From Desulfobacterales bacterium (lineage in GTDB: Bacteria; Desulfobacterota; Desulfobacteria; Desulfobacterales; UBA5852): a DNA stretch of 64,000 bases. Under the pieces are notes generated by a model, which ran no database searches, had not been told where the DNA came from, and was given only the letters and a program-made list of their open reading frames with translations. Position numbers and translations under genes: made by a program. Numbering within the stretch: the stretch's first letter is position 1; the number at the start of each line of letters is the position of its first letter. Location: positions 1,632,001 through 1,696,000 of the forward strand of contig CAXXVS010000002.1 in NCBI GenBank assembly GCA_963674755.2, read 5' to 3'. Shown here one piece after another: positions 1-64,000 of the stretch.

Positions 1-1
1 C

Positions 2-307
2 AGCGGCAAGAAGCCGGAAGCGGTGGGCACGGCCCGCATCGTCAAGACCGGCTATCCCGACCACACGGCCCAGGACCCCAAGAACAACCACTACGATCCC
101 AAAAGTTCGCCGGACAATCCCATCTGGTACATGGTGGACATCCAGTTCGAATCGGAATTCAAGACCCCCCTCCCCCTCAAGGAACTGCGGGAAGTTCCGG
201 CCCTGAAAGACATGACCCTCCTGCGCCGCGGCAACCGCCTTTCGGTCATGCCGGTCACCAAGAAGGAATTCGATACCATCGTCAAAATGGGAAGTAAAAA
301 GAGCTGA
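2..307 (+). CDS. EVE domain-containing protein (5' truncated by window)
   Basis: Motifs YPDHTAQDP..HYDPKS..PIWYMVD and RLSVMPV typical of the EVE family; frame open to window edge. Confidence 0.85.
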   Translation, partial: SGKKPEAVGTARIVKTGYPDHTAQDPKNNHYDPKSSPDNPIWYMVDIQFESEFKTPLPLKELREVPALKDMTLLRRGNRLSVMPVTKKEFDTIVKMGSKKS

Positions 308-343
308 TCCATCGATATCCCATGTTCGGGTAAATGGACAAAG

Positions 344-372
344 AAGGGCACGCCATCAAGGCGTGCCCTTTA
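344..372. terminator. Hairpin between convergent genes, probable bidirectional terminator
   Basis: AAGGGCACGCC-ATCAA-GGCGTGCCCTT. Confidence 0.6.
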
Positions 373-399
373 TTATATCCGCTGCCGAGGCAGCGGATA

Positions 400-2100
400 T
401 TAGGGATTCATCTCATAGGAGTCCGCCAGCGTCAGCACATCATTCTGCCACACCCGCTGGAAGCGCGCCTCGTCCACCACCGGCTTGCGGATCATCTTGA
501 GGCAACCTTCCATCTGGGCGTCCGTACTGCTGGTCTTGGAGTAGAGCTGCAGGGCGAACTTGGCGAAATCCCGCACCATGAAATCGAAGATCTGTTCCAG
601 CAGATCCGCCCCCAGTCCTTCCAGGTTCCATTTCTCGATGATGAGCTGACCGTAGGCCACCAGGGTGAAGAGCTCGCCCAGGCACAGCAGGAAATCGATG
701 TCCCGGGCCTGCTCCTTGCTGGGCGGCGCCGTCATGAGCAGGGTCTTGAGGGCCTCGATCTGCTCCTTGAAGATGGTCACGTTGGGGGACGACACACTGC
801 CGTAGGCCGCCATGAAGTCGTGGAACTGGATCTTGCCCAGCCCCCGGGTGGGCCCCTGGTCGAAGAGAAAGGCGTCGTGGGCCGCATCCGTGCGGACCGG
901 GATGTCCGGAAACGTGCCCGGATTGAAGAAGTAGTTGGCCATGAACTTCACGATCAGGGCCATGTTGACATGCACGGTCCCCTCGAGCTTGGGCAGGGCC
1001 CTGATATCCCGGGCCGCCATCTCGAAATAGGCGTCCTTCTCGAAGCCCCGGGCCGCGATGACATCCCACAGGAGATTGATCACCTCCTCCCCCTGGGTGG
1101 TGACCTTCATCTTCACCATGGGATTGAAAAGCAGGTAGCGCCGATCTTCCCGGGAGGCCGAGCGCATGTAGTCGATGGACCGGGCGGCGAATACCCGCAT
1201 GGCCGCCAGGCGGGCATAGGCGTCGGTCATCATCTGCTGGATGTGGGGGAATTCGGTGACGAATTTGCCGTACAGGTTGCGGTGGGCGGCATGGTTGATG
1301 GCCTCGTAGAAGGCGTGGGTGCAGATGCCGATGGAGGCCCAGCCCAGGTTGAACTTGCCCACGTTGACCGTGTTGAGGGCCGCGTCCCAGGCCTCCTGCC
1401 CGCTGGAGAGGATCTCGCCGTCCGTGATGGGATAGCCGCTCAGGGCGTATTCGGCCACGAACATCTGGGAGTTGACGATGTTTTTCACCAGCTCGAAATG
1501 CTCATCCTTGGTTTGGACGGCAAACCAGACATAGTCGTCCGTTTCGGAGTTCTTGCCGAAGGTGGACAGCAGGGCCGCCTCATTGCCGTTGCCGATGTAA
1601 TACTTCCCGCCGTCGGCCACATAACTTCCCTCCCCCAGCGGCGTCAGCATCATCTCGGAAGAATACAAATCCGCCCCGTGGGCCTTCTCGGACAGCCCGA
1701 AGCCGAAGATCCCGCCCTCTTGCAGGAGTTTGCCGGTTTTCTCCCGGATCGATTTGTTGGGGCTCATCCAGATGGGCCCCAGCCCCAGGATGGTCACCTG
1801 CCAGGTGTACCAGTAGGCCAGCCCGTAAAAGCCCAAAATCTCGTTGAACACGCAGTTGCGGTAGGTGTCCCAGCGGGCGTCCGGGTTGTCCCCCGCAAAT
1901 TCGGGCGGGGTCAGCAGGGTGGCGAACACCTGGTTTTCCTTGACGAACTCCAGGAAATCCGCGTACCAGCGCCGTTCGTGGTCGTCCTCCTTGAGTTGGG
2001 CCTTGCCCTTGGCCTCGAAGAATTCAATAGTCTTGGCCATGATCTCCCTGGACCGGGCGTCCAGATGGTCGAAGCGCTCTTTGCGGGGATTGAATAACAT
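400..2100 (-). CDS. Acyl-CoA dehydrogenase
   Basis: FGLSEKAHGAD, GGKYYIGNG and KLEGT motifs; GAGGAGG RBS. Confidence 0.9.
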   Translation of the reverse strand: MLFNPRKERFDHLDARSREIMAKTIEFFEAKGKAQLKEDDHERRWYADFLEFVKENQVFATLLTPPEFAGDNPDARWDTYRNCVFNEILGFYGLAYWYTWQVTILGLGPIWMSPNKSIREKTGKLLQEGGIFGFGLSEKAHGADLYSSEMMLTPLGEGSYVADGGKYYIGNGNEAALLSTFGKNSETDDYVWFAVQTKDEHFELVKNIVNSQMFVAEYALSGYPITDGEILSSGQEAWDAALNTVNVGKFNLGWASIGICTHAFYEAINHAAHRNLYGKFVTEFPHIQQMMTDAYARLAAMRVFAARSIDYMRSASREDRRYLLFNPMVKMKVTTQGEEVINLLWDVIAARGFEKDAYFEMAARDIRALPKLEGTVHVNMALIVKFMANYFFNPGTFPDIPVRTDAAHDAFLFDQGPTRGLGKIQFHDFMAAYGSVSSPNVTIFKEQIEALKTLLMTAPPSKEQARDIDFLLCLGELFTLVAYGQLIIEKWNLEGLGADLLEQIFDFMVRDFAKFALQLYSKTSSTDAQMEGCLKMIRKPVVDEARFQRVWQNDVLTLADSYEMNP

Positions 2101-2305
2101 GGTCTTCCTCCTCGTTGGCCGGCCGTTAAATAGTCTTGAGTGACTATTATGTCTGATGGCGGCTTTTGTTGTTTGTATACTAACATCTGGGTTGCTGTTT
2201 TACGGAACCGCATTAACCATAGAATTCGGCTTTATAACCAGCCCGATTAAGGCCGCCGCCTTTTAAAGCCGATATCATACTGTTTTTTTGGGTTTCGTTG
2301 TTCAC

Positions 2306-2503
2306 CCCTTTGTCCCGCGCCGAGCATCGGTGTGGAGGTCGGATTAAAGCGCGCGGACTGCCTGTCCGCCGAAGGCTTGTCGCAGGCGGGTCTGAGCGAA
2401 GCGAGTTTCCGCGTGCTCCGGCCGTAGCGACGACGCGCAGGATTAAGCGGGACACGGGCGTTTTCTTTTGGTTCGTTTTCTTTTCACGCGAAAGAAAATG
2501 AAC
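2306..2503 (+). repeat. Structured 170-200-bp intergenic repeat, copy A
   Basis: CCCTTTGTCCCGCGCCGAGCATC...GCGGGACACGGG plus terminal hairpin TTTTCTT..AAGAAAA; recurs at 28309, 30611, 47127, 50868 and 56037. Confidence 0.9.
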
Positions 2504-2581
2504 ATACGGCGATAGGGATAAAGTGCCCAAAAGTACCGCCATTCGCAGATTGCCACTAATGGTGGATAATATCGATCAAAG

Positions 2582-3010
2582 TCAGCTAATCATGAGATCG
2601 TACAAGAACCGTTTCAGCAACACCTGCTCCTCCAGGCTGAAACCGGCCAGGAGCGCCTCGTTGGCCTTCTGCCGCAGGGCGATCAGCTCCGCTTTCTGCT
2701 CATCGGCCTTGGCGGCCGTAAACAGGCGCACCACCCGCCGGTCGTCGGGATCGGGCCGCTTCTCGATCCAGCCGGCCTCGGCCATGCGGTCCAGCACCCC
2801 GGACAGGGTGGCCTTGTCCATCACCAACAGCTTGCCCAGTTCGGCTGCGGTCTGCCCGGCTTCATGCCAGAGACCCTCTAACACGAGATGCTGCAAATTG
2901 GTCAGCCCGTATGGCTTCAACACCTCCTTGAAGCGCCCGTGGGCCTTCTGGTAGGCCTTGGCCAGCAGGAAAATGGTGCAGTCCGGCAACGGCTTGTTGG
3001 TCTTGGTCAT
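2582..3010 (-). CDS. MarR family transcriptional regulator
   Basis: DKATLSGVLDRM and DPDDRRVVRL winged-helix motifs. Confidence 0.9.
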   Translation of the reverse strand: MTKTNKPLPDCTIFLLAKAYQKAHGRFKEVLKPYGLTNLQHLVLEGLWHEAGQTAAELGKLLVMDKATLSGVLDRMAEAGWIEKRPDPDDRRVVRLFTAAKADEQKAELIALRQKANEALLAGFSLEEQVLLKRFLYDLMIS

Positions 3011-3021
3011 ACCCTATTCCC

Positions 3022-3033
3022 TTCGTATACGAA
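3022..3033. promoter_or_regulatory. Probable MarR operator
   Basis: Perfect palindrome TTCGTATACGAA 12 bp upstream of the marR start. Confidence 0.5.
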
Positions 3034-3186
3034 CAATTATCCGCAGGCGCCATTTTTGTCAAGTATATCCTATGAAATTCACTATCGAGGCGTCTGGATT
3101 GCGGTGAGATTTTGCGACTGGTCAGCTAACGCCCGTCGTCTTTTATAGAAGCTGATCATATGGAAAAGCTTCTAATGTAATCCCGC

Positions 3187-4155
3187 TCAACGAAAACCGT
3201 AGCGGGCGGTCCGCTTATCGCCGGTTTTTTTGAGAAACTTCGTTTGAACGCCGAACTGGAGATCACGGCTGGCCGTGGCGGTGGAAATGGTTTTGAAAAT
3301 GGAAAGGTAGTCTTTTCGGGTGAACGATTGATGGCCGAGGGTACCTTTGGCCAGTTCAAGTCGGGCCGAGGTGTCGAGGGAGATGGGGCCTGCTTGCTGT
3401 ATGAGCTCGTCTAATGATGCGCTGATCAGCGCCAGCATCAGGACCACAAAGCCCGTGCAGTCGCCGGTGTCGTCGCCGGCCGCCAGGTCACGATAATAGT
3501 CCTGCTGGTGTTCTTTGATGTATTCTTCAACGGGCAGAAATTCGAACACGGGATGATACCGCATCAGAAGCAGGGTTTGCCAGAGCCGGCCCATACGTCC
3601 GTTGCCATCCATGAACGGATGAATGAATTCGAGCTGGTAATGGAAGCGGCAGGACTGAACCAGCAGGTGATCGTCCGTCGTCCCGAGATAGTCGAAAAGA
3701 GCCTGGACCATTGGCGCCACTTCCCGCCAGGGGGGGGCTTCATGGAAACGATTTCCCGGGCGGAGAACCCCTATCGGTCCTTTTCGGAAAGCGCCGGCCG
3801 ACGGTATCAGCCCTTCCATCATGATCTGGTGGGCGTTTAAAAGCGCATCGACAGAGATAGGATCGAATGCGGCCAGCCGGTTATAAACGGCAATGGCATT
3901 CTGAACTTCCAGGATATCCTGGCGGGGACCGATGACACGTTTGCGATCGATCAGCGCGGTCACCTGATCGCGCGTAAGCGAATTGCCCTCGATGGACAGG
4001 GAGGCCTGGATGGTCTGGATGCGATTTTTCCTGCGAAGTTTTGGAGCGGGCCGTTGAAGGTTGATCCCTTCCAATTGACCGATTCGTTTGGCGATATCCG
4101 TCAATCGCTGAATGACATGGGCCGTTGCGCGAAAATGGGATAAGGTCTGTTCCAT
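3187..4155 (-). CDS. Fic family protein with C-terminal HTH (start uncertain, 4155-4191)
   Basis: HPFMDGNGRMGR Fic motif; SLSIEGN motif; C-terminal STATASRDL HTH-like segment. Confidence 0.9.
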   Translation of the reverse strand: MEQTLSHFRATAHVIQRLTDIAKRIGQLEGINLQRPAPKLRRKNRIQTIQASLSIEGNSLTRDQVTALIDRKRVIGPRQDILEVQNAIAVYNRLAAFDPISVDALLNAHQIMMEGLIPSAGAFRKGPIGVLRPGNRFHEAPPWREVAPMVQALFDYLGTTDDHLLVQSCRFHYQLEFIHPFMDGNGRMGRLWQTLLLMRYHPVFEFLPVEEYIKEHQQDYYRDLAAGDDTGDCTGFVVLMLALISASLDELIQQAGPISLDTSARLELAKGTLGHQSFTRKDYLSIFKTISTATASRDLQFGVQTKFLKKTGDKRTARYGFR

Positions 4156-4157
4156 AC

Positions 4158-4187
4158 TCATGATAGTATCATACGATACTATCATGA
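4158..4187. promoter_or_regulatory. 13-bp inverted repeat at the fic start, probable operator
   Basis: TCATGATAGTATC-ATAC-GATACTATCATGA. Confidence 0.5.
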
Positions 4188-4266
4188 TCAAGGGAAGCTA
4201 AAAATCGCTCGGGCAAAGAGGGGCAAATTGCGGTGGGAATTTGCTGTCCTGTTAGTCAAAGGCCCC

Positions 4267-5178
4267 TCATTTCTTATGCCAAGCCCCTTTATACTGATTG
4301 CCAGATGGAGGGGTGCCCCGAAGCTCTTTGGAGAACTGACAGTCCTCGATACTCAGCGGGTCCTTGCGGTTAAGCCTGATGAGGGCCTGCACGATGTCCT
4401 CACTCAGCACCCCCCGGCCAGCCTGTTGACTCAGCGTTTCCAGCGCCGTTCGTAAATCATAGGACTGGGCTCTGTAGGGACGTCTGGTGATGAGGGCATC
4501 AAACACATCGCTTACGCCAACGATCTCGACAAGTTTGTTTTCCAGCCTGATCCCGCGCGGATATCCGCTGCCGTCCCGCCTTTCGTGATGATCCCGGGCC
4601 GTGACGGCCGCAGGGTGGTCAGGGTCCTGCAAATAATAGCTCAACAGCACATAGCCGGCGGCGACATGATGACTCAACTGCTGCCGCTCTTGTTCGTTCA
4701 GAGGTGATGACTTCTTGAGGACGGTCATGGGGACGCATATTTTACCGAGATCGTGATTGGACGCTGACAACAACTCCATGGCAAGTTCGCTGCGGCTTTC
4801 AATGAGGTCTTGGGCCAGCAGCAATGAAAGGGCGAAAACGGTCAGGATATGACGGTATGTGTAGGGATCGCGCGTGTTAAAATAATCGTAGATGTCAAGC
4901 AGCGGTTTAACCAGTTGCACCTGCTGCAAATGGTCAAATACGTCCTGTTTTCGTGCGCGATCGGAAAAAATCCGGTTGTAGGGCGGCGTATTGCAGATGC
5001 GTTCAAGATCGATGGCGATTGTGCCGTGTGTCAATAAAGGCCGTGTCGCAAGCGTATGGTTTTGGGACGCACGAACTAAGCGATCCATTGCATCGGTTGT
5101 CAGAAAGGTACCGGCGGGAAGCAATTCTTCATCATCGAGGGTTGTTACCGGGTAATGCAACTCTATAGGGCGGTCCAT
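4267..5178 (-). CDS. HD-GYP domain protein
   Basis: HDLGK, HHERRDGSGYP, DVFDALITRRPY. Confidence 0.9.
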   Translation of the reverse strand: MDRPIELHYPVTTLDDEELLPAGTFLTTDAMDRLVRASQNHTLATRPLLTHGTIAIDLERICNTPPYNRIFSDRARKQDVFDHLQQVQLVKPLLDIYDYFNTRDPYTYRHILTVFALSLLLAQDLIESRSELAMELLSASNHDLGKICVPMTVLKKSSPLNEQERQQLSHHVAAGYVLLSYYLQDPDHPAAVTARDHHERRDGSGYPRGIRLENKLVEIVGVSDVFDALITRRPYRAQSYDLRTALETLSQQAGRGVLSEDIVQALIRLNRKDPLSIEDCQFSKELRGTPPSGNQYKGAWHKK

Positions 5179-5444
5179 AACCAGATCCAGTAAGGCAGGC
5201 TGTTAATCATAACCGCGTGCGTGTCAGGACAAGTTAAGGCCAATTATCGTTTTTTGTCAACGGATTTGGGTTGGCAGGATGCCGCAATCTTTTTGATATC
5301 TTGACCTTTTTTTCAACTGGGCCGCCTGAGGCGTCGAATCCATGGAAGACTCGGGCCGCCTCCGGTAGAGGATTGGGAATGCCGCAACAAATGTCATCAA
5401 GCGCCAGGTCGTAATGCGTTTCAAGTGCTGGGGCAATCTTTCCT

Positions 5445-8400
5445 TCAAGGCCCGGCTGACGGCCGGGACGCCCGGCGCTGCCAGCTCTCGTAGACCAGCG
5501 GAATAACGATCAGGGTCAGCATGGTCGAGGCCAGCGTCCCGAAAATCAGGGAAATGGCCAGCCCTCCGAAAACCGGATCCGTCACCATCACCGTCGAACC
5601 GAAGACAATGGCCAGCGCCGTGAGCAGAATCGGCCGGAACCTGACCGCCCCGGCTTCGGTTACGGCCTCTTCCAGGGAATAGCCCTGTTGGCGGTAATCC
5701 TGGATAAAGTCGATCAGAAGCAGGGAATTTCGCACCACAATCCCCGCCAGGGCAATGAAACCGATCATGGAGGTGGCATTGAAGGGCATGTTGAACAGCC
5801 AGTGGCCCGGAAACATGCCGATGAGGGTCAGGGGAATCGCTCCCATCACGATAACGGGCATCAGGAACGACTGGTAGTAGGCCACCAGGAGCAGGTAGAT
5901 GAACACCAGGGCCACGCAGAAGGCCGTGCCCAGATCCCGGAAGACATCCAGGGTGAGACGCATGTCGCCGCCCCAGAACACCTGGTAGCGGCTGACCCCT
6001 TCCGGCTCGGCGTCGAAAAACCCCAGGTTGCCCGTGGTGACCTGCACGCCGTTGGGCAATTGTTTCCCGTCGAGCAGGTGGTCCAGAACCAGGGCGGCAT
6101 ACTCGGGCGAGGATCCCATGAGGTCGCCCATCACATAGACCACCTGATGGCCGTTGCGGCTGAGGATGGGTTTGGCCTCCGGCAGACGGCGGATCCGCAC
6201 CACCGCGTCCAGCGGCACCTGGCGCCCCTGGGCATTGGTGACCGACAGGTCCAGAACCTGCCGGATCCAGGCCCGGTCCGCCTGATTCAGGCGCACGATG
6301 ATGTCCTCGGGTTCCACGCTGGGGCGGTAGACCGAGCCGATGGTGGCGCCGGTCACGGCCTCCCTCACGAGCCGGGCCACCTGGGCCGGCACCAGACCGG
6401 AGAGCATGGCCTTGCGCTGGTCCACCGCGATCCGATAGCTCGCATGGGTCGCGGTGACGGAGTCGTGAACGTCGATCATGCCGTAGACCTTCTTGAACGC
6501 TTCGGTGACGTAGCCCGCGCTCTGGCGCAGGGTGTCGTAATCCGGACCGTAGATCCGGGCCACCACCTGGGCGCGGGTCGGCGGACCCGGAGGGGTCAGG
6601 AAAAGCATGATGTGGGTTTGGGGGAAGCGTTCGCGCACCGGAGCCAGGGCCTGCCAGATCCCGGCGCCGACCTTTGCCGTATGGGGGCGCGACGCCTTGG
6701 GGACCAGGTTGACGACGATCTGGGCGATGTTGGCGCCACGGGCCATTTCATCCCCCCGCACCATGCCGGCAAAGGAGAGCGGACCGGTACGGCCCAGGTA
6801 GGTGACCAGGTGTTCCACATAGGGGTTTTGGGCCGTCACCTCCCCCACCGCCAGGGCCACGCGGTTCGTGGCCGGCAGGGCCGTGCCGGCCGGCGTCTGG
6901 ATCTGGATCGTCAGGGTGCTGACATTGCCGTCCGGGAGCATTTTGAAACTCACCCCCAGCAGGCTCTCCGGCCCGTTCATGCCCTGGGGCCGGATAAACT
7001 GCCAGAGGGGCATCAACAGGGAAGCGAACAGCAGCCCCAGGACGACGGCCAAAAAGATGGTGCGCTTGGCGGCGCTTTGCTGGAGGGGCCGGAACAGGGC
7101 CAGATAGATCCGCCGCAGGGGCTCCTGCGGGGCGGCCTCCGCCTCTTCCATGGCGGGCCGTTCCTGCGCTTCCTGGCGGGCCGCCGTGCTGCGCAGCCAG
7201 CGCAGGGCGATATAGGGCACCATGATGTCGGCCAGCATCAGCGAGGTGATCATGGCCACGGGCACATTCATAGGGATGGGCCGCATGAAGGGGCCCATCA
7301 TGCCGGTGACGAAGAGCATGGGGATAAAGGCCACGATCACCGTGAAGGTGGCCATGACGGTGGGGCTTCCGATCTCGTTGGTGGCCCGGACCACAAGGGC
7401 CCCGAAATCCTTGATGGATCGCGCCCGGTGGATGTGGCGGTGGATGTTTTCGATGACCACGATGCCGTCGTCCACCAGAAGTCCCAGGGAGAGAATCAGG
7501 GCGAAGAGGGTGATCCGGTTGATGGTCTGCCCCAGGATCATGCCGACCCCCAACACCACCGAAAGCGTCAGGGGCACCAGGAGCGTGACGATCGCGGCCT
7601 CCCGCCACCCCAGAAAGAACATCAGGATCACGAGCACCGATAACAGCGCGATGCCCAGGTGCTCGATCAGGGTGTTGACCGCCTCGTCGGCCCGCTGGCC
7701 GTAGTTGCGCGTAATGGTGACGTCGACGCCCTCGGGCAGGGCCTCGCGTTTGAGGGTGGCGAGCTTTTCCAGCAGGGCCCGGGCCACGGTCACGGAATTG
7801 GTCCCGGGCCGTTTTCCGATGGCGATGGTAACCGCATTGACCGGATCGCCGGCGGGCCGGCCGTTTTGGCCCCGGCCGAACGTGAGCCAGGCATGCTGTG
7901 CGGGTGTTTGCGGCCCCGTTTCGATGACGGCCACCTCTTTGAGCAGCACAGGCAGGTTGTTATGCACCCCGATCACGGCATCCCCCAGATCGTCCACCGA
8001 GGCGAAGGCCGCCCGGACCCGCAGGGGAATGCGTTCGTTTTGAGCCTCCAGATGACCGGCCGGAAGCACCACGTTGGCACCTTTGAGGGTTTCGATCAGC
8101 CGGTCGAGGGGGATGCCGGTGGCGGCCAGGCGTTGCGGCGCCACCAGGATCCTGACCGCCTGGGGCCGGGTCCCGATCACGTGGCTTATGCCGCTGTCGG
8201 GGATCGTGTGCAGCTGGGCCAGGAAATGTTCGGCGATCTGCCGCAGGCGCGTTTCCGTCGCGGAGCGGGAACTCAGGGTCACCGCCAGGATCGGCACGTC
8301 GTTGATGCCCATGCTTTTCACCAGCGGGGTCATGGTGCCGGGCGGCAGCCGGTCCATGTTGCGCTGGAGCTCGTTGTAGAGATACATGAGGCTCGCGATC

Positions 8401-8738
8401 TCGTCGGCCCCCACCTTGAACTGCACCATCACCACGCCCATGTCGTTGGCGGCGTAGCCGTAGGTGTGCTTGACCCCTTTCAGGGAGTGCATCAACTGCT
8501 CCAGGGGCCTGACGATCTGGGCCCGGATCTGGGCCGGCCCGTTGCCGGGACGGCTGACGATAATCTGGGCACCGGGGACCACGATCTCCGGGTTGTAAAG
8601 ACGGGGGGTGGTCAGGACGGCCAGAAGGCCGAACAGCACGATGGCCACGGCGATGAGCGGGGTGATCTTGGTGTGCAGAAAGATGTCGGCCAGCTTTCCG
8701 GAAAAATTCAGGCGCTCCGTCGCCGCGGGCGTCTTCAT
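5445..8738 (-). CDS. RND efflux transporter permease (AcrB/AcrD/AcrF family)
   Basis: 1097 aa; GLLVDDGIVVIENI and RFRPILLT motifs. Confidence 0.92.
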   Translation of the reverse strand: MKTPAATERLNFSGKLADIFLHTKITPLIAVAIVLFGLLAVLTTPRLYNPEIVVPGAQIIVSRPGNGPAQIRAQIVRPLEQLMHSLKGVKHTYGYAANDMGVVMVQFKVGADEIASLMYLYNELQRNMDRLPPGTMTPLVKSMGINDVPILAVTLSSRSATETRLRQIAEHFLAQLHTIPDSGISHVIGTRPQAVRILVAPQRLAATGIPLDRLIETLKGANVVLPAGHLEAQNERIPLRVRAAFASVDDLGDAVIGVHNNLPVLLKEVAVIETGPQTPAQHAWLTFGRGQNGRPAGDPVNAVTIAIGKRPGTNSVTVARALLEKLATLKREALPEGVDVTITRNYGQRADEAVNTLIEHLGIALLSVLVILMFFLGWREAAIVTLLVPLTLSVVLGVGMILGQTINRITLFALILSLGLLVDDGIVVIENIHRHIHRARSIKDFGALVVRATNEIGSPTVMATFTVIVAFIPMLFVTGMMGPFMRPIPMNVPVAMITSLMLADIMVPYIALRWLRSTAARQEAQERPAMEEAEAAPQEPLRRIYLALFRPLQQSAAKRTIFLAVVLGLLFASLLMPLWQFIRPQGMNGPESLLGVSFKMLPDGNVSTLTIQIQTPAGTALPATNRVALAVGEVTAQNPYVEHLVTYLGRTGPLSFAGMVRGDEMARGANIAQIVVNLVPKASRPHTAKVGAGIWQALAPVRERFPQTHIMLFLTPPGPPTRAQVVARIYGPDYDTLRQSAGYVTEAFKKVYGMIDVHDSVTATHASYRIAVDQRKAMLSGLVPAQVARLVREAVTGATIGSVYRPSVEPEDIIVRLNQADRAWIRQVLDLSVTNAQGRQVPLDAVVRIRRLPEAKPILSRNGHQVVYVMGDLMGSSPEYAALVLDHLLDGKQLPNGVQVTTGNLGFFDAEPEGVSRYQVFWGGDMRLTLDVFRDLGTAFCVALVFIYLLLVAYYQSFLMPVIVMGAIPLTLIGMFPGHWLFNMPFNATSMIGFIALAGIVVRNSLLLIDFIQDYRQQGYSLEEAVTEAGAVRFRPILLTALAIVFGSTVMVTDPVFGGLAISLIFGTLASTMLTLIVIPLVYESWQRRASRPSAGP

Positions 8739-9859
8739 GACCGGCCCTCGGCCCGCTCCCGGATGCGGACGCCGTTGGCCAGCGGCCCGCTTGCCGCGGT
8801 AATGAGGCGGTCGCCGGGAAAGAGGCCGCTCAGGATGACCGTCCCCTGGGCCATCCGCCGGCCCGGGGTGACCATCCGGAACCGGGCCCGATCCTGGTCG
8901 TCGACCACGAACACCCCGGTGATGCCGGCGCGCGTGTAAATCGCCCCGCTGGGCACCACGATGCCCGGCTGATCCCCCACCTGAACATTCACCGACGTAT
9001 ACTGGCCGCTGAACAGCCCCTCGTCTTCCGGAAGCCCGATTTTAACCAGATGGGTATGGGTCGCCGGATCGGCGGCCGCCACGAGGCGATCGACCGTCCC
9101 GGTTACCGTCCGCAGGCCGCCTTCCGGCCCTTCGAAATCGACGCGGATCGATTGGCCCAGGGCCAGATGGACAAAAGCCGGTTCGGATATCTGGGCTTTT
9201 ACCTGGAGGTGCACCGGGTCTTCCAGCACCAGCACGGGCACGCCGGGCGCGACCAGCTGCCCGTCGTCGACCGGTCTGGCCACCACCAGGCCGTCGAAGG
9301 GCGAGCGGACTTCGGCATACTTGATCTGGGTGCTCGCCGCAGCCAGGGCGGCTTCGGCAGCCTGGTATTCGCCCTGGGCCACGTGGTACGCCGTTTCCAT
9401 TTCCTGGAACCTTTCCTTGGTGGCCGCCTGTTGCCGATAGAGGTTTTGGTAGCGCTCGTAATTCTCACGGGCCCCGGCCAGCGCGGCTTTGGCCTTGGCC
9501 AGCCCGGCCTGGGCGCGGCGGATTTGGGCCTTTACCCCGGTGGGATCCACGGCGAAGAGAAACTGTCCCTTGGTGACCTTTTCGCCCTCATGAACCGCCA
9601 GCTTGCGGACATAGCCGCTCAGGCGGGAGGAAACCTCCACCCGGTCGCTGGAAACCACGCTGCCGGGAAACACGGCATAGACGGGCAGCCGAACGGAAGC
9701 GATGGTTTCGATCCGGGCCTCGATTGGCCGGCCCGCCTCCGGCGCGGCTTCCGGCGCTTCCTTGCTGCATCCGACGGCCAGACACGCCAGTAAAACCGCC
9801 GCAATCGATGTCATCCGCCGGCGCAACCCGCCGTCTCCGGAAATTTCGGTAGACCTCAT
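8735..9859 (-). CDS. RND efflux periplasmic adaptor subunit (lipoprotein)
   Basis: Lipobox LAVGC, VRSPFDG motif, coiled-coil hairpin; ATGA overlap with the permease. Confidence 0.9.
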   Translation of the reverse strand: MRSTEISGDGGLRRRMTSIAAVLLACLAVGCSKEAPEAAPEAGRPIEARIETIASVRLPVYAVFPGSVVSSDRVEVSSRLSGYVRKLAVHEGEKVTKGQFLFAVDPTGVKAQIRRAQAGLAKAKAALAGARENYERYQNLYRQQAATKERFQEMETAYHVAQGEYQAAEAALAAASTQIKYAEVRSPFDGLVVARPVDDGQLVAPGVPVLVLEDPVHLQVKAQISEPAFVHLALGQSIRVDFEGPEGGLRTVTGTVDRLVAAADPATHTHLVKIGLPEDEGLFSGQYTSVNVQVGDQPGIVVPSGAIYTRAGITGVFVVDDQDRARFRMVTPGRRMAQGTVILSGLFPGDRLITAASGPLANGVRIRERAEGRS

Positions 9860-10184
9860 CCGTCCAAATCCTCCCTGGGGGTCTCATCACCGGCGTCAGC
9901 GTGCCGGATCTTTGATGATGAAACGATTGACAGATCTCCGCCCGGCCAAATCCGGTATCGAAAACCAACCGGCGCGCTGCCGGTCGGATCATCAGGGGAT
10001 GGCCCTCGTTGGCCCGACATCGGCCAGGAAGCCGGCCATCGCCCTTCGCGGAAAACTAGCACATCCCGCAGGGCGTCGCCAATACAGGCTATTCCGTATT
10101 TTGCGACCTCAGGGATTGGGGAATATACGGGTAGGGTTGTTGACCGTCATCGCGCCCATTTGGAGCGAAGCGCCGGATCTAAAT

Positions 10185-10799
10185 TCAAACGTCGACCCCA
10201 TGCAGGATGAGCGATCCGGCGATGGTCCACATGGTGGCGCACACCAGGCTGTCGAGCACGCGCCAGGCCATGGGTTTCCGGAAAAGCGGGGCCAGCATCT
10301 GCCCCCCGAGGCTCAGGCTGAGAAACCATAGCGTGGAAGCGGATACGGCCCCCGTCCAGAAATACAGCCGGCTTTCCCCTTGGAATTGGCTGCTGACGCT
10401 GCCCAGGAGAACAACCGTATCCAGATAGAAATGCGGATTGAGCAGGGTAACCGCCAGGGTCGCGATGATGACGGCGCGCAATGACCCCACGGATGGGCTG
10501 GCGGCATCCAGACGCCCGCCCCTCAGCGCCGAACGAAGCGATCCCACCCCGTAAACAAACAGAAACCCGGCACCGCCCCAGGCCACCAGGCGCGACAGGA
10601 TGGCGCTGGCGGATATGGCCCTTCCAAAGCCGATCACGCCGGCCGTGATGAAGATAGCATCGCAGAGGATGCAGAGCACCGCAATGACAAGATGGTGATT
10701 CCGCCTGACCCCCTGGGACAGAACAAAGGCATTCTGGGCCCCGATGGCCACAATCAAGCCGCCCCCGGTACCAAAGCCCTGCAAAAATGGCGCGATCAT
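10185..10799 (-). CDS. argO: LysE/ArgO family amino acid exporter
   Basis: IVAIGAQNAFVLSQG and LNPHFYLDT motifs; divergent from ArgP. Confidence 0.88.
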   Translation of the reverse strand: MIAPFLQGFGTGGGLIVAIGAQNAFVLSQGVRRNHHLVIAVLCILCDAIFITAGVIGFGRAISASAILSRLVAWGGAGFLFVYGVGSLRSALRGGRLDAASPSVGSLRAVIIATLAVTLLNPHFYLDTVVLLGSVSSQFQGESRLYFWTGAVSASTLWFLSLSLGGQMLAPLFRKPMAWRVLDSLVCATMWTIAGSLILHGVDV

Positions 10800-10907
10800 C
10801 TTTCCCCTTCCGGTGTGGTGTCGGTCATAGCGGGTAAGATAGGGCGGCAGGATCAAAAAGGAAAATTAATTGTTTTAATGATGCATTAGCCATGCTAATT
10901 TTTACAC

Positions 10908-11798
10908 ATGTTCGATTACAAACTCATCGAAGCCTTGGCCCTGGTGACCCGGGAAGGCGGTTTCGACAAGGCGGCCCGGGCCTTGCACATCACCCAGTCC
11001 GCGGTTTCCCAGCGTGTCAAATTGCTGGAGGAAATCACGGGCCAGGTCCTGCTGGCACGTACCACCCCGCCCCGGGCGACCAAGTCCGGCCAGAAACTTC
11101 TCAAGCACTATCTCCAGGTCAAGCGGCTGGAAGACGATTTGTTGGGAAAGATTGGCGGGTCTGCCAGCGAGGGATTTACGTCCATCGCGGTAGGGATCAA
11201 CGCCGACAGTCTGGCGCTGTGGCTTCTGGAGGCGATCCACCCCTTTTTGCAAGCGGAAAGGGTGCTGCTGGACATCCGGGTGAACGACCAGGAGCAAACC
11301 CATCGCCTGCTGAAGGATGGCGAGGTGATGGGGTGCATCAGCACCCAGAAGCTGGCCATGCAGGGCTGCCGGATCGACTATCTCGGATGCATGACCTACC
11401 GGATGATGGCGTCAGCGGAATTCACTGCCAAGTGGTTCCCGGATGGGCTTACACCCGAGGCGGTGCGCCTTGCCCCGGCTGTCATTTTCGATCGGCACGA
11501 TGAGCTGCATCACAAACTCCTCCGCCGGGCCCTTAGGGAAGCGCCCGGCGCCGTTCCGACCCACTACGTGCCCTCCGTCGAAAGATTCGCGGATTTCGTG
11601 GCGTTGGGCCTGGCCTACGGCATGCTGCCGGATCAGCAAAGCGCGCCCCTGGCGGCCGCCGGCCAATTGGTCGATCTTTCACCAGACCATCCGATTTCCG
11701 CAAAGCTCTATTGGCACTGCTGGAATTTAAAATCAGAGCTATTGGAAAAACTCACGACGCATCTGATTCGCAAGGCGGAGACATTGCTGCCAAAATAG
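10908..11798 (+). CDS. argP: LysR family regulator ArgP/LysG
   Basis: ITQSAVSQRVKLLE, INADSLALW, LYWHCWNL. Confidence 0.9.
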   Translation: MFDYKLIEALALVTREGGFDKAARALHITQSAVSQRVKLLEEITGQVLLARTTPPRATKSGQKLLKHYLQVKRLEDDLLGKIGGSASEGFTSIAVGINADSLALWLLEAIHPFLQAERVLLDIRVNDQEQTHRLLKDGEVMGCISTQKLAMQGCRIDYLGCMTYRMMASAEFTAKWFPDGLTPEAVRLAPAVIFDRHDELHHKLLRRALREAPGAVPTHYVPSVERFADFVALGLAYGMLPDQQSAPLAAAGQLVDLSPDHPISAKLYWHCWNLKSELLEKLTTHLIRKAETLLPK

Positions 11799-11850
11799 TC
11801 AATGGAGGGCGATCGCTAATTCGTTTGATTGGGCGTTAGGTTCAATCTTG

Positions 11851-12090
11851 CTATTCAAAAAAACTGCTGTATTCCAACCCCGGTCCAACACATTTCCAAC
11901 CATCATCGATCAATGAAAGCCCTGTCGATCTGAAACTGACGTCAGTCAGACGATTCACGATCGTAACATTCCCCTTCCGATCCAATTGGAAGGCAATCGC
12001 TTTGCCACTCTTGTGCAAGAGGACATAGTCATAGGCCCCTTTTTGAAAAAGTCTTTGTAAGCCCGCATTTTTAAAATCATCCCGGGTCAT
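11851..12090 (-). CDS. Small hypothetical protein
   Basis: 79-aa ORF of lower GC immediately outside the left terminal repeat of the Y1 element. Confidence 0.55.
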   Translation of the reverse strand: MTRDDFKNAGLQRLFQKGAYDYVLLHKSGKAIAFQLDRKGNVTIVNRLTDVSFRSTGLSLIDDGWKCVGPGLEYSSFFE

Positions 12091-12139
12091 CGTTAGATCG
12101 CACTTTCATGTAATGTGGGGACGTTGTTGACAAGCTACA

Positions 12140-13108
12140 CTAACTCGTCCGGTGGAGGATTTGAGAAATACCCGAGGTGGTGACACCCAATCGTCGGGCG
12201 GCCTCGGCACGCGTCAAGCCCAGTTGGTAAACCAATTGGGGTGCCAGATCCCGCCGCAGCTTTGGCAGCACGCCGATACGGCTTCCCGAACGAAGCGTTT
12301 CAATGCCAATGCCGGCTTTTGTGCAGGTCTCCTGGATAAGTTCGTCCGCTTGGGCGCTTGCTTGATTGAACGGCAACTGCCGCGCAGCGTGGACCGTCGC
12401 CTGGGTCACCAGTTCCTGGACAAAGCCGCTGCTGCCCAGGATGCGCTCATCCCCTTTCACCTTATCGCCCCTGCGCCGCAGGCTCTTGACCTCCGACCAG
12501 CCGCCCTGTGATCGCACAAGCCCTCCGCCGACAAGCTCCGGGCGCTGGCCCTGATCCTTCCCGCTGGCCACGAAACGGCGATAGGCCACACGGGCACGCT
12601 TTTCAGTCCGGCCGAACCACCGCAGCACCTCGTCGATCGCCTGCCACGGTCTTTGCCTTTTGCCCAGCACGGCGGCATGCCCGCACCAGGGATAGCGCTC
12701 CAGCGCGGCCAGATCCGCCACCGCTCCGGCCCGAAGCGGGTTAAGGTGGATGTAGCGCACCAGCTCTTTGAAATAGGGATCTTCTTCACACACGATGGAT
12801 TTGTAGCGGTTCTGGAATAAATGCCCGTGACGCCGGTGGCGCCGGTTGTAGCACACGGCATGCCCAGTCAAAAGCCGTCGCATGAACCCGGCAAGCCCGG
12901 CCGGACCACTTTTGACCAGCAGATGGGCATGGTTATTCATCAAGGCCCAGGCGCAGACCGCGGTGCGGGTTTCCGAAGCCAGATCGCCAAGGCGATCCAC
13001 GAATCGTTCCCGATCCTGATCGTCATCCACGATGCGACGTCTTTCGATACCGCGGACAATAACATGATGAAGGGTTCCGGGGGCGTCAAGGCGTGGTCCT
13101 CGGGGCAT
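12140..13108 (-). CDS. Y1 HUH transposase (RAYT/TnpA-REP-like) with C-terminal HTH
   Basis: MPRGPRLDAPG..HHVIVRG, HUH motif NHAHLL, GHLFQNRYKS, catalytic Tyr in YIHLNP, C-terminal AEAARRLGVTTSGIS. Confidence 0.92.
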   Translation of the reverse strand: MPRGPRLDAPGTLHHVIVRGIERRRIVDDDQDRERFVDRLGDLASETRTAVCAWALMNNHAHLLVKSGPAGLAGFMRRLLTGHAVCYNRRHRRHGHLFQNRYKSIVCEEDPYFKELVRYIHLNPLRAGAVADLAALERYPWCGHAAVLGKRQRPWQAIDEVLRWFGRTEKRARVAYRRFVASGKDQGQRPELVGGGLVRSQGGWSEVKSLRRRGDKVKGDERILGSSGFVQELVTQATVHAARQLPFNQASAQADELIQETCTKAGIGIETLRSGSRIGVLPKLRRDLAPQLVYQLGLTRAEAARRLGVTTSGISQILHRTS

Positions 13109-13146
13109 GGTTGACTCCTGATAGGCTAAAATAAGGCAACAGCTCG

Positions 13147-13175
13147 ATGCTAAACTATTTTGTGCACTTTGTCAA
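13147..13175 (-). promoter_or_regulatory. Sigma70-type promoter of the transposase, -35 inside the terminal repeat
   Basis: Minus strand TTGACA-17 nt-TAGCAT. Confidence 0.6.
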
Positions 13176-13502
13176 CAACGTCCCCTATTTACCTTATCGC
13201 AATCTCGGGTTGTATCTGATTTCAGACTTGCGTTATGGTGGCCTCCAACAAAGTATGGATGACATGGTCCGCCCTGCTTTAGCCATGCCGCAAGTTGAAA
13301 TTTCAGCCTCATCATCATTGGCGCGCCACCTGACGCGCCCTGGCCCGTTTCGCGACCATCGTCAGGTGGATGACCGGTGCGCATCGACCACGTGCCGGGC
13401 CTGCCGGAATCGGATGGTGCCGGGGGGAACACGGCTGCCTGAGGTGAGCGAATCAGGCGTTTACATCTACTGCGACGACGACTGGCACCCGAGGTTGGCA
13501 TC

Positions 13503-14867
13503 ATGACCGTTGGCGGGCGACTCCTTAAATTCCATCCGGCAACCCTCGTTCTCACCAGCTTTGTGCTGGTGATCGCCATCGGAACACTCTTGTTGAAATT
13601 GCCGGTTGCGACCCATACCGGCCATATCTCATGGAGTGATGCCCTGTTTACATCCACTTCGGGCGTTTGTGTGACGGGTTTGGCCGTGGTGGACACCGGG
13701 AGCACCTTCACCCTCTTCGGCCAGTGCGTCCTCCTGGCCTTGATCCAGATCGGGGGGCTGGGGCTCATGACCATTTCGGTGACCCTCTTCACGTGGGTGG
13801 GCCGCAGCATTTCCATCCGGCACCGGATGGTCATGCAGGACCTCTTCGCGCACACGCCCCGTGCGGATATCTACAGCCTCGTCAAAAGTATCGTGCTGTT
13901 TACAGCCACAGCGGAGATCGCCGGCGGCTTGGTGCTGACCCTGTTCTGGCACCGTGAAATGCCCTGGGGGCAGGCCGCCTACAACGGAATTTTCCATTCG
14001 GTTTCGGCCTTCTGCAATGCCGGTTTCGCCCTCTTTCCGGACAGCATGATGCGCTACAGCGGGGATCTGCTGCTCAACATCACCATGTGCAGCCTGATCG
14101 TGATCGGCGGGATCGGCTTCCCGGTGCTCTACGACCTGCAGTGCTGGGTCAAATTCCGCAAGCGACAGCGCTGCCGCCTGTCGGTCCAGACGAAAACCGT
14201 CCTGCTGACGACCGCCATCCTCATCGTGGGCGGCGCGGTCTTGTTTTCCCTGCTCGAGCAATTCCCGGCCGGCGACGGGTCCTCCCTCGGCCATCGCCTG
14301 ATGGTACCGCTGTTCCAATCCGTCACCTGCCGGACGGCCGGCTTCAACACGGTCGATATCGCCGGATTGAAAGACGCCACCCTGGCCATGATGATCTTCC
14401 TCATGTTCGTGGGCGCTTCGCCCGGCTCGTGCGGCGGCGGGGTCAAGACCACCACGTTGGCGCTTCTGGCGGCCTTTACCGCCAGCCGTTGGCGCCGTCG
14501 GCGGCGGGTGGATCTGTTCAAGAAAAGCATCCCCCAGGAAACCGTCATCCGCAGCGTGGCCCTCGTTCTGGTCACGATCGGCATTATCGCGCTGGTCTTG
14601 TTCCTGTTGCTGGCCGGGAATGCGGAGCTGCCGTCCCACCAAGCCCGAGGGGTTTTTCTGCCCTTGTTGTTTGAAACCGTGTCCGCTTTCGGGACCGTGG
14701 GGCTGTCCATGGGGGTCACCCCGCAACTGGGCCTTTGGGGCAAGTGCTGGATCATGGCGGTGATGCTGATCGGCCGCGTGGGGGTGCTGACGTTCGCCTA
14801 TATTTTCGTCGGCGCCGGCATGGTCGACGGCATCGAGCACGCCGAAGAAAACCTGATGATCGGATAG
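13503..14867 (+). CDS. ktrB: TrkH/KtrB potassium uptake membrane protein
   Basis: FTSTSGVCVTGL, SAFCNAGF, RTAGFN, SAFGTVGLSMG filter motifs. Confidence 0.92.
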   Translation: MTVGGRLLKFHPATLVLTSFVLVIAIGTLLLKLPVATHTGHISWSDALFTSTSGVCVTGLAVVDTGSTFTLFGQCVLLALIQIGGLGLMTISVTLFTWVGRSISIRHRMVMQDLFAHTPRADIYSLVKSIVLFTATAEIAGGLVLTLFWHREMPWGQAAYNGIFHSVSAFCNAGFALFPDSMMRYSGDLLLNITMCSLIVIGGIGFPVLYDLQCWVKFRKRQRCRLSVQTKTVLLTTAILIVGGAVLFSLLEQFPAGDGSSLGHRLMVPLFQSVTCRTAGFNTVDIAGLKDATLAMMIFLMFVGASPGSCGGGVKTTTLALLAAFTASRWRRRRRVDLFKKSIPQETVIRSVALVLVTIGIIALVLFLLLAGNAELPSHQARGVFLPLLFETVSAFGTVGLSMGVTPQLGLWGKCWIMAVMLIGRVGVLTFAYIFVGAGMVDGIEHAEENLMIG

Positions 14868-14880
14868 AAGGAGCTCCACC

Positions 14881-15537
14881 ATGAAGCGATTTGCAGTGAT
14901 CGGACTTGGCAAATTCGGGTTCCATGCCGCCAAGGCCTTGTATGAGGAAGACAATGAAGTGCTGGCGATCGACAACGACAAGGGACGGGTGCAGGCGATC
15001 GATCCCCACTGTTCGGAGGCCATCGTTCTCAATGCGACGGACAAGGAATCACTGAAGGCTCTGGGGCTGGAAAATTTGGACGGGGTGATTGTTTCCACCG
15101 GCACGAACATCGGTATCAGTGTCTTGATCTGTCTGTATCTGCAGGAGATCGGCGTCCGTAAGATTCTTGCCAAGGCCCTGGACGAAGATCACGCCAAGAT
15201 CTTGAAACGCGTCGGCGCCAGCGAGATCATTCACCCGGAGCGCGACATGGCGGTGCGAATCTCTCGCGGCCTGTCGCGGCCCAATGTCCTGGATTTCATC
15301 CCCCTGGCCGACGAGTACGATTTGATCCAGGTCGGCCCGCCGAGTGAATTTACCGGAAAAAGTCTGAAGGACCTCAATTTGAGGGCCAAGTACAATGTCC
15401 ACGTCATTGCCATAAAAGAACTCGTTCCCGAGAATTTCGTTTTGATACCGCCGGCCAGCTTTGTCATAAAGGACAGCGATATTCTGGTCATGCTCGGCAA
15501 ATCAGAGGATATCAAACGGATAAAAGCGTTGAAATAA
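14881..15537 (+). CDS. ktrA: TrkA/KtrA RCK-domain potassium uptake subunit
   Basis: VIGLGKFG Rossmann motif, IIHPERDMA, C-terminal TrkA_C. Confidence 0.92.
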   Translation: MKRFAVIGLGKFGFHAAKALYEEDNEVLAIDNDKGRVQAIDPHCSEAIVLNATDKESLKALGLENLDGVIVSTGTNIGISVLICLYLQEIGVRKILAKALDEDHAKILKRVGASEIIHPERDMAVRISRGLSRPNVLDFIPLADEYDLIQVGPPSEFTGKSLKDLNLRAKYNVHVIAIKELVPENFVLIPPASFVIKDSDILVMLGKSEDIKRIKALK

Positions 15538-15564
15538 ATCGATACGATTTCTCATCGTGTTGAA

Positions 15565-15780
15565 TCCGAAGCCAGATTGCCAAAGCGATCCAGGAATCGT
15601 TCCCGATCCTGATCGTCATCCACGATGCGACGTCTTTCGATACCGCGGACAATAACGTGATGAAGGGTTCCGGGGGGGGTCCAGGCGAGGTCCTCGGGAC
15701 ATTGTTGACTCCTGATAGGCTAAAAATATGGCAACAACTCAACGCCAAATGTTTTTGTGCACTTTGTCAACAACGTCCCC
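15565..15780 (-). mobile_element. One-ended derivative: right end plus first ~45 codons of the Y1 transposase
   Basis: Aligns by eye with 12972-13185; ends TTGTCAACAACGTCCCC. Confidence 0.88.
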
Positions 15781-15926
15781 ATCTATCCCCAAGCGGCGAT
15801 GATGACCCATTGTTTTGTCGGCATTTCATATCCTCCATGTAGTGTTGTCAGAATCCTTGCCTGCCAATGGGTATCGGAACGGGTAGAAAAGGTTCAGAAG
15901 GCGTCGAGATCGTCTTCACTTAAAGT

Positions 15927-16183
15927 GGGGACGTTGTTGACAAGCTACACTAACTCGTCCGGTGGAGGATTTGAGAAATGCCCGAGGTGGTGACGCCCAA
16001 TCGGCGGGCGGCCTCGGCACGCGTCAGGCCCAGTTGGTAAACCAAACGGGGTGCCAATTCCCGCCGCAGCTTTGGCAGCAAACCGATACGGCTTCCCGAA
16101 CGAAGCGCTTCAATGCTAATGCCGGCTTTAGTGCAGGTCTCCTGGATAAGTTCGTCCGCTTTGGTGCTTGCTTGATTGAACGG
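15927..16183 (-). mobile_element. One-ended derivative: left end plus last ~78 codons of the Y1 transposase
   Basis: GGGGACGTTGTTGACAAGCTACACTAACTCGTCC matches 12117 onward; similarity stops after GATTGAACGG. Confidence 0.9.
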
Positions 16184-16205
16184 TTAATTTCTCCCTTTTA
16201 CAGAA

Positions 16206-17006
16206 TCAAAGCCCGGCCGTGGAGCCGAAGTCGATGTTCAGGCAGGCGCCTGTAATCGGAGCCGCCTGGTTCGTGGTCAGGTAGAAAATCAGCCCCGCGA
16301 CTTCGTCCGGTTCGATAAAACGCGCCTTCTCGCCCTGTGGATAGCGTTCCAGAAGCGCCCTCAAATAGCCTTCCGGGTCGCCGTTTCCGTAGGTATCCGC
16401 CTGGTATTGCAGCATGGGACTCATGATGTCGCCGGGACAAACCGCATTGACGTTGATCATGTCCGGGGCCAGTTCGATGGACAGGGCCTTGGTCATGAGA
16501 GAGACGCCCCCTTTGCTGGCGCAATAAATAGCCGCGCCGACATCGCCCAGCACCCCTGCGTCCGAACTGAGATTCACGATGCTCCCCCGGGTCTTCCTCA
16601 GCTCGGGAATGGCACGGGAACACATGAAATATGCCCCCTTGAGGTTGACATCGATACACCAGTCCCATTCCTCTTCGGTGCTCTTTTCGCTGGCACCTTC
16701 CACCCATACACCGGCCGCGTTGATCAGGATGTCCAGACCTCCGAAGACGCTCACGGTTTCGCGGATGGTCGCTTCGCAATCACCGACCTTGGTGATGTCG
16801 CAGATGCAGGTATATAATCTCTCCCCCAGGGGCGCCAAATCGGAAACGACCTGGGCCAGGCGATCCCCGTTGATGTCGGCCAGCACGACCCCGGCCCCTT
16901 CGATCAGGTAGCGGCGGGCGGTGGCCACGGCCACGCCACCACATCCGCCGGTAATCAGCACGACCTTTTCCTGCCAGTGATCTTTTTCAATCATGACAAC
17001 TCCCAC
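16206..17006 (-). CDS. SDR family oxidoreductase
   Basis: TGGCGGVA, NAAG, YCASK. Confidence 0.9.
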   Translation of the reverse strand: MGVVMIEKDHWQEKVVLITGGCGGVAVATARRYLIEGAGVVLADINGDRLAQVVSDLAPLGERLYTCICDITKVGDCEATIRETVSVFGGLDILINAAGVWVEGASEKSTEEEWDWCIDVNLKGAYFMCSRAIPELRKTRGSIVNLSSDAGVLGDVGAAIYCASKGGVSLMTKALSIELAPDMINVNAVCPGDIMSPMLQYQADTYGNGDPEGYLRALLERYPQGEKARFIEPDEVAGLIFYLTTNQAAPITGACLNIDFGSTAGL

Positions 17007-17017
17007 CGGTCTCCCGC

Positions 17018-17812
17018 TTAATAGTAAAGTTCACGCGGGCCCTTGTATTCCTGAATGGAATTGCCCCCGTCGATGACGATCATTTGTCCCGTAATGTAGG
17101 TGGATTCGTCTGAAGCGAGAAAACCGATCAGGTCGGCAACCTCCATCGGTGTGCCGCCACGCTTCATGGGGGTGTTTATCGCCGCGGCCTTCTCCTCTTC
17201 GGTAGCGGCGTCCGTTGCGATCCAGCCCGGGGCCACGTTGTTGACCGTGATGCCGAACTCCGCCACTTCGAGGGCCAGACTGCGGCTCATGCCGACCATG
17301 GCGGCTTTGGCGGCGCTGTAGGCGGCCTCCCCGGGGTTGCTCACCAGCGGGCCGGTGACCGATGCGACATTGACGATACGTCCGAACCGGTTGGTGATCA
17401 TGATGGGCAAAACAGCCCTGGTTATGTTGAAGCAGGTGTTAAGGTTGCGGTCGATCGACTTGTCCCATTCCTGCCAGCTCAGGCTGGCCATGCGGGTGAA
17501 GGTCTCCGGTTCACCCACTTGTCCCATACCGGCATTGTTCACCAGGATGTCCACGCGGCCCAGATCGTCGAGGGCGCTCTCCGCCAGAGCTTTGACCTGA
17601 TGACGGTCCGTGAGGTCGGCCACATAGGCGTATGCGCGGATGCCGGTCTCCTTGAGGGCCCGGGCGCGGTCAAAGATGCGATCGGTGGTTGAGGTGATGG
17701 CAACGGCTGCTCCTGAAGCCCCCAGCAACCTGGCCGTAGCGAACCCGATCCCATTCGGGTTGCCGCAACCGGTGATCAGGGCCGAGCGGTTATCGAATCG
17801 CTTTTTGTCCAT
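17018..17812 (-). CDS. SDR family oxidoreductase (FabG-like)
   Basis: TGCGNPNGIG, NNAG, YSAAK. Confidence 0.9.
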   Translation of the reverse strand: MDKKRFDNRSALITGCGNPNGIGFATARLLGASGAAVAITSTTDRIFDRARALKETGIRAYAYVADLTDRHQVKALAESALDDLGRVDILVNNAGMGQVGEPETFTRMASLSWQEWDKSIDRNLNTCFNITRAVLPIMITNRFGRIVNVASVTGPLVSNPGEAAYSAAKAAMVGMSRSLALEVAEFGITVNNVAPGWIATDAATEEEKAAAINTPMKRGGTPMEVADLIGFLASDESTYITGQMIVIDGGNSIQEYKGPRELYY

Positions 17813-17826
17813 GACACTCCCTTAAA

Positions 17827-18055
17827 TAGTGCCCATCCAGAGGTGGTAGATTTTGGTTCCGGCCAAGGCCGTAGCGATTTGGAAACCGACGGCATAGCCG
17901 TATGAGCGGCAGCGGCGCGTAGCCCGGCTACGTCGAGGATTTCCAAAGAGCGAGAACGCCGGCTTGTCCGCTAAAGGTGTTATTATCCCTATTCGGGGGC
18001 TCGGCTCACCGGCGGCGGGCCAGGGCCGAAAGATGCCATTTATGGACGGGCACTA
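17827..18055. repeat. Palindrome-bounded intergenic element (REP/MITE-like)
   Basis: TAGTGCCCATCCA...TGGACGGGCACTA terminal inverted repeat with internal hairpins. Confidence 0.65.
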
Positions 18056-18060
18056 AATAT

Positions 18061-19446
18061 CTAATCGTTGGCCAGTGCGGCCATCTCTTCCATAAGCGCA
18101 TCCCAATGCATCAATAGGATGTCAATGTCCTCATCCGTAGCCATGGGCGGCACCAGCATCATGTTGTGGAAAGGCGTTATCAGCAGGCCCCGGTTGGCGA
18201 GAAAGAGATGGGTGTAGTAGATCAGATCCCAGTGGAAGTTCGCCTTGGCTTCCCCGCCATTGACGGGGGACGTCGGCATGAACTGAAGCTCGGCGCGGGC
18301 GCCGCAGCGGGTGACACTCCATGGCAGACGGTATTTGTCGATGGAGGCCTCCAGTCCGTCCGCCATCCGGTTGGCCGCTGCGATCATGCGGTCAAATGCC
18401 GGCGGGGTCGCCACCTCCTCCAAGGTTCGTCGCATGGCGTGAACGGCAAAGGCGTTGCCGGACAGCGTTCCGCCGATCCCCATCGGGTCGGCGACCCCCT
18501 TGTGGCCGAAGGAGGCGTTGATGCGCTCTTTGATGTCCTCCGTAAACCCATATGCGGCAACCGGAATCCCGCCGGCAATGCACTTGCCCAAGGTCACAAA
18601 ATCCGGTTTAAGGCCGAATGCCCTGGTATACCCTCCCCAACCGGTGGAAAAGGTGTGGGTCTCATCGATGACCAGCAACGTGCCGTATTGGTCGCACAGT
18701 TCGCGCAACCGGTCGTGATAGCCCGGAGCGGGCAGGACCATACCGCAGTTCGTCATGACCGGTTCGGCCACGACGCAGGCCACATCTTCATATTGCAATT
18801 CGCGCTCCAGGGCCGCAAGGTCATTGAACTCTACCATTCTTGTCAGCGCGTCTTTAGGGACGGCCGGATTGATGTCGTACTCGGAGCGGAGGGTGAGAGA
18901 ACCGTCGCCGGCAATGTGCGGCAGGGTTTCTTCCACACTGCCGTGATAACATTCGTTGAACGCCAGCGTCTTCGGCCGGCCGGTGAGCACCCGCGCAATT
19001 CGGATGACATAGCGGTTGGCCTCGGTGGCTGTCATGGCCACCTGCCAGTAGGGAACGCCGAAGCGCGCCGCCAGATCGCGGCCGACAGCCAAAGCATCCT
19101 CACTTGGGAGCATGGTCGTGATACCCCGGCGGACCTGTTCGGTTACCGCCTGAACGGTAGGCTCCGGTGAATGGCCGAACATGGCGCCCGTGTCACCCAG
19201 ACAAAAATCAATATATTCGTTGCCGTCCACGTCGATCACGCGGTTTCCGGAAGCCCGTTCGACGAATAGGGGGTAGCGCGTTCCCCAGTCGCCCATCCAC
19301 GGCATGGGAACCCCGTTGAGCAGCATCGTTTGCGCTTCTTTAAACAGCCGACCGGAGTTGGGGGTCCGGGATTCGTAGACGGCAGTCTCGCGATCGTTCA
19401 ACGCTGCCAGTGATTGACCGGTGATGACCCTGTAGGAACTGCGCAT
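18061..19446 (-). CDS. Class III PLP aminotransferase (glutamate-1-semialdehyde aminomutase-like fold)
   Basis: DVDGNEYIDFCLG, IDETHT, TLGKCIAGG, GGTLSGN; GGAGG RBS supports start at 19446. Confidence 0.88.
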   Translation of the reverse strand: MRSSYRVITGQSLAALNDRETAVYESRTPNSGRLFKEAQTMLLNGVPMPWMGDWGTRYPLFVERASGNRVIDVDGNEYIDFCLGDTGAMFGHSPEPTVQAVTEQVRRGITTMLPSEDALAVGRDLAARFGVPYWQVAMTATEANRYVIRIARVLTGRPKTLAFNECYHGSVEETLPHIAGDGSLTLRSEYDINPAVPKDALTRMVEFNDLAALERELQYEDVACVVAEPVMTNCGMVLPAPGYHDRLRELCDQYGTLLVIDETHTFSTGWGGYTRAFGLKPDFVTLGKCIAGGIPVAAYGFTEDIKERINASFGHKGVADPMGIGGTLSGNAFAVHAMRRTLEEVATPPAFDRMIAAANRMADGLEASIDKYRLPWSVTRCGARAELQFMPTSPVNGGEAKANFHWDLIYYTHLFLANRGLLITPFHNMMLVPPMATDEDIDILLMHWDALMEEMAALAND

Positions 19447-19492
19447 GTCGATGCCTCCGATAGACATGGTTATGGATGATGACCCTATTTGG

Positions 19493-19547
19493 CTGAACGC
19501 ACGTTCAGTATAAACTTGGCTATACGTGCGTTCAGTGATATTGTCAA
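19493..19547 (-). promoter_or_regulatory. Promoter of the aminotransferase operon overlapped by two TetR-type operators
   Basis: TTGACA-17-TATAGC on minus strand; palindrome CTGAACG-CA-CGTTCAG at 19493-19508 and half-conserved copy at 19520-19535. Confidence 0.7.
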
Positions 19548-19612
19548 GTTCCGGCGACCGAATCAAACGCACGGTGGCGACGGTATTATGTTTGATCCAC
19601 TAATCCAGGAAA

Positions 19613-20251
19613 ATGGCCATGGCCGCTGATGACCTCAAACCCAATCTGACAAGAGCGGAACAGAAGAAAGAAACCCGGGGAAAACTGATTGAAGCGACCC
19701 TGGATATCATCGCCGAGGGGGGACTGGCCGAGGTGACCCTGCCGAAAGTGGCCAAACGTGCCGGTTTGTCACGCGGCATCTCCAACTTTCACTTTGTTTC
19801 AAAGGACAATCTCCTGCTTGAAACGCTTAAAACGGTTCATTCTGAGTTGGACCGCGTGTGGCGCCACCATCTCATCGAATCGGATCTTCCTCCCGCCGAC
19901 CAGTTGAAGGGCTTTCTTAACGTTGTTTTCAAACCTCCCGTCGCTGACTTGAAAAAGATCTCGGTCTGGCTCGCCTACTGGGGGGAAACCGCTTATCGCA
20001 AGCGGTATCTGGAATCGTTCACCGCCAAAGACCGGGAATACGAAGAGGCCATCGAGGGGCTGATGGCCAGGCTGGCGGGCACCAAGACGACTGTGGGCGG
20101 TATGCCGATCCGCGCCATTGCCGTGGCGCTTACGGCGATAATAGATGGCTGCTGGCTGCAATTCCTCATTGCGCCGGGGCGGCTTGGCGCCGATGAAGCG
20201 ATGAACGCCTGCTGCTCTTATCTGTCACGATTTTTCCAGGAATTCAGGTGA
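19613..20251 (+). CDS. TetR family regulator (BetI-like C-terminus)
   Basis: VAKRAGLSRGISNFHF HTH; LTAIIDGCWL. Confidence 0.9.
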   Translation: MAMAADDLKPNLTRAEQKKETRGKLIEATLDIIAEGGLAEVTLPKVAKRAGLSRGISNFHFVSKDNLLLETLKTVHSELDRVWRHHLIESDLPPADQLKGFLNVVFKPPVADLKKISVWLAYWGETAYRKRYLESFTAKDREYEEAIEGLMARLAGTKTTVGGMPIRAIAVALTAIIDGCWLQFLIAPGRLGADEAMNACCSYLSRFFQEFR

Positions 20252-20314
20252 TACGAACCCATATGGCAGTTGGTTAGAAAAGCATAAAAACATCGAATGT
20301 CCCTACACTACTCC

Positions 20315-20440
20315 CATGATGAAGGGTTCCAGGGGCGTCAAGGCGTGGGCCTCGGGGCATGGTTGGCTCCTGATGATAGGCCAATTTATTGAATTGGCTC
20401 TACGCAATGCAGGTTTGTGCACTTTGTCAACAACGTCCCC
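20315..20440 (-). mobile_element. One-ended derivative: right end plus first ~15 codons of the Y1 transposase
   Basis: CATGATGAAGGGTTCC..CTCGGGGCAT...TTGTCAACAACGTCCCC. Confidence 0.85.
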
Positions 20441-20676
20441 ATCTTTCCGCCCGTTTTCGATAATACAGTATATTAATGCATTCATAGCTAAGCATGTTAT
20501 AGAATTTTTAAGTAGGTGTTTAAACCTATCCTTTTGCAAAGTTTATAAGTTTAGGGCGTTTCCTTGTTATCATTAATTGGATTCATTTGGAAAAATTTGT
20601 CTGTTAAGTGTTGGGATCTGACACCGTTCCTTTTTACACAATTAAGTTAATAAGTTCAGGGCGTCCCCTTGATGTC

Positions 20677-20727
20677 CCCGGCAGGGACTTACACCCTGCA
20701 AGATGCGCCGAGCTTTGCTCGGCGCGA
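20677..20727 (-). mobile_element. Probable 5' fragment of a group IIC intron
   Basis: Minus strand TCGCGCCGAGCAAAGCTCGGCGCATCTTGCAGGGTGTAAGTCCCTGCCGGG resembles, from memory, the 5' end of class C group II introns; follows CGTTA. Confidence 0.5.
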
Positions 20728-20746
20728 TAACGACGCTAAGCCCCTG

Positions 20747-21613
20747 CTATCCTTCAATTTCATCAGCCATTGCGTTGAATTGATCTATAAGCTTATTCCA
20801 TTCTTTATTCAACGCTATTTTAAATATGGATTGAATCGCATTTAAAATTATTATCATAAGATCCGCAGATGAAAATAACAATAGATCAACGCCCTTCGTT
20901 TCCGGCCCCCAAAGTATCTCTTCAATCAAATTATCATCGTCAATTTTGAAGTAATGTTCAAGATCCCTTGTGCTTGAATGAATAGTATCACTCAATAAAA
21001 CATATTGAGAATCATAATAGGAAAGCATTCCTGCCGCTTCGGCTTTATCTTTAATAAATAGTTTTTTTATTTTTAATTCCTTAATTTGTTCGCTAATATC
21101 GTCAATATCTATATTAATTTCATCAACCGTTTTACCTTCAATTTTAACGCCCCTCTCATGGTTAAATAAGACGGCTTTCAAGGCGGACCTTCGATGGAAA
21201 TAGTCTTGACATATTAGTTGTTCAATAAAATTTTCATTCTTGGCTACTGCAACAAGATTAAAAGCGATTTCTGAAAGGCATCTCAAAATTGTACGTACTT
21301 CAAAAACCATCCCTTTTTCGGCTAACAAAATTATGCCTTGAAAATTGCTTAAAGCCCTTGTAAGATATCCAGCCGAAATATATTTTTTAGCTAACGCAAG
21401 TTGCCTTTTTTTTCTTTCTATTTCAAAATCGGGGCTGTCTATAATATCTTTTACTTCAATATCGCGTTCAATATGAAGATCCAGCATTTTGGACAAGCCG
21501 AAGCGATTTAGTTTCTCGCATAAAGAGAACCAATGTCTGTGATCATCTAAAATTTGCTTTGCAAATTTATGGATTTCAAATGAAAGGAAACCGTCTTGAT
21601 TTATATCACCCAT
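20747..21613 (-). CDS. AT-rich hypothetical protein (DUF5677-like)
   Basis: 288 aa; RTILRCLSE and YVLLSDTIHS motifs; clearly lower GC than flanks. Confidence 0.75.
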   Translation of the reverse strand: MGDINQDGFLSFEIHKFAKQILDDHRHWFSLCEKLNRFGLSKMLDLHIERDIEVKDIIDSPDFEIERKKRQLALAKKYISAGYLTRALSNFQGIILLAEKGMVFEVRTILRCLSEIAFNLVAVAKNENFIEQLICQDYFHRRSALKAVLFNHERGVKIEGKTVDEINIDIDDISEQIKELKIKKLFIKDKAEAAGMLSYYDSQYVLLSDTIHSSTRDLEHYFKIDDDNLIEEILWGPETKGVDLLLFSSADLMIIILNAIQSIFKIALNKEWNKLIDQFNAMADEIEG

Positions 21614-21683
21614 AATAGTCCTCTATTTGATTATGAACTATGAGTACCTAATGCCATTATTGGGAAAAGCGTGCAATAGAAAG

Positions 21684-21723
21684 GAAAACGGGGACGATGC
21701 CGAAAAGTGGCGTCCCCGTTTTC
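21684..21723. repeat. Mini-palindrome built from the GGGGACG/CGTCCCC terminal motif
   Basis: GAAAACGGGGACG-14 nt-CGTCCCCGTTTTC. Confidence 0.7.
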
Positions 21724-21834
21724 AATCCGCCTGCATTATGCATCAAGGCACCGGCATACAGGCGTCCCTCCCGAAGCGCTCCAAACTGCGTTCAATATCT
21801 TCAAGCCGCTGGATGACTGTATAAGCCAAGGACA

Positions 21835-21884
21835 GGATTGATCTGACATTATGTTGGTTTGTACACTTTGTCAACAACGTCCCC
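21835..21884 (-). mobile_element. Isolated right end of the Y1 element (no coding part)
   Basis: GGATTGATCTGACATTATGTTGGTTTGTACACTTTGTCAACAACGTCCCC, near-identical to 22179-22228. Confidence 0.85.
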
Positions 21885-21988
21885 TAACTGTCCCCAGGTA
21901 TTTTGTTATGGGATACTTTTCGGTTATTTAAAAATTGTCTTTTAGGATTAGCCTTTGTTTATATATGAATGGACGTCCCTGCCCCCTC

Positions 21989-22228
21989 CCCAGGCACAGA
22001 CCGCGGTGCGGGTTTCCGAAGCCAGATTGCCAAGGCGATCCAGGAATCGTTCCCGATCCTGATCTTCATCCACAATGCGACGTCTTTCGATACCCCGAAT
22101 AATCGCATGGTGAAGGGTTCCGGGGGCATCCAGGCGAGGGCCGCGGGGCATGGTTGACTCCTGATAGATCAATTTATGGGATTGATCTGACACTATGTTG
22201 GTTTGTACACTTTGTCAACAACGTCCCC
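21989..22228 (-). mobile_element. One-ended derivative: right end plus first ~54 codons of the Y1 transposase
   Basis: Translates MPRGPRLDAPGTLHHAIIRG...TAVCAW then breaks. Confidence 0.9.
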
Positions 22229-22234
22229 TAACTG

Positions 22235-22498
22235 TCGGTTCTGCTTGGCCCCCCGCAGTTCCTCCCCTTCGATGAGGAGGATCGGTTTCGACCCCTCGTT
22301 GGTCAGCTTCAACCGGTTGACGTTTCCCGCGTCGTCGACTTCCGTGACCGTCAACACCCCGCTCTCGATGGCCTGCTCCAGGGTCAGGTAGTAGGGCTCG
22401 ACGCCGTTGGCATGCAACACCGGGAACACGGTCAAATTGCGGCAGGTCTGTTTTTTACCAACTTCACAGCCGTTCAAAAAGGAAAGAATGGATTTCAT
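22235..22498 (-). pseudogene. Truncated ARPP-1/DUF6569-like gene
   Basis: NLTVFPV..YLTLEQA..LLIEGEELRGAKQNR then runs straight into the element end; AGGAGG RBS. Confidence 0.75.
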
Positions 22499-22650
22499 CG
22501 TGTCGGCCTCCTGGTTGAGTGTTATGGGTGGAGGCTAACATTTCAGTTTGTCAGATAAGGACAGATACTGAGTGGCTGTAGACCGCTTGATAATATACCA
22601 GATATGACATATTATCGCATAGAAATAAAACCATCTGACAAACTCGAATT

Positions 22651-22959
22651 ATGGACAAGAATAAAAAACGACAACTTGAATCCAAGGGTTACCGGGTCGG
22701 AGACACCAAGGACTTCCTTGGGCTCAGCCAGGAACAATCCACCTACATCGAAATGAAATTGGCCCTGAGCCAAGCCCTGGCCCGGAAACGCAAACAGCGC
22801 CGTTTGACGCAATTGGAACTGGCCCGGAAGCTCAATTCCAGCCAGTCCAGGATCGCCAAGATGGAAAAGGGGGATCCCACCGTATCCGTGGACCTTCTTG
22901 TCAAAGCGCTTTTGGCCATGGGCGCCACCAAAAAAAGCATAGCTAAAACCATCGGCTGA
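22651..22959 (+). CDS. XRE-family HTH protein (HigA-like antitoxin), no intact toxin partner
   Basis: LTQLELARKLNSSQSRIAKMEKGDPTVSVDLL. Confidence 0.85.
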   Translation: MDKNKKRQLESKGYRVGDTKDFLGLSQEQSTYIEMKLALSQALARKRKQRRLTQLELARKLNSSQSRIAKMEKGDPTVSVDLLVKALLAMGATKKSIAKTIG

Positions 22960-23082
22960 GGCAACAGCATCGCCTTTTCCGCTTTACGCAAAACTAACCT
23001 ACCCTGTCCTTGAGTATTGTTTTGAAACATCGACCAAAAAAACTCAAGCTTCTGCCTTTGTGATCCCAAGGACACACAGCTA

Positions 23083-24933
23083 TTAATCATTGACCAGCAA
23101 TAACGGTATCCATGGCATGGCGCCCTGACCCATTACCATCCCTTGACTTGCAAGCGTTGATATTTCTCCATCAGTGAGGACGCGATTATATATGCGAACT
23201 TCATCAATCTTGCCTATGAAATGCCCGAAGTGGCTCGCTATTTCACCATACCCGATTTTCAGGGGACTGTCGTTCGTCACGATGTCTGTGTCCCCTACTG
23301 TTGATCGCGTATTGATCAATTTACCATTGCGATAGATCTTTTGTACATGTCCTTCATGGTCATAAACACCGACGATATGGTACCATTTGTTTAATGCGTT
23401 TACATCCGATGTGCGGACACCTTCAATCACGCCGCCCGACATCGACCAGTCCCTGACAGCGAAATCAGTGCTGTGGCAAAAATCTAATTCGTAGTTTCTC
23501 CCACCCCCGTAAAAATCATTATTCGACTTTGATAAAATATGGCTGCATGTGTTTGTCTCATATCCAGTGGGGTAGGCCCAGGCTGATATAGTGAACGAGT
23601 CTTCTAATTTCAGTGTATCGGTGCTGGGGATAACGATCTCGTCATCGAGCCCGTCAAACATTGCGCATTGCCCGATTACGCCTTCGCCAAAGGTAACGCC
23701 GTTTTCTATAGCGCCATTGTTGTCATTGTCGGTGGCGTCCAGGGCATCCCCGTCCATTGGATAATGGGCGACCAGTCCGAAATTGAGGTCACCAGCCAAA
23801 TTTATCGTGGTTAACTCCCAAATAAATTCGGTTTCATAACAGGTGACATCGCCGTGCGGGGGGTATTCCCTGTCATTAATGATGGCCTTGATAATGCCGA
23901 TGTCCGGATTCGTCCAATACGTGTCCGTATTAATTCCCTCTTCCCCATCGTCCTGCTCGTAATGATAGACCACCTGAAATTTCACGCAGGGAAAAGTGCC
24001 CGCTGGCACATCGACGCTTTCATTGCTTAAATAGGTGATGTGGGCATCAATATCGTAGGTGCCCAGGGGCCTGTCGGACTCGTCATAGTCTCCATCGCCC
24101 AGGTACAAATCACTGGCGCTGTCGTCCAACACTAACGGGATAAGTTCCAAGGGATTATTGTTGATGGCCGTTAAAACATCGTCGCCGTCGTCCTCGTGCG
24201 CCAGTTCGACAACCTGCTGAATCGCGCTGGGCGATAAATGCCAAGAAAATTCTTCCGACAGACTTCCCAAGTCAGGGACGTCGGTCTGTAGATGGAACAC
24301 CGTGCATTCGTAATCATCTGGTATTTGAACAATTTTTCTTTCCTTAGCCTCCAAAACGATGGTTCCCGTATAAAGCACGTTTTCAGCATGTTCGAAATTG
24401 CCGTAAAGATAACCCCACTGAAGGGAAACCTGATCGCCATTTGCATCGATAATAGCGGTGATTGCATATCGTCCCTCTTTGGTTTTAAACCATCGCGCGC
24501 CGCCGCCTCTGTAGTCCCACGTATCGTTAAAGACAGTCCCTTCAGAGCGCCAGTCGGAAGGCGGCGGTAGAAATGTTTGGGTCCCGAAATAATCGCCTAT
24601 CGGTCCGTAAACGCTTGAAATGCCCGTTTCCGAGAAGGAATCGACGTAAACCCCTTGGCTGTTGCCGGTGAAGGCGATGTCGCCATCTTCCATATCGACA
24701 ATTTTGCCCGACGAAAAATCAAAGCCGGATCCCACTGGGACGATTGTCACTTGAAGATCATCACGGTCTACATTCTCGAACATCGAATACGTAACGTCAT
24801 ATTCCCACCGATTGCCGATATTGAAAAACGCTTCCTTGAATAACTGATGTTCTGCAGCGTTAGCATTTGAAACAAAAAACAGCGAACACAATAGAAGTAT
24901 TATCAGAAAACCTCTTCTCTTTTCCGATCTCAT
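23083..24933 (-). CDS. Secreted acidic protein with C-terminal LamG-like domain and AMPWIPLLL tail
   Basis: Signal peptide ending ANA-A; GLVAHYPMDG, WYHIVGVYD, GKIDEVRIYNRVLT. Confidence 0.85.
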   Translation of the reverse strand: MRSEKRRGFLIILLLCSLFFVSNANAAEHQLFKEAFFNIGNRWEYDVTYSMFENVDRDDLQVTIVPVGSGFDFSSGKIVDMEDGDIAFTGNSQGVYVDSFSETGISSVYGPIGDYFGTQTFLPPPSDWRSEGTVFNDTWDYRGGGARWFKTKEGRYAITAIIDANGDQVSLQWGYLYGNFEHAENVLYTGTIVLEAKERKIVQIPDDYECTVFHLQTDVPDLGSLSEEFSWHLSPSAIQQVVELAHEDDGDDVLTAINNNPLELIPLVLDDSASDLYLGDGDYDESDRPLGTYDIDAHITYLSNESVDVPAGTFPCVKFQVVYHYEQDDGEEGINTDTYWTNPDIGIIKAIINDREYPPHGDVTCYETEFIWELTTINLAGDLNFGLVAHYPMDGDALDATDNDNNGAIENGVTFGEGVIGQCAMFDGLDDEIVIPSTDTLKLEDSFTISAWAYPTGYETNTCSHILSKSNNDFYGGGRNYELDFCHSTDFAVRDWSMSGGVIEGVRTSDVNALNKWYHIVGVYDHEGHVQKIYRNGKLINTRSTVGDTDIVTNDSPLKIGYGEIASHFGHFIGKIDEVRIYNRVLTDGEISTLASQGMVMGQGAMPWIPLLLVND

Positions 24934-25017
24934 TATTCTTCTCCTTCCCATCGCTTGAGATCATTATTACTGGAACACAAAACACCTTTTCTGCATATTG
25001 TCGCTGTAATTATAAGA

Positions 25018-25829
25018 TTACTCCACAAGAAGCAGCGGGATCCACGGCATTGCCTTTAATTCAGATGTCTCGTCCTTGATATTTGGATCTCCTTCGCCCG
25101 CATCCACTTGGCCGTTCCGATTAAGGTCTTCATCACCATCGGAGACTCCATCGCCGTCAGTGTCTGCCAAAAGTGGATTCGTTGTGGTAGAAGAATCCGC
25201 ATCCGGGACAAAAACCGCCAAGTCTGTATCCGACCCCACATCGGCCTCGGTCAGGCCGCTCTCGGTCCATCCTAGATGCCGTCGTTATCGGTGTCAGGAT
25301 CGCAGGGGTCGGTTTCGCCCGCATCAAGCACACCGTTGTGATTGGCGTCTTCCACCCCGTCCAGGATGCCGTCGTCGTCCGTGTCGGCATCGTTGGGATC
25401 TGTGCAGCCGGATTCCTCCAAAGAATCCTGTAAACCGTCGTTATCTGAATCCTGAATTTCGGAGGCTTGGAGAAAAAGACTGTGCTCGGATCCCGCTGCT
25501 ACCTGGGAAACATCGCTGGCGACCTGTACGGGCGTGATGCGATCGGTGCTCGTGCCGTCGCCTAGTTGGCCAGATTCATTATAGCCCATGGCCCAGAGCG
25601 TGCCGTCGGTCTTTACAAACAGGCTGTGAACGGGTCCCGCAGCCACCTGAGAAATATCTGTGGCGACCTGAATGGGTGTGATGCGTTCGGTGGTCGTGCC
25701 GTCGCCGAGCTGGCCATAGGAATTAGCGCCCATCGCCATAAGCGAGTCCGCTCTTGAACTTATTGGAATTATGGCCACCAGAAGAGCGAAGGAGGTAATC
25801 ATGAAAAACGATAATTTGGTCCTTCTCAT
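25018..25829 (-). pseudogene. Secreted RCC1-repeat / DxDxDG-repeat protein, interrupted by a stop and a 1-nt deletion
   Basis: GxNxxGQLGDG and HSLF repeats; DTDDDG repeats; TAG at 25272-25274 and frameshift near 25267; distal frame ends AMPWIPLLLVE. Confidence 0.8.
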
Positions 25830-25868
25830 GATTAACTTCGGAATTGGGAAACAGGTCATATCGGTCTC

Positions 25869-26234
25869 CTAAAGCCAGCTGATGTTGTTAAGAGGACATC
25901 CGCTAGATCGAATTTCATCGGCTTTTTTGGGGTTACGAAAATCCGCCACGACGTCGGCTTCGCACCGCGCAAAATTCAGCCGACCGCTGCGCATGTGCGC
26001 CTGCAGATAAATCGGGTACCCGTGGCCCGATACTAGATCGACCGCGTACCAGGTCGCAGTGCCGCAATACTCGACATTATGAACCTCATCGAATCCAGGA
26101 AATAGATCGGCAGAATATTGATCGACGGCCGAAACCATCTCGATGCAGGTAAGATCGGCGGCTTGGGAGGAAGGGATTAAAAGCGTTACGGCAAGGACGA
26201 CCAGAAAACACCACAGCCCCATTCGGTTTGGCAT
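25869..26234 (-). CDS. Small secreted hypothetical protein (possibly a remnant)
   Basis: GGAG RBS, signal peptide ending SQA-A. Confidence 0.5.
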   Translation of the reverse strand: MPNRMGLWCFLVVLAVTLLIPSSQAADLTCIEMVSAVDQYSADLFPGFDEVHNVEYCGTATWYAVDLVSGHGYPIYLQAHMRSGRLNFARCEADVVADFRNPKKADEIRSSGCPLNNISWL

Positions 26235-26984
26235 TGCGATCTCCAGGTGAATTCAGAAGAGAATGAAAAAGGAACGATGTCTGTATGGATATTCGACACT
26301 TGTGTAATCCGGCCGATGAAAGGGATGTTTTGTTGGGAGAAAAGAAAGTGGGATTCGGCACGGGCGGAGTCCGAATTACATACAGTCCATATGATGGTTC
26401 GACGCTCCATGACCGACCCTATTGTGGTTTCACAATTTATTTATCTGGATACCGCAGCCATAGATATACGGATAAGCCAATAAGGTTGTAATTTCAGCCG
26501 GCAGTGAACCATTGCGGTTCAGGGAAGGGATCAGAAGTATAATACGTGCAAAAAACAAGCCGTAATTATAGGCACTTATTGATTAGGTAATTTGTAAATA
26601 ACCGCAGATAGATTAGGTTACTCGAAATATTTATGCGACGTCTAATTATGAAACCGGGTTCATAATCCTTGTCCTGATAATGGGAATTCAAATACCCATA
26701 TTGAAATTGTCTACTTGCCGTTATTGCCTGGCGCGGGGGGACTACCTAAAGCCGAGCCTGCTGTTGGATTCTTAACAGCCTGGATGAGTTTTACATGCTG
26801 ATAGGTTTAGCCGAAGCCGACGGACAGCAAAAGAATGGCAGACAAAACTACAAAGTCAATAAGTAGGAACACTTCCTGATATATCACCTGTGATGAGTTC
26901 CAGCCCCTGCTACAATCAGAACTGAAAACCCTCTTGGCCCTCAAACGGATGATTGTCCCCTGATTCACCAAGCCGGGAGTGCCC

Positions 26985-28199
26985 CTACCGGCGAACGCAA
27001 ACCGTTATTGCCGTCTCTCCTTTCCTGTAAACCCAAGACGACAACACCGTCACCGAGATGATCATCAGCCCGGACAGACTCAGCAGCAGGTGACTGTTGC
27101 AATATTCCAGCAGGAATCCGTACACCAGCATGGCAAAGGGGATGGAAAAGTTGCCCACGGAGCTGACCACCCCGAACACCCGGCCGGTCATCTCCGGCGC
27201 GGTATCGGCCTGGATCAGGGATTGGAAGCTGGTGGCCGCCAGGATGATGGACGCGCTCACCAGGAGGAACAGCACGAGGTAAGGGATCAGGTAGGCTGCG
27301 GTGATTTCGGAAAGGCCGATCAAGGACAGGAATAGCCCGATCAGGGCCACCGCCACAAACAACATGGAGGCTTCCCGGCTGCGGATGCTGAAAAAGCTCA
27401 GCACCAGCGCCATAATCACCGCCCCGGCTCCGAAAGCGGTCTGGATATAGCCCATGTTCGCAGGCCCGCTGCCGGGGAGGAGGTCGGCGATCACCGGGAT
27501 GGCCACTTCGATGGAGCCTACGAAGAAGTGGATCACGAACACCATGAACAGGATAACCAGCAGTTTGCGGTCCGCATAAATGGTCCGGTAGCCTTCCTTG
27601 AAGGCCGCAACGAAACTTTCATGGGCCTCTGTTTTGACGGACGGAATGTTGAGAAAGCACTCAAAGAAGGCCGATGCAAAATAGGAGGCGGCATTCAGGG
27701 CGAACACGATAAAGTAGCCGTAAATCGATACCAGGATGCCGCCCAACGCCGGGCCGGCGATATTGGCGAAACCCGACACGAACTGGGTTTTGGCGTTGGC
27801 TTTGGACAGCTCGGCCTTGGGCACGATCATGGGGATCACGGACGGGATAGCCGGGTTGAAAAAGGCCGAATTGAGACCCAGGAGCACCTGGGAGGCCAGG
27901 ATCAGACCGAAGGTCAAGGCGCCTCGAAGGTAGAGGAAGGATACGACGGATACGATGACCCCGCGCAGGATGTCCGTAACGATGATGACGGCCTTGCGGT
28001 CCACCCGGTCCACCACGACCCCGGAAAAGAGCCCGGCCGCCACGAGGGGCAGCATGCCGGCAAAGAGCACCACCCCCATCCTGGCCGCCGACCCCGTGGT
28101 TTCGAGCACCATGAAAGACAGGGCCAGCATGTAGAATTTGTCCCCGGTCTGGGAAACGAGCTGGCCGGAAAGCAGAAGGTTGAGATTTATATTGCGCAC
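26985..28199 (-). CDS. MFS transporter (DHA3/macrolide efflux-like)
   Basis: GVVVDRVDRK motif A; multiple hydrophobic segments; GTG start. Confidence 0.9.
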   Translation of the reverse strand: MRNINLNLLLSGQLVSQTGDKFYMLALSFMVLETTGSAARMGVVLFAGMLPLVAAGLFSGVVVDRVDRKAVIIVTDILRGVIVSVVSFLYLRGALTFGLILASQVLLGLNSAFFNPAIPSVIPMIVPKAELSKANAKTQFVSGFANIAGPALGGILVSIYGYFIVFALNAASYFASAFFECFLNIPSVKTEAHESFVAAFKEGYRTIYADRKLLVILFMVFVIHFFVGSIEVAIPVIADLLPGSGPANMGYIQTAFGAGAVIMALVLSFFSIRSREASMLFVAVALIGLFLSLIGLSEITAAYLIPYLVLFLLVSASIILAATSFQSLIQADTAPEMTGRVFGVVSSVGNFSIPFAMLVYGFLLEYCNSHLLLSLSGLMIISVTVLSSWVYRKGETAITVCVRR

Positions 28200-28308
28200 C
28201 GATTCTTCCTTGTTTGGTTTTAGTGAGGCCTCTCCGAATGGCAGTTAGCTTCAGGAATATCCCTCGAAAGCGGCTTATGGACGGTTTTAAGATTTTGCTT
28301 TTGAATTT

Positions 28309-28476
28309 CCCTTTGTCCCGCGCCGAGCATCGGCGGGACGGCCGGATTAAAGCGCGCGGACTGTCTGAGCGAAGCGAGTTTCCGCGTGCTCCGGCCGTCG
28401 CGACGACGCGCAGGGTTAAGCGGGGCACGGGCGTTTTCTTTTGCTTCTGTTTTCTTGCACGTGCAAGAAAATGAAG
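28309..28476 (+). repeat. Structured intergenic repeat, copy B (no nested hairpin)
   Basis: Same architecture as 2306-2503. Confidence 0.9.
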
Positions 28477-28632
28477 AAATCATTTATGGAAATGTGCCCC
28501 AGACAGTAAAGCCTCTTTAAATCCTCCTCCAGCAGTTGATGCTTTATCAGAACTTTTTTTATGCCCTTCGTTTTAAATTGTCCGCATCCCTAAACTGTGA
28601 ACCCATAAACAGGTCAACACCTTCATTTTGTC

Positions 28633-28688
28633 TTGACACCGCCTTAATACACCCGTATTAATACACATGTTTTAATACAAACGTATTA
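28633..28688 (+). promoter_or_regulatory. Promoter with three overlapping palindromic operators
   Basis: TTGACA at 28633, TATTAA 17 nt later; TAATAC-N4-GT(A/T)TTA at 28645, 28659 and 28673. Confidence 0.75.
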
Positions 28689-28718
28689 TTGTTTTACCCT
28701 TTTCAAGGAGGCCCCACC

Positions 28719-29348
28719 ATGCCCCTGGAAGATGACGGCTCGACACGCAACAAGCTCCTAATGGCCGCGATCCGCATATTTGCGCAAAACGGGTACAAGG
28801 AAACCACCGTCCGCCAAATCTGCAAGCAGGCCGGCTCCTCGAACATCAACAGCATCAACTACTATTTCGGCGGCAAGGAAGCGCTCTACCGGGAGATCCT
28901 GGAGCTTGTCTTCAGGGAATACGACCTCAGGAAAGATCCGGATTTCGCCTCCAAAACGCCGGAGGAGCGCCTGCGAATCTTTATCGAAACCCATTGCGAA
29001 ATGCTCTACCGCGAGGGGGAGTTCGCATCCGACCTCACCGCCATCTTCATGGCCGAGATGCTGAAGCCGTCACCGTTCCTGACGGAGCTCGTGGATCGCT
29101 ACAACCGCCCGCGGGTCAAGCAGCATCTGGCCATGATCCGCGCAATCATCGGGGACGACAAACCGGAAGCGACCGTTCGTAGCTGCCTCGTCAGCATCGC
29201 CGGCCAGATATTGTACTACAGTTTTGCCTGGCCGGTTTACGCCCGGCTTTTCCCGAGCGACAAGACCGTGCCGGATCATCAAAAGCTGGCCGACCACATT
29301 TACCGGTTTTCAATGGGCGGCCTGACAGCCGTCAAAGGAAAGAAATGA
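28719..29348 (+). CDS. TetR family regulator (CecR/CerR-type)
   Basis: TTVRQICKQAG..INYYFGGKEALY; SIAGQIL; AGGAGG RBS. Confidence 0.9.
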   Translation: MPLEDDGSTRNKLLMAAIRIFAQNGYKETTVRQICKQAGSSNINSINYYFGGKEALYREILELVFREYDLRKDPDFASKTPEERLRIFIETHCEMLYREGEFASDLTAIFMAEMLKPSPFLTELVDRYNRPRVKQHLAMIRAIIGDDKPEATVRSCLVSIAGQILYYSFAWPVYARLFPSDKTVPDHQKLADHIYRFSMGGLTAVKGKK

Positions 29349-29349
29349 G

Positions 29350-30504
29350 ATGAGCAAACAGTTTTCGCCACAGATGCTGATGAATGAAGCGGTTGAATCC
29401 ACCGGTTTGGCGGATTTCGGCACAATTCCGTTCCGGGACGGGCTGGAGGCCTTGGTGGAGGCCATCAACGGGCAAGACGATTGGTATGAAAACGCCCTGG
29501 TCTACCTGCACGCCAAAATCGTTCAGATTTTGGCCAACCGCCTTCAGATAACCGATTTTATGGGCGCCAATCCCACCATCGCCGATGAAGAAATCGTGCA
29601 GCCCCTCATCATTGTCGGCTTGCCGCGGAGCGGAACAACGATCCTGCAAACCCTGCTGGCCCTCGATCCCCAATGCCGGTTCCTGCGAAACTGGGAAACG
29701 GCCATGAATATCCTGCCGCTTCCCAGGCTGTTGCACAGCGCGGCTGACCCGAGAATTGCGGCCTTTCACAGCACCGTCGGCGGCCTGCTGGAGATGGCCC
29801 CGACCCTGAATGCCATCAACGGGCTGAACTTTCTGGCCGGCGGCACGGCCGAGTGCCAAAACCTCATGGCCCATGCCTTCCGGAGCATGGAATACTGCGC
29901 CGGATTCGGTCTGCGCGCCTATGGGGAGTGGCTTTTGGCATGCAACATGGCCCCTGGTTATCGCTATCACAAACTGCTCCTGCAACTGCTCCAGCACCAT
30001 ATGCCGAACCAGCACTGGGTCCTGAAAGCGCCCATGCACCTGATCGCACTCGATAGGCTGCTGGATACCTACCCGGATGCACGGATCGTATTTACCCACC
30101 GCGCCCCCTTCGACGCCATGCTTTCCGGATCGAGCCTGGTTTACCACTGGAGTACCTTGGCTTCCGAGCATCCCGACAAAAAGCAAATCGGGAGCTGGTT
30201 TCCGGGACTGTGGGCCAAGGCGCTGCAAAAAGCTCTCACAGCGAGAGCACCCATGGCGCCGGATCGCTTCTTGGATGTCGATTTCGATCAATTCAACAAC
30301 GATCCCATCGGAACCGTCAATTCGATCTATGCGCATTTCCAAATGACGGTCAGCCCGGGCCATGCGAAACGAATGGCTGCCTGGCTGCGGGATAACCCGC
30401 GGTCGTCTTTTGGAAAACATGCCTATAAAGCCGATGACTTCGGCATTATACCGGAAATCGAAGAGAGCCGATTTGCTTTTTATAAAATGCAATTCAATGT
30501 GTAG
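29350..30504 (+). CDS. Sulfotransferase family protein
   Basis: PAPS-binding GLPRSGTT; WVLKAPMHL. Confidence 0.88.
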   Translation: MSKQFSPQMLMNEAVESTGLADFGTIPFRDGLEALVEAINGQDDWYENALVYLHAKIVQILANRLQITDFMGANPTIADEEIVQPLIIVGLPRSGTTILQTLLALDPQCRFLRNWETAMNILPLPRLLHSAADPRIAAFHSTVGGLLEMAPTLNAINGLNFLAGGTAECQNLMAHAFRSMEYCAGFGLRAYGEWLLACNMAPGYRYHKLLLQLLQHHMPNQHWVLKAPMHLIALDRLLDTYPDARIVFTHRAPFDAMLSGSSLVYHWSTLASEHPDKKQIGSWFPGLWAKALQKALTARAPMAPDRFLDVDFDQFNNDPIGTVNSIYAHFQMTVSPGHAKRMAAWLRDNPRSSFGKHAYKADDFGIIPEIEESRFAFYKMQFNV

Positions 30505-30610
30505 AATCGCCGGGCCAACCATAAATCATTTATAGCGCTCCCCACGACAGCTATAGTGGAAGTCCCCGAAAGGGTTCAATCGGTCGGGAGTGCTTTTCAC
30601 TAAATGGTTT

Positions 30611-30799
30611 CTTCATTTTCTTTCACGTGAAAGAAAACAGAAGCAAAAGAAAACGCCCGTGTCCCGCTTCTCCCTGCGCGTCGTCGCAACAGCCGGAGCA
30701 CGCGGAAACTCACCCACCTACGGCGAGCCTTCGGCGGGTTCAGACAGTCCGCGCGCTTTTATCCGGCCGCAACGCCGATGCTCAGCGCGGGACAAAGGG
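30611..30799 (-). repeat. Structured intergenic repeat, copy C (reverse orientation)
   Basis: Reverse complement of copies A/B. Confidence 0.9.
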
Positions 30800-30898
30800 A
30801 GATTCAAAACCAAAACCTTCAAAACCCTTCTCCCCCCTTTCTCTAAACAGGCGACACGCGGAAGATGGTTTTCCTATACCCGAATGATCGGGCACCTA

Positions 30899-30915
30899 TT
30901 GGCACAAGCCTTGCT
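30899..30915 (+). promoter_or_regulatory. Sigma54 (-24/-12) promoter
   Basis: TTGGCACAAGCCTTGCT, GG-N10-GC, about 100 bp before 31015. Confidence 0.8.
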
Positions 30916-31014
30916 CAACTATTCAGCAGATGCCGTTAAACAGGATTTCGTCCACACTTTTGTAGACAACGACGACAAAAGTGTCGGCTACCCTACAACA
31001 AAAATGGAAAAGCC

Positions 31015-32040
31015 ATGCAGATCCTCGACCAGCTCATGGCCTCGGTCATCCAATCGGGCCAACAGGACAATCCGGATCCCGCCGAACTCGACCTGCTCCT
31101 CTATTCCCCCTGCCCGGTCAAATTGGCCGTGAAGGAACGCCTGGACACTGTGATGGGAGAGTACGAGGCAGCCGGTGACCCCCTGCGCATCCACATTCCC
31201 ATGGGCTGCACCTCCGTCGATCCCTACGATCCCCTGTACCGGGAAACCGACCCGGACAAGCTGCCCGGCATCATCGCCTCCATCGGCTTCGGGGATTTCT
31301 TCCGCCCGGAATTTGCCGAGCGCTTCGTGAAGACAGGCCTGTTCGAGGCCGTGCTGCCCGATCAAGTCCACCCCCTGCACCAGCAAGCCGGCATTGTGGA
31401 CCCGGAGGGGCACTACACGGTCTATGCCCTCACCCCCTACATCTTCATGGTGGATACGGTCCGTCTCGGCGGCACGCCCCCGCCCCAGCGCTGGGAGGAC
31501 CTGCTCCATCCGCGCTACCGGGGCCAGATCAACATGTGCGGGGATGGGGACGACATGGCGGATGCGGTCCTCATGGGCATCTATCAGGCATTCGGCATGG
31601 CCGGCATCGAGGCCCTGGCCGCCAACGCCCACGGACTCATGCACTCCTCGCGCATGGGCAAATCCGGCGGCGCGGCCAAAGCCGGCGGCATTTACATCCT
31701 CCCCTATTTCTTCGCGGAAACCTCCCGGCAGCCCGCCCACATGCAGGTGATCTGGCCCGAGGACGGCACGGCCGCCAGCCCCATCTATTTCCTGGCCCAA
31801 CGCAACGCCCGCCCCCGGCTGGACAAATTGTTATCCTTCTTCACCCGGGGCTTCGGCGCGATCCCCAGCGCCCGCTGGTTCCTGCCCCTGGGCGGGCCCC
31901 TGCCGGAAAACCTGCCCCTTGAAGCCCGCATCAAGTGGGTGGGCTGGGACTTCATCCGGGAGAACGACATCACCGCCCTGCGCGACGCGCTGAACAGCAC
32001 CTTCCGAGGCCTGGTCCGGGAGACGCCGTGCGCCTCGTAA
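31015..32040 (+). CDS. ABC-type substrate-binding-fold protein lacking a signal peptide
   Basis: PQRWEDLLHPRYRG and WPEDGTAASP motifs; N-terminal PCPVK; no hydrophobic leader. Confidence 0.75.
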   Translation: MQILDQLMASVIQSGQQDNPDPAELDLLLYSPCPVKLAVKERLDTVMGEYEAAGDPLRIHIPMGCTSVDPYDPLYRETDPDKLPGIIASIGFGDFFRPEFAERFVKTGLFEAVLPDQVHPLHQQAGIVDPEGHYTVYALTPYIFMVDTVRLGGTPPPQRWEDLLHPRYRGQINMCGDGDDMADAVLMGIYQAFGMAGIEALAANAHGLMHSSRMGKSGGAAKAGGIYILPYFFAETSRQPAHMQVIWPEDGTAASPIYFLAQRNARPRLDKLLSFFTRGFGAIPSARWFLPLGGPLPENLPLEARIKWVGWDFIRENDITALRDALNSTFRGLVRETPCAS

Positions 32041-32729
32041 CCGTGGCCGGGCCGCCCTCCTGCGGCAAGACGGCGGTCCTCACCCGGGCCTGCGCCGAGC
32101 TGCTGCGCCGGAATGTCTCCTGCGCCGTGGTCAAGTTCGACTGCCTGCAAACCCGGGATGACGCCGTCTATGCGGCCGCCGGCATTCCGGCCACGGCCGC
32201 CCTTTCCGGCGGCTTGTGCCCGGACCACTTCTTCGCCACCAACCTGGAGGAGGCCTTTGCCTGGGCGCAGGACAGCGGGGCCGAATGCTGCATCGTGGAA
32301 ACGGCCGGGCTGTGCAACCGCTGCTCCCCCCACCTGCGCGGGGCCCTGGCCCTGTGCATCATCGACAACCTCATGGGCATCGAAGCGCCGAAGAAGATCG
32401 GCCCCATGCTGCGTCTGGCCGACCTGGTGCTGGTGACCAAGGGCGATCTGGTCTCCCAGGCCGAGCGCGAGGTCTACCGCCACCGCATCCGGCAGATGAA
32501 TGCCAAGGCCGTCATCCGGCACATCAACGGCCTCACCGGCCAGGGCTGCCGGGATCTGGCCACGATCCTGGCCATGGCCCCGCAAATCGCATCGGTCACG
32601 GACATGCGCCTGCGCTTTGCCATGCCGGCCGCGGTCTGCTCCTATTGTCTGAGCGAAACCCGCATCGGCAGCCGCTACCAGAAGGGCAATGTGAAAAAGA
32701 CGGCCTTCGGGGGGGACCATGACCGATAG
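32028..32729 (+). CDS. HypB/UreG/CobW-like GTPase
   Basis: GPPSCGKT, LCPDH, ETAGLCNRCSP, TKGD, CSYC; GTG start overlapping previous gene. Confidence 0.85.
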   Translation: MRLVTVAGPPSCGKTAVLTRACAELLRRNVSCAVVKFDCLQTRDDAVYAAAGIPATAALSGGLCPDHFFATNLEEAFAWAQDSGAECCIVETAGLCNRCSPHLRGALALCIIDNLMGIEAPKKIGPMLRLADLVLVTKGDLVSQAEREVYRHRIRQMNAKAVIRHINGLTGQGCRDLATILAMAPQIASVTDMRLRFAMPAAVCSYCLSETRIGSRYQKGNVKKTAFGGDHDR

Positions 32730-33489
32730 CGCCCTCACCCTGCAGCGCCTGACCGTTACGGCCGGTTGCGACAAGTCCGGCCGGGACGAAACACGGGATG
32801 TGGTCTTCACCCCCGGGGAAATCACGGCCCTGCTCGGCCCTACGGGCTCCGGCAAAAGCCGTTTCCTGTACGACATCGAATCCCTGGCCGACCGGGACAC
32901 CCCCTCCCGGCGCGGCGTTCTCCTGGACGATGCCCCGCCCGACCCGGAACGGCGCTTCGCCCTCCAGGGCCGGCTGGTGGCCCAGCTTACCCAGAACATG
33001 AACTTCGTCCTGGACATGGGGGTGCACGACTTCATCCGCACCCATGCCGAAAGCCGGGGCGTGAACGATCCCGAGGCCACGGCCGAAAAGGTAATCCGGG
33101 CCGCCAACGACCTGGCCGGCGAACCCTTCCGGGCAGACAGCCAGCTCACCCAGCTCTCGGGGGGGCAATCCCGGGCCCTGATGATCGCGGATGCGGCCCT
33201 GCTGAGCTGGTCCCCGGTGCTGCTCATCGACGAAATCGAAAACGCGGGCGTGGACAAGGGCCGGGCCCTGGACCTTTTGGTCAAAAGCGACAAGATCGTG
33301 GTTATCGCCACCCACGATCCGGTGTTGGCCCTGTCCGCCAATCGACGGCTGGTGTTCGAAAATGGTGCCGTGCGTGATGTGATCATGCGCTCGGCCACCG
33401 AAGAACGTCTTCTGGCCCGCGTGGAGGAAATGGAAGCGGAATACGCGCGCCTTCGCACCTGTCTCAGGCAGGGCGCTCCGCTGGAATGA
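32719..33489 (+). CDS. ABC-type ATP-binding protein
   Basis: GPTGSGKS, LSGGQ, LLIDEIE, ATHD. Confidence 0.9.
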   Translation: MTDSALTLQRLTVTAGCDKSGRDETRDVVFTPGEITALLGPTGSGKSRFLYDIESLADRDTPSRRGVLLDDAPPDPERRFALQGRLVAQLTQNMNFVLDMGVHDFIRTHAESRGVNDPEATAEKVIRAANDLAGEPFRADSQLTQLSGGQSRALMIADAALLSWSPVLLIDEIENAGVDKGRALDLLVKSDKIVVIATHDPVLALSANRRLVFENGAVRDVIMRSATEERLLARVEEMEAEYARLRTCLRQGAPLE

Positions 33490-33523
33490 GGCAACCATGC
33501 CGGCAACCGCAAGGAGAAAGCCA

Positions 33524-34333
33524 ATGAAGACCTTTGTATTTCTGCACGATGCGTTTCAGGGCGGTTGGATCTGGCGGGATGCGGCCCGGAGCCTGCGCAG
33601 TCTGGGCTGCGAGGCCTACACCCCCAGCTTCACCGGCTGCGGCGCCCGCCGCCATCTGACCGTTGACGGCTCTCCCCGGGCCACCTACCTGGCCGACATC
33701 GAAAACCTGTTTATCCACGAGAATATTCCCCAGGCCGCGCTGGTCTGCCACGGCTTTGCCGGCATGCTGGCCCCCTTGTTGGCCCGGCGGCTGGGCGCCA
33801 AAGTGCAGGCCATCATCTTTTTGGAGGCCGCCCTCCCGGAGAAGGGCGAAAGCTTCATGGATCTGGCCCAGCCACCCCTGGCCGCGCTGCTGCGCCAGCG
33901 CGAACACAACGGCATGGTTCGCCCGGTTGAACCGTCCCTGTTCCATACCCTGGAGCTGGGCGATTACTTTCAAGACCGGCTCGGCCCCTTTCCCATGCGC
34001 GCTTTTACCGAAACATACGATGGCCCGGAGCCGGTCCGTTGGCCTCCTAGTGTTTACCTCTACTGCGGCGCCAACCAGACCCCCTTCAACACGGCCATGC
34101 TGGCACGGGCCCGCACCCGCGGTCTGGACGCCCACGACTGCGCCCTGGACGCCGTCCCGGTACTGGCCCGCTTCGGCGAGATCGCCCGCCTGCTCGACGC
34201 CATGGTGCCACAGCCGGCCTCTTCGCTACCCTATGAAGGCTGCGGCCGGCCGCGCATGCCGGAGCATATGCGTCTCCTGCATTGTCCCCGCTACCGCCAG
34301 CGCATGGCCCTGGCCCGTTCCCATGGGGATTAG
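33524..34333 (+). CDS. Alpha/beta hydrolase-fold protein with degenerate catalytic motif
   Basis: MKTFVFLHDAFQGGWIW, TPSFTGCG; nucleophile elbow reads CHGFAG. Confidence 0.75.
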   Translation: MKTFVFLHDAFQGGWIWRDAARSLRSLGCEAYTPSFTGCGARRHLTVDGSPRATYLADIENLFIHENIPQAALVCHGFAGMLAPLLARRLGAKVQAIIFLEAALPEKGESFMDLAQPPLAALLRQREHNGMVRPVEPSLFHTLELGDYFQDRLGPFPMRAFTETYDGPEPVRWPPSVYLYCGANQTPFNTAMLARARTRGLDAHDCALDAVPVLARFGEIARLLDAMVPQPASSLPYEGCGRPRMPEHMRLLHCPRYRQRMALARSHGD

Positions 34334-34452
34334 AAGTGATCTCAAATTCAGAAAGCCCCGGATCGATAAAACCTCCCAGGGCCTCCAACAGCGATGGATT
34401 GCATTAGGAATAGATCAGGCGGGAAGTCCTGCCGTGGGGTGAGACGCCCTTC

Positions 34453-35157
34453 TTAGCGCTCAAGAAGAAAACGCCTGTAGATTTGGAACGGCTCGGTTTC
34501 TTGATAGGTTATGGCACTTACCGGGCTATGGTCAAAACTGTAAATCTGAGCATCTTCGCATGCCAGCAAAATGGGCGAATGGGTTGCGATGAAGAACTGG
34601 GCCTGTCCCCCTTTGCTATTTTCTTGAAGCATACCCAGCAACGCAAGCTGACTTTTAGGCGAGAGGGCCGTCTCCGGTTCATCCAGAAAATAGATGCCTT
34701 TCAACCGATAGCGGGACCGAAAATACGACATGACCGATTGGCCATGGGATTGCGTCATCAGAGATTTCCCACCGACATACTGCAATTGATCGGGATCCGA
34801 GGCGGCCCAATTATCGACGATTCTCCTGAAGTCGTTAAATATTTCCGAACCGAAATAGGATCCCGGCACCTTTCCATTGGCCCATTCCAACGAAATGTAT
34901 TGGTAAAGTTGTTTTTCATAGGGGTTAACCTGGTAGCGCACACCTTCACGTTTGCGCCAGATATGGATATCGCTCGCAAGGGCCAATGCCTCCAACAAGG
35001 TGGACTTGCCCGTACCATTCTCCCCCACAAAAAACGTTACCGGAAATTCGAACCGCAGTTGTTTGGTTTGATTGAAAATCGGTAAGGAAAAGGGGTAATG
35101 ACAATCCGTCGGGTATTTCTCATGGTGCAAAGCCACACGGGTGATGTGATTGTTCAT
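34453..35157 (-). CDS. Predicted ABC/AAA ATPase
   Basis: VGENGTGKSTLLEA, SHGQS, LDEPETALSP, ATHSP. Confidence 0.9.
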   Translation of the reverse strand: MNNHITRVALHHEKYPTDCHYPFSLPIFNQTKQLRFEFPVTFFVGENGTGKSTLLEALALASDIHIWRKREGVRYQVNPYEKQLYQYISLEWANGKVPGSYFGSEIFNDFRRIVDNWAASDPDQLQYVGGKSLMTQSHGQSVMSYFRSRYRLKGIYFLDEPETALSPKSQLALLGMLQENSKGGQAQFFIATHSPILLACEDAQIYSFDHSPVSAITYQETEPFQIYRRFLLER

Positions 35158-35312
35158 TAGGTTGACCCAATTTCCTCAAATAAACGTGATTTTAATATCG
35201 ATTTTTTTAGACAGCTAACGTTTTGATAACCGGTCAGCGAATTTATCACCCCGGTCCGGGTCCGGCCTGTTAAGTGGCCGGGTATTGCGCGTATGATGCA
35301 TTCTGGTCACAT

Positions 35313-35519
35313 TCATAGGACGCGTACCTTGCTTCCTGGTCGTGATGTCTCATGGAAAACATCATCTAAGAAACCTGGCAAATCCTCAGGTGATACCTCA
35401 GAGGGGATAACGATATCATGCACAGGTTTGCGATAACCATTGCCAAGTTTATAAACTTGCCATCGTCCGTGCTCGCGCTCTACCTGGAGCTGGAATTTTC
35501 CATAGATATCGAACTTCAT
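35313..35519 (-). CDS. Small hypothetical protein
   Basis: 68-aa ORF MKFDIYGKFQLQV..FLDDVFHE. Confidence 0.6.
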   Translation of the reverse strand: MKFDIYGKFQLQVEREHGRWQVYKLGNGYRKPVHDIVIPSEVSPEDLPGFLDDVFHETSRPGSKVRVL

Positions 35520-36337
35520 GCTTTGGCCAGCATCGCAAAGAGAACCCGAATAGCGAGGCGTTTGCCACACTTTATTCGCAATGGCATGTGAGCCTTCCAT
35601 CCCAGCCTATCCAAAAAACCTGAATACCCTTCAATTTGTTTTTTTCCCGCCGACAATGAATCGGCCCTCCCCCCTATCTTGTATCTTTCGTTGCGCAATA
35701 ACGCATCCCCAGGCGGTCATTTGTCCGCCATGGCCGGGGGATGAAAGCGACCGGTCTTGGGGGGCCTTCCCGAGCGTCCGGTCCACCGGATCGTTGCACG
35801 ACGGAAGCAACTCCCCCACCGCAAGGCAGCGGGGAATCAACCTCTTGTCAGCCTCGGGCGGATCCAACCATAGCTTTATGACATTGCGAAATCAAGTGAT
35901 CGCCGTTTCTTGAACGGGCTTGCCCCCCCGCCGCCGTTCTTGCGTAGAGGGATGTGGTGTGAGGTGGTGAAAACGTCTTTGCGGACCCGGAGCGCCGGCA
36001 CGGTTCGAAAGTCGCCCGTCTTTGATAGACACTACGCGATACTTTTTTTCAGGACACATAGGGCTGGCACAAGGGGCATTCCGCCGCGACGGAATAGAAA
36101 CAGTCTATTCCGAAAATCAGCGGAAATGTCGCGAAAAGATTGTGGGAAAATCGACATGGAGCAACCTTGCGGAAACAAAAAGTTTTGAAAAACGACTTTA
36201 AATTGCAAATCGAGAATAAATAAATTTTTAAAAATTGGATATTTTAACAACGTTTTGACTTGTAATTCATAAAACAGACGCTATATTAGTCGGGACGATT
36301 GGTCATTATTTTAACTTTTAATCAAGGAGAACCTCGC

Positions 36338-36673
36338 ATGCCCAAGAAAAAGAAAGTTGATGCCAAAAAACTGATCAAAATGGTCAAAGACGAAACCCCC
36401 CAGCCGGAAATCATGAAAGCGTTTGGTTTCAAAACATCGGTGCAGTTGAAAAACTCTTACATGAACGCCCTCATCGAGCAAGGCTCGGTTGCGCCGATCA
36501 AAAAAGGCCGGGGAGCTGCCAAAAAGACCATCTCCAACGAGGTCAACGTGGGCAAACGCGGCAGCATCATCGTTCCCAAGGGCTTGGTCGAGGAATTGGG
36601 GTTCGTGGAAAACGACACCTTCTTAGTTCGCAAAACCAAAGCGGGGATTTCCTTGAAGCGACTCTACAAATAA
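36338..36673 (+). CDS. AbrB/MazE-like DNA-binding protein
   Basis: VGKRGSIIVPK motif; AAGGAG RBS; terminator follows. Confidence 0.8.
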   Translation: MPKKKKVDAKKLIKMVKDETPQPEIMKAFGFKTSVQLKNSYMNALIEQGSVAPIKKGRGAAKKTISNEVNVGKRGSIIVPKGLVEELGFVENDTFLVRKTKAGISLKRLYK

Positions 36674-36700
36674 TTTTCTTTGCACCTGTTATTGCTGACG

Positions 36701-36734
36701 AATAAAGGCGGACCGGAAACGGCCCGCCTTTATT
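36701..36734. terminator. Bidirectional intrinsic terminator
   Basis: AATAAAGGCGG..CCGCCTTTATT between convergent genes. Confidence 0.75.
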
Positions 36735-36746
36735 ATTTCGACCGAT

Positions 36747-39059
36747 TTAATTTATCGTGAAATCGAATCGGCACTTATCGGATAATTCTGATTCAGTTGA
36801 AATAGATCCGTAACTTTTTGCGACATCAGAAAAACCATCTCCATCTAAAACCGACTTTATCACCCGCGCGAGTTCTTCAAGCATCAGCGGCTTTTTCAGG
36901 TATTGGCTGGCGCCGAGTTCGATCGCTTTCTTAACCTGCTTTGTTTCGGCGAAACCGCTCACGATGATCGCTTTTTGATCCGGCCGGATCTTTTTTACCC
37001 GTTCGTAGGTCTCCTGCCCGTCCATTCCGGGATCCATGATCATATCGAGAATGAGAAGGTCCACCTGGTGGCCCTTGACATAGTCGACGGCGGCCTCCCC
37101 GCTGGAAACGGCCCCGGCCTGATAGCCCAATTGTTCCAGCATCTGACAGGTGATCACTCTCTGGCTGGCCACATCGTCCACCACCAGGATGGTCTGCCCA
37201 TGGCCGTAAAAATGGGTCAGGTCGATGCGGGCCTTTTCGTCGGCGATCTTTTCGCGTGTTATGGGAAAGTAAATATCAAAACGTGTACCGTGCCTGCCGG
37301 TCGTCACATCGATATAGCCCCCATGGTCCTGGACCACGTTCCACACCAGCGCCAGACCCAGGCCGGTACCGCTCCGGCCCATGACCTTTTTGGTGTAGAA
37401 GGGCTCGAAAATCCGTTTGAGGTCATCATCGGATATCCCCGGGCCGTCGTCGAAAACCGACAGAACGGCATACTCGCCGATTTCAACATCATGATAGCCC
37501 CGCAGCGGTCGATCGAGATAGCGGTTGGCGGTTGCAACCGATAGTCGGCCACTGCCCTCGATGGCTTCGGCGGCGTTGGAAATGAGGTTCATGATCACCT
37601 TGCCCATGTGGATGGCCGACCCTTTGATGGGCAGCAACCGGGGATCCAGATCCACGGCCACGGACACCGCGGAATGGAACTTCAGCAGTTTGCCATGCTC
37701 GGGAGACTTCAGATAGCTTTTGACCGCTTCGTTCACGTCCAGCGGCCGTTTTTGCACGGCCACGCCCCGCGCCACGGTCAGCAGGTCCTGTACGATGGCG
37801 GCCGCCCGTTTGCCGGATTCCTGCATGGTGCGAATCGGTTCTCGCAGAGGACTGACCTTGGGCAGTTTCAGAAGAATCAAATCCGGGTAGCTGACAATGC
37901 CGCAGAGAACATTGTTCAGATCGTGGGCCACACCGCCGGCCAGAAGTCCGAGCGACTCCATTTTACGGAGCCGGGCAATTTTTTCTTCCTTTTCCTTCAG
38001 GGTAATTTCTTCGCGGATGCGCTCCGTGACATCCCGCAAAACAGCCAGTACCGCCGGACGTCTGCGGTAGTGGATGGTGTTGGCCCTGATTTCGGCGATG
38101 ATTTCCTCACCCTCGGCCCGCTGGATACGAACCGTCAGCAAACCGGGCGGATCCGTCTGATCTGCCGACCGATTGTCGTATTGCGATACGGCCTTGCGAT
38201 CTTCGGGTACGACCATTTCAAGAAAGGTTTCAAAGGCCATATCGGCTGCCGGCTGCCCGATCAGGGTGCTGGCGGCCGGGTTGGCAAAGACGGTCCGGCC
38301 GTCTTGAACCACGACGATGGCATCATTGGCGAATTCCGAGATCATGCGGTATTTGTCTTCCGACTCGGTTTCGAAAAATCGACTAAAAACGATCCAGAGG
38401 GCGATCATGGAAAACCCAAGGAAACCGTACTCCATGAAATATTGATAGGCCGGCATGCCCAGCGCGGCGAAACCGTCATGAATGCCGAGCACCGTCCAAA
38501 GAATGATACCGGCCATATAGAGGGGTTTGGAGGTCCGATAGGGATCTTTGTGGCGCGCCCATATCACAAGCAAAACCAGACCCGCCAGGGACGCATACAG
38601 CACAAAAAGAAATCCCAGCGGACCCAGGTCCGCTTCGATAAAGGGCTGTGCCATTCCACTGAAATGACGGCCGACAAATCGATCGGCTACCAGAAGGTCG
38701 GAAAACCACAGCAGCATGACGACCATCGTATGGAAAAGGCCCGCGATGCGGTGGTAGCGGCCTGCGGCGATATCAAAATAAGTGAAGCTAAACCCGTACA
38801 ACGAATGGATTAAAAAAATGACCGCCGTCCATTCCAGCAGACCGGCCGATCGATTGAGAACCCCGGGAGGGGTGTTGTATTCCAGGAAAACACCGATGGC
38901 GAACAGCATGGCAGAGAAAGATATGGCCATGCTCCAGGCGTAAAGCGTGAATCGGGGTTTGCGAAAGAGGGCAATGCCCTGCAGGATGACCATCATAAGG
39001 GCCACGACACCGACCGACAAAGACCCTGCCGACTGCAACACGATGTTTCCGAATGGCAT
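36747..39059 (-). CDS. Hybrid sensor histidine kinase (membrane region, PAS, HisKA, HATPase, receiver)
   Basis: AGGVAHDLNN, FEPFYTKK..GTGLGL, ILVVDD..LDMIM. Confidence 0.92.
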   Translation of the reverse strand: MPFGNIVLQSAGSLSVGVVALMMVILQGIALFRKPRFTLYAWSMAISFSAMLFAIGVFLEYNTPPGVLNRSAGLLEWTAVIFLIHSLYGFSFTYFDIAAGRYHRIAGLFHTMVVMLLWFSDLLVADRFVGRHFSGMAQPFIEADLGPLGFLFVLYASLAGLVLLVIWARHKDPYRTSKPLYMAGIILWTVLGIHDGFAALGMPAYQYFMEYGFLGFSMIALWIVFSRFFETESEDKYRMISEFANDAIVVVQDGRTVFANPAASTLIGQPAADMAFETFLEMVVPEDRKAVSQYDNRSADQTDPPGLLTVRIQRAEGEEIIAEIRANTIHYRRRPAVLAVLRDVTERIREEITLKEKEEKIARLRKMESLGLLAGGVAHDLNNVLCGIVSYPDLILLKLPKVSPLREPIRTMQESGKRAAAIVQDLLTVARGVAVQKRPLDVNEAVKSYLKSPEHGKLLKFHSAVSVAVDLDPRLLPIKGSAIHMGKVIMNLISNAAEAIEGSGRLSVATANRYLDRPLRGYHDVEIGEYAVLSVFDDGPGISDDDLKRIFEPFYTKKVMGRSGTGLGLALVWNVVQDHGGYIDVTTGRHGTRFDIYFPITREKIADEKARIDLTHFYGHGQTILVVDDVASQRVITCQMLEQLGYQAGAVSSGEAAVDYVKGHQVDLLILDMIMDPGMDGQETYERVKKIRPDQKAIIVSGFAETKQVKKAIELGASQYLKKPLMLEELARVIKSVLDGDGFSDVAKSYGSISTESELSDKCRFDFTIN

Positions 39060-39388
39060 TTCCGTATTCCTTACCAGGGGTCCGCACCCCATTCGAGCGT
39101 GCTATAAGCGGGTCCCCTTCTACAGGGACGCGCTGTTCGAATTCTTTGCGATGGCCGGCGTCGTGGAAAAATCCTCGATCCGTATCGATAACGCAAAAGA
39201 CGGGATCGGATCTGGCCCCGCCTTTCTCTTTTGGGCCATCTTCGGCGTTATTGATCCCGATAGTCGCTTTTTTAGAGCATTGGGGAATTAGAGCCGCCAA
39301 AAATTCAGTTATCGGACGGTTTTGAAAAAACTTGAAAGGGTGCAAATCGGAAGGAGGGGCGCCGGCCACTCTTTTATTCATGGGCCGA

Positions 39389-39748
39389 TCATTCACTCAG
39401 CCATGCCAACGCCTTTTCGATCTCGCGGCGGTCAAAATACCGGGCCTGGATTCCGCCGAAGAGCCCGAATAGCGCAATCCAGGTATCCTCCCAGGTATGC
39501 CTGCCGATCACCGCCATTCTGACCAGTTTATCGCTGGCGATCTTGGCAAACCGCATGTTGTCGTAAAGATCTTCGGCGCTGATCATCCCCGGCGCGGCAT
39601 CGTAGGCCACCAGCAGCCGGACCGGGCCGTGTTGTGCAAAGCGCTCCTCGATCTGGTGGACGAGCGCCTTGGTTTCGGACCGGCTCACGTCCCCTGTGAT
39701 GTGCAGCCCCATAAAGGGACCCTCTGAAGGCGGTATGCGTTTGTACAT
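39389..39748 (-). CDS. STAS/SEC14 (SpoIIAA-like) domain protein
   Basis: HGPVRLLV, RMAVIG, RYFD..ALAWL. Confidence 0.8.
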   Translation of the reverse strand: MYKRIPPSEGPFMGLHITGDVSRSETKALVHQIEERFAQHGPVRLLVAYDAAPGMISAEDLYDNMRFAKIASDKLVRMAVIGRHTWEDTWIALFGLFGGIQARYFDRREIEKALAWLSE

Positions 39749-39841
39749 GAGCTTCCCTTCCTTATTAGATGGATTACATCCAAAAGGTTTGGCTGGTGTC
39801 CTCGCGTTGCCAAGAAGGAGGCGCGGAGGGTCCAGGAATCG

Positions 39842-41212
39842 TCAGAGCGGCAGCTGGATGCCGAAACGCTTCATCCGGTTCCAGACCGTCACGCGGGTCA
39901 CGCCTAAAATCTTGGCGGCGGCCGTCCGGTTGCCCCCGGTTTGCTGCAACGCGGTGATCAACTGCCGGCGTTGGGTTTCCTCCCGGCTTAGCCCCGGCTC
40001 CCGGCGTGGGGCGGCCAGCACGCCCTGCCCCACGATATGGGGAGGAAAATGGTAGTATTCCAGGCGATTGTCATGACAGGTCACACAGGCGTACTCGAAA
40101 GCGCTTTTCAGTTCGCGCACATTGCCGGGCCAGGGGTAGTTCATCAGGAGGGCCATGGCCTCGGGGCTGACCGCCGGGAGGGTTTGGCCGGTCTTCAAAC
40201 TGATCCCTTTAAGGAAAGCCTCGGCCAGCAGGGGGATGTCCTCGGTTCGCTCTCTCAGGGGCGGCACACAGATCGGGATGACGTTGATGCGGTAGAACAG
40301 GTCTTTGCGAAACACGCCTTCAGCCACCAGCGCGTCGAGATTCCGGTTGGTCGCGGAAATAATCCGCACGTTGATGGGGATCGGTGTATTGGCCCCAACC
40401 CGTTCGACCACCTTCTCTTCCAGCACACGCAGCAGTTTGACCTGAATATGGGGGGGCAGATCCCCAATCTCATCCAGGAAAATCTCCCCGCGCTGGGCCG
40501 CCTCGAACCGCCCTTCCCGATCCCGGAACGCACCGGTGAACGCGCCTTTGACGTGACCGAAAAGTTCGCTTTCCAATAGCGATTCGTTTAAAGCGGCACA
40601 ATTGACCTTGACGAAAGGCTTGTCCCGGCGGATGCCGACATCGTGGATGGCGCGCGCCACCATCTCCTTGCCGGTGCCGCTCTCTCCCAGGATAATGACC
40701 GGTGCGTCCGACCGGGCGGCGTTGCGGACCAGCTCGAACACGCGGCAGATGGCGGCCGAGGCTCCCAGGATACCGCTGAAGCCGTCTTCCAGATGATACT
40801 CTTGCCGGAAAGCCTCTAACTGATCTTCCCGGCGCACCAGTTCGGTCACGTCGGTGAGGGTCTCCACGGCACCGACCACCTTGCGCGTGGCCCCCTCCAG
40901 AAGCGATGCGTTCTTGATGACGTGCACCGGACGGCCGTCCTTGCGTTTCAGGGTACAGCGGTTGGCGTTGATGCGGCCCGTGCGAAACAGATTGCACCAG
41001 CTGCGCGCCCCGGTGTCCTGTGCCGCTTCACAGATATCGCAGCGCAGCAGCCGGCAACTCCGGCCGACGGCTTCCTCACGGCTGTATCCGGTAATCGTTT
41101 CAAAGGCGCGGTTGACCGAAACGATCCGCCCCCTTTTGTCGACGATCATGACCCCGTCACGGATGGTGTTGACGACGGTTTTCCAATGGAAATTCAGATC
41201 TTCTTCGCGCAT
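39842..41212 (-). CDS. Sigma54-dependent activator (PAS-AAA-Fis HTH); start 41212 or 41236
   Basis: GESGTGKE, ESELFGH, GAFTGA, WPGNVREL, C-terminal HTH. Confidence 0.93.
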   Translation of the reverse strand: MREEDLNFHWKTVVNTIRDGVMIVDKRGRIVSVNRAFETITGYSREEAVGRSCRLLRCDICEAAQDTGARSWCNLFRTGRINANRCTLKRKDGRPVHVIKNASLLEGATRKVVGAVETLTDVTELVRREDQLEAFRQEYHLEDGFSGILGASAAICRVFELVRNAARSDAPVIILGESGTGKEMVARAIHDVGIRRDKPFVKVNCAALNESLLESELFGHVKGAFTGAFRDREGRFEAAQRGEIFLDEIGDLPPHIQVKLLRVLEEKVVERVGANTPIPINVRIISATNRNLDALVAEGVFRKDLFYRINVIPICVPPLRERTEDIPLLAEAFLKGISLKTGQTLPAVSPEAMALLMNYPWPGNVRELKSAFEYACVTCHDNRLEYYHFPPHIVGQGVLAAPRREPGLSREETQRRQLITALQQTGGNRTAAAKILGVTRVTVWNRMKRFGIQLPL

Positions 41213-41375
41213 GCCGGCCCTGTTAAAATTGAACATGTGTTAAAAAAAATTTAACGTCTTTTACACCCGCCTAAAGGTCTTGGCAACCACCCCGAGAATG
41301 TTTCCCAAATAGCAAACCCCTTCGGCATCACGGCATCGACCGGTTTAAACGCCCCCTATCGAGACCGCGGCCCAT

Positions 41376-41392
41376 CTGGCACCATAATTGCC
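41376..41392 (+). promoter_or_regulatory. Sigma54 (-24/-12) promoter
   Basis: CTGGCACCATAATTGCC, GG-N10-GC, divergent from a sigma54 activator. Confidence 0.8.
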
Positions 41393-41490
41393 ATGATACT
41401 TGCCCAGGAAGGATTATGGCCTGTCCTTATTCCACGGCAACTTATCCGGTTTCGCGATGGGAACCGGCCCATAAACGGAGGGAAATTCAA

Positions 41491-42870
41491 ATGGATAAAA
41501 CCGATGTGTTGATTGTAGGCGGTTCCGCAGCCGGTCTCATGGCCGGCTTGACCGTCAAGCGGCGTCACCCGGGCAAAACCGTCACGATTGTTCGCAAGGC
41601 CAGCAAAACGCCGGTCCCCTGCGGCATTCCTTATATCTACGGCACATTGAAAGCGGTAGAGAAAAACCTTATCCCGGACGAAAATTTCATCAAACAGGGC
41701 ATCCGCATGCATACCCTGCCAGTGGAATCCATCGATCGGGGCAACAAGATCGCCGTCCTGGCCGACGGCACCCGTATTGCCTATGACAAACTGATCCTGG
41801 CCACCGGCTCCCGTCCGGCCATGCCGCCCATCCCCGGAATGCAAACCGGCAACGTGTTCGGCATCAAAAAAGAGCCGGAATATCTCGCTCAAATCCAGAA
41901 AACCCTCGGGTCGTCGCGTAAGGTGGTGGTCATCGGGGGCGGCTTCATCGGCGTGGAAATGGCCGAGCAGATCGCCAAGATGGCCCAGGCCGGGGCCAAC
42001 GGCGGGGCGGTGGACGTCAGCCTGATCGAGATGCTGCCCAACTGCCTGATGCTGGCCTGTGAGCAGGAATTCTGCAGCGATGCGGAGAAGGAACTCCGCC
42101 AGCTGGACGTCAAGGTCATGACCGAAGCCCAGGTAAAGTCCATCCAGGGTAATGGTACCGTCACCGGCGTCGAATTGGCCTCGGGGGAGACGATTCCAGC
42201 GGACGCGGTCGTGGTCGGTATCGGTGTTACCCCCAATATCGACCTGGCCCGGCAGATCGGCCTGGAAGCCGATCCGCGTATGGGCATCAAAGTGGATGCC
42301 TACATGCGCACCGAGGACCCGGATATCTTCGCGGCCGGCGACTGCGCCACCAAGTTTTCCTTCTTCGACGGCAACCCCAGCGGCATTCGCCTGGCATCGG
42401 TGGCCTGCAGCGAAGGCATGATCGCCGCCAGCAACCTCTATGAACCCCTTCGCAAGTGCATGGGCGCCGTAGGGGCTTTCGGCACCACGGTGGGCGCGAC
42501 CTCCATCGGTGCGGCGGGCCTGACCACCAAAGCCGCCGACGACGCCCACATCCCCTATGTGGTCGGCGAAGCCGTCTTTCCCAACCGCCATCCGGGTGCC
42601 CTGCCGGGTTGCATATCCGATATGAAGGCCAAATTGCTGTTCCACAGCGGCACCGGCCGCATCATTGGCGGGCATGTACGGGGGGGAGATTCAACCGCGG
42701 ACATGGTCAACATCGTTGCCGCAGCCATCCAGGGCGGCCTCACCGCCGAAGAACTGGCCACCATGCAGTATGCCACCCATCCTCTCCTGACCGCTTCGCC
42801 CCTGGGCTATCATGTGATGTTGGCTGCCGAGAACGCAACCGCCCATATGAACGCCAAACGGCCAGCCTGA
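41491..42870 (+). CDS. FAD-dependent oxidoreductase (CoA-disulfide reductase/NADH oxidase family)
   Basis: IVGGSAAG, single redox Cys in PCGIPY, GGGFIGVE, IFAAGD; GGAGG RBS. Confidence 0.88.
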   Translation: MDKTDVLIVGGSAAGLMAGLTVKRRHPGKTVTIVRKASKTPVPCGIPYIYGTLKAVEKNLIPDENFIKQGIRMHTLPVESIDRGNKIAVLADGTRIAYDKLILATGSRPAMPPIPGMQTGNVFGIKKEPEYLAQIQKTLGSSRKVVVIGGGFIGVEMAEQIAKMAQAGANGGAVDVSLIEMLPNCLMLACEQEFCSDAEKELRQLDVKVMTEAQVKSIQGNGTVTGVELASGETIPADAVVVGIGVTPNIDLARQIGLEADPRMGIKVDAYMRTEDPDIFAAGDCATKFSFFDGNPSGIRLASVACSEGMIAASNLYEPLRKCMGAVGAFGTTVGATSIGAAGLTTKAADDAHIPYVVGEAVFPNRHPGALPGCISDMKAKLLFHSGTGRIIGGHVRGGDSTADMVNIVAAAIQGGLTAEELATMQYATHPLLTASPLGYHVMLAAENATAHMNAKRPA

Positions 42871-42889
42871 CATAATCTTCGCTAAACCA

Positions 42890-42919
42890 AAGGGGCGGTT
42901 CGCAAGCGAGCCGCCCCTT
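42890..42919 (+). terminator. Intrinsic terminator hairpin
   Basis: AAGGGGCGGTTCGC-AA-GCGAGCCGCCCCTT. Confidence 0.65.
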
Positions 42920-43260
42920 GTGTCTTCGGGCCCCAAAACGAGAGGTTTTTAACCCCCGTCGTATTTGGCCGGCCCTGTTGATTTCATTCCGCGTATGGTT
43001 TTTCAAAACACATGACAACAGCCGAGGTTGTTTTATGCGGTGTGGTGTATTCGGACATATAAACCAACTTCCATCCGTCATACTTCTTGAGAATGGCGTT
43101 ATTCCCATCGGTATTTCCCGTAAATTCAAAAAGCAAGGGCCGATCCGATGGCCGGGCCAGCGGTCTTCCGTACGCCTGGGGGCGGCCGGCGTTGCTCCGT
43201 GGACTTCCCCCCGCGCTTGTGCTATGCCCCCGTTATCACCACAACGGGAGACAATTCGAC

Positions 43261-44109
43261 ATGACGACGATCGCTTATTTCAACGGCCAATACCTTCCCA
43301 AAGACAAGATTGCGATTTCGCCGGACGACCGCGGCTTCCTGTTCGCCGACGGCCTCTATGAAGTCATCCGCTGCTACCACGGACGCCCCTTTGGGTTGGA
43401 AGCCCATCTCGAACGGCTGGCGCGCGGCGCCGCTTTTCTGCGCTTCCAAGCGGACGGATATGGCGACCTGGGCGAGGTTTGCCACCGGCTGCTGGCGGAC
43501 AACGGCCTGTCCGGGGCGGATGCCCTGATTTACATCCAGGTGACCCGGGGCGCCCCCTCCCCACGGTTGCATCATTTCCCGCCCGAGGACACGCCCCTCA
43601 CGGTCTATGCCGCGGCCCGGGCCTTTCAGCCGAATCCCCAAATCGCGCAACAGGGCCTGACGGTCATCATGGTGCCGGACCAGCGTTGGGCCCGCTGCGA
43701 TATCAAAACCGTGGGCCTGACCGCCAATATCCTGGCGGCCCAGCAGGCCCGGGAAAAGGGGGCTGACGAAGCCCTTTTCGTACGGGACGGCTGCATCATG
43801 GAAGCCTCCAAAAGCAGTTTCCTCACCGTCTGCCGGGGAACGGTCATCGGGCCGCCGCTGACCAACTACATCCTGGGCAGCGTCTCCCGCCAGGTGGTGG
43901 AAACCCTTTGCCGGGACAACGACATCCCTTTCTCGGCCGAGCCGATCTATCAGGAGCACCTCGCAAGCGCCGACGAACTGATGCTGGCCGGAACCACCCT
44001 TGAAGTGACCCCGGTGGTCGCGGTGGCCGGCCTTGAACGCACCTGGCCGGCCGGACCGGTCACCCGCCGGCTGCAGGAGGCATTCCGTCAAATGACCGAA
44101 AGCTTATAA
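43261..44109 (+). CDS. Class IV PLP aminotransferase (D-amino acid aminotransferase-like)
   Basis: DRGFLFADGLYEV, HLERL, RWARCDIKT. Confidence 0.88.
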   Translation: MTTIAYFNGQYLPKDKIAISPDDRGFLFADGLYEVIRCYHGRPFGLEAHLERLARGAAFLRFQADGYGDLGEVCHRLLADNGLSGADALIYIQVTRGAPSPRLHHFPPEDTPLTVYAAARAFQPNPQIAQQGLTVIMVPDQRWARCDIKTVGLTANILAAQQAREKGADEALFVRDGCIMEASKSSFLTVCRGTVIGPPLTNYILGSVSRQVVETLCRDNDIPFSAEPIYQEHLASADELMLAGTTLEVTPVVAVAGLERTWPAGPVTRRLQEAFRQMTESL

Positions 44110-44245
44110 CCGCCAGGCCCCATCCCAATGAACTGCCCTGCCGCACAGCAGCGGGGTATCGATAAAGGCAACATAACGCCGCCAGCGATGGAGAAATAAC
44201 TCTCGTCCGCCTCAGGTGGCGTGAAAACGTAAGAAAGGGGTTCCC

Positions 44246-46042
44246 ATGCCATTCACGGACTTTCCCAACATGCACGCCATGCTCACGGCCACCGTCGAGC
44301 GCCACCGCAACCAACCGGCCTACCGCTGGTTCACGGCGCCGGGTCAAACCGCAGCGGTCACCTGGGGCGAATTTTACGACCAGGTCCGCCAGGTGGGGAA
44401 AAGTCTGATGGCACTCGGGGTGGCGCCCGGGGACAAGGTCAATATCGTCAGCTATTCCTGCTACCGCTGGGTCCTCAGCGACATGGGCATCACCAGCGTC
44501 GGGGCCGTTACGGTGGGCATCTACCAGTCGAACCTTCCGAAAGACTGCCAGTATATCATCGACCACTCCGACGCGGTGATCGTCTTCGCCCAGGACAACA
44601 CCCAATTGGACAAGCTCATGGCCATCCGGTCCCAGATACCGGACGTGCGCAAGGTCGTTCTCTTCGACGGGGAAGCGCCCGATGACGATTGGGTGATGGA
44701 CTATGACCGTTTCATGAAATTGGGCGAGACCGTCACGGACCAGGCGTTCGACCAGCGGGCCGTGCAACCCACGCCCCAGGATCCGGCCGGCATCGTCTAC
44801 ACCTCCGGCACCACCGGCGTTCCCAAGGGGGCCGTGCTCACCCACGACAACATCACCTTCACCGCCCAGTCCGTGGAGGGCAGCACCAGCATCGAAGACG
44901 GCGATGAGGTCTTTCTCTTTCTGCCCCTGGCCCATGTCTTCGCCCGCACCTGCGTCTACGCCACCTTGCTGGTGGGCTGCGCCACCACGTTTACCCGCAG
45001 CATGGAAACGGTGGTGGAAGACCTGCAGACCACCCGGCCCCATTGGTTTGCCAGCGTACCGCGCATCTACGAAAAGATTTACACCAAGGTCATCAGCGGT
45101 GCCGAAGCCAAGGGTGGCGCCGCCTTGAAAATTTTCCAGTGGGCCCGGGCCGTGGGCGAAGACGTCGGCGATCTTAAGCTGGCCAAACAGCCCATCCCTC
45201 TGGCCCTGAAATTGAAGTACGCCCTGGCCGACAAGCTGGTCTTCTCCAAAATCAGGGCCGCTTTGGGGGGGCGGGTGCGCTGGTGCATCAGCGGCGCAGC
45301 CCCCCTTAATGCCGACATCGGCCGCTTTTTCCACGCCGCCGGCATCCTGATCGTGGAGGGCATCGGCATGACCGAGGACACCTCCTTTAGCAACCTCAAC
45401 CGCTACGACAACTACCGCTTCGGCTGGGTCGGCCAGCCCGGCCCCGGGATCGAGCAAAAAATCGGGGCAGACGGCGAGGTCATGTTCCGGGGCCGCAACG
45501 TGATGAAGGAATACTATAAGATGCCGGAGGAGACGGCCGCCACGATCACGGAAGACGGCTGGCTGCTGTCCGGGGACATCGGCGAGATCGACGACGAGGG
45601 CTTCCTGCGCATCACCGGGCGCAAGAAAGAGCTGATCATCACGGCCGGCGGCAAAAATATCGCCCCGTCCGCCATCGAGGGCGCCATCGCCACCTCCAAG
45701 TACATCAACCAGGTATTCGTGATCGGCGACCGGCGCAAGTACCTTTCGGCCCTGGTGACCCTGGACGAGGAAAACGTGAAAGCCTGGGCGGACGCCGAAG
45801 GCATTGCCTACCGCGACATGGACGACCTGGTGGGCAACCATCAGGTCCAAAACCTGATCGAAGTCGAGGTGGCCGCCAAAAACGCCCAGTTCGCCAGTTT
45901 TGAAACCATCAAAAAGGTGACCCTGGTGCCCGAATTCACCATCGCCAACGGCCTCATCACCCCCACCCTTAAGGTGAAAAAAAATGTGGTGGCCGAGCGC
46001 TATACCGATGAAATCGAGCAGATGTACCCTGCTGATAGTTAA
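44246..46042 (+). CDS. Long-chain fatty acid-CoA ligase
   Basis: YTSGTTGVPKG, FLPLAH, SVPRIYEK, TAGGKNIAP. Confidence 0.92.
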   Translation: MPFTDFPNMHAMLTATVERHRNQPAYRWFTAPGQTAAVTWGEFYDQVRQVGKSLMALGVAPGDKVNIVSYSCYRWVLSDMGITSVGAVTVGIYQSNLPKDCQYIIDHSDAVIVFAQDNTQLDKLMAIRSQIPDVRKVVLFDGEAPDDDWVMDYDRFMKLGETVTDQAFDQRAVQPTPQDPAGIVYTSGTTGVPKGAVLTHDNITFTAQSVEGSTSIEDGDEVFLFLPLAHVFARTCVYATLLVGCATTFTRSMETVVEDLQTTRPHWFASVPRIYEKIYTKVISGAEAKGGAALKIFQWARAVGEDVGDLKLAKQPIPLALKLKYALADKLVFSKIRAALGGRVRWCISGAAPLNADIGRFFHAAGILIVEGIGMTEDTSFSNLNRYDNYRFGWVGQPGPGIEQKIGADGEVMFRGRNVMKEYYKMPEETAATITEDGWLLSGDIGEIDDEGFLRITGRKKELIITAGGKNIAPSAIEGAIATSKYINQVFVIGDRRKYLSALVTLDEENVKAWADAEGIAYRDMDDLVGNHQVQNLIEVEVAAKNAQFASFETIKKVTLVPEFTIANGLITPTLKVKKNVVAERYTDEIEQMYPADS

Positions 46043-46166
46043 CGCTTACGTCAACGTTACTTATTGACAACCCTCCCCTTCCGGGCTAATCTCCTGCCGT
46101 CTTATTGATATTACACTTTTATCCCGTCAAAGGACGGTCGAAAGTTCAGGATAGGGAGGACAGCAC

Positions 46167-47042
46167 ATGCCCCGGCAACGGATCGGTTTCATCTGCGACA
46201 GTACGGCGGACTTTCCCGCGGGCCTGGAAAAGGATCTCGAACTCCATATTCTTCCCGTGCACATCATGGTGGACGGCGAGGACCATCTGCACGGCCGGAC
46301 CATCAGCAACCGGGAAGTGGTCGCGGCCCTTAAACAGCACCAGGATGTCTACACCAAACCCTTCTACCCCCACGAGTGCGCCGACATCTTCGAAGAACTC
46401 CTGGAGCGCTACGACCAGGTGGTATCTTTTCACCTGTCCACCGAATTATCGGGCAACTACAACAGCGCCATGGCTGCCCTGAACCTGATGTTCGAGGACG
46501 AAGCCCGGCGCATCAAGGTCATGGACCTGCGCGGGGTGAGCATCAGCATGGGGCTGGTGGTCAAAAAAGCCGTGGAGCTGTTGCGCGCAGACGACAACCT
46601 GGACACCCTGGACACCCGTCTGCAGCCCTACCTGCATGAGGTCTTCATGGGGTTTACCGTGGAAGACCTGGACTGGCTGAAGAAGGGCGGGCGCGTAAGC
46701 GCTTTCGCGGCTTTCGTGGGCAGCATGCTGGACATCAAACCCATCATCCGGCTCGAAAACGCCCGCCTGATCCCCAAGGACCGCATGCGCGGCAAGAAAC
46801 CGGCCCTCAAGCGCCTGGTGGACATGGCCGAATCCCAATACCGGCACCTGGACGGCAACTGCGACATTTGGGTGGCCTACAATGACAACCTGGAAGAAGC
46901 CATGGTGACCCGTGAGCGGCTCGCCGAACGCGTCGCCCGGCAGGCCCGGGATATCTACCTGGCCGAAGTGGGCGCCACCATTTCCGTCCACACCGGCCCC
47001 GGTTCGGTATGCATCGCCATGACGCCCAGGGTCATGCAGTGA
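46167..47042 (+). CDS. DegV family fatty acid-binding protein
   Basis: DSTAD, LKKGGR, VHTGPG. Confidence 0.9.
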   Translation: MPRQRIGFICDSTADFPAGLEKDLELHILPVHIMVDGEDHLHGRTISNREVVAALKQHQDVYTKPFYPHECADIFEELLERYDQVVSFHLSTELSGNYNSAMAALNLMFEDEARRIKVMDLRGVSISMGLVVKKAVELLRADDNLDTLDTRLQPYLHEVFMGFTVEDLDWLKKGGRVSAFAAFVGSMLDIKPIIRLENARLIPKDRMRGKKPALKRLVDMAESQYRHLDGNCDIWVAYNDNLEEAMVTRERLAERVARQARDIYLAEVGATISVHTGPGSVCIAMTPRVMQ

Positions 47043-47126
47043 GGCTCCTCCCGCAAAGCGGGATGCCTCACGTAGCCCCCCTGAAGGGGACTTGAAAACA
47101 ATTTTTGAGATTTAGGTTTTGAATTT

Positions 47127-47301
47127 CCCTTTGTGCCGCGCCGAGCATCCTGCCTGCGGACGAAAAAGACGCGGTAACGGCTTGTCCGTCGTAGCCTTGG
47201 CGAAGGCGGGACGCGCAGGGTTAAGCGGGACACGGGCGTTTGAAGCCTGTCACGCCGAGGCGTGATTGCTTCCGTTTTCTTTCACGAGAAAGAAAATGAA
47301 G
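47127..47301 (+). repeat. Structured intergenic repeat, copy D (rearranged)
   Basis: CCCTTTGTGCCGCGCCGAGCATC...GCGGGACACGGG; terminal hairpin separated by an extra hairpin. Confidence 0.8.
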
Positions 47302-47471
47302 GAACCCATTGATGTAAAGGCACCCCGGATCGGTCGAACCTCTCCGGGGCCTCCACCAGAGGTGGAGGGCTTAGATCGAAACGAACGGATTTTTCCCTTT
47401 TATCTTTCTCCGCAAAAAAAGCGGTTGGACATTCCCGTCCAACCGCTTTTCATTCTTCAAGACGATGGCTG

Positions 47472-47606
47472 TCAGGCGCGGCAGCCGCAACGGCACTGGG
47501 CCACTTGCATGCGGCAGACCGATTCATGCTCCCGGCTCTGGACGCATTCGAGAAAGCTGGCGTTGCATTGCCGGTCGCAGTCGCTCTTGCGGGGTTTGCT
47601 TTCCAT
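47472..47606 (-). CDS. Putative 44-aa cysteine-rich small protein
   Basis: AAGGGAG RBS; 7 Cys. Confidence 0.5.
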   Translation of the reverse strand: MESKPRKSDCDRQCNASFLECVQSREHESVCRMQVAQCRCGCRA

Positions 47607-47820
47607 AAGAATTCGTCTCCCTTCATGATTCGGCGGAAATACACCGCCCGATCGCGTTTCCCGCCCAATCAGCATTAAGTTTACGCACACCAAGGGACCA
47701 TAAACATCCATCACGCCCTGCACAAGTTGGATGAGTTCAAGCCCTTTCAATCTCGGTCGCTATCACAACCTGCCAACGCATTAGTATGCGTATCGAATTG
47801 GAGAACACGCAACACCAGAA

Positions 47821-47943
47821 GACGGCTTCGTAAAACGTTCAAGATCAAGGCGCACAAGCGCCGAGGAGCGAGGCGTACATCAGTACGCCGCAACGACGAG
47901 AAGCGCAGGGCAACGCAGATATTGGGCGTTTTACGAAGCCGTC
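47821..47943. repeat. REP-like palindromic element with GGCGTAC..GTACGCC core
   Basis: 17-bp terminal IR GACGGCTTCGTAAAACG / CGTTTTACGAAGCCGTC. Confidence 0.8.
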
Positions 47944-48796
47944 ACTCTTGTTTGCGGCTGAAGTATAGATTGATTACCGCCGCCAGCGACGTCCCCACGA
48001 TCAGCAGAAAGGAGATGGCGTTGATCACCGGGGTGCTGCCGTCGCGCACCTGGAGGTAGAGGTTGATGGGCAGGGTCGTTTCCGATCCGGTCAGAAACAG
48101 GGTGGTGTTGAAGTTTTCAAAGGACATCAGGAAGGCCACCGCGGCCGCGCCCACGATGGCCGGGCGCAGGAACTTCAGGGTGATGTGCCAGATGACCTCG
48201 AAGCGGTTGGCCCCCAGGTTCAGGGCGGCCTCCTCCAGGGTGCGGTCGAACTTGCGCAGCCGGGCCGAGACCACCAGGGTCACCAAGGTGGCGATAAAGG
48301 AAAACTGCCCCAGCACCACCAGCCAGAATCCGGGGCGGAAGAGGGGCACGTCGATGCCCCAGGTGTCCTCGAAATAGAGCCCCAGGGTATTGGAGAAGAG
48401 CAGGATGGAGATGCCCAGGATCACGCCCGGGATCACCAGGGGGGAGAGCATCAGAAAATAGAGGGCGCCCTTGAAGGGGAATTCTTCCTGCTCGAAGAGA
48501 AAGGACGCGCAGGTGCCCACCGTGACCGAGAGCAGGGTCACGAAAAAGGCCACCCGGGCGCTGACCCAGATGCTCTCCAGATTCATGCTGTCGTGAAAGA
48601 TGCCCACCCGGTTGGGCAAATCCCCCGTGAACCACTCCAGGGTAAACCCCTTCCAGGGCAGGGCCGGAAACTGGGAGTCGTTGAAGGCCAGCACGCAGGT
48701 CACCACCAGGGGGGCGAAAAGAAACGCGAAGTACAGCCCCATATAGAGCTTGTAGCTGTACAGATAACGCCGGCTGTTGGGAAGCGATCGGATCAT
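47942..48796 (-). CDS. potC: Polyamine-type ABC transporter permease (PotC-like)
   Basis: LEEAALNLGA EAA motif; ATGA overlap with upstream permease. Confidence 0.85.
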   Translation of the reverse strand: MIRSLPNSRRYLYSYKLYMGLYFAFLFAPLVVTCVLAFNDSQFPALPWKGFTLEWFTGDLPNRVGIFHDSMNLESIWVSARVAFFVTLLSVTVGTCASFLFEQEEFPFKGALYFLMLSPLVIPGVILGISILLFSNTLGLYFEDTWGIDVPLFRPGFWLVVLGQFSFIATLVTLVVSARLRKFDRTLEEAALNLGANRFEVIWHITLKFLRPAIVGAAAVAFLMSFENFNTTLFLTGSETTLPINLYLQVRDGSTPVINAISFLLIVGTSLAAVINLYFSRKQE

Positions 48797-49655
48797 TGCA
48801 CCACCCGACTCAGTTTCTGTCCGGAAAGTTTCAGCCCTACCCAGATGACCAGGGACGACAGGACCAGGAGCAGGAAGCCGAAGGCCGAGCCCTGGTTCCA
48901 GTTGAAGCTGGCGATGAACTGGTTGTAGATCTGCTCCGTGAACCACAGGGAGTTCTTGCCGCCCATGAGGTTCGGGGTAAGATAGTTGCCCAGGGTCAGC
49001 ATGAAGACCACGATGGAGCCGGACACGATCCCCGGCATGGCATGGGGAATCACGATGCGCAGAAAGATGGTGCCCATGTTGGCCCCCAGGTCGTAGGCCG
49101 CCTCGATCAGGCTGTCATCCAGGCTCTCCAGCACCGACACCAGGGGTACGGCCATGAAGAGCATGGAGGTGTAGACCAGGCCATGATCATGGTGGCGTCG
49201 TTGTAGAGCATCTCCACGGGGTGTTTGAGCAGTCCCAGCTGGACCAGGAAATGGTTGAGCACCCCGCTTTCCCGCAGCAGGATCATCCACCCGTAGACCC
49301 GTACCAATTCGCTCACCCAGAAGGGCATCAGCAGCAGCATCATGAGGAAGCCCTGAAAACGGGGGGCCACCACTTTGGTAATATAGAAGGCCACCGGCAT
49401 GGTCACGATGAAGGTCATCACGGTCACCAGGATGGAATAGACCGCCGTGCGCACAAAGGTCAGCCAGTAGATGGGCTCTTTAAAAAAATTCAGGTAGTTG
49501 CCGAAGCCCCAGGACTTGTGGCCGCTTATGTCTTCGGTGCGCAGGGACATGCCCAGCAGGTCGATGTGGGGCAGCACGATCAGCAGCACCAGCCAGAGCA
49601 GGACCGGCGTCAGGAAGCAAATCAGGGGCAGCGAGATCCGGAAGCGGCCTTTCAT
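48793..49655 (-). pseudogene. potB: Polyamine-type ABC transporter permease (PotB-like), frameshifted near 49181
   Basis: PFWVSELVRVYGW in one frame, GLVYTSMLFM..EAAYDLGA in another; one added G joins them. Confidence 0.8.
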
Positions 49656-50746
49656 GGGGCCTCCCCGGCGGCAAAACAGATCCCGGACTGGGGGTCCCAG
49701 CCCACTTCGATCCTGTCGTCCCGGCGGATATAGTCGAACTGCCGGTTCTGGGGCAGGGCGATGAGCAGCTCGGTGTCGCCGTTCACCGGATGGACCAGCA
49801 GGCGGCTGTTGGCCCCGTCGAAAAGCAGGGACTTCACGATCACCTCGAAGCGGTTGAGGTGGGCCGCGTCGGTTCCCGGCTGGATGATCATGGCTTCCGG
49901 GCGCAGAAAAAGTTCCACTTTAGCGCCCGTTTGCAGCGGTTCGGTGGCCCGGCTTTTGAAGATGCGGCCGGAAGCGGTTTCAATCTCCACCGTCCCCTCC
50001 TCCCAACGGCGCACCACGCCGTACCAGGCGTTGTTCTCCCCCACGAAGCGGGCCACAAAGGGCGTGCGCGGATGGCGGTAGAGATTCTGGGGGGTGTCCA
50101 CCTGCTCGAAGCGTCCCTTGTTCATGACGGCCACATGGTCGGACATGACCAGGGCTTCGGACTGGTCGTGGGTGATGTAGACGAAGGTCGTACCCACCTG
50201 GGCCTGGAGCTTTTTAAGCTCCACCTTCATCTGCTCCCGCAGTTTGAGATCCAGGGCGCCCAGGGGTTCGTCCAGCAGAAGCACGGCCGGCTCCAGCACC
50301 AGACAGCGGGCAATGGCCACCCGCTGTCGCTGCCCGCCGGAGAGCTGGTCCACGGCCTTGTCCTCGAAGCCCGGCAGATCCACCCGCTCCAGGATGCGGG
50401 TCACCTTGCGCTGGATATCGGCGCGCTTCTCCCGGCGGCGCTGGAGCCCGAAGGCGATGTTCTGGGCCACCGTCATCATGGGAAACAGGGCCAGGTGCTG
50501 GAAGATGAGGTTGACCGGACGCCGGTTGGGCGCCACTCCGGCCATGTCGGTCCCCCGGATCATAATGGCGCCCCGGGAGGGCTCGGTAAACCCGGCAATC
50601 ATCCGCAGCAGGGTCGTTTTGCCGCAGCCCGATGGTCCCAGAATGGAGAAAAACTGCCCCTGGAGCACCTCGAAACTCACGTCATCCACGGCCGTGAATT
50701 CCCCGAAGGTCTTGGTCACCTGTTGAACGGATAGATCGGTCTGCAT
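49652..50746 (-). CDS. potA: Polyamine-type ABC transporter ATP-binding protein (PotA-like)
   Basis: GPSGCGKT, LSGGQRQR, LLDEPLGALDLKLR, C-terminal TOBE-like region. Confidence 0.9.
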   Translation of the reverse strand: MQTDLSVQQVTKTFGEFTAVDDVSFEVLQGQFFSILGPSGCGKTTLLRMIAGFTEPSRGAIMIRGTDMAGVAPNRRPVNLIFQHLALFPMMTVAQNIAFGLQRRREKRADIQRKVTRILERVDLPGFEDKAVDQLSGGQRQRVAIARCLVLEPAVLLLDEPLGALDLKLREQMKVELKKLQAQVGTTFVYITHDQSEALVMSDHVAVMNKGRFEQVDTPQNLYRHPRTPFVARFVGENNAWYGVVRRWEEGTVEIETASGRIFKSRATEPLQTGAKVELFLRPEAMIIQPGTDAAHLNRFEVIVKSLLFDGANSRLLVHPVNGDTELLIALPQNRQFDYIRRDDRIEVGWDPQSGICFAAGEAP

Positions 50747-50867
50747 AACATCTTTCAAAAAAGCGAAATGCCCTTCCGGGACAAAAAAGCATTTCCACAG
50801 AAATAAAAGCTTAGATAGATTCCAAGCGTAAGGGCAAAAATCGCAGTTTATGTTCTGGTTTACAGAT

Positions 50868-51058
50868 CCCTTTGTCCCGCGCCGAGCATCGGCGATGTGG
50901 CCGGATAAAAGCGCGCGGACCTGTTTGAGTCCCGCCGTAGCCTTGGCGAAGGCGGGGCGAGTTTCCGCGTGCTCCGGCCACAGCGACGACGCGCAGGATA
51001 GAGCGGGACACGGGCGTCTTCTTTTGGTTACTTTTCTTCCGCGCGGAAGAAAAGTAAC
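50868..51058 (+). repeat. Structured intergenic repeat, copy E
   Basis: Same architecture with nested CCGCCGTAGCCTTGGCGAAGGCGG. Confidence 0.9.
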
Positions 51059-51168
51059 GGACTAAATAATGCAACCAGCTGCAACAATGAAACGTTATCA
51101 AAGCAGAGAGATGCGGGGACCGCTGCGAAACCAGGCCCCCGCATCCGTCATCTTCCATGATCACAGCC

Positions 51169-52236
51169 TTATTGTGCCGCCTTGACCTTGTCCAGGATCT
51201 TGCCTTCGATCTCCTCCAGTTTGGCCGGCACCGGCGGATACCACTTGATGTTGTCGATATCCGCTTCCGTAAAGCTGCGGGTGAAGTTATCCTTCACCGC
51301 CGGCTCGCAGAGCTGGATGGCGCCCTTGGAGGCCGTGCCGTATTTTTCGGCGTTGGTGAACACGGCCGCATTCTCCGGCCGCAGGACGAAATTGATCCAC
51401 TTGTAGGCGGCGGACACGTTCTTGGCCTTGGCCGGGATGGCGAAGGTGTCGATCCATCCCAGGGCGCCGCTCTTGGGGGCCACGAAATCGATGTCCGGAT
51501 TTTCTGCATGAAGCTTCCAGCCGCCGTTGTCCCAGGCCATGGCCACATAGACTTCCCCCGAACGCATGCTCTGGAGCAGAGCGTCGCCGTTGGCCCAATA
51601 GGTCTTAACGATGGGTTTGCCGGCGATCAGCTTCTGGCCGACCTCTTCCATGAGGGCTTTATAAGCCACGGGATCGCTGTAAAGGGCGAAGGGATCCTTG
51701 CCCATCGAAAAGGCGATGGCGATCAAGGTGGGGCGTTTCAGGCGGTAGCTGACCCGGCCCGTGTACTTGGGATCGAGCAGCGCGGTGTAGTCCTTGGCAT
51801 CCGGCGCGTACTTCTTGTTCACGATCAGGCCGGAGGTGCCGTAGACATGGGGTATGCCATAGCTCTTGCCGTCCACCAGGGTGTTCTTCTTCACGGCTTC
51901 CAGCATGGAGGCCACGATCTGCCCGGTCTTGAGCTGGCTGTAGTCGATGGGCTGGTAGATCTTGAACTCGGCCTGCACCGAGGAAATGCGGTCCTGGCTG
52001 GGCTGGGCCAGGTCGAACCCGGCCCCGCGGGTGGCCCGCAGCTTGGCGATCATCTCTTCGTTGTTGGAGTAGGTCGGTTTCACTTCGATGCCGGTTTCGG
52101 CCTGGAATTTATCGATCAGCGCCTTGGGCGCATAGCCTTTCCAGGTCAGCAGTTCCAGGGTTTCGGCCCCGACCGGCGCCACGATCAGTGCCAGGAAGGC
52201 GCCCAATACCATCAGACAAACGAGTGTACGCTTCAT
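51169..52236 (-). CDS. potD: Polyamine-type ABC transporter substrate-binding protein (PotD-like)
   Basis: Signal peptide; TWKGYAP, YSNNEEMIAKL, WIDTFAIP. Confidence 0.88.
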   Translation of the reverse strand: MKRTLVCLMVLGAFLALIVAPVGAETLELLTWKGYAPKALIDKFQAETGIEVKPTYSNNEEMIAKLRATRGAGFDLAQPSQDRISSVQAEFKIYQPIDYSQLKTGQIVASMLEAVKKNTLVDGKSYGIPHVYGTSGLIVNKKYAPDAKDYTALLDPKYTGRVSYRLKRPTLIAIAFSMGKDPFALYSDPVAYKALMEEVGQKLIAGKPIVKTYWANGDALLQSMRSGEVYVAMAWDNGGWKLHAENPDIDFVAPKSGALGWIDTFAIPAKAKNVSAAYKWINFVLRPENAAVFTNAEKYGTASKGAIQLCEPAVKDNFTRSFTEADIDNIKWYPPVPAKLEEIEGKILDKVKAAQ

Positions 52237-52349
52237 TTCCTCTCCTCCTTGCATAGGGGTTGGTTATATAACATGCGAAAACCGTCCGGCCGTGCGGCCA
52301 AGCATGAAAGCGACCGTTTAGCCGGTTTATGTTAAGCCTTTGTGAGCCC

Positions 52350-53219
52350 TCAGCGTTTTCCAAAGAGCGGCAGCACCAGATGATCGACCCAGTTGCGCAG
52401 CTCCTGCTCGCGGATGGCCGGATCCAGGATATCGTCCCCGATCTGCAACGCTTGCCGCAGCACGGCGGATTGGGGATCGGCGTGCAGCGCCTCCAACCGG
52501 GCCGCAAAAGCCGCCACCTCTTCCTCCTGTGCAAAAAACCCCTCTTTGGTCAGGGGGGTCGCCCGGGCGGCGATCAGACGGGCCATCTCCCGCAGGTTGA
52601 ATTCCGGGTGGTACTGGGTGGCCCAGAAGGTGCCCTGCCCGTATTTTACTTCCAGGGCCTGCACCCGGGTGTGGTCGCCCACGGCCAGCAGGGTCGCACC
52701 GGGGGGCAGCTGCGTCACTTCATCCAGGTGCATGATGAAGCCGTCGAAGCGTTCCGGCTTGCCCGCCATCAGGGGGGATTGCCGCCCTTCCGCCGTCAGC
52801 CGGATGTCCCGGGCGATGCACCATTCCCGGCCCTTGGGGTTCTTGGCCACCGCGCCCCCGGCCGCCACGGCCGCCATCTGAATCCCCCAGCAGCTGCCGC
52901 AGGCGGGCACCCCGGCCTCGAAAATGCGCCGGGCCAGCGCGATCTGGCGTGTTACCCGGGGATCGTCGTCGTGGTAGATGGTGAGGTCCGATCCGGTCCA
53001 GATGAACCCGGCGTAGTCCGCCAGGGCCGCGCCTTCCGGCAGCGCCTGGTCCGGATCGGCCACGAACCAGGTCTCCACCGCGGCTTGCGGCAGATGGCGT
53101 TTTAAAACGTCTTGGAAGAAATCGTGGGGATGGCCCACGCCGGTGCGGTCGAAGTTTTCCCGGCTTTGGCGGGGGTAGCCGTTTAATACGGCAATGGCCA
53201 AACGCGGTTCGGCGTTCAT
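52350..53219 (-). CDS. Type 1 glutamine amidotransferase-like protein
   Basis: GSCWGIQ nucleophile Cys; QYHPE. Confidence 0.88.
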   Translation of the reverse strand: MNAEPRLAIAVLNGYPRQSRENFDRTGVGHPHDFFQDVLKRHLPQAAVETWFVADPDQALPEGAALADYAGFIWTGSDLTIYHDDDPRVTRQIALARRIFEAGVPACGSCWGIQMAAVAAGGAVAKNPKGREWCIARDIRLTAEGRQSPLMAGKPERFDGFIMHLDEVTQLPPGATLLAVGDHTRVQALEVKYGQGTFWATQYHPEFNLREMARLIAARATPLTKEGFFAQEEEVAAFAARLEALHADPQSAVLRQALQIGDDILDPAIREQELRNWVDHLVLPLFGKR

Positions 53220-53246
53220 AGAACTCCCTTCAGGTCGTCCAGGCTC

Positions 53247-54050
53247 TCAGCGCAGCAGGGCCAGACGCTGGGGAAAATCGGTAATCAGGCCATCCACCCC
53301 AAGGGCCATGAAGCGGCGCATGTCCATGGCGTCGTTCACCGTAAACAGGTTGATGGTCAGACCCTGCTGTTTGCGGGCCACGATGTCCTGATCCCGGATC
53401 AGGGTGTGCCGCGCATTGTAGGTGTGAAAGGTCAAGGGTCCCCAATCCAGGGGCCGGTCGCTGTAATAGCCGATGAGGGCTTGGGTTTCCAGCGCCGGCC
53501 GGCGGCTTTGGACCTCTTCCAGCCAGGTATGGTTGAAGGAGGAGATCAGGATCTGGTCCGGGCCGAGGCCCACGCGGTCGACCATCTCCAACATCCGCGG
53601 CACCACCGGAAAGCGATCCATGGGTGCCGGCAGGGCCTTGAGCTCCAGGTTCAACTTCCAGCCCGCCTCCCGGGTGAAAACAAACGCTTCCTCCAGGGTG
53701 GGCACCTGAACCCCACGGCAGGCCTTCTGATCCGTCTCGGAAACCGCCCCGGCCGCAATCTGGCCGTGGGGATCGGATTCCAGGAACCACGATCCGGCGT
53801 CCAGGGTGCGGATCTCCGCCAGGCTGAACGTGGTAAAGGGGTCGTAGGCCCGCTCCGGGTAGCGCTGCGCCACATCCGTCGTGCGCCCGAGCAGGTCGTC
53901 GTGCAACAGGACCAACTGTTCGTCCCGGGTCACGGCCAGGTCGGTCTCCCACAGGTCAGCCCCGGCTTCCAAACCCCGCCGGGCTGCCAGAAGGGTGTTC
54001 TCCGGTGCCAGGCTGCGTGCCCCGCGGTGTGCGATGTTCAATACCATCAT
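53247..54050 (-). CDS. Glycerophosphodiester phosphodiesterase family protein
   Basis: IAHRGA..APENT, WETD, GVDGLITDFP. Confidence 0.9.
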   Translation of the reverse strand: MMVLNIAHRGARSLAPENTLLAARRGLEAGADLWETDLAVTRDEQLVLLHDDLLGRTTDVAQRYPERAYDPFTTFSLAEIRTLDAGSWFLESDPHGQIAAGAVSETDQKACRGVQVPTLEEAFVFTREAGWKLNLELKALPAPMDRFPVVPRMLEMVDRVGLGPDQILISSFNHTWLEEVQSRRPALETQALIGYYSDRPLDWGPLTFHTYNARHTLIRDQDIVARKQQGLTINLFTVNDAMDMRRFMALGVDGLITDFPQRLALLR

Positions 54051-54334
54051 GGAATCCACATGAAAGTTGTCTGTCCGCAAAAGGTGGGACGCGATTAACA
54101 CCACTTCAATAGCGGACTTGCCCCCGGTTTGGCAAGACATAGAATCGGCGTTCGCCACGATTCAGCCGACCTGCTGAAATTCCTTTGAAATCTCACCGAT
54201 GAAATGGGAAAAAGCACCCCGGGCGAGGCCGCGCATGGGTCTCAGAAGTCACCTTGCCCGTCGATTGTCCAAAACCGGCAACTATGATATGGGCAGGCCA
54301 TCTGAAACGCATTCCATCCTCACAGGAGAACCCC

Positions 54335-55714
54335 ATGGCGGAACTCAAAGGCATGTTGACGCTGGCGCAGCTCGGTAATCTGGCCCGGGAAAATGTCATC
54401 CATACGGTTCAGGTGGTCTTCACGGATCTCTACGGCCGTTTTCTGGGTAAACGCATCGACGTGGATTTCTTCCTGGACCAGGTGGCCGAACACGGCACCC
54501 ACGCCTGCAACTACCTGCTCACCGTGGACATGGAAATGGAGCCCGTCCCGGGCTATGATTTTGCCAACTGGGAAAAGGGCTACGGTGATTTTCACCTGGT
54601 GCCCGATCTGGCCACCCTGCGGGTCACGAGCTGGCTGGAGGGTACGGCCCTGGTCATCTGCGACGTCCACCATGTCGACCGCCACGCGCCGGTCATGCAG
54701 GCCCCGCGCTCCCTGCTGCAGGCCCGAATCCAGGACGCCACGCAGATGGGGTTTGCCCCCATGGTGGGTTCGGAACTGGAGTACTACATTTTTGAAGACA
54801 ACTACCGCGATGCGTCCGAGAAGGGCTATGCCGGGCTGCAGCCGGCCGGCTGGTACCTGGAAGATTATCACATGCTCCAGGGCAGCCGGGAAGAATCCTT
54901 CAATGCGGCCGTGCGCCGCCATCTGAAGGCCTCCGGCATCCCGGTGGAGTGTTCCAAGGGGGAATGGGGCCTCGGCCAGCACGAAATCAACGTCCAATAC
55001 AGTGACGCCCTGCAGATGGCCGACCGCCACGGCGTCTTCAAACAGTGCCTGCGGGAAGTGGCCGACCAGCAGGGGCGCAGCATCACCTTCATGGCCAAGT
55101 TCGCCACGGACCAGGCCGGCTCCAGCTGCCACTTGCATGTCAGCCTGCAAAAAGACGGCCGTAATGCCTTTGCCGGGCAGGAGACCTTCGGCCCGGTGCA
55201 ATGCTCGCCCGAGTTCAAATGGTTTTTAGGGGGCTGGCTGGCCCACGTACCCGAGTGCATGGTCTTCTATGCCCCCACCATCAACGCCTACAAACGCTAC
55301 CAGACCGGGTCCTGGGCCCCGACCCGCATCGCCTGGAGTCACGACAACCGCACGGCCGGCTTCCGGGTGGTGGGCAGCGGCGAGAGCCTGCGCATCGAGT
55401 GCCGCATCCCGGGGGCGGACTGCAACCCCTACCTGGCCTTTGCGGCCGCCATCGCCTCGGGCCTGGACGGCATCCGCAACCACATCGAACCCCCGGCCAT
55501 TTTCGAAGGCGACATGTACGCCGCCCAGGATCTGCCCGGTGTCCCCGCCACCCTGCGGGATGCCATCGCCTCCTTCGAGGGCAGCGAGTGGCAGAAATCC
55601 CTGTTGGGGGAAGCGGTGGTCCGCCATTACACCCACTTCTTCCAGGTCGAGCAGACCGCCTACGACCAGGCCGTTACCGACTGGGAGCGCAGGCGCTATT
55701 TCGAAAGAATATAG
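54335..55714 (+). CDS. Glutamine synthetase-like protein (probable gamma-glutamyl-amine synthetase)
   Basis: ELEYY, GEWGLGQHEIN, GSSCHLH, DNRTAGFR, RIECRIPGAD; AGGAG RBS. Confidence 0.88.
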   Translation: MAELKGMLTLAQLGNLARENVIHTVQVVFTDLYGRFLGKRIDVDFFLDQVAEHGTHACNYLLTVDMEMEPVPGYDFANWEKGYGDFHLVPDLATLRVTSWLEGTALVICDVHHVDRHAPVMQAPRSLLQARIQDATQMGFAPMVGSELEYYIFEDNYRDASEKGYAGLQPAGWYLEDYHMLQGSREESFNAAVRRHLKASGIPVECSKGEWGLGQHEINVQYSDALQMADRHGVFKQCLREVADQQGRSITFMAKFATDQAGSSCHLHVSLQKDGRNAFAGQETFGPVQCSPEFKWFLGGWLAHVPECMVFYAPTINAYKRYQTGSWAPTRIAWSHDNRTAGFRVVGSGESLRIECRIPGADCNPYLAFAAAIASGLDGIRNHIEPPAIFEGDMYAAQDLPGVPATLRDAIASFEGSEWQKSLLGEAVVRHYTHFFQVEQTAYDQAVTDWERRRYFERI

Positions 55715-55936
55715 AGAAGCAATCCCAAAAAAGTCTTTTCGCCCGATCCGCCAGAGGCGGACAAGTCTCGGCGTTGAAGCCTCGTCTTAAGTCCTCGACA
55801 TTCATGCATCCGCATGCCGTATGCCTGCGGGCACCCCCCATTGCTGATTTCATCAGATGGGAAGTCCCGCTTTACGGGAATGAGACTCGGCTTCGCCTTG
55901 ATCTCGAACGAAAATCCAATTTTTAGCATCGCTTCT
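55715..55936. repeat. Degenerate palindrome-bounded intergenic element
   Basis: Imperfect IR AGAAGCAATCCCAAAAA / TTTTTAGCATCGCTTCT with nested TCCGCCAGAGGCGGA hairpin. Confidence 0.5.
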
Positions 55937-56036
55937 GGCTAAGTCTCTGTTTCGTTTGGGGGAAACCCCATGGTGTGCGACGTGCCCGGCGGCAAACGAG
56001 AAATGATTACAGGCAATAGCGGTAGTCTGCTTAATT

Positions 56037-56234
56037 CCCTTTGTCACGAGGCCTGCGCAGCGGGGTTGCGGACGAGAAAGGCGCGGCGACTGTCTGAGCC
56101 CTGCCGTAGCCTTGGCGAAGGCGGGGCGAGTTTCGGCGCGTCCGGCCGCAAACCCGATGTGCAGGCGGTCCCGAAGGGCTCGTGACAGGGCGCCTTCTTT
56201 TGGTTACTTTTCTTCCGCGGGGAAGAAAAGTAAC
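56037..56234 (+). repeat. Structured intergenic repeat, copy F (divergent subfamily)
   Basis: CCCTTTGTCACGAG...CTCGTGACAGGG plus GTTACTTTTCTTCC..GGAAGAAAAGTAAC. Confidence 0.85.
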
Positions 56235-56352
56235 GATAAAAACAATGCCCACCAAGCACTCTGTTCTTGTGAACCTGTCAAAGGCCGATTTTCTAATCAA
56301 TGGTTCACAAACGACGGCGCCTTCTTACCAAACAGTCCCTGCGGGCAATTCC

Positions 56353-57726
56353 TCACGCCGCCCCATCCCGGAAATTGATACTCTTGGGCCGCGTCAGGGC
56401 ATAATACCCGTAGCGTGACAGGCTCGATCCCCGTCCGCTGTCCTTGACCCCGGTCCAGGGCAGCCCCGGGTCGAGATAGTCGCAGCGGTTCTGGTAGACG
56501 GTCCCCGCCTCCAGACGGGCGGCAAACCACTCGGCCCGCTCCCGGCTGCGGGTCCACACCGAGGCTGTCAGCCCGTAGCGCGAGGCGTTCATCTGCGCCA
56601 GGGCCTCATCATCGTCCGCCACCGCCCGCACCGGCAGGAGCGGGCCGAAACTCTCCTCCTGCATGACGGTTGCGTCGTTGTCCACGTCCGCCAGGAGCGT
56701 CGGGAGGTAGAAATTGCCCGGGGTTCCTTCCAGGCGTTTGCCGCCGGCCAGCAGCCGGGCCCCGCGCCCCACGGCATCCTGCACCTGGCCTTCCAGCACT
56801 TCCAGGGCCGAACGGTCGGCCAGCGGGCCCAGGGTCGTTGCGGGATCCATGGGATCGCCGGGCTTGTAGTGCGCCAGGGCCTCCAGGGCCTGCTCGATAA
56901 AGGCCTCGTAGATCTTGCGGTGCACATAGACCCGCTCGATGGCGCAGCAGGACTGCCCGCCATTGTAAAGGGCGCCCTCCACCACCGCGGGCACGCTGTA
57001 GGCCAGATCGGCATCTTCGGCCACATAGGCCGGATCCTTGCCCCCCAGCTCCAGCCCCACATCGATGAAGCGGCCGGCCGCGGCTTGGTGGACGCGCCGG
57101 CCGCCGTTCACGGAGCCCGTGAACACCACGTGATCGAGGCGGGGATCCTGGATCAGGTCGAGGGTCTGATCGTGGGTTAGCACCAGGTTGGTCAAAAGCC
57201 CCGGCAGATGATCGAAGGCGTTCTGAAAATGCTCGCCGCACAGGGGCGTCTTGGCGCTGTGTTTGAGCAGGACGGCGTTGCCCGCGGCCAGGGCCGGCAC
57301 CACCACGTTGACCGCAATGAGCAGGGGGTAATTCCAGGCCGCGATGTCCAGGACCAGTCCCAGGGGTGCCCGTTCGATCCGGCGCAGGAGCCCGTCACGC
57401 GGCGGCAGCACCTCCGGGGCAAGGGTCTCTTCGGCAATGGCCAGCATGAATTCGGCCCGCTCGAAGAAGCCGCCAATCTCATTGCGGGCCTCGCGCAGCG
57501 GCTTGCCCATCTGCCTGGTGATGTCGGCGGCGATGGCCTCCCGATGGTCCCGAAAATAGTCCAGGCCGCGGCGCACCGCGGCGATGCGTTCCCCCAGGGG
57601 CGCCCGCCGCCATTGGTCAAAGGCGGTCCTGGCCGCGACGATTTTATCCTCCAAGGCGGTCTCCGTCTCGAAGCGCAATTCGCGATACATACTCTGGTCG
57701 TAGGGATTGATGACACGCAGGGGCAT
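56353..57726 (-). CDS. Aldehyde dehydrogenase
   Basis: AWNYP, FTGS, LELGGKDP, GQSCCA, EESFGP. Confidence 0.93.
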   Translation of the reverse strand: MPLRVINPYDQSMYRELRFETETALEDKIVAARTAFDQWRRAPLGERIAAVRRGLDYFRDHREAIAADITRQMGKPLREARNEIGGFFERAEFMLAIAEETLAPEVLPPRDGLLRRIERAPLGLVLDIAAWNYPLLIAVNVVVPALAAGNAVLLKHSAKTPLCGEHFQNAFDHLPGLLTNLVLTHDQTLDLIQDPRLDHVVFTGSVNGGRRVHQAAAGRFIDVGLELGGKDPAYVAEDADLAYSVPAVVEGALYNGGQSCCAIERVYVHRKIYEAFIEQALEALAHYKPGDPMDPATTLGPLADRSALEVLEGQVQDAVGRGARLLAGGKRLEGTPGNFYLPTLLADVDNDATVMQEESFGPLLPVRAVADDDEALAQMNASRYGLTASVWTRSRERAEWFAARLEAGTVYQNRCDYLDPGLPWTGVKDSGRGSSLSRYGYYALTRPKSINFRDGAA

Positions 57727-57932
57727 GGGGTTCTCTCCTTGGTGGTCCTTGATGTTCCCGAGGGCTTGGGTTCGGCACCGCTGCCCGCCGTTGCGGCAAC
57801 AAACGATCTTGATTATTCCCGTCCGGATGATAATGAAGGGCAGCTGGTGGGGCTGCGGCAGTTCGAAGAAGTTCTTTTGCCATTGAAGTTAAGCGATGTC
57901 AAACCATCGTCAAGCAAAGACCGGAGAAGCAC

Positions 57933-58391
57933 ATGAGCGATCGTTGGCGGGTGTTTGTCTATGGCACCCTGAAAAAGGGGTTTCCCAACCATGCGCGCTA
58001 TCTGGCGGATGCCGACCTGTTGGGAACCTTCCGCACCCGGGAGCGCTTCCGGCTCGTGCTGAACGGCGAGCGCTTCTCCCCCTGTCTGCTGGCCGGGGCC
58101 GGCCAGGGACGACGGGTCATAGGAGAAGTCTACGCCGTAGACCGGTCGGGGCTGCAGCAGCTCGACCGCCTGGAGCGCATCCATCTTCCGGACGGCTACC
58201 GGCGCCAGCGCATCGTCGTGGATGCGGTCGACAGCTCCCCGCCGGAATCCTGCGACGTGTTTGCCTATCTGAAACATCCCGAAGGGGTGACCGATCCGCG
58301 CTCCGAGCCCCTCGAAGTCTACACCCCGGAGGCGGCCCGCGCCTACCGCAGACGAAATGAAGGAAGTGGGGATGAAAAAAGAACCACCTGA
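57933..58391 (+). CDS. Gamma-glutamylcyclotransferase family protein
   Basis: VFVYGTLKKG, GEVY, LDRLE. Confidence 0.88.
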   Translation: MSDRWRVFVYGTLKKGFPNHARYLADADLLGTFRTRERFRLVLNGERFSPCLLAGAGQGRRVIGEVYAVDRSGLQQLDRLERIHLPDGYRRQRIVVDAVDSSPPESCDVFAYLKHPEGVTDPRSEPLEVYTPEAARAYRRRNEGSGDEKRTT

Positions 58392-59526
58392 CAGGACCGA
58401 TCCGGCCGCCGTCGAGCTGGAGACCCTGCGGCAAGCCATCGACGCCATCGACCACGACATAGTGGCCCTCCTCAAGGCGCGCCAGGAACAGGTGGACCGT
58501 GTGCTGGCCCTCAAGCGGGCCCACGGCCTGCCGGTCTACCATCCGTCCCGGGAGGAAAACCTGATCTCGGAAAAACGACGTACGGCGCGCGCCGTCGGTT
58601 TGGACCCGGATTTCCTGGAAGACCTTTTCCGACGGATCCTGCGGCAATCACGCGTCGAACAAACCGCCCAGTTGGCCCGCCGGGGCACCAAACCGGGCGC
58701 CCGCATCCTCCTGGTAGGGGGCGCCGGCGCCATGGGGCGTTATCTGCAGCGCTGGTTCAGGGAGGCCGGCTACACGGTTCGCCTTCTGGAACGCGAGGAC
58801 TGGGATCGCGCCGCCGTCCTGTGCGACGGCATTGCCCTGGCCCTGCTGAGCGTGCCGATCGGCCAGACGGCCGCAGTGGCCCGTCGCCTGGCCCCCCATC
58901 TGCCGCCGGATTGCCTCCTGGGCGATGTCACCAGCCTGAAGGCGGCGCCCCTGGAGGCCATGCTGGCTGCCCATCCCGGGCCGGTGGTGGGCCTGCACCC
59001 CCTGTTCGGCCCGGCCACGACTTCCCTGGACAAGCAGGTGGTCATCACCACCCCCGGACGCCGCCCGGCAGATTGCCAGTGGTTGCTGGACCAGTTTGCG
59101 GATTGGGGCGCCATCGTGATCCAGGCCGATCCGCTGGAGCACGACGAGGCCATGGACGTTATCCAGGCCCTGCGGCATTTTGCGGCCTTCACTTTCGGCA
59201 AATTTTTGTTCGAACGCCGGGTGGCCCTGGATCGGACCCTGGACTTTTCCAGCCCCATCTACCGCCTCGAACTGGGCATGGTGGGACGGCTGTTCGCCCA
59301 GGATCCGGCCCTGTATTCGGAAATCATCCTGGCCACCCCCGGCCGCCGACAGCTCCTGCGGGACTATCTGGCCTCCCTGGGGGACAGCCTGGCCTTATTC
59401 GAAACCGGGGACAAGGCGGCTTTTGAAGCGCTTTTCCGCGAGATCGCCGCCTGGTTCGACCCCTTCAGCGGGCAGGCGTTGCGGGAGACGACCTATCTAA
59501 TAGACAAGCTCATCGAGCGCTTCTGA
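58372..59526 (+). CDS. tyrA: Bifunctional chorismate mutase/prephenate dehydrogenase
   Basis: LRQAIDAID CM domain; GGAGAMG, DVTSLK, HPLFGP, SSPIYRLEL. Confidence 0.92.
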   Translation: MKKEPPDRTDPAAVELETLRQAIDAIDHDIVALLKARQEQVDRVLALKRAHGLPVYHPSREENLISEKRRTARAVGLDPDFLEDLFRRILRQSRVEQTAQLARRGTKPGARILLVGGAGAMGRYLQRWFREAGYTVRLLEREDWDRAAVLCDGIALALLSVPIGQTAAVARRLAPHLPPDCLLGDVTSLKAAPLEAMLAAHPGPVVGLHPLFGPATTSLDKQVVITTPGRRPADCQWLLDQFADWGAIVIQADPLEHDEAMDVIQALRHFAAFTFGKFLFERRVALDRTLDFSSPIYRLELGMVGRLFAQDPALYSEIILATPGRRQLLRDYLASLGDSLALFETGDKAAFEALFREIAAWFDPFSGQALRETTYLIDKLIERF

Positions 59527-59652
59527 GCCGGTGGCGTAGAATGGCCGATATCGGCGTTGTGCGGCGCCATTCGGCGTTGCGGCGTACCTGGTGTACGCCT
59601 CGCTTCTCAAGGCTTGCACGCCTTGATCTCGACCATTCTACGCCACCGGCTC
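59525..59652. repeat. REP-like palindromic element with GGCGTAC..GTACGCC core
   Basis: 20-bp terminal IR GAGCCGGTGGCGTAGAATGG / CCATTCTACGCCACCGGCTC. Confidence 0.8.
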
Positions 59653-59870
59653 GGACGATTGAAACCGTTTCCTATCATGTTCAATTTCCGCCATGAGCGA
59701 TGACATGGTCAGGATCATCCTGCCCTCCAGCCGGTCATTGGCATATCCCGGATACTCAGCGTCTGTCCGTCATGGTTCCGATAGTCGGTCGAGGCGCGAT
59801 TTAAATTACCAATTAAGAAAAACTAGTGGGAAAAGTGACGGTAAAAGTTGTTTCGTTATAAAGATGTTGG

Positions 59871-61094
59871 TCAAAATTCGACGTAAACCTTATTTTGCAT
59901 GTCGGGTTCTATGGTTTCAAAATCGATAAAAAGATGTGTTGAACAGATATCCGTGGCAGCGACATAGGCGGTGGCGGTCCCGTTGGCTTCGATCCATTTT
60001 ATCCGTGGTCGTCCCCGAAGCCTCAGGGCAACTGTCAGTCCGCCTTGAATTGGTTCCCCGCCGTAAAAGGCGAACCCAAGGTCGAGAGAATGATCGTTTT
60101 CCATTTTTCGGTAGGGTGCGATGCTGCCGAAAATATGGCGCTGTTCCCAGATTTCCCGCCTTGAAGCGCGTCGTATCGCCGAAGTTTCTCCCCGAGGGCG
60201 TATGGAGGCTTGAAAATCACCTATTATAATCCGGTTGGGATAACCCGGGTAGTATTCCCACGGAAAGACGGCGTTGCCGGTTTCAAGAAGGGCGGCAATG
60301 GCTGCAACTCCGCTTTCAGCCGCTTCTTGGGGACTGAGGACAAAATGATTGACTTCGATGCCGAAGGTCAGGGAATGGAACGCATCGTAGAAAATCTGGT
60401 TGACATGGTTGTTGAAAGCCCCTTCGGCAAGCGTTGCCGCTTTATTTTTCAGGCTTCGGTAGAATTCGATGGTATGCAGGAGGAAAGGATAGCCTTTTTG
60501 GGCTGCTCCCTGGACCATTTTGTCTGCCAATGTATGCAAAATATACGGATCTTCCCCGGATCGCGCTGTCTCATCAATGATGACAGCCTCCAACCCTCCC
60601 CAGTTGTAACCGTATTTTTCCTTTCCAACGCTGTGAACGTCCAGGACTAAATCCGGGATGATGGATAGGCCGAATTTGACGACGGATTCTTTTTCGAGAG
60701 CAGAGAGCCGATTCTTGGGAAGCCCAAAGGTTTTAGCTGCGCAACCATCCGGATTGGCGACCGGCACCACAATGACCTGCTGATTTATCAGGACGTCCCT
60801 TGCTTCCGGTGCAGCCAGCCATTCGAGGAGGTGCAGGCCGACAGTGCGGGTGCCGAGTTCATCCCCGTGTCGGCCTATGACGATCAGAACGATCTCCTTG
60901 TTTTGATCTGGATGGGCGGCGCTTGTGACAAGGACTGCTCGGATTTCTTTGCCTTCCTCGGTGTGGCCAATGGTTTCAATCCGAGCGATATCGCTGTTTT
61001 TTTGAGCAAACCGCTCCACCCGATCCCGGATTTCCTGCCATGTTGGAATCGAAACGGGTGACCGTCTATGAAGTAAAGAGTTGCCGGACGTCAT
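59871..61094 (-). CDS. M14 family zinc carboxypeptidase-like protein (start uncertain)
   Basis: IGHTEEGK, HGDE zinc motif, PVANPDG, LDVHS. Confidence 0.8.
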   Translation of the reverse strand: MTSGNSLLHRRSPVSIPTWQEIRDRVERFAQKNSDIARIETIGHTEEGKEIRAVLVTSAAHPDQNKEIVLIVIGRHGDELGTRTVGLHLLEWLAAPEARDVLINQQVIVVPVANPDGCAAKTFGLPKNRLSALEKESVVKFGLSIIPDLVLDVHSVGKEKYGYNWGGLEAVIIDETARSGEDPYILHTLADKMVQGAAQKGYPFLLHTIEFYRSLKNKAATLAEGAFNNHVNQIFYDAFHSLTFGIEVNHFVLSPQEAAESGVAAIAALLETGNAVFPWEYYPGYPNRIIIGDFQASIRPRGETSAIRRASRREIWEQRHIFGSIAPYRKMENDHSLDLGFAFYGGEPIQGGLTVALRLRGRPRIKWIEANGTATAYVAATDICSTHLFIDFETIEPDMQNKVYVEF

Positions 61095-62634
61095 TCGTTA
61101 AGACCTTACCCATTCGGTTTTTGGGGATTTCTTCGACAAATTTGACATCTTTCGGGATTTTCCAGGCATGGATATGCTCTCGGCAGTGATGCCGTATTTC
61201 GGAGGCATCAAGTTTCGCACCGGGGCGGCATTTGATGGCGGCAACCACTTTTTCACCCCATTTTTCGTCCGGAAGGCCGACCACGGACGATTCAAGGACA
61301 GCCTCTATCTGGTTGATAACAGTCTCGACTTCTTTGGGCGATATATTCTCGCCTCCGGAAATGATTATGTTTTTGATGCGATCCGTCAGATAGTAATATC
61401 CGTCTTGGTCCACATAGCCAAGATCGCCGGTTTTGAACCAGCTGTCTTCAAATGCCTTGGCGGTCTCCTGGGGTTTTTCCCAATATCCGGGCGTTATGCC
61501 GGGGCCTTTAAGCCAGATTTCCCCGATTTCACCGGATTCGAGTGTGCCGCCGGTTTCCGGAGAGACAATTTTTACGGCAAGTTTCGGCAGGGGCCGTCCA
61601 ATTGACCCTGGTTTTCTGGGGCCATCCAGGGGGTTGGAAAAGTTCATGCCGGTTTCTGACATTCCTTCCCGTTCTACCGGCGCCTTTCCGAAAACCGTTT
61701 TGATCCTCTCGAAGTCTTTTGAAAGAAGCGGAGCCGATCCCGAGGTCCACAACCGAATGTGCTCAAAATCCGGTGTTTTATCTCCAACAGCCTCCAACAT
61801 TTTGACGTACATGGAAGGAACGGCCATGAAAACGGTGCACGCGACGTTCACGTCCTTTCGGGCCAGCGTGTCCAGCACCTGCAAGGGCGTGAACCGATCG
61901 AGCATGACGATTTCTGCCCCGGCCATCAGGGCTGTATGGGTTGCAAAACCGAGGCCGTGGACATGAAACAGTGGAAGTGCATGACAGATGCGATCTGAAC
62001 CGTTGATTTGCCATATATCGATGATGTTTTGGGCGTCATGGACAAGGTTTCCCTGGGTCAGAACTGCACCTTTGGGCTGTCCGGTCGTGCCGGATGTATA
62101 GATGATCGTGGCGGGATCTTCCGGCAGGATATCGACAGGCCGACTTTTGTCACTGAAGGGCCGAAAAAAATCAAGCTTGGCATAGGGTTGATCGGTGTCC
62201 AGAATCTGGTGGTTGAGTTTCGGATTCACAGCGTTGAGGATCTCGGCCTGAGTGACACCGGCGATTATCAGAGACGGGCGCGTGTCCTCTGTCAGATAGG
62301 CCATTTCAGCTTTCAAGAAACCCGGATTTACCGGAACCGAAACAGCACCGATCCGAAGCAGGGACAGATGGGCGATTAAAAAGATGACGGATTTCGGAAG
62401 AAAGAGGATCACCCGATCCCCTTTGCGGATTCCGGCATTCGAAAAATAGCAGGCCATTCGGTTGGTGTCCGCGTCGAGAATTGCGTAGGTTAATTCTGTT
62501 TCAATGCGGCCATCGCGCAAAAAACGCAAAGCTGTTTTATGGGCATTCGACGAAAAACTTGCATCAAAGCAGCCTGTGATACAATCTGTCCCAATTATCG
62601 AAGCCGTCGTTGTTTCCATTTCCTCATTATCCAT
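61066..62634 (-). CDS. Acyl-CoA synthetase (adenylate-forming, malonyl-CoA synthetase-like); start uncertain
   Basis: YTSGTTGQPKG, LPLFHVHGL, EREGMSET, IISGGENISP. Confidence 0.9.
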   Translation of the reverse strand: MDNEEMETTTASIIGTDCITGCFDASFSSNAHKTALRFLRDGRIETELTYAILDADTNRMACYFSNAGIRKGDRVILFLPKSVIFLIAHLSLLRIGAVSVPVNPGFLKAEMAYLTEDTRPSLIIAGVTQAEILNAVNPKLNHQILDTDQPYAKLDFFRPFSDKSRPVDILPEDPATIIYTSGTTGQPKGAVLTQGNLVHDAQNIIDIWQINGSDRICHALPLFHVHGLGFATHTALMAGAEIVMLDRFTPLQVLDTLARKDVNVACTVFMAVPSMYVKMLEAVGDKTPDFEHIRLWTSGSAPLLSKDFERIKTVFGKAPVEREGMSETGMNFSNPLDGPRKPGSIGRPLPKLAVKIVSPETGGTLESGEIGEIWLKGPGITPGYWEKPQETAKAFEDSWFKTGDLGYVDQDGYYYLTDRIKNIIISGGENISPKEVETVINQIEAVLESSVVGLPDEKWGEKVVAAIKCRPGAKLDASEIRHHCREHIHAWKIPKDVKFVEEIPKNRMGKVLTNDVRQLFTS

Positions 62635-63505
62635 CAGCCGTTTCATTGTCATCCAGAACATACATGCTTCCGGAGTTGTTAACGAAAAAGTCGCCGCCGA
62701 ATTCTTGGGCCAGTTTCATTGAGGCGTCGAATCCTGTGCAGTGAGATGCGCCTATTTTCCGAATTCCTATTTCGCGCAGTGCTGCAATTGCCTTTTTTTT
62801 CTGTTCTTCGGTTTTTGGGAAGAGGTGCGTCCCCCCAACGATCGTGTGTACGCTCTGCTCACCCGTGATGTGCTGGGCATGGCGGATCGAATTGATCATT
62901 CCCCGATGAGCGCAGCCGAGAACGATCACAAGCCCTTCCCGGCTGCGAATGATTAAGGCCTGGTCATCAAGGATCGGATCGGGTTGGAACGCCCCGTTTT
63001 TGAGGATGTGAAATATCGGTTCTATTGATTCGAAATCGGTGACCATCGGGATTTCGCCTGTTGTCCAGATGTTTTCCGAAAGCTGGACAGGCTCCCGACT
63101 GAGCTGAAAATGAGCCCCGAGTTGCTCGAGTTGTTTTTTTTCATAGGGGATGCTGATATCGGCGGCGGTGTCTTCGTATGGCCGCCGTGTGTATTTCTCC
63201 TCCCAGATGGCCGGATGGGCGATAACCCGGGTTTCCCCAATTCGCCTGAGCATGGGCGCCAATCCGCCCGTGTGGTCGGCGTGGGCATGGCTGAGAACGA
63301 TGGGGGTACCCGACGGGATTTTAATGCCAAGCCGATCCGCATTGCGGAGCGTGATATCGCTGGCACCGGTGTCAAAAAGGATGGTGCGACCATCGGCCTC
63401 AACGAAAATGCTTAGCCCCCACTCGGCTGCAAATCCTGGCTTGCCTGCCGAGTTTTCACATAATGTCGCCAGTCGAATCTTCAAATCACCAAGCTCCCTT
63501 CGCAT
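62627..63505 (-). CDS. MBL-fold metallo-hydrolase
   Basis: ILFDTG, SHAHADHTGG, GCAHRG, GGTH, HCTG. Confidence 0.9.
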   Translation of the reverse strand: MRRELGDLKIRLATLCENSAGKPGFAAEWGLSIFVEADGRTILFDTGASDITLRNADRLGIKIPSGTPIVLSHAHADHTGGLAPMLRRIGETRVIAHPAIWEEKYTRRPYEDTAADISIPYEKKQLEQLGAHFQLSREPVQLSENIWTTGEIPMVTDFESIEPIFHILKNGAFQPDPILDDQALIIRSREGLVIVLGCAHRGMINSIRHAQHITGEQSVHTIVGGTHLFPKTEEQKKKAIAALREIGIRKIGASHCTGFDASMKLAQEFGGDFFVNNSGSMYVLDDNETADG

Positions 63506-63519
63506 CTTGTGGCGCGGTG

Positions 63520-64000
63520 TTAGCTGACCTTCATATCAGCGATGCTGGTGCCGCTTCCCCAATCGATATCTTCGAGATTGATCCGGGGAAGCTCCGTTGG
63601 CCGTTTGCCAAGGAATGGGATATTCGGCGTAAAATGGTGGCTCAGGATGCCGACGCCCACCAAGGCAATGCCAATCACATCGGTCAGCAAGGTGGAACTG
63701 AGAAGAAACAACCCGCCGACAATGAAGAGTAGCCGTTCCGACGGTGATGTCGGTTTCAGAAAGTATCCGAATACGCCGGCTTCGATGAAAAACATGGCGA
63801 TGATGACGGTGATCACGACCCAGAGGGTGCCGAGGACCGTTCCGCCCTGCATCAGGATTGCGGGTTGGTAAATGAAGAAATAAGGGATGATGTATCCACC
63901 GAGACTCAACCCCATCGAGATCATGGCAATGCGGACCCAGGATCCGCCTGAAATGGCCCGGGCGGTGAAGACAGCTACACAAACGGGGGGCGTGATCCCT
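63520..64000 (-). CDS. TRAP transporter fused permease (C-terminal part, truncated by window)
   Basis: GITPPVCVAVFTARAISG and IIPYFFIYQP motifs. Confidence 0.8.
   Translation of the reverse strand, partial: GITPPVCVAVFTARAISGGSWVRIAMISMGLSLGGYIIPYFFIYQPAILMQGGTVLGTLWVVITVIIAMFFIEAGVFGYFLKPTSPSERLLFIVGGLFLLSSTLLTDVIGIALVGVGILSHHFTPNIPFLGKRPTELPRINLEDIDWGSGTSIADMKVS

Follow-up and report, generated by a model that had tools for sequence, protein, structure and literature searches.

A cluster of TIRtron remnants in a variable island and a possible role for one-ended strand transfer by its TIRYT transposase

Within the window (the whole stretch of 64,000 nucleotides analysed), a 10-kb stack was characterized that holds one intact and five broken TIRtron copies, all in the same direction, plus two ends of other TIRtron families (20668 and 21979, both on the minus strand). 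On balance, we lean towards reading the locus as a colony of TIRtron remnants in an island, whose partial copies are opportunistic joints produced through one-ended strand transfer by the TIRYT transposase and whose passenger blocks arrived otherwise. That the enzyme made the island joints one end at a time is likely. Since its ends cut through genes and do not frame them, the stack is unlikely to be a cassette system of the integron kind.

Anatomy of the stack and assignment of the element

The 17-bp end, GGGGACGTTGTTGACAA, starts on the plus strand at 12117 and 15927 and finishes on the minus strand at 13185, 15780, 20440, 21884, and 22228. The preliminary description had listed these seven exact, co-oriented copies in 10 kb, with none elsewhere in the window, and the list was borne out. 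In the whole 6.7-Mb genome there are 11 exact copies, against a chance expectation of 0.0008; the probability of seven of the 11 falling within 10.1 kb is ∼3 × 10−14. The earlier annotations of the intervening blocks were also right, the "orphan" being a DUF5677 gene. The features are as follows.

12117..13185, minus: intact TIRtron, with 17-bp perfect TIRs at 12117–12133 and 13169–13185 around the transposase gene
12140..13108, minus: TIRYT (TnpA-Y1 subclass 2.1-like) transposase gene, 322 amino acids, Pfam Y1_Tnp
13503..15537, plus: ktrB–ktrA, potassium uptake; same position in the sister species, not recent cargo
15565..15780, minus: one-ended copy with upstream TIR, leader, and ∼46 frameshifted codons; 90% identical to the intact copy
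15781..15926, minus: stub that ends at a TIR, made up of intergenic DNA and a ribosome-binding site followed by a reading frame of 13 codons
15927..16183, minus: one-ended copy with downstream TIR and the last 77–78 codons; 94% to the intact copy
16206..20251, mixed: SDR, SDR, and class III aminotransferase genes (minus) and BetI-type TetR gene (plus)
20315..20440, minus: one-ended copy in which 15 codons follow the upstream TIR and leader; 82% to the intact copy
20644..20668, minus: end of a second TIRtron family, GGGGACGCCCT type
20677..20732, minus: 56-bp piece of a multicopy element, 98–100% identical to three other places in the genome and 89% to a fourth
20747..21613, minus: AT-rich DUF5677 gene, ∼33% GC
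21835..21892, minus: one-ended copy that keeps 33 bp of leader and 8 bp of flank outside its TIR; 98% identity with 22179–22236
21958..21980, minus: end of a third TIRtron family, GGGACGTCCATTC type
21989..22236, minus: one-ended copy in which 54 codons follow the TIR and leader, with 8 bp of outer flank; 85% to the intact copy
22236..22498, minus: 5′ part of an ARPP-1 gene (Pfam PF20208 positions 2–81 of 297), cut 8 bp outside the TIR

As described previously, the partial copies keep differing lengths of transposase (∼46 frameshifted, 77–78, 15, 0, and 54 codons). They are different alleles, 82–94% alike, with mostly different outer flanks; their leaders are 71–87% identical to that of the intact copy, and the end sequence does not vary. 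Repeated arrivals had been argued from this pattern. The alleles do differ as expected, but the 17-mer (W allowed at one position) is present in 20 of 151 genomes, this one included, and the invariance of the end thus reflects family-wide constraint and not recency. The blocks contain several genes in differing orientations, with a GC content mostly like that of the host, and the variable region reaches past 22498, up to 34389. The frame in the stub reads as the start of a gene, for which no homolog was found within the same genome. An unrelated high-copy repeat lies at 17819–18059, inside the SDR–SDR–aminotransferase–TetR block. The piece at 20677..20732 is presumably the 5′ end of a group II intron; an Rfam search gave no relevant match, for this piece or otherwise, and the multicopy element to which it belongs comes after an attC-like site at C1:732358.

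The 322-amino acid protein matched Pfam Y1_Tnp at 44.9 bits (cut-off 23), with H60 and H62 of the H60-A-H62 motif, as well as Y119 and N123, invariant among 29 sequences. By structure comparison, the top fold match was 4ER8, E. coli TnpA-REP; a PDB search by sequence gave nothing significant. The C-terminal domain is helical, with three helices in the predicted model, in agreement with the C-terminal HTH (Bac_DnaA_C, HTH_23, or HTH_28-like) of the long subclass 2.1 proteins. Profile searches produced a weak sigma70-type match at 291–321 and, in a paralog, a DnaA match at 236–320; Pfam at E 0.001 showed no HTH match in the transposase, nor was any Y2 or helicase family matched in Pfam. TIR pairs flank the gene in 24 of 35 full-length relatives (40 loci surveyed, minus five partial genes). 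Across 24 elements, target-site duplication is 2 bp at most, with a flank consensus of W-T-A before GGGGAC. The sequence GGGGACGT fits six of the eight positions of the published GGGGWSAS consensus, to which only some TIRs are stated to conform.

The element is a TIRtron with a TIRYT transposase, a subclass 2.1-like Y1/HUH enzyme of a kind already described (2013, 2018). The end regions do not fold more stably than shuffled sequences (z = −0.25 to 1.5). Because the ends are TIRs with no sub-terminal hairpin, the single-stranded hairpin premise that the preliminary description drew from IS200/IS605 and RAYT enzymes is inapplicable. Membership of IS200/IS605 was ruled out by the TIRs, the missing sub-terminal hairpins, and an NF033573 score of 18.9 bits, far under the cut-off of 55. 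A REPtron, or RAYT with REPs, was ruled out by the 11 exact copies genome-wide, the lack of a hairpin, and an NF047646 score of 62 bits, under the cut-off of 80.

Comparison with related genomes and read-derived contigs

The sister species (G004) carries the same intact element at the same argP–ktrB site (91% at the amino acid level), adjoined there too by ktrBA, and has no TIRtron end beyond ktrBA. Synteny stops at 15564, which is the inner edge of the one-ended copy at 15565..15780, and the stack occupies DNA absent from the sister species. Approximately 57 bp of the G004 flank are absent exactly at the outer edge of 13185. Apart from the shared intact element, TIR copies had no syntenic G004 match in nine of nine loci tested in the genome, whereas G004 shares 82% of the adjoining 25 kb; the nine loci were picked around TIRs, and the control is one single stretch. 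A G001 homolog of the ARPP-1 gene (89%) continues past 22236 without a TIR, the match beginning at 22236, and clusters homologous to SDR–SDR–aminotransferase–TetR occur without TIR or transposase in G003, G018, G229, and G260. Of the earlier proposal that the ends bound variable cargo, the clustering, the lineage-specific DNA, and the breakpoints at ends stand, but ktrBA is shared and ARPP-1 is cut.

In the neighbourhoods of homologous transposases, a survey of which had been proposed, extra ends are missing in 16 of 24 related elements, and an extra transposase fragment was found in one of the 24. Thirteen metagenome loci with the end showed solo ends or mini-pairs among ordinary genes and no transposase. 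A plasmid collection gave no match at 1e-30.

Misassembly had been named as a possible artefact. Among the contigs listed, some from run X1 that match with zero differences cross the joints at 13185, 15564, 16183, 20314, and 21834, and none covers the whole stretch; X1 may be the source sample. In run X6, one contig joins 15919 to 16202 without the 15927 fragment, with a short side of only 22 letters, less than the caution limit of the contig search. By this one contig, the 15927..16183 fragment appears to have been inserted into a contiguous stub–SDR block, and the joint casts doubt on 15927–20440 as a single two-ended cargo transposon. Block depths differ within run X3.

Strand bias was also considered as the cause of co-orientation, 11 of the 12 TIRYT loci of the genome being on the leading strand (p = 0.005), and was set aside as not shown to be general: with loci of less than 9 kb flank excluded, the skew sign matched in only 18 of 33 loci of other genomes, or 16 of 27 by a coding-balanced measure.

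End-duplications and competing explanations

Tandem units consisting of 6–12 nt of flank, GGGAC, and 0–120 nt of inner DNA were counted in 178 loci (2.0 Mb), largely fetched around TIRYT genes and overlapping. There were 27 distinct units, against 2–7 for each of ten other 5-mers. This excess of duplications of outer flank, end, and variable inner piece suggests one-ended joining. At least five outer bases are common to sibling copies in 14 of 35 hand-picked pairs, compared with 1.3% of unrelated flank pairs. Inner junctions showed no common motif or cut dinucleotide in 35 alignments, ∼10 of them confounded by tandem neighbours. Against the one-ended model, the ends kept in the 17-mer family are similar in number (five upstream, three downstream), and one-ended remnants are also expected from random deletion of whole copies.

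In the mechanism that we favour, partial copies would stem from one-ended strand transfer by the TIRYT enzyme, and as joints they would comprise insertions, local deletions, and partial duplications. With a nearby nascent strand as partner, the outcome would be a tandem end-duplication; with a distant or foreign one, it would be a one-ended joint. Closure of the other side by host repair would explain the motif-free inner junctions. Passenger blocks would probably have come by other routes. There is precedent in TnpA-REP, whose cleavage extends to more than 400 nt away from the site it binds and which rejoins strands (PMC3333891, in the part available); none of the papers found reports activity for any TIRYT or subclass 2.1 enzyme, this one included.

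A more ambitious possibility, which we regard as doubtful, is gene capture, in which the TIRYT enzyme repeatedly joins an end to incoming foreign DNA and so builds an array of TIR with partial copy, cargo, and TIR. Read on the minus strand, the window does show this layout four times, and the pair 21884/22228 has 58 bp in common at 98% around a foreign insert. In the sister species (G004:C27), a 723-bp, 100% identical partial duplicate and an intact copy flank a 5.8-kb block that is non-syntenic with G000, and at C3:1807 kb TIRtron ends of different families lie at the same island edge in both species. However, what lies beside the intact copy is not the newest block but ktrBA, which both species share and beyond which G004 has no end; copies are 82–94% alike with mostly different outer flanks; ARPP-1 is cut by an end; and cargo homologs in four genomes are free of ends. 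The scarcity of extra ends and transposase fragments in the 24 related elements and the transposase-free metagenome loci also weigh against capture. The preliminary claim of an integron-like array of captured units was not supported, in view of the cut ARPP-1, the shared ktrBA, the end-free cargo homologs, the lack of a junction motif, and, more weakly, the one contig that lacks the 15927 fragment. We are no less hesitant about the wider version, in which TIRYT is a widespread gene-acquisition engine that nicks beside the TIR and ligates foreign single-stranded DNA, the window being the old product of many rounds and G004:C27 a fresh single round.

Passive decay is less probable still, and we consider it unlikely. 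Several TIRtron alleles would have inserted in a permissive island and then undergone ordinary deletions and RecA-type recombination from copy to copy, which would have shuffled the blocks with no one-ended chemistry. The copies are indeed different alleles, internally deleted two-ended minis exist (C3:1231 kb and G005), the inner junctions are motif-free, and a faint likeness to the missing opposite end is seen next to those at 16184 and 20303. An 11-kb block at C3:1807/1818 kb lies between direct repeats that take in 73 bp of a host gene, as in homologous integration. Decay does not account for why nested end-duplications, whose outer edge is fixed and whose inner length varies, are in excess, nor for the shared outer flanks or the flank DNA missing exactly at the outer edge of 13185.

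We consider it highly improbable that the stack derives from a classical integron cassette array or from an assembly error. An integron integrase above the family cut-off is present in the genome, as are attC-like arrays in which mini-TIR elements also occur, and the putative intron piece at 20732 comes after an attC-like stretch. But the only TIGR02249 match over cut-off lies at C2:2339 kb, ∼690 kb away; the multi-gene, mixed-orientation, mostly host-like blocks include no intact cassettes with a fixed crossover site, ARPP-1 being cut and the inner junctions variable. The DUF5677 gene could at most be the sole cassette-derived candidate. Family-F dimer arrays were dropped as support for TIR-delimited cassettes after attC-like sites were recognized in them by eye. 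Assembly error is opposed by the five joints bridged by zero-difference contigs.

Relation to known systems and meaning

Integrons display repeated co-oriented sites among accessory genes, as does the stack, and IS91/ISCR and Helitron elements use HUH chemistry with one-ended capture of flanking DNA. Unlike integrons, the stack has no tyrosine recombinase or attC at its joints and no intact-cassette rule; unlike IS91/ISCR and Helitrons, the ends here are symmetrical and no Y2 or helicase family was matched in Pfam. IS608 and ISDra2 of the IS200/IS605 family have the Y1 fold in common with the present element and, likewise, no target duplication above 2 bp; that family has sub-terminal hairpins and no TIRs, unlike the TIRtron here (PMC6006769, available part).

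The TIRtron and TIRYT of Di Nocera et al. 2013 (PMC3733652) correspond to TnpA-Y1 subclass 2.1 of Quentin et al. 2018 (PMC6006769), the second-largest subclass, found in 14.9% of strains. In the accessible parts of these papers, as here, a Y1/HUH core has a long C-terminal helical extension with no REP hairpins, and GGGG-starting TIRs lie near the coding sequence and also occur singly, as dimers, and in clusters. Nothing in those parts covers one-ended copies with variable transposase remnants between unrelated blocks, outer flanks that are carried along, or ends that coincide with synteny breaks. For E. coli TnpA-REP and REP–BIME (Ton-Hoang et al. 2012, PMC3333891, in part), variable-distance cleavage, strand transfer, and the amplification model fit the end-duplications; that enzyme binds GTAG-tagged hairpins and cuts C|T, whereas here the TIRs are non-hairpin and there is no C|T rule. 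Among the prochlorosin genes of Laurenceau et al. (10.1101/2020.03.09.984088), full and truncated subclass 2.1 TnpA-REP copies lie among variable genes, as here; that system differs in that its cargo is a single family and inverted repeats were not found. Enzyme-driven diversification was proposed in that work, and its authors later stated that strong evidence for or against causation was lacking. A search of the literature, largely open papers without the supplements that may show comparable loci, returned none on TIRYT-driven capture.

The locus and its relatives offer a defined putative binding site and a nick position predicted to lie a few bases beyond the end, and they preserve end-duplications and one-ended joints as natural products. 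What TIRYT enzymes do, and whether they help build variable islands, is now directly testable. If true, capture would allow genes to be acquired with no tyrosine recombinase involved.

Element ends and transposase identity

An exact search bore out the seven copies of the 17-mer within 10 kb (12117–22228) given in the preliminary description; the whole 6.71-Mb source genome holds 11, seven of them in the stack, and the computed probability places this clustering far above chance expectation. The stack comprises the following:

12117..13185, minus strand: intact 1069-bp TIRtron (element with terminal inverted repeats, TIR), two inverted 17-mer ends around a 322-aa Y1_Tnp gene
Onwards to 22228, one common orientation: five one-ended copies with ~46, 77–78, 15, 0 and 54 transposase codons adjoining the single end

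The co-oriented copies with differing remnants were thus found as claimed, and annotations of the unrelated blocks between ends agree with the earlier account. Two ends from other families of the transposase (TIRYT) also lie inside the stack. The partial copies are 82–94% identical to the intact element, apart from the 50-bp copy at 71%, and leader identity goes down to 71%; the leader at 15780 is nearer to the element of the sister species, G004, than to its neighbour, and the pair at 21884 and 22228 shares 98% identity and an 8-bp outer flank. Judged by sequence, the partial copies other than this pair are separate alleles, and to that extent the argument from differing leaders to repeated arrivals stands. 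Five joints were bridged by zero-difference contigs of environmental run X1, possibly the sample from which the assembly came; none of the listed pieces covers the whole region. A strong hairpin at 21684–21723 (GGGGACG/CGTCCCC arms, z −4.4) is a candidate terminator or minimal TIR dimer.

H60-x-H62, Y119 and N123 of the transposase were invariant in an alignment of 29 relatives. The predicted structure (mean pLDDT 84) combines a Y1 core with a C-terminal helical domain; in a fold search with this model, the closest match to the core was E. coli TnpA-REP. Profile scores reached neither the RAYT nor the IS200 curated cut-off, and a folding test found no hairpin in the end regions; the element fits the TIRtron/TIRYT class as outlined in excerpts of Di Nocera et al. 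(PMC3733652). Given the same folding result, the premise of ssDNA hairpins as substrates, taken from IS200/IS605 and RAYT enzymes, does not carry over to these ends. This already known class is probably subclass 2.1, going by an excerpt of Quentin et al. (PMC6006769). Transposase matches occurred in 32 of 41 genomes searched, a TIR pair around 24 of 35 full-length transposase copies examined, and a 17-mer end of the same type in 20 of 151 genomes searched. Several TIRYT families with differing ends (GGGGAC or GGGGTC) coexist in the source genome. In the upstream TIR, two adjacent 9-mers of its inner part (13160–13177), each with two mismatches to the DnaA-box consensus, are possibly a site for the DnaA-like C-terminal domain.

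Picocyanobacteria offer a precedent in which variable genes are interspersed with subclass-2.1 copies, some complete and some truncated (bioRxiv 10.1101/2020.03.09.984088); its authors later saw no strong evidence for or against causation. The literature searched, of limited coverage, yielded no description of one-ended TIRtron joints or TIRtron capture.

Comparison with relatives

The same element sits in G004 with argP on one side and ktrBA on the other, 12117–15564 aligning at 92% nucleotide identity. Synteny ends where the first partial copy starts and restarts at 34390 (2.3 kb in G004 versus 19 kb here), which makes the stack specific to this lineage and ktrBA old. In G005, 1.7 kb separates argP from a homolog of window 39849–42870, and ends of the same family occur on its opposite side, in a different variable stretch. 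The match to an ARPP-1 homolog in G001 begins at exactly 22236, and that homolog extends further with no end in it, from which it follows that the end at 22228 cut this gene. As regards variable cargo bounded by ends in the argP interval, a lineage-specific stack with an end at the synteny break agrees with such a picture; the shared ktrBA and cut ARPP-1 do not. SDR/aminotransferase/TetR homologs in four genomes had no end or transposase nearby, a weak test at ~70–74% identity. A single sediment contig, lacking the downstream-end fragment, runs directly from 15919 to 16202, its short side being just 22 letters, and contigs of two further runs start or end at 16203 and 15921; these sequences suggest that the 15927 copy was inserted into a contiguous block.

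Other features of the interval were recorded. A 79-aa reading frame (11851–12090, minus strand; no NCBIfam match) occurs three times in the variable, TIR-bearing stretch of G005 and once in G008, ~1 kb from a transposase stub; G004 has a frameshifted or degraded version. At 22651–26500, with no TIR nearby, the island continues with predicted secreted proteins of lower GC (LamG, RCC1 repeats) and an isolated HTH antitoxin-like gene, which matches a copy in relative G003 at 93%. Unrelated MITE-like intergenic repeats lie at 17819–18059, 28233–28554 and 30541–30841, one inside the SDR block, each with dozens of copies in the source genome and in sister species.

At all nine tested loci of the source genome, TIR copies besides the shared intact element had no syntenic match in G004, while one neighbouring 25-kb stretch was 82% common to it; this is an association rather than a formal test, since loci were picked around TIRs and thresholds differed. 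A TIRtron remnant lies at the edge of a ~100-kb island (G000:C3:1807145, L058; G000 is the source genome). The orthologous edge, in a ~13-kb island (G004:C27:138000–151075, L038), holds an intact TIRtron of a different family and, past a 5.8-kb block, its 723-bp, 100% identical partial duplicate. At the C3:1807 kb edge, ~180-bp direct repeats that include host-gene sequence surround an 11-kb low-GC metabolic block. Among 24 related elements, 16 had no extra ends, six had at least two and one had an extra transposase fragment; stacks are the exception. The 13 metagenome loci with the 17-mer end had ordinary genes around them and no transposase.

Junction signatures and competing explanations

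No target duplication longer than 2 bp was found at element flanks, where W-T-A is the consensus directly ahead of GGGGAC. Siblings shared 5–9 outer bases in 14 of 35 chosen copy pairs (unrelated flank pairs, 1.3%). Tandem units of flank, GGGAC and 0–120 inner bases numbered 27 in 178 loci, against 2–7 for ten other 5-mers, and some were nested, with a constant outer edge and a shrinking inner part. Such units would be expected if a fixed nick outside the TIR were joined to a 3′ end whose position varies. The end-duplication pattern is similar to what the amplification model of E. coli TnpA-REP describes; according to an excerpt of PMC3333891, that enzyme cleaves >400 nt away from its site and rejoins strands. 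No dinucleotide was common to the inner junctions in 35 alignments, ~10 of them confounded. Co-orientation with the leading strand held at 11 of 12 loci of the source genome, but at only 18 of 33 elsewhere. At G000:C3:763641–764681 (L062), ends of two TIR families have the same outer flank, as an exchange at the GGGGAC core would leave them.

We lean towards a variable island in which remnants of TIRtrons, from several alleles and families, form a colony; TIRYT, joining one end at a time, would have made insertions, deletions and partial duplications there. All catalytic steps here are ones that we infer. The preliminary description had instead proposed an integron-like array built by iterated enzymatic capture of foreign DNA. 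The repeating layout of the window and the G004:C27 duplicate and intact copy around their 5.8-kb block suit that proposal, but a proximal block (ktrBA) common to G004, a gene cut by an end, allele differences among the copies and the rarity of stacks make it unlikely. Passive decay with homologous recombination probably contributes; as the explanation of the stack it leaves the end-duplications unaccounted for, and we regard it as more doubtful still.

Other TIR-bearing islands and integron-type features in the source genome

Near-identical TIR-bearing segments (~570 bp aligned) open low-GC islands at G000:C1:623634 and C2:634831 (L059, L060), with a common short, highly conserved sequence, probably tRNA genes. 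A 25-kb island at G000:C3:2470751–2495964 (L164, L165), for which G004 has a near-clean empty site, contains attC-like sites; among its low-GC genes lie co-oriented 60-bp TIR dimers, eight or more, that belong to a different TIRYT family. Similar places occur at C3:1415–1436 kb and C1:722–732 kb. No integrase above cut-off was adjacent to these islands, with short sub-cut-off integrase fragments at C1:722 kb and C3:1409 kb. Mini-TIR dimers sit in arrays with attC-like sites, and the source genome has an integron integrase gene far from the window, which indicates that TIR elements also settle in islands made by other machinery.
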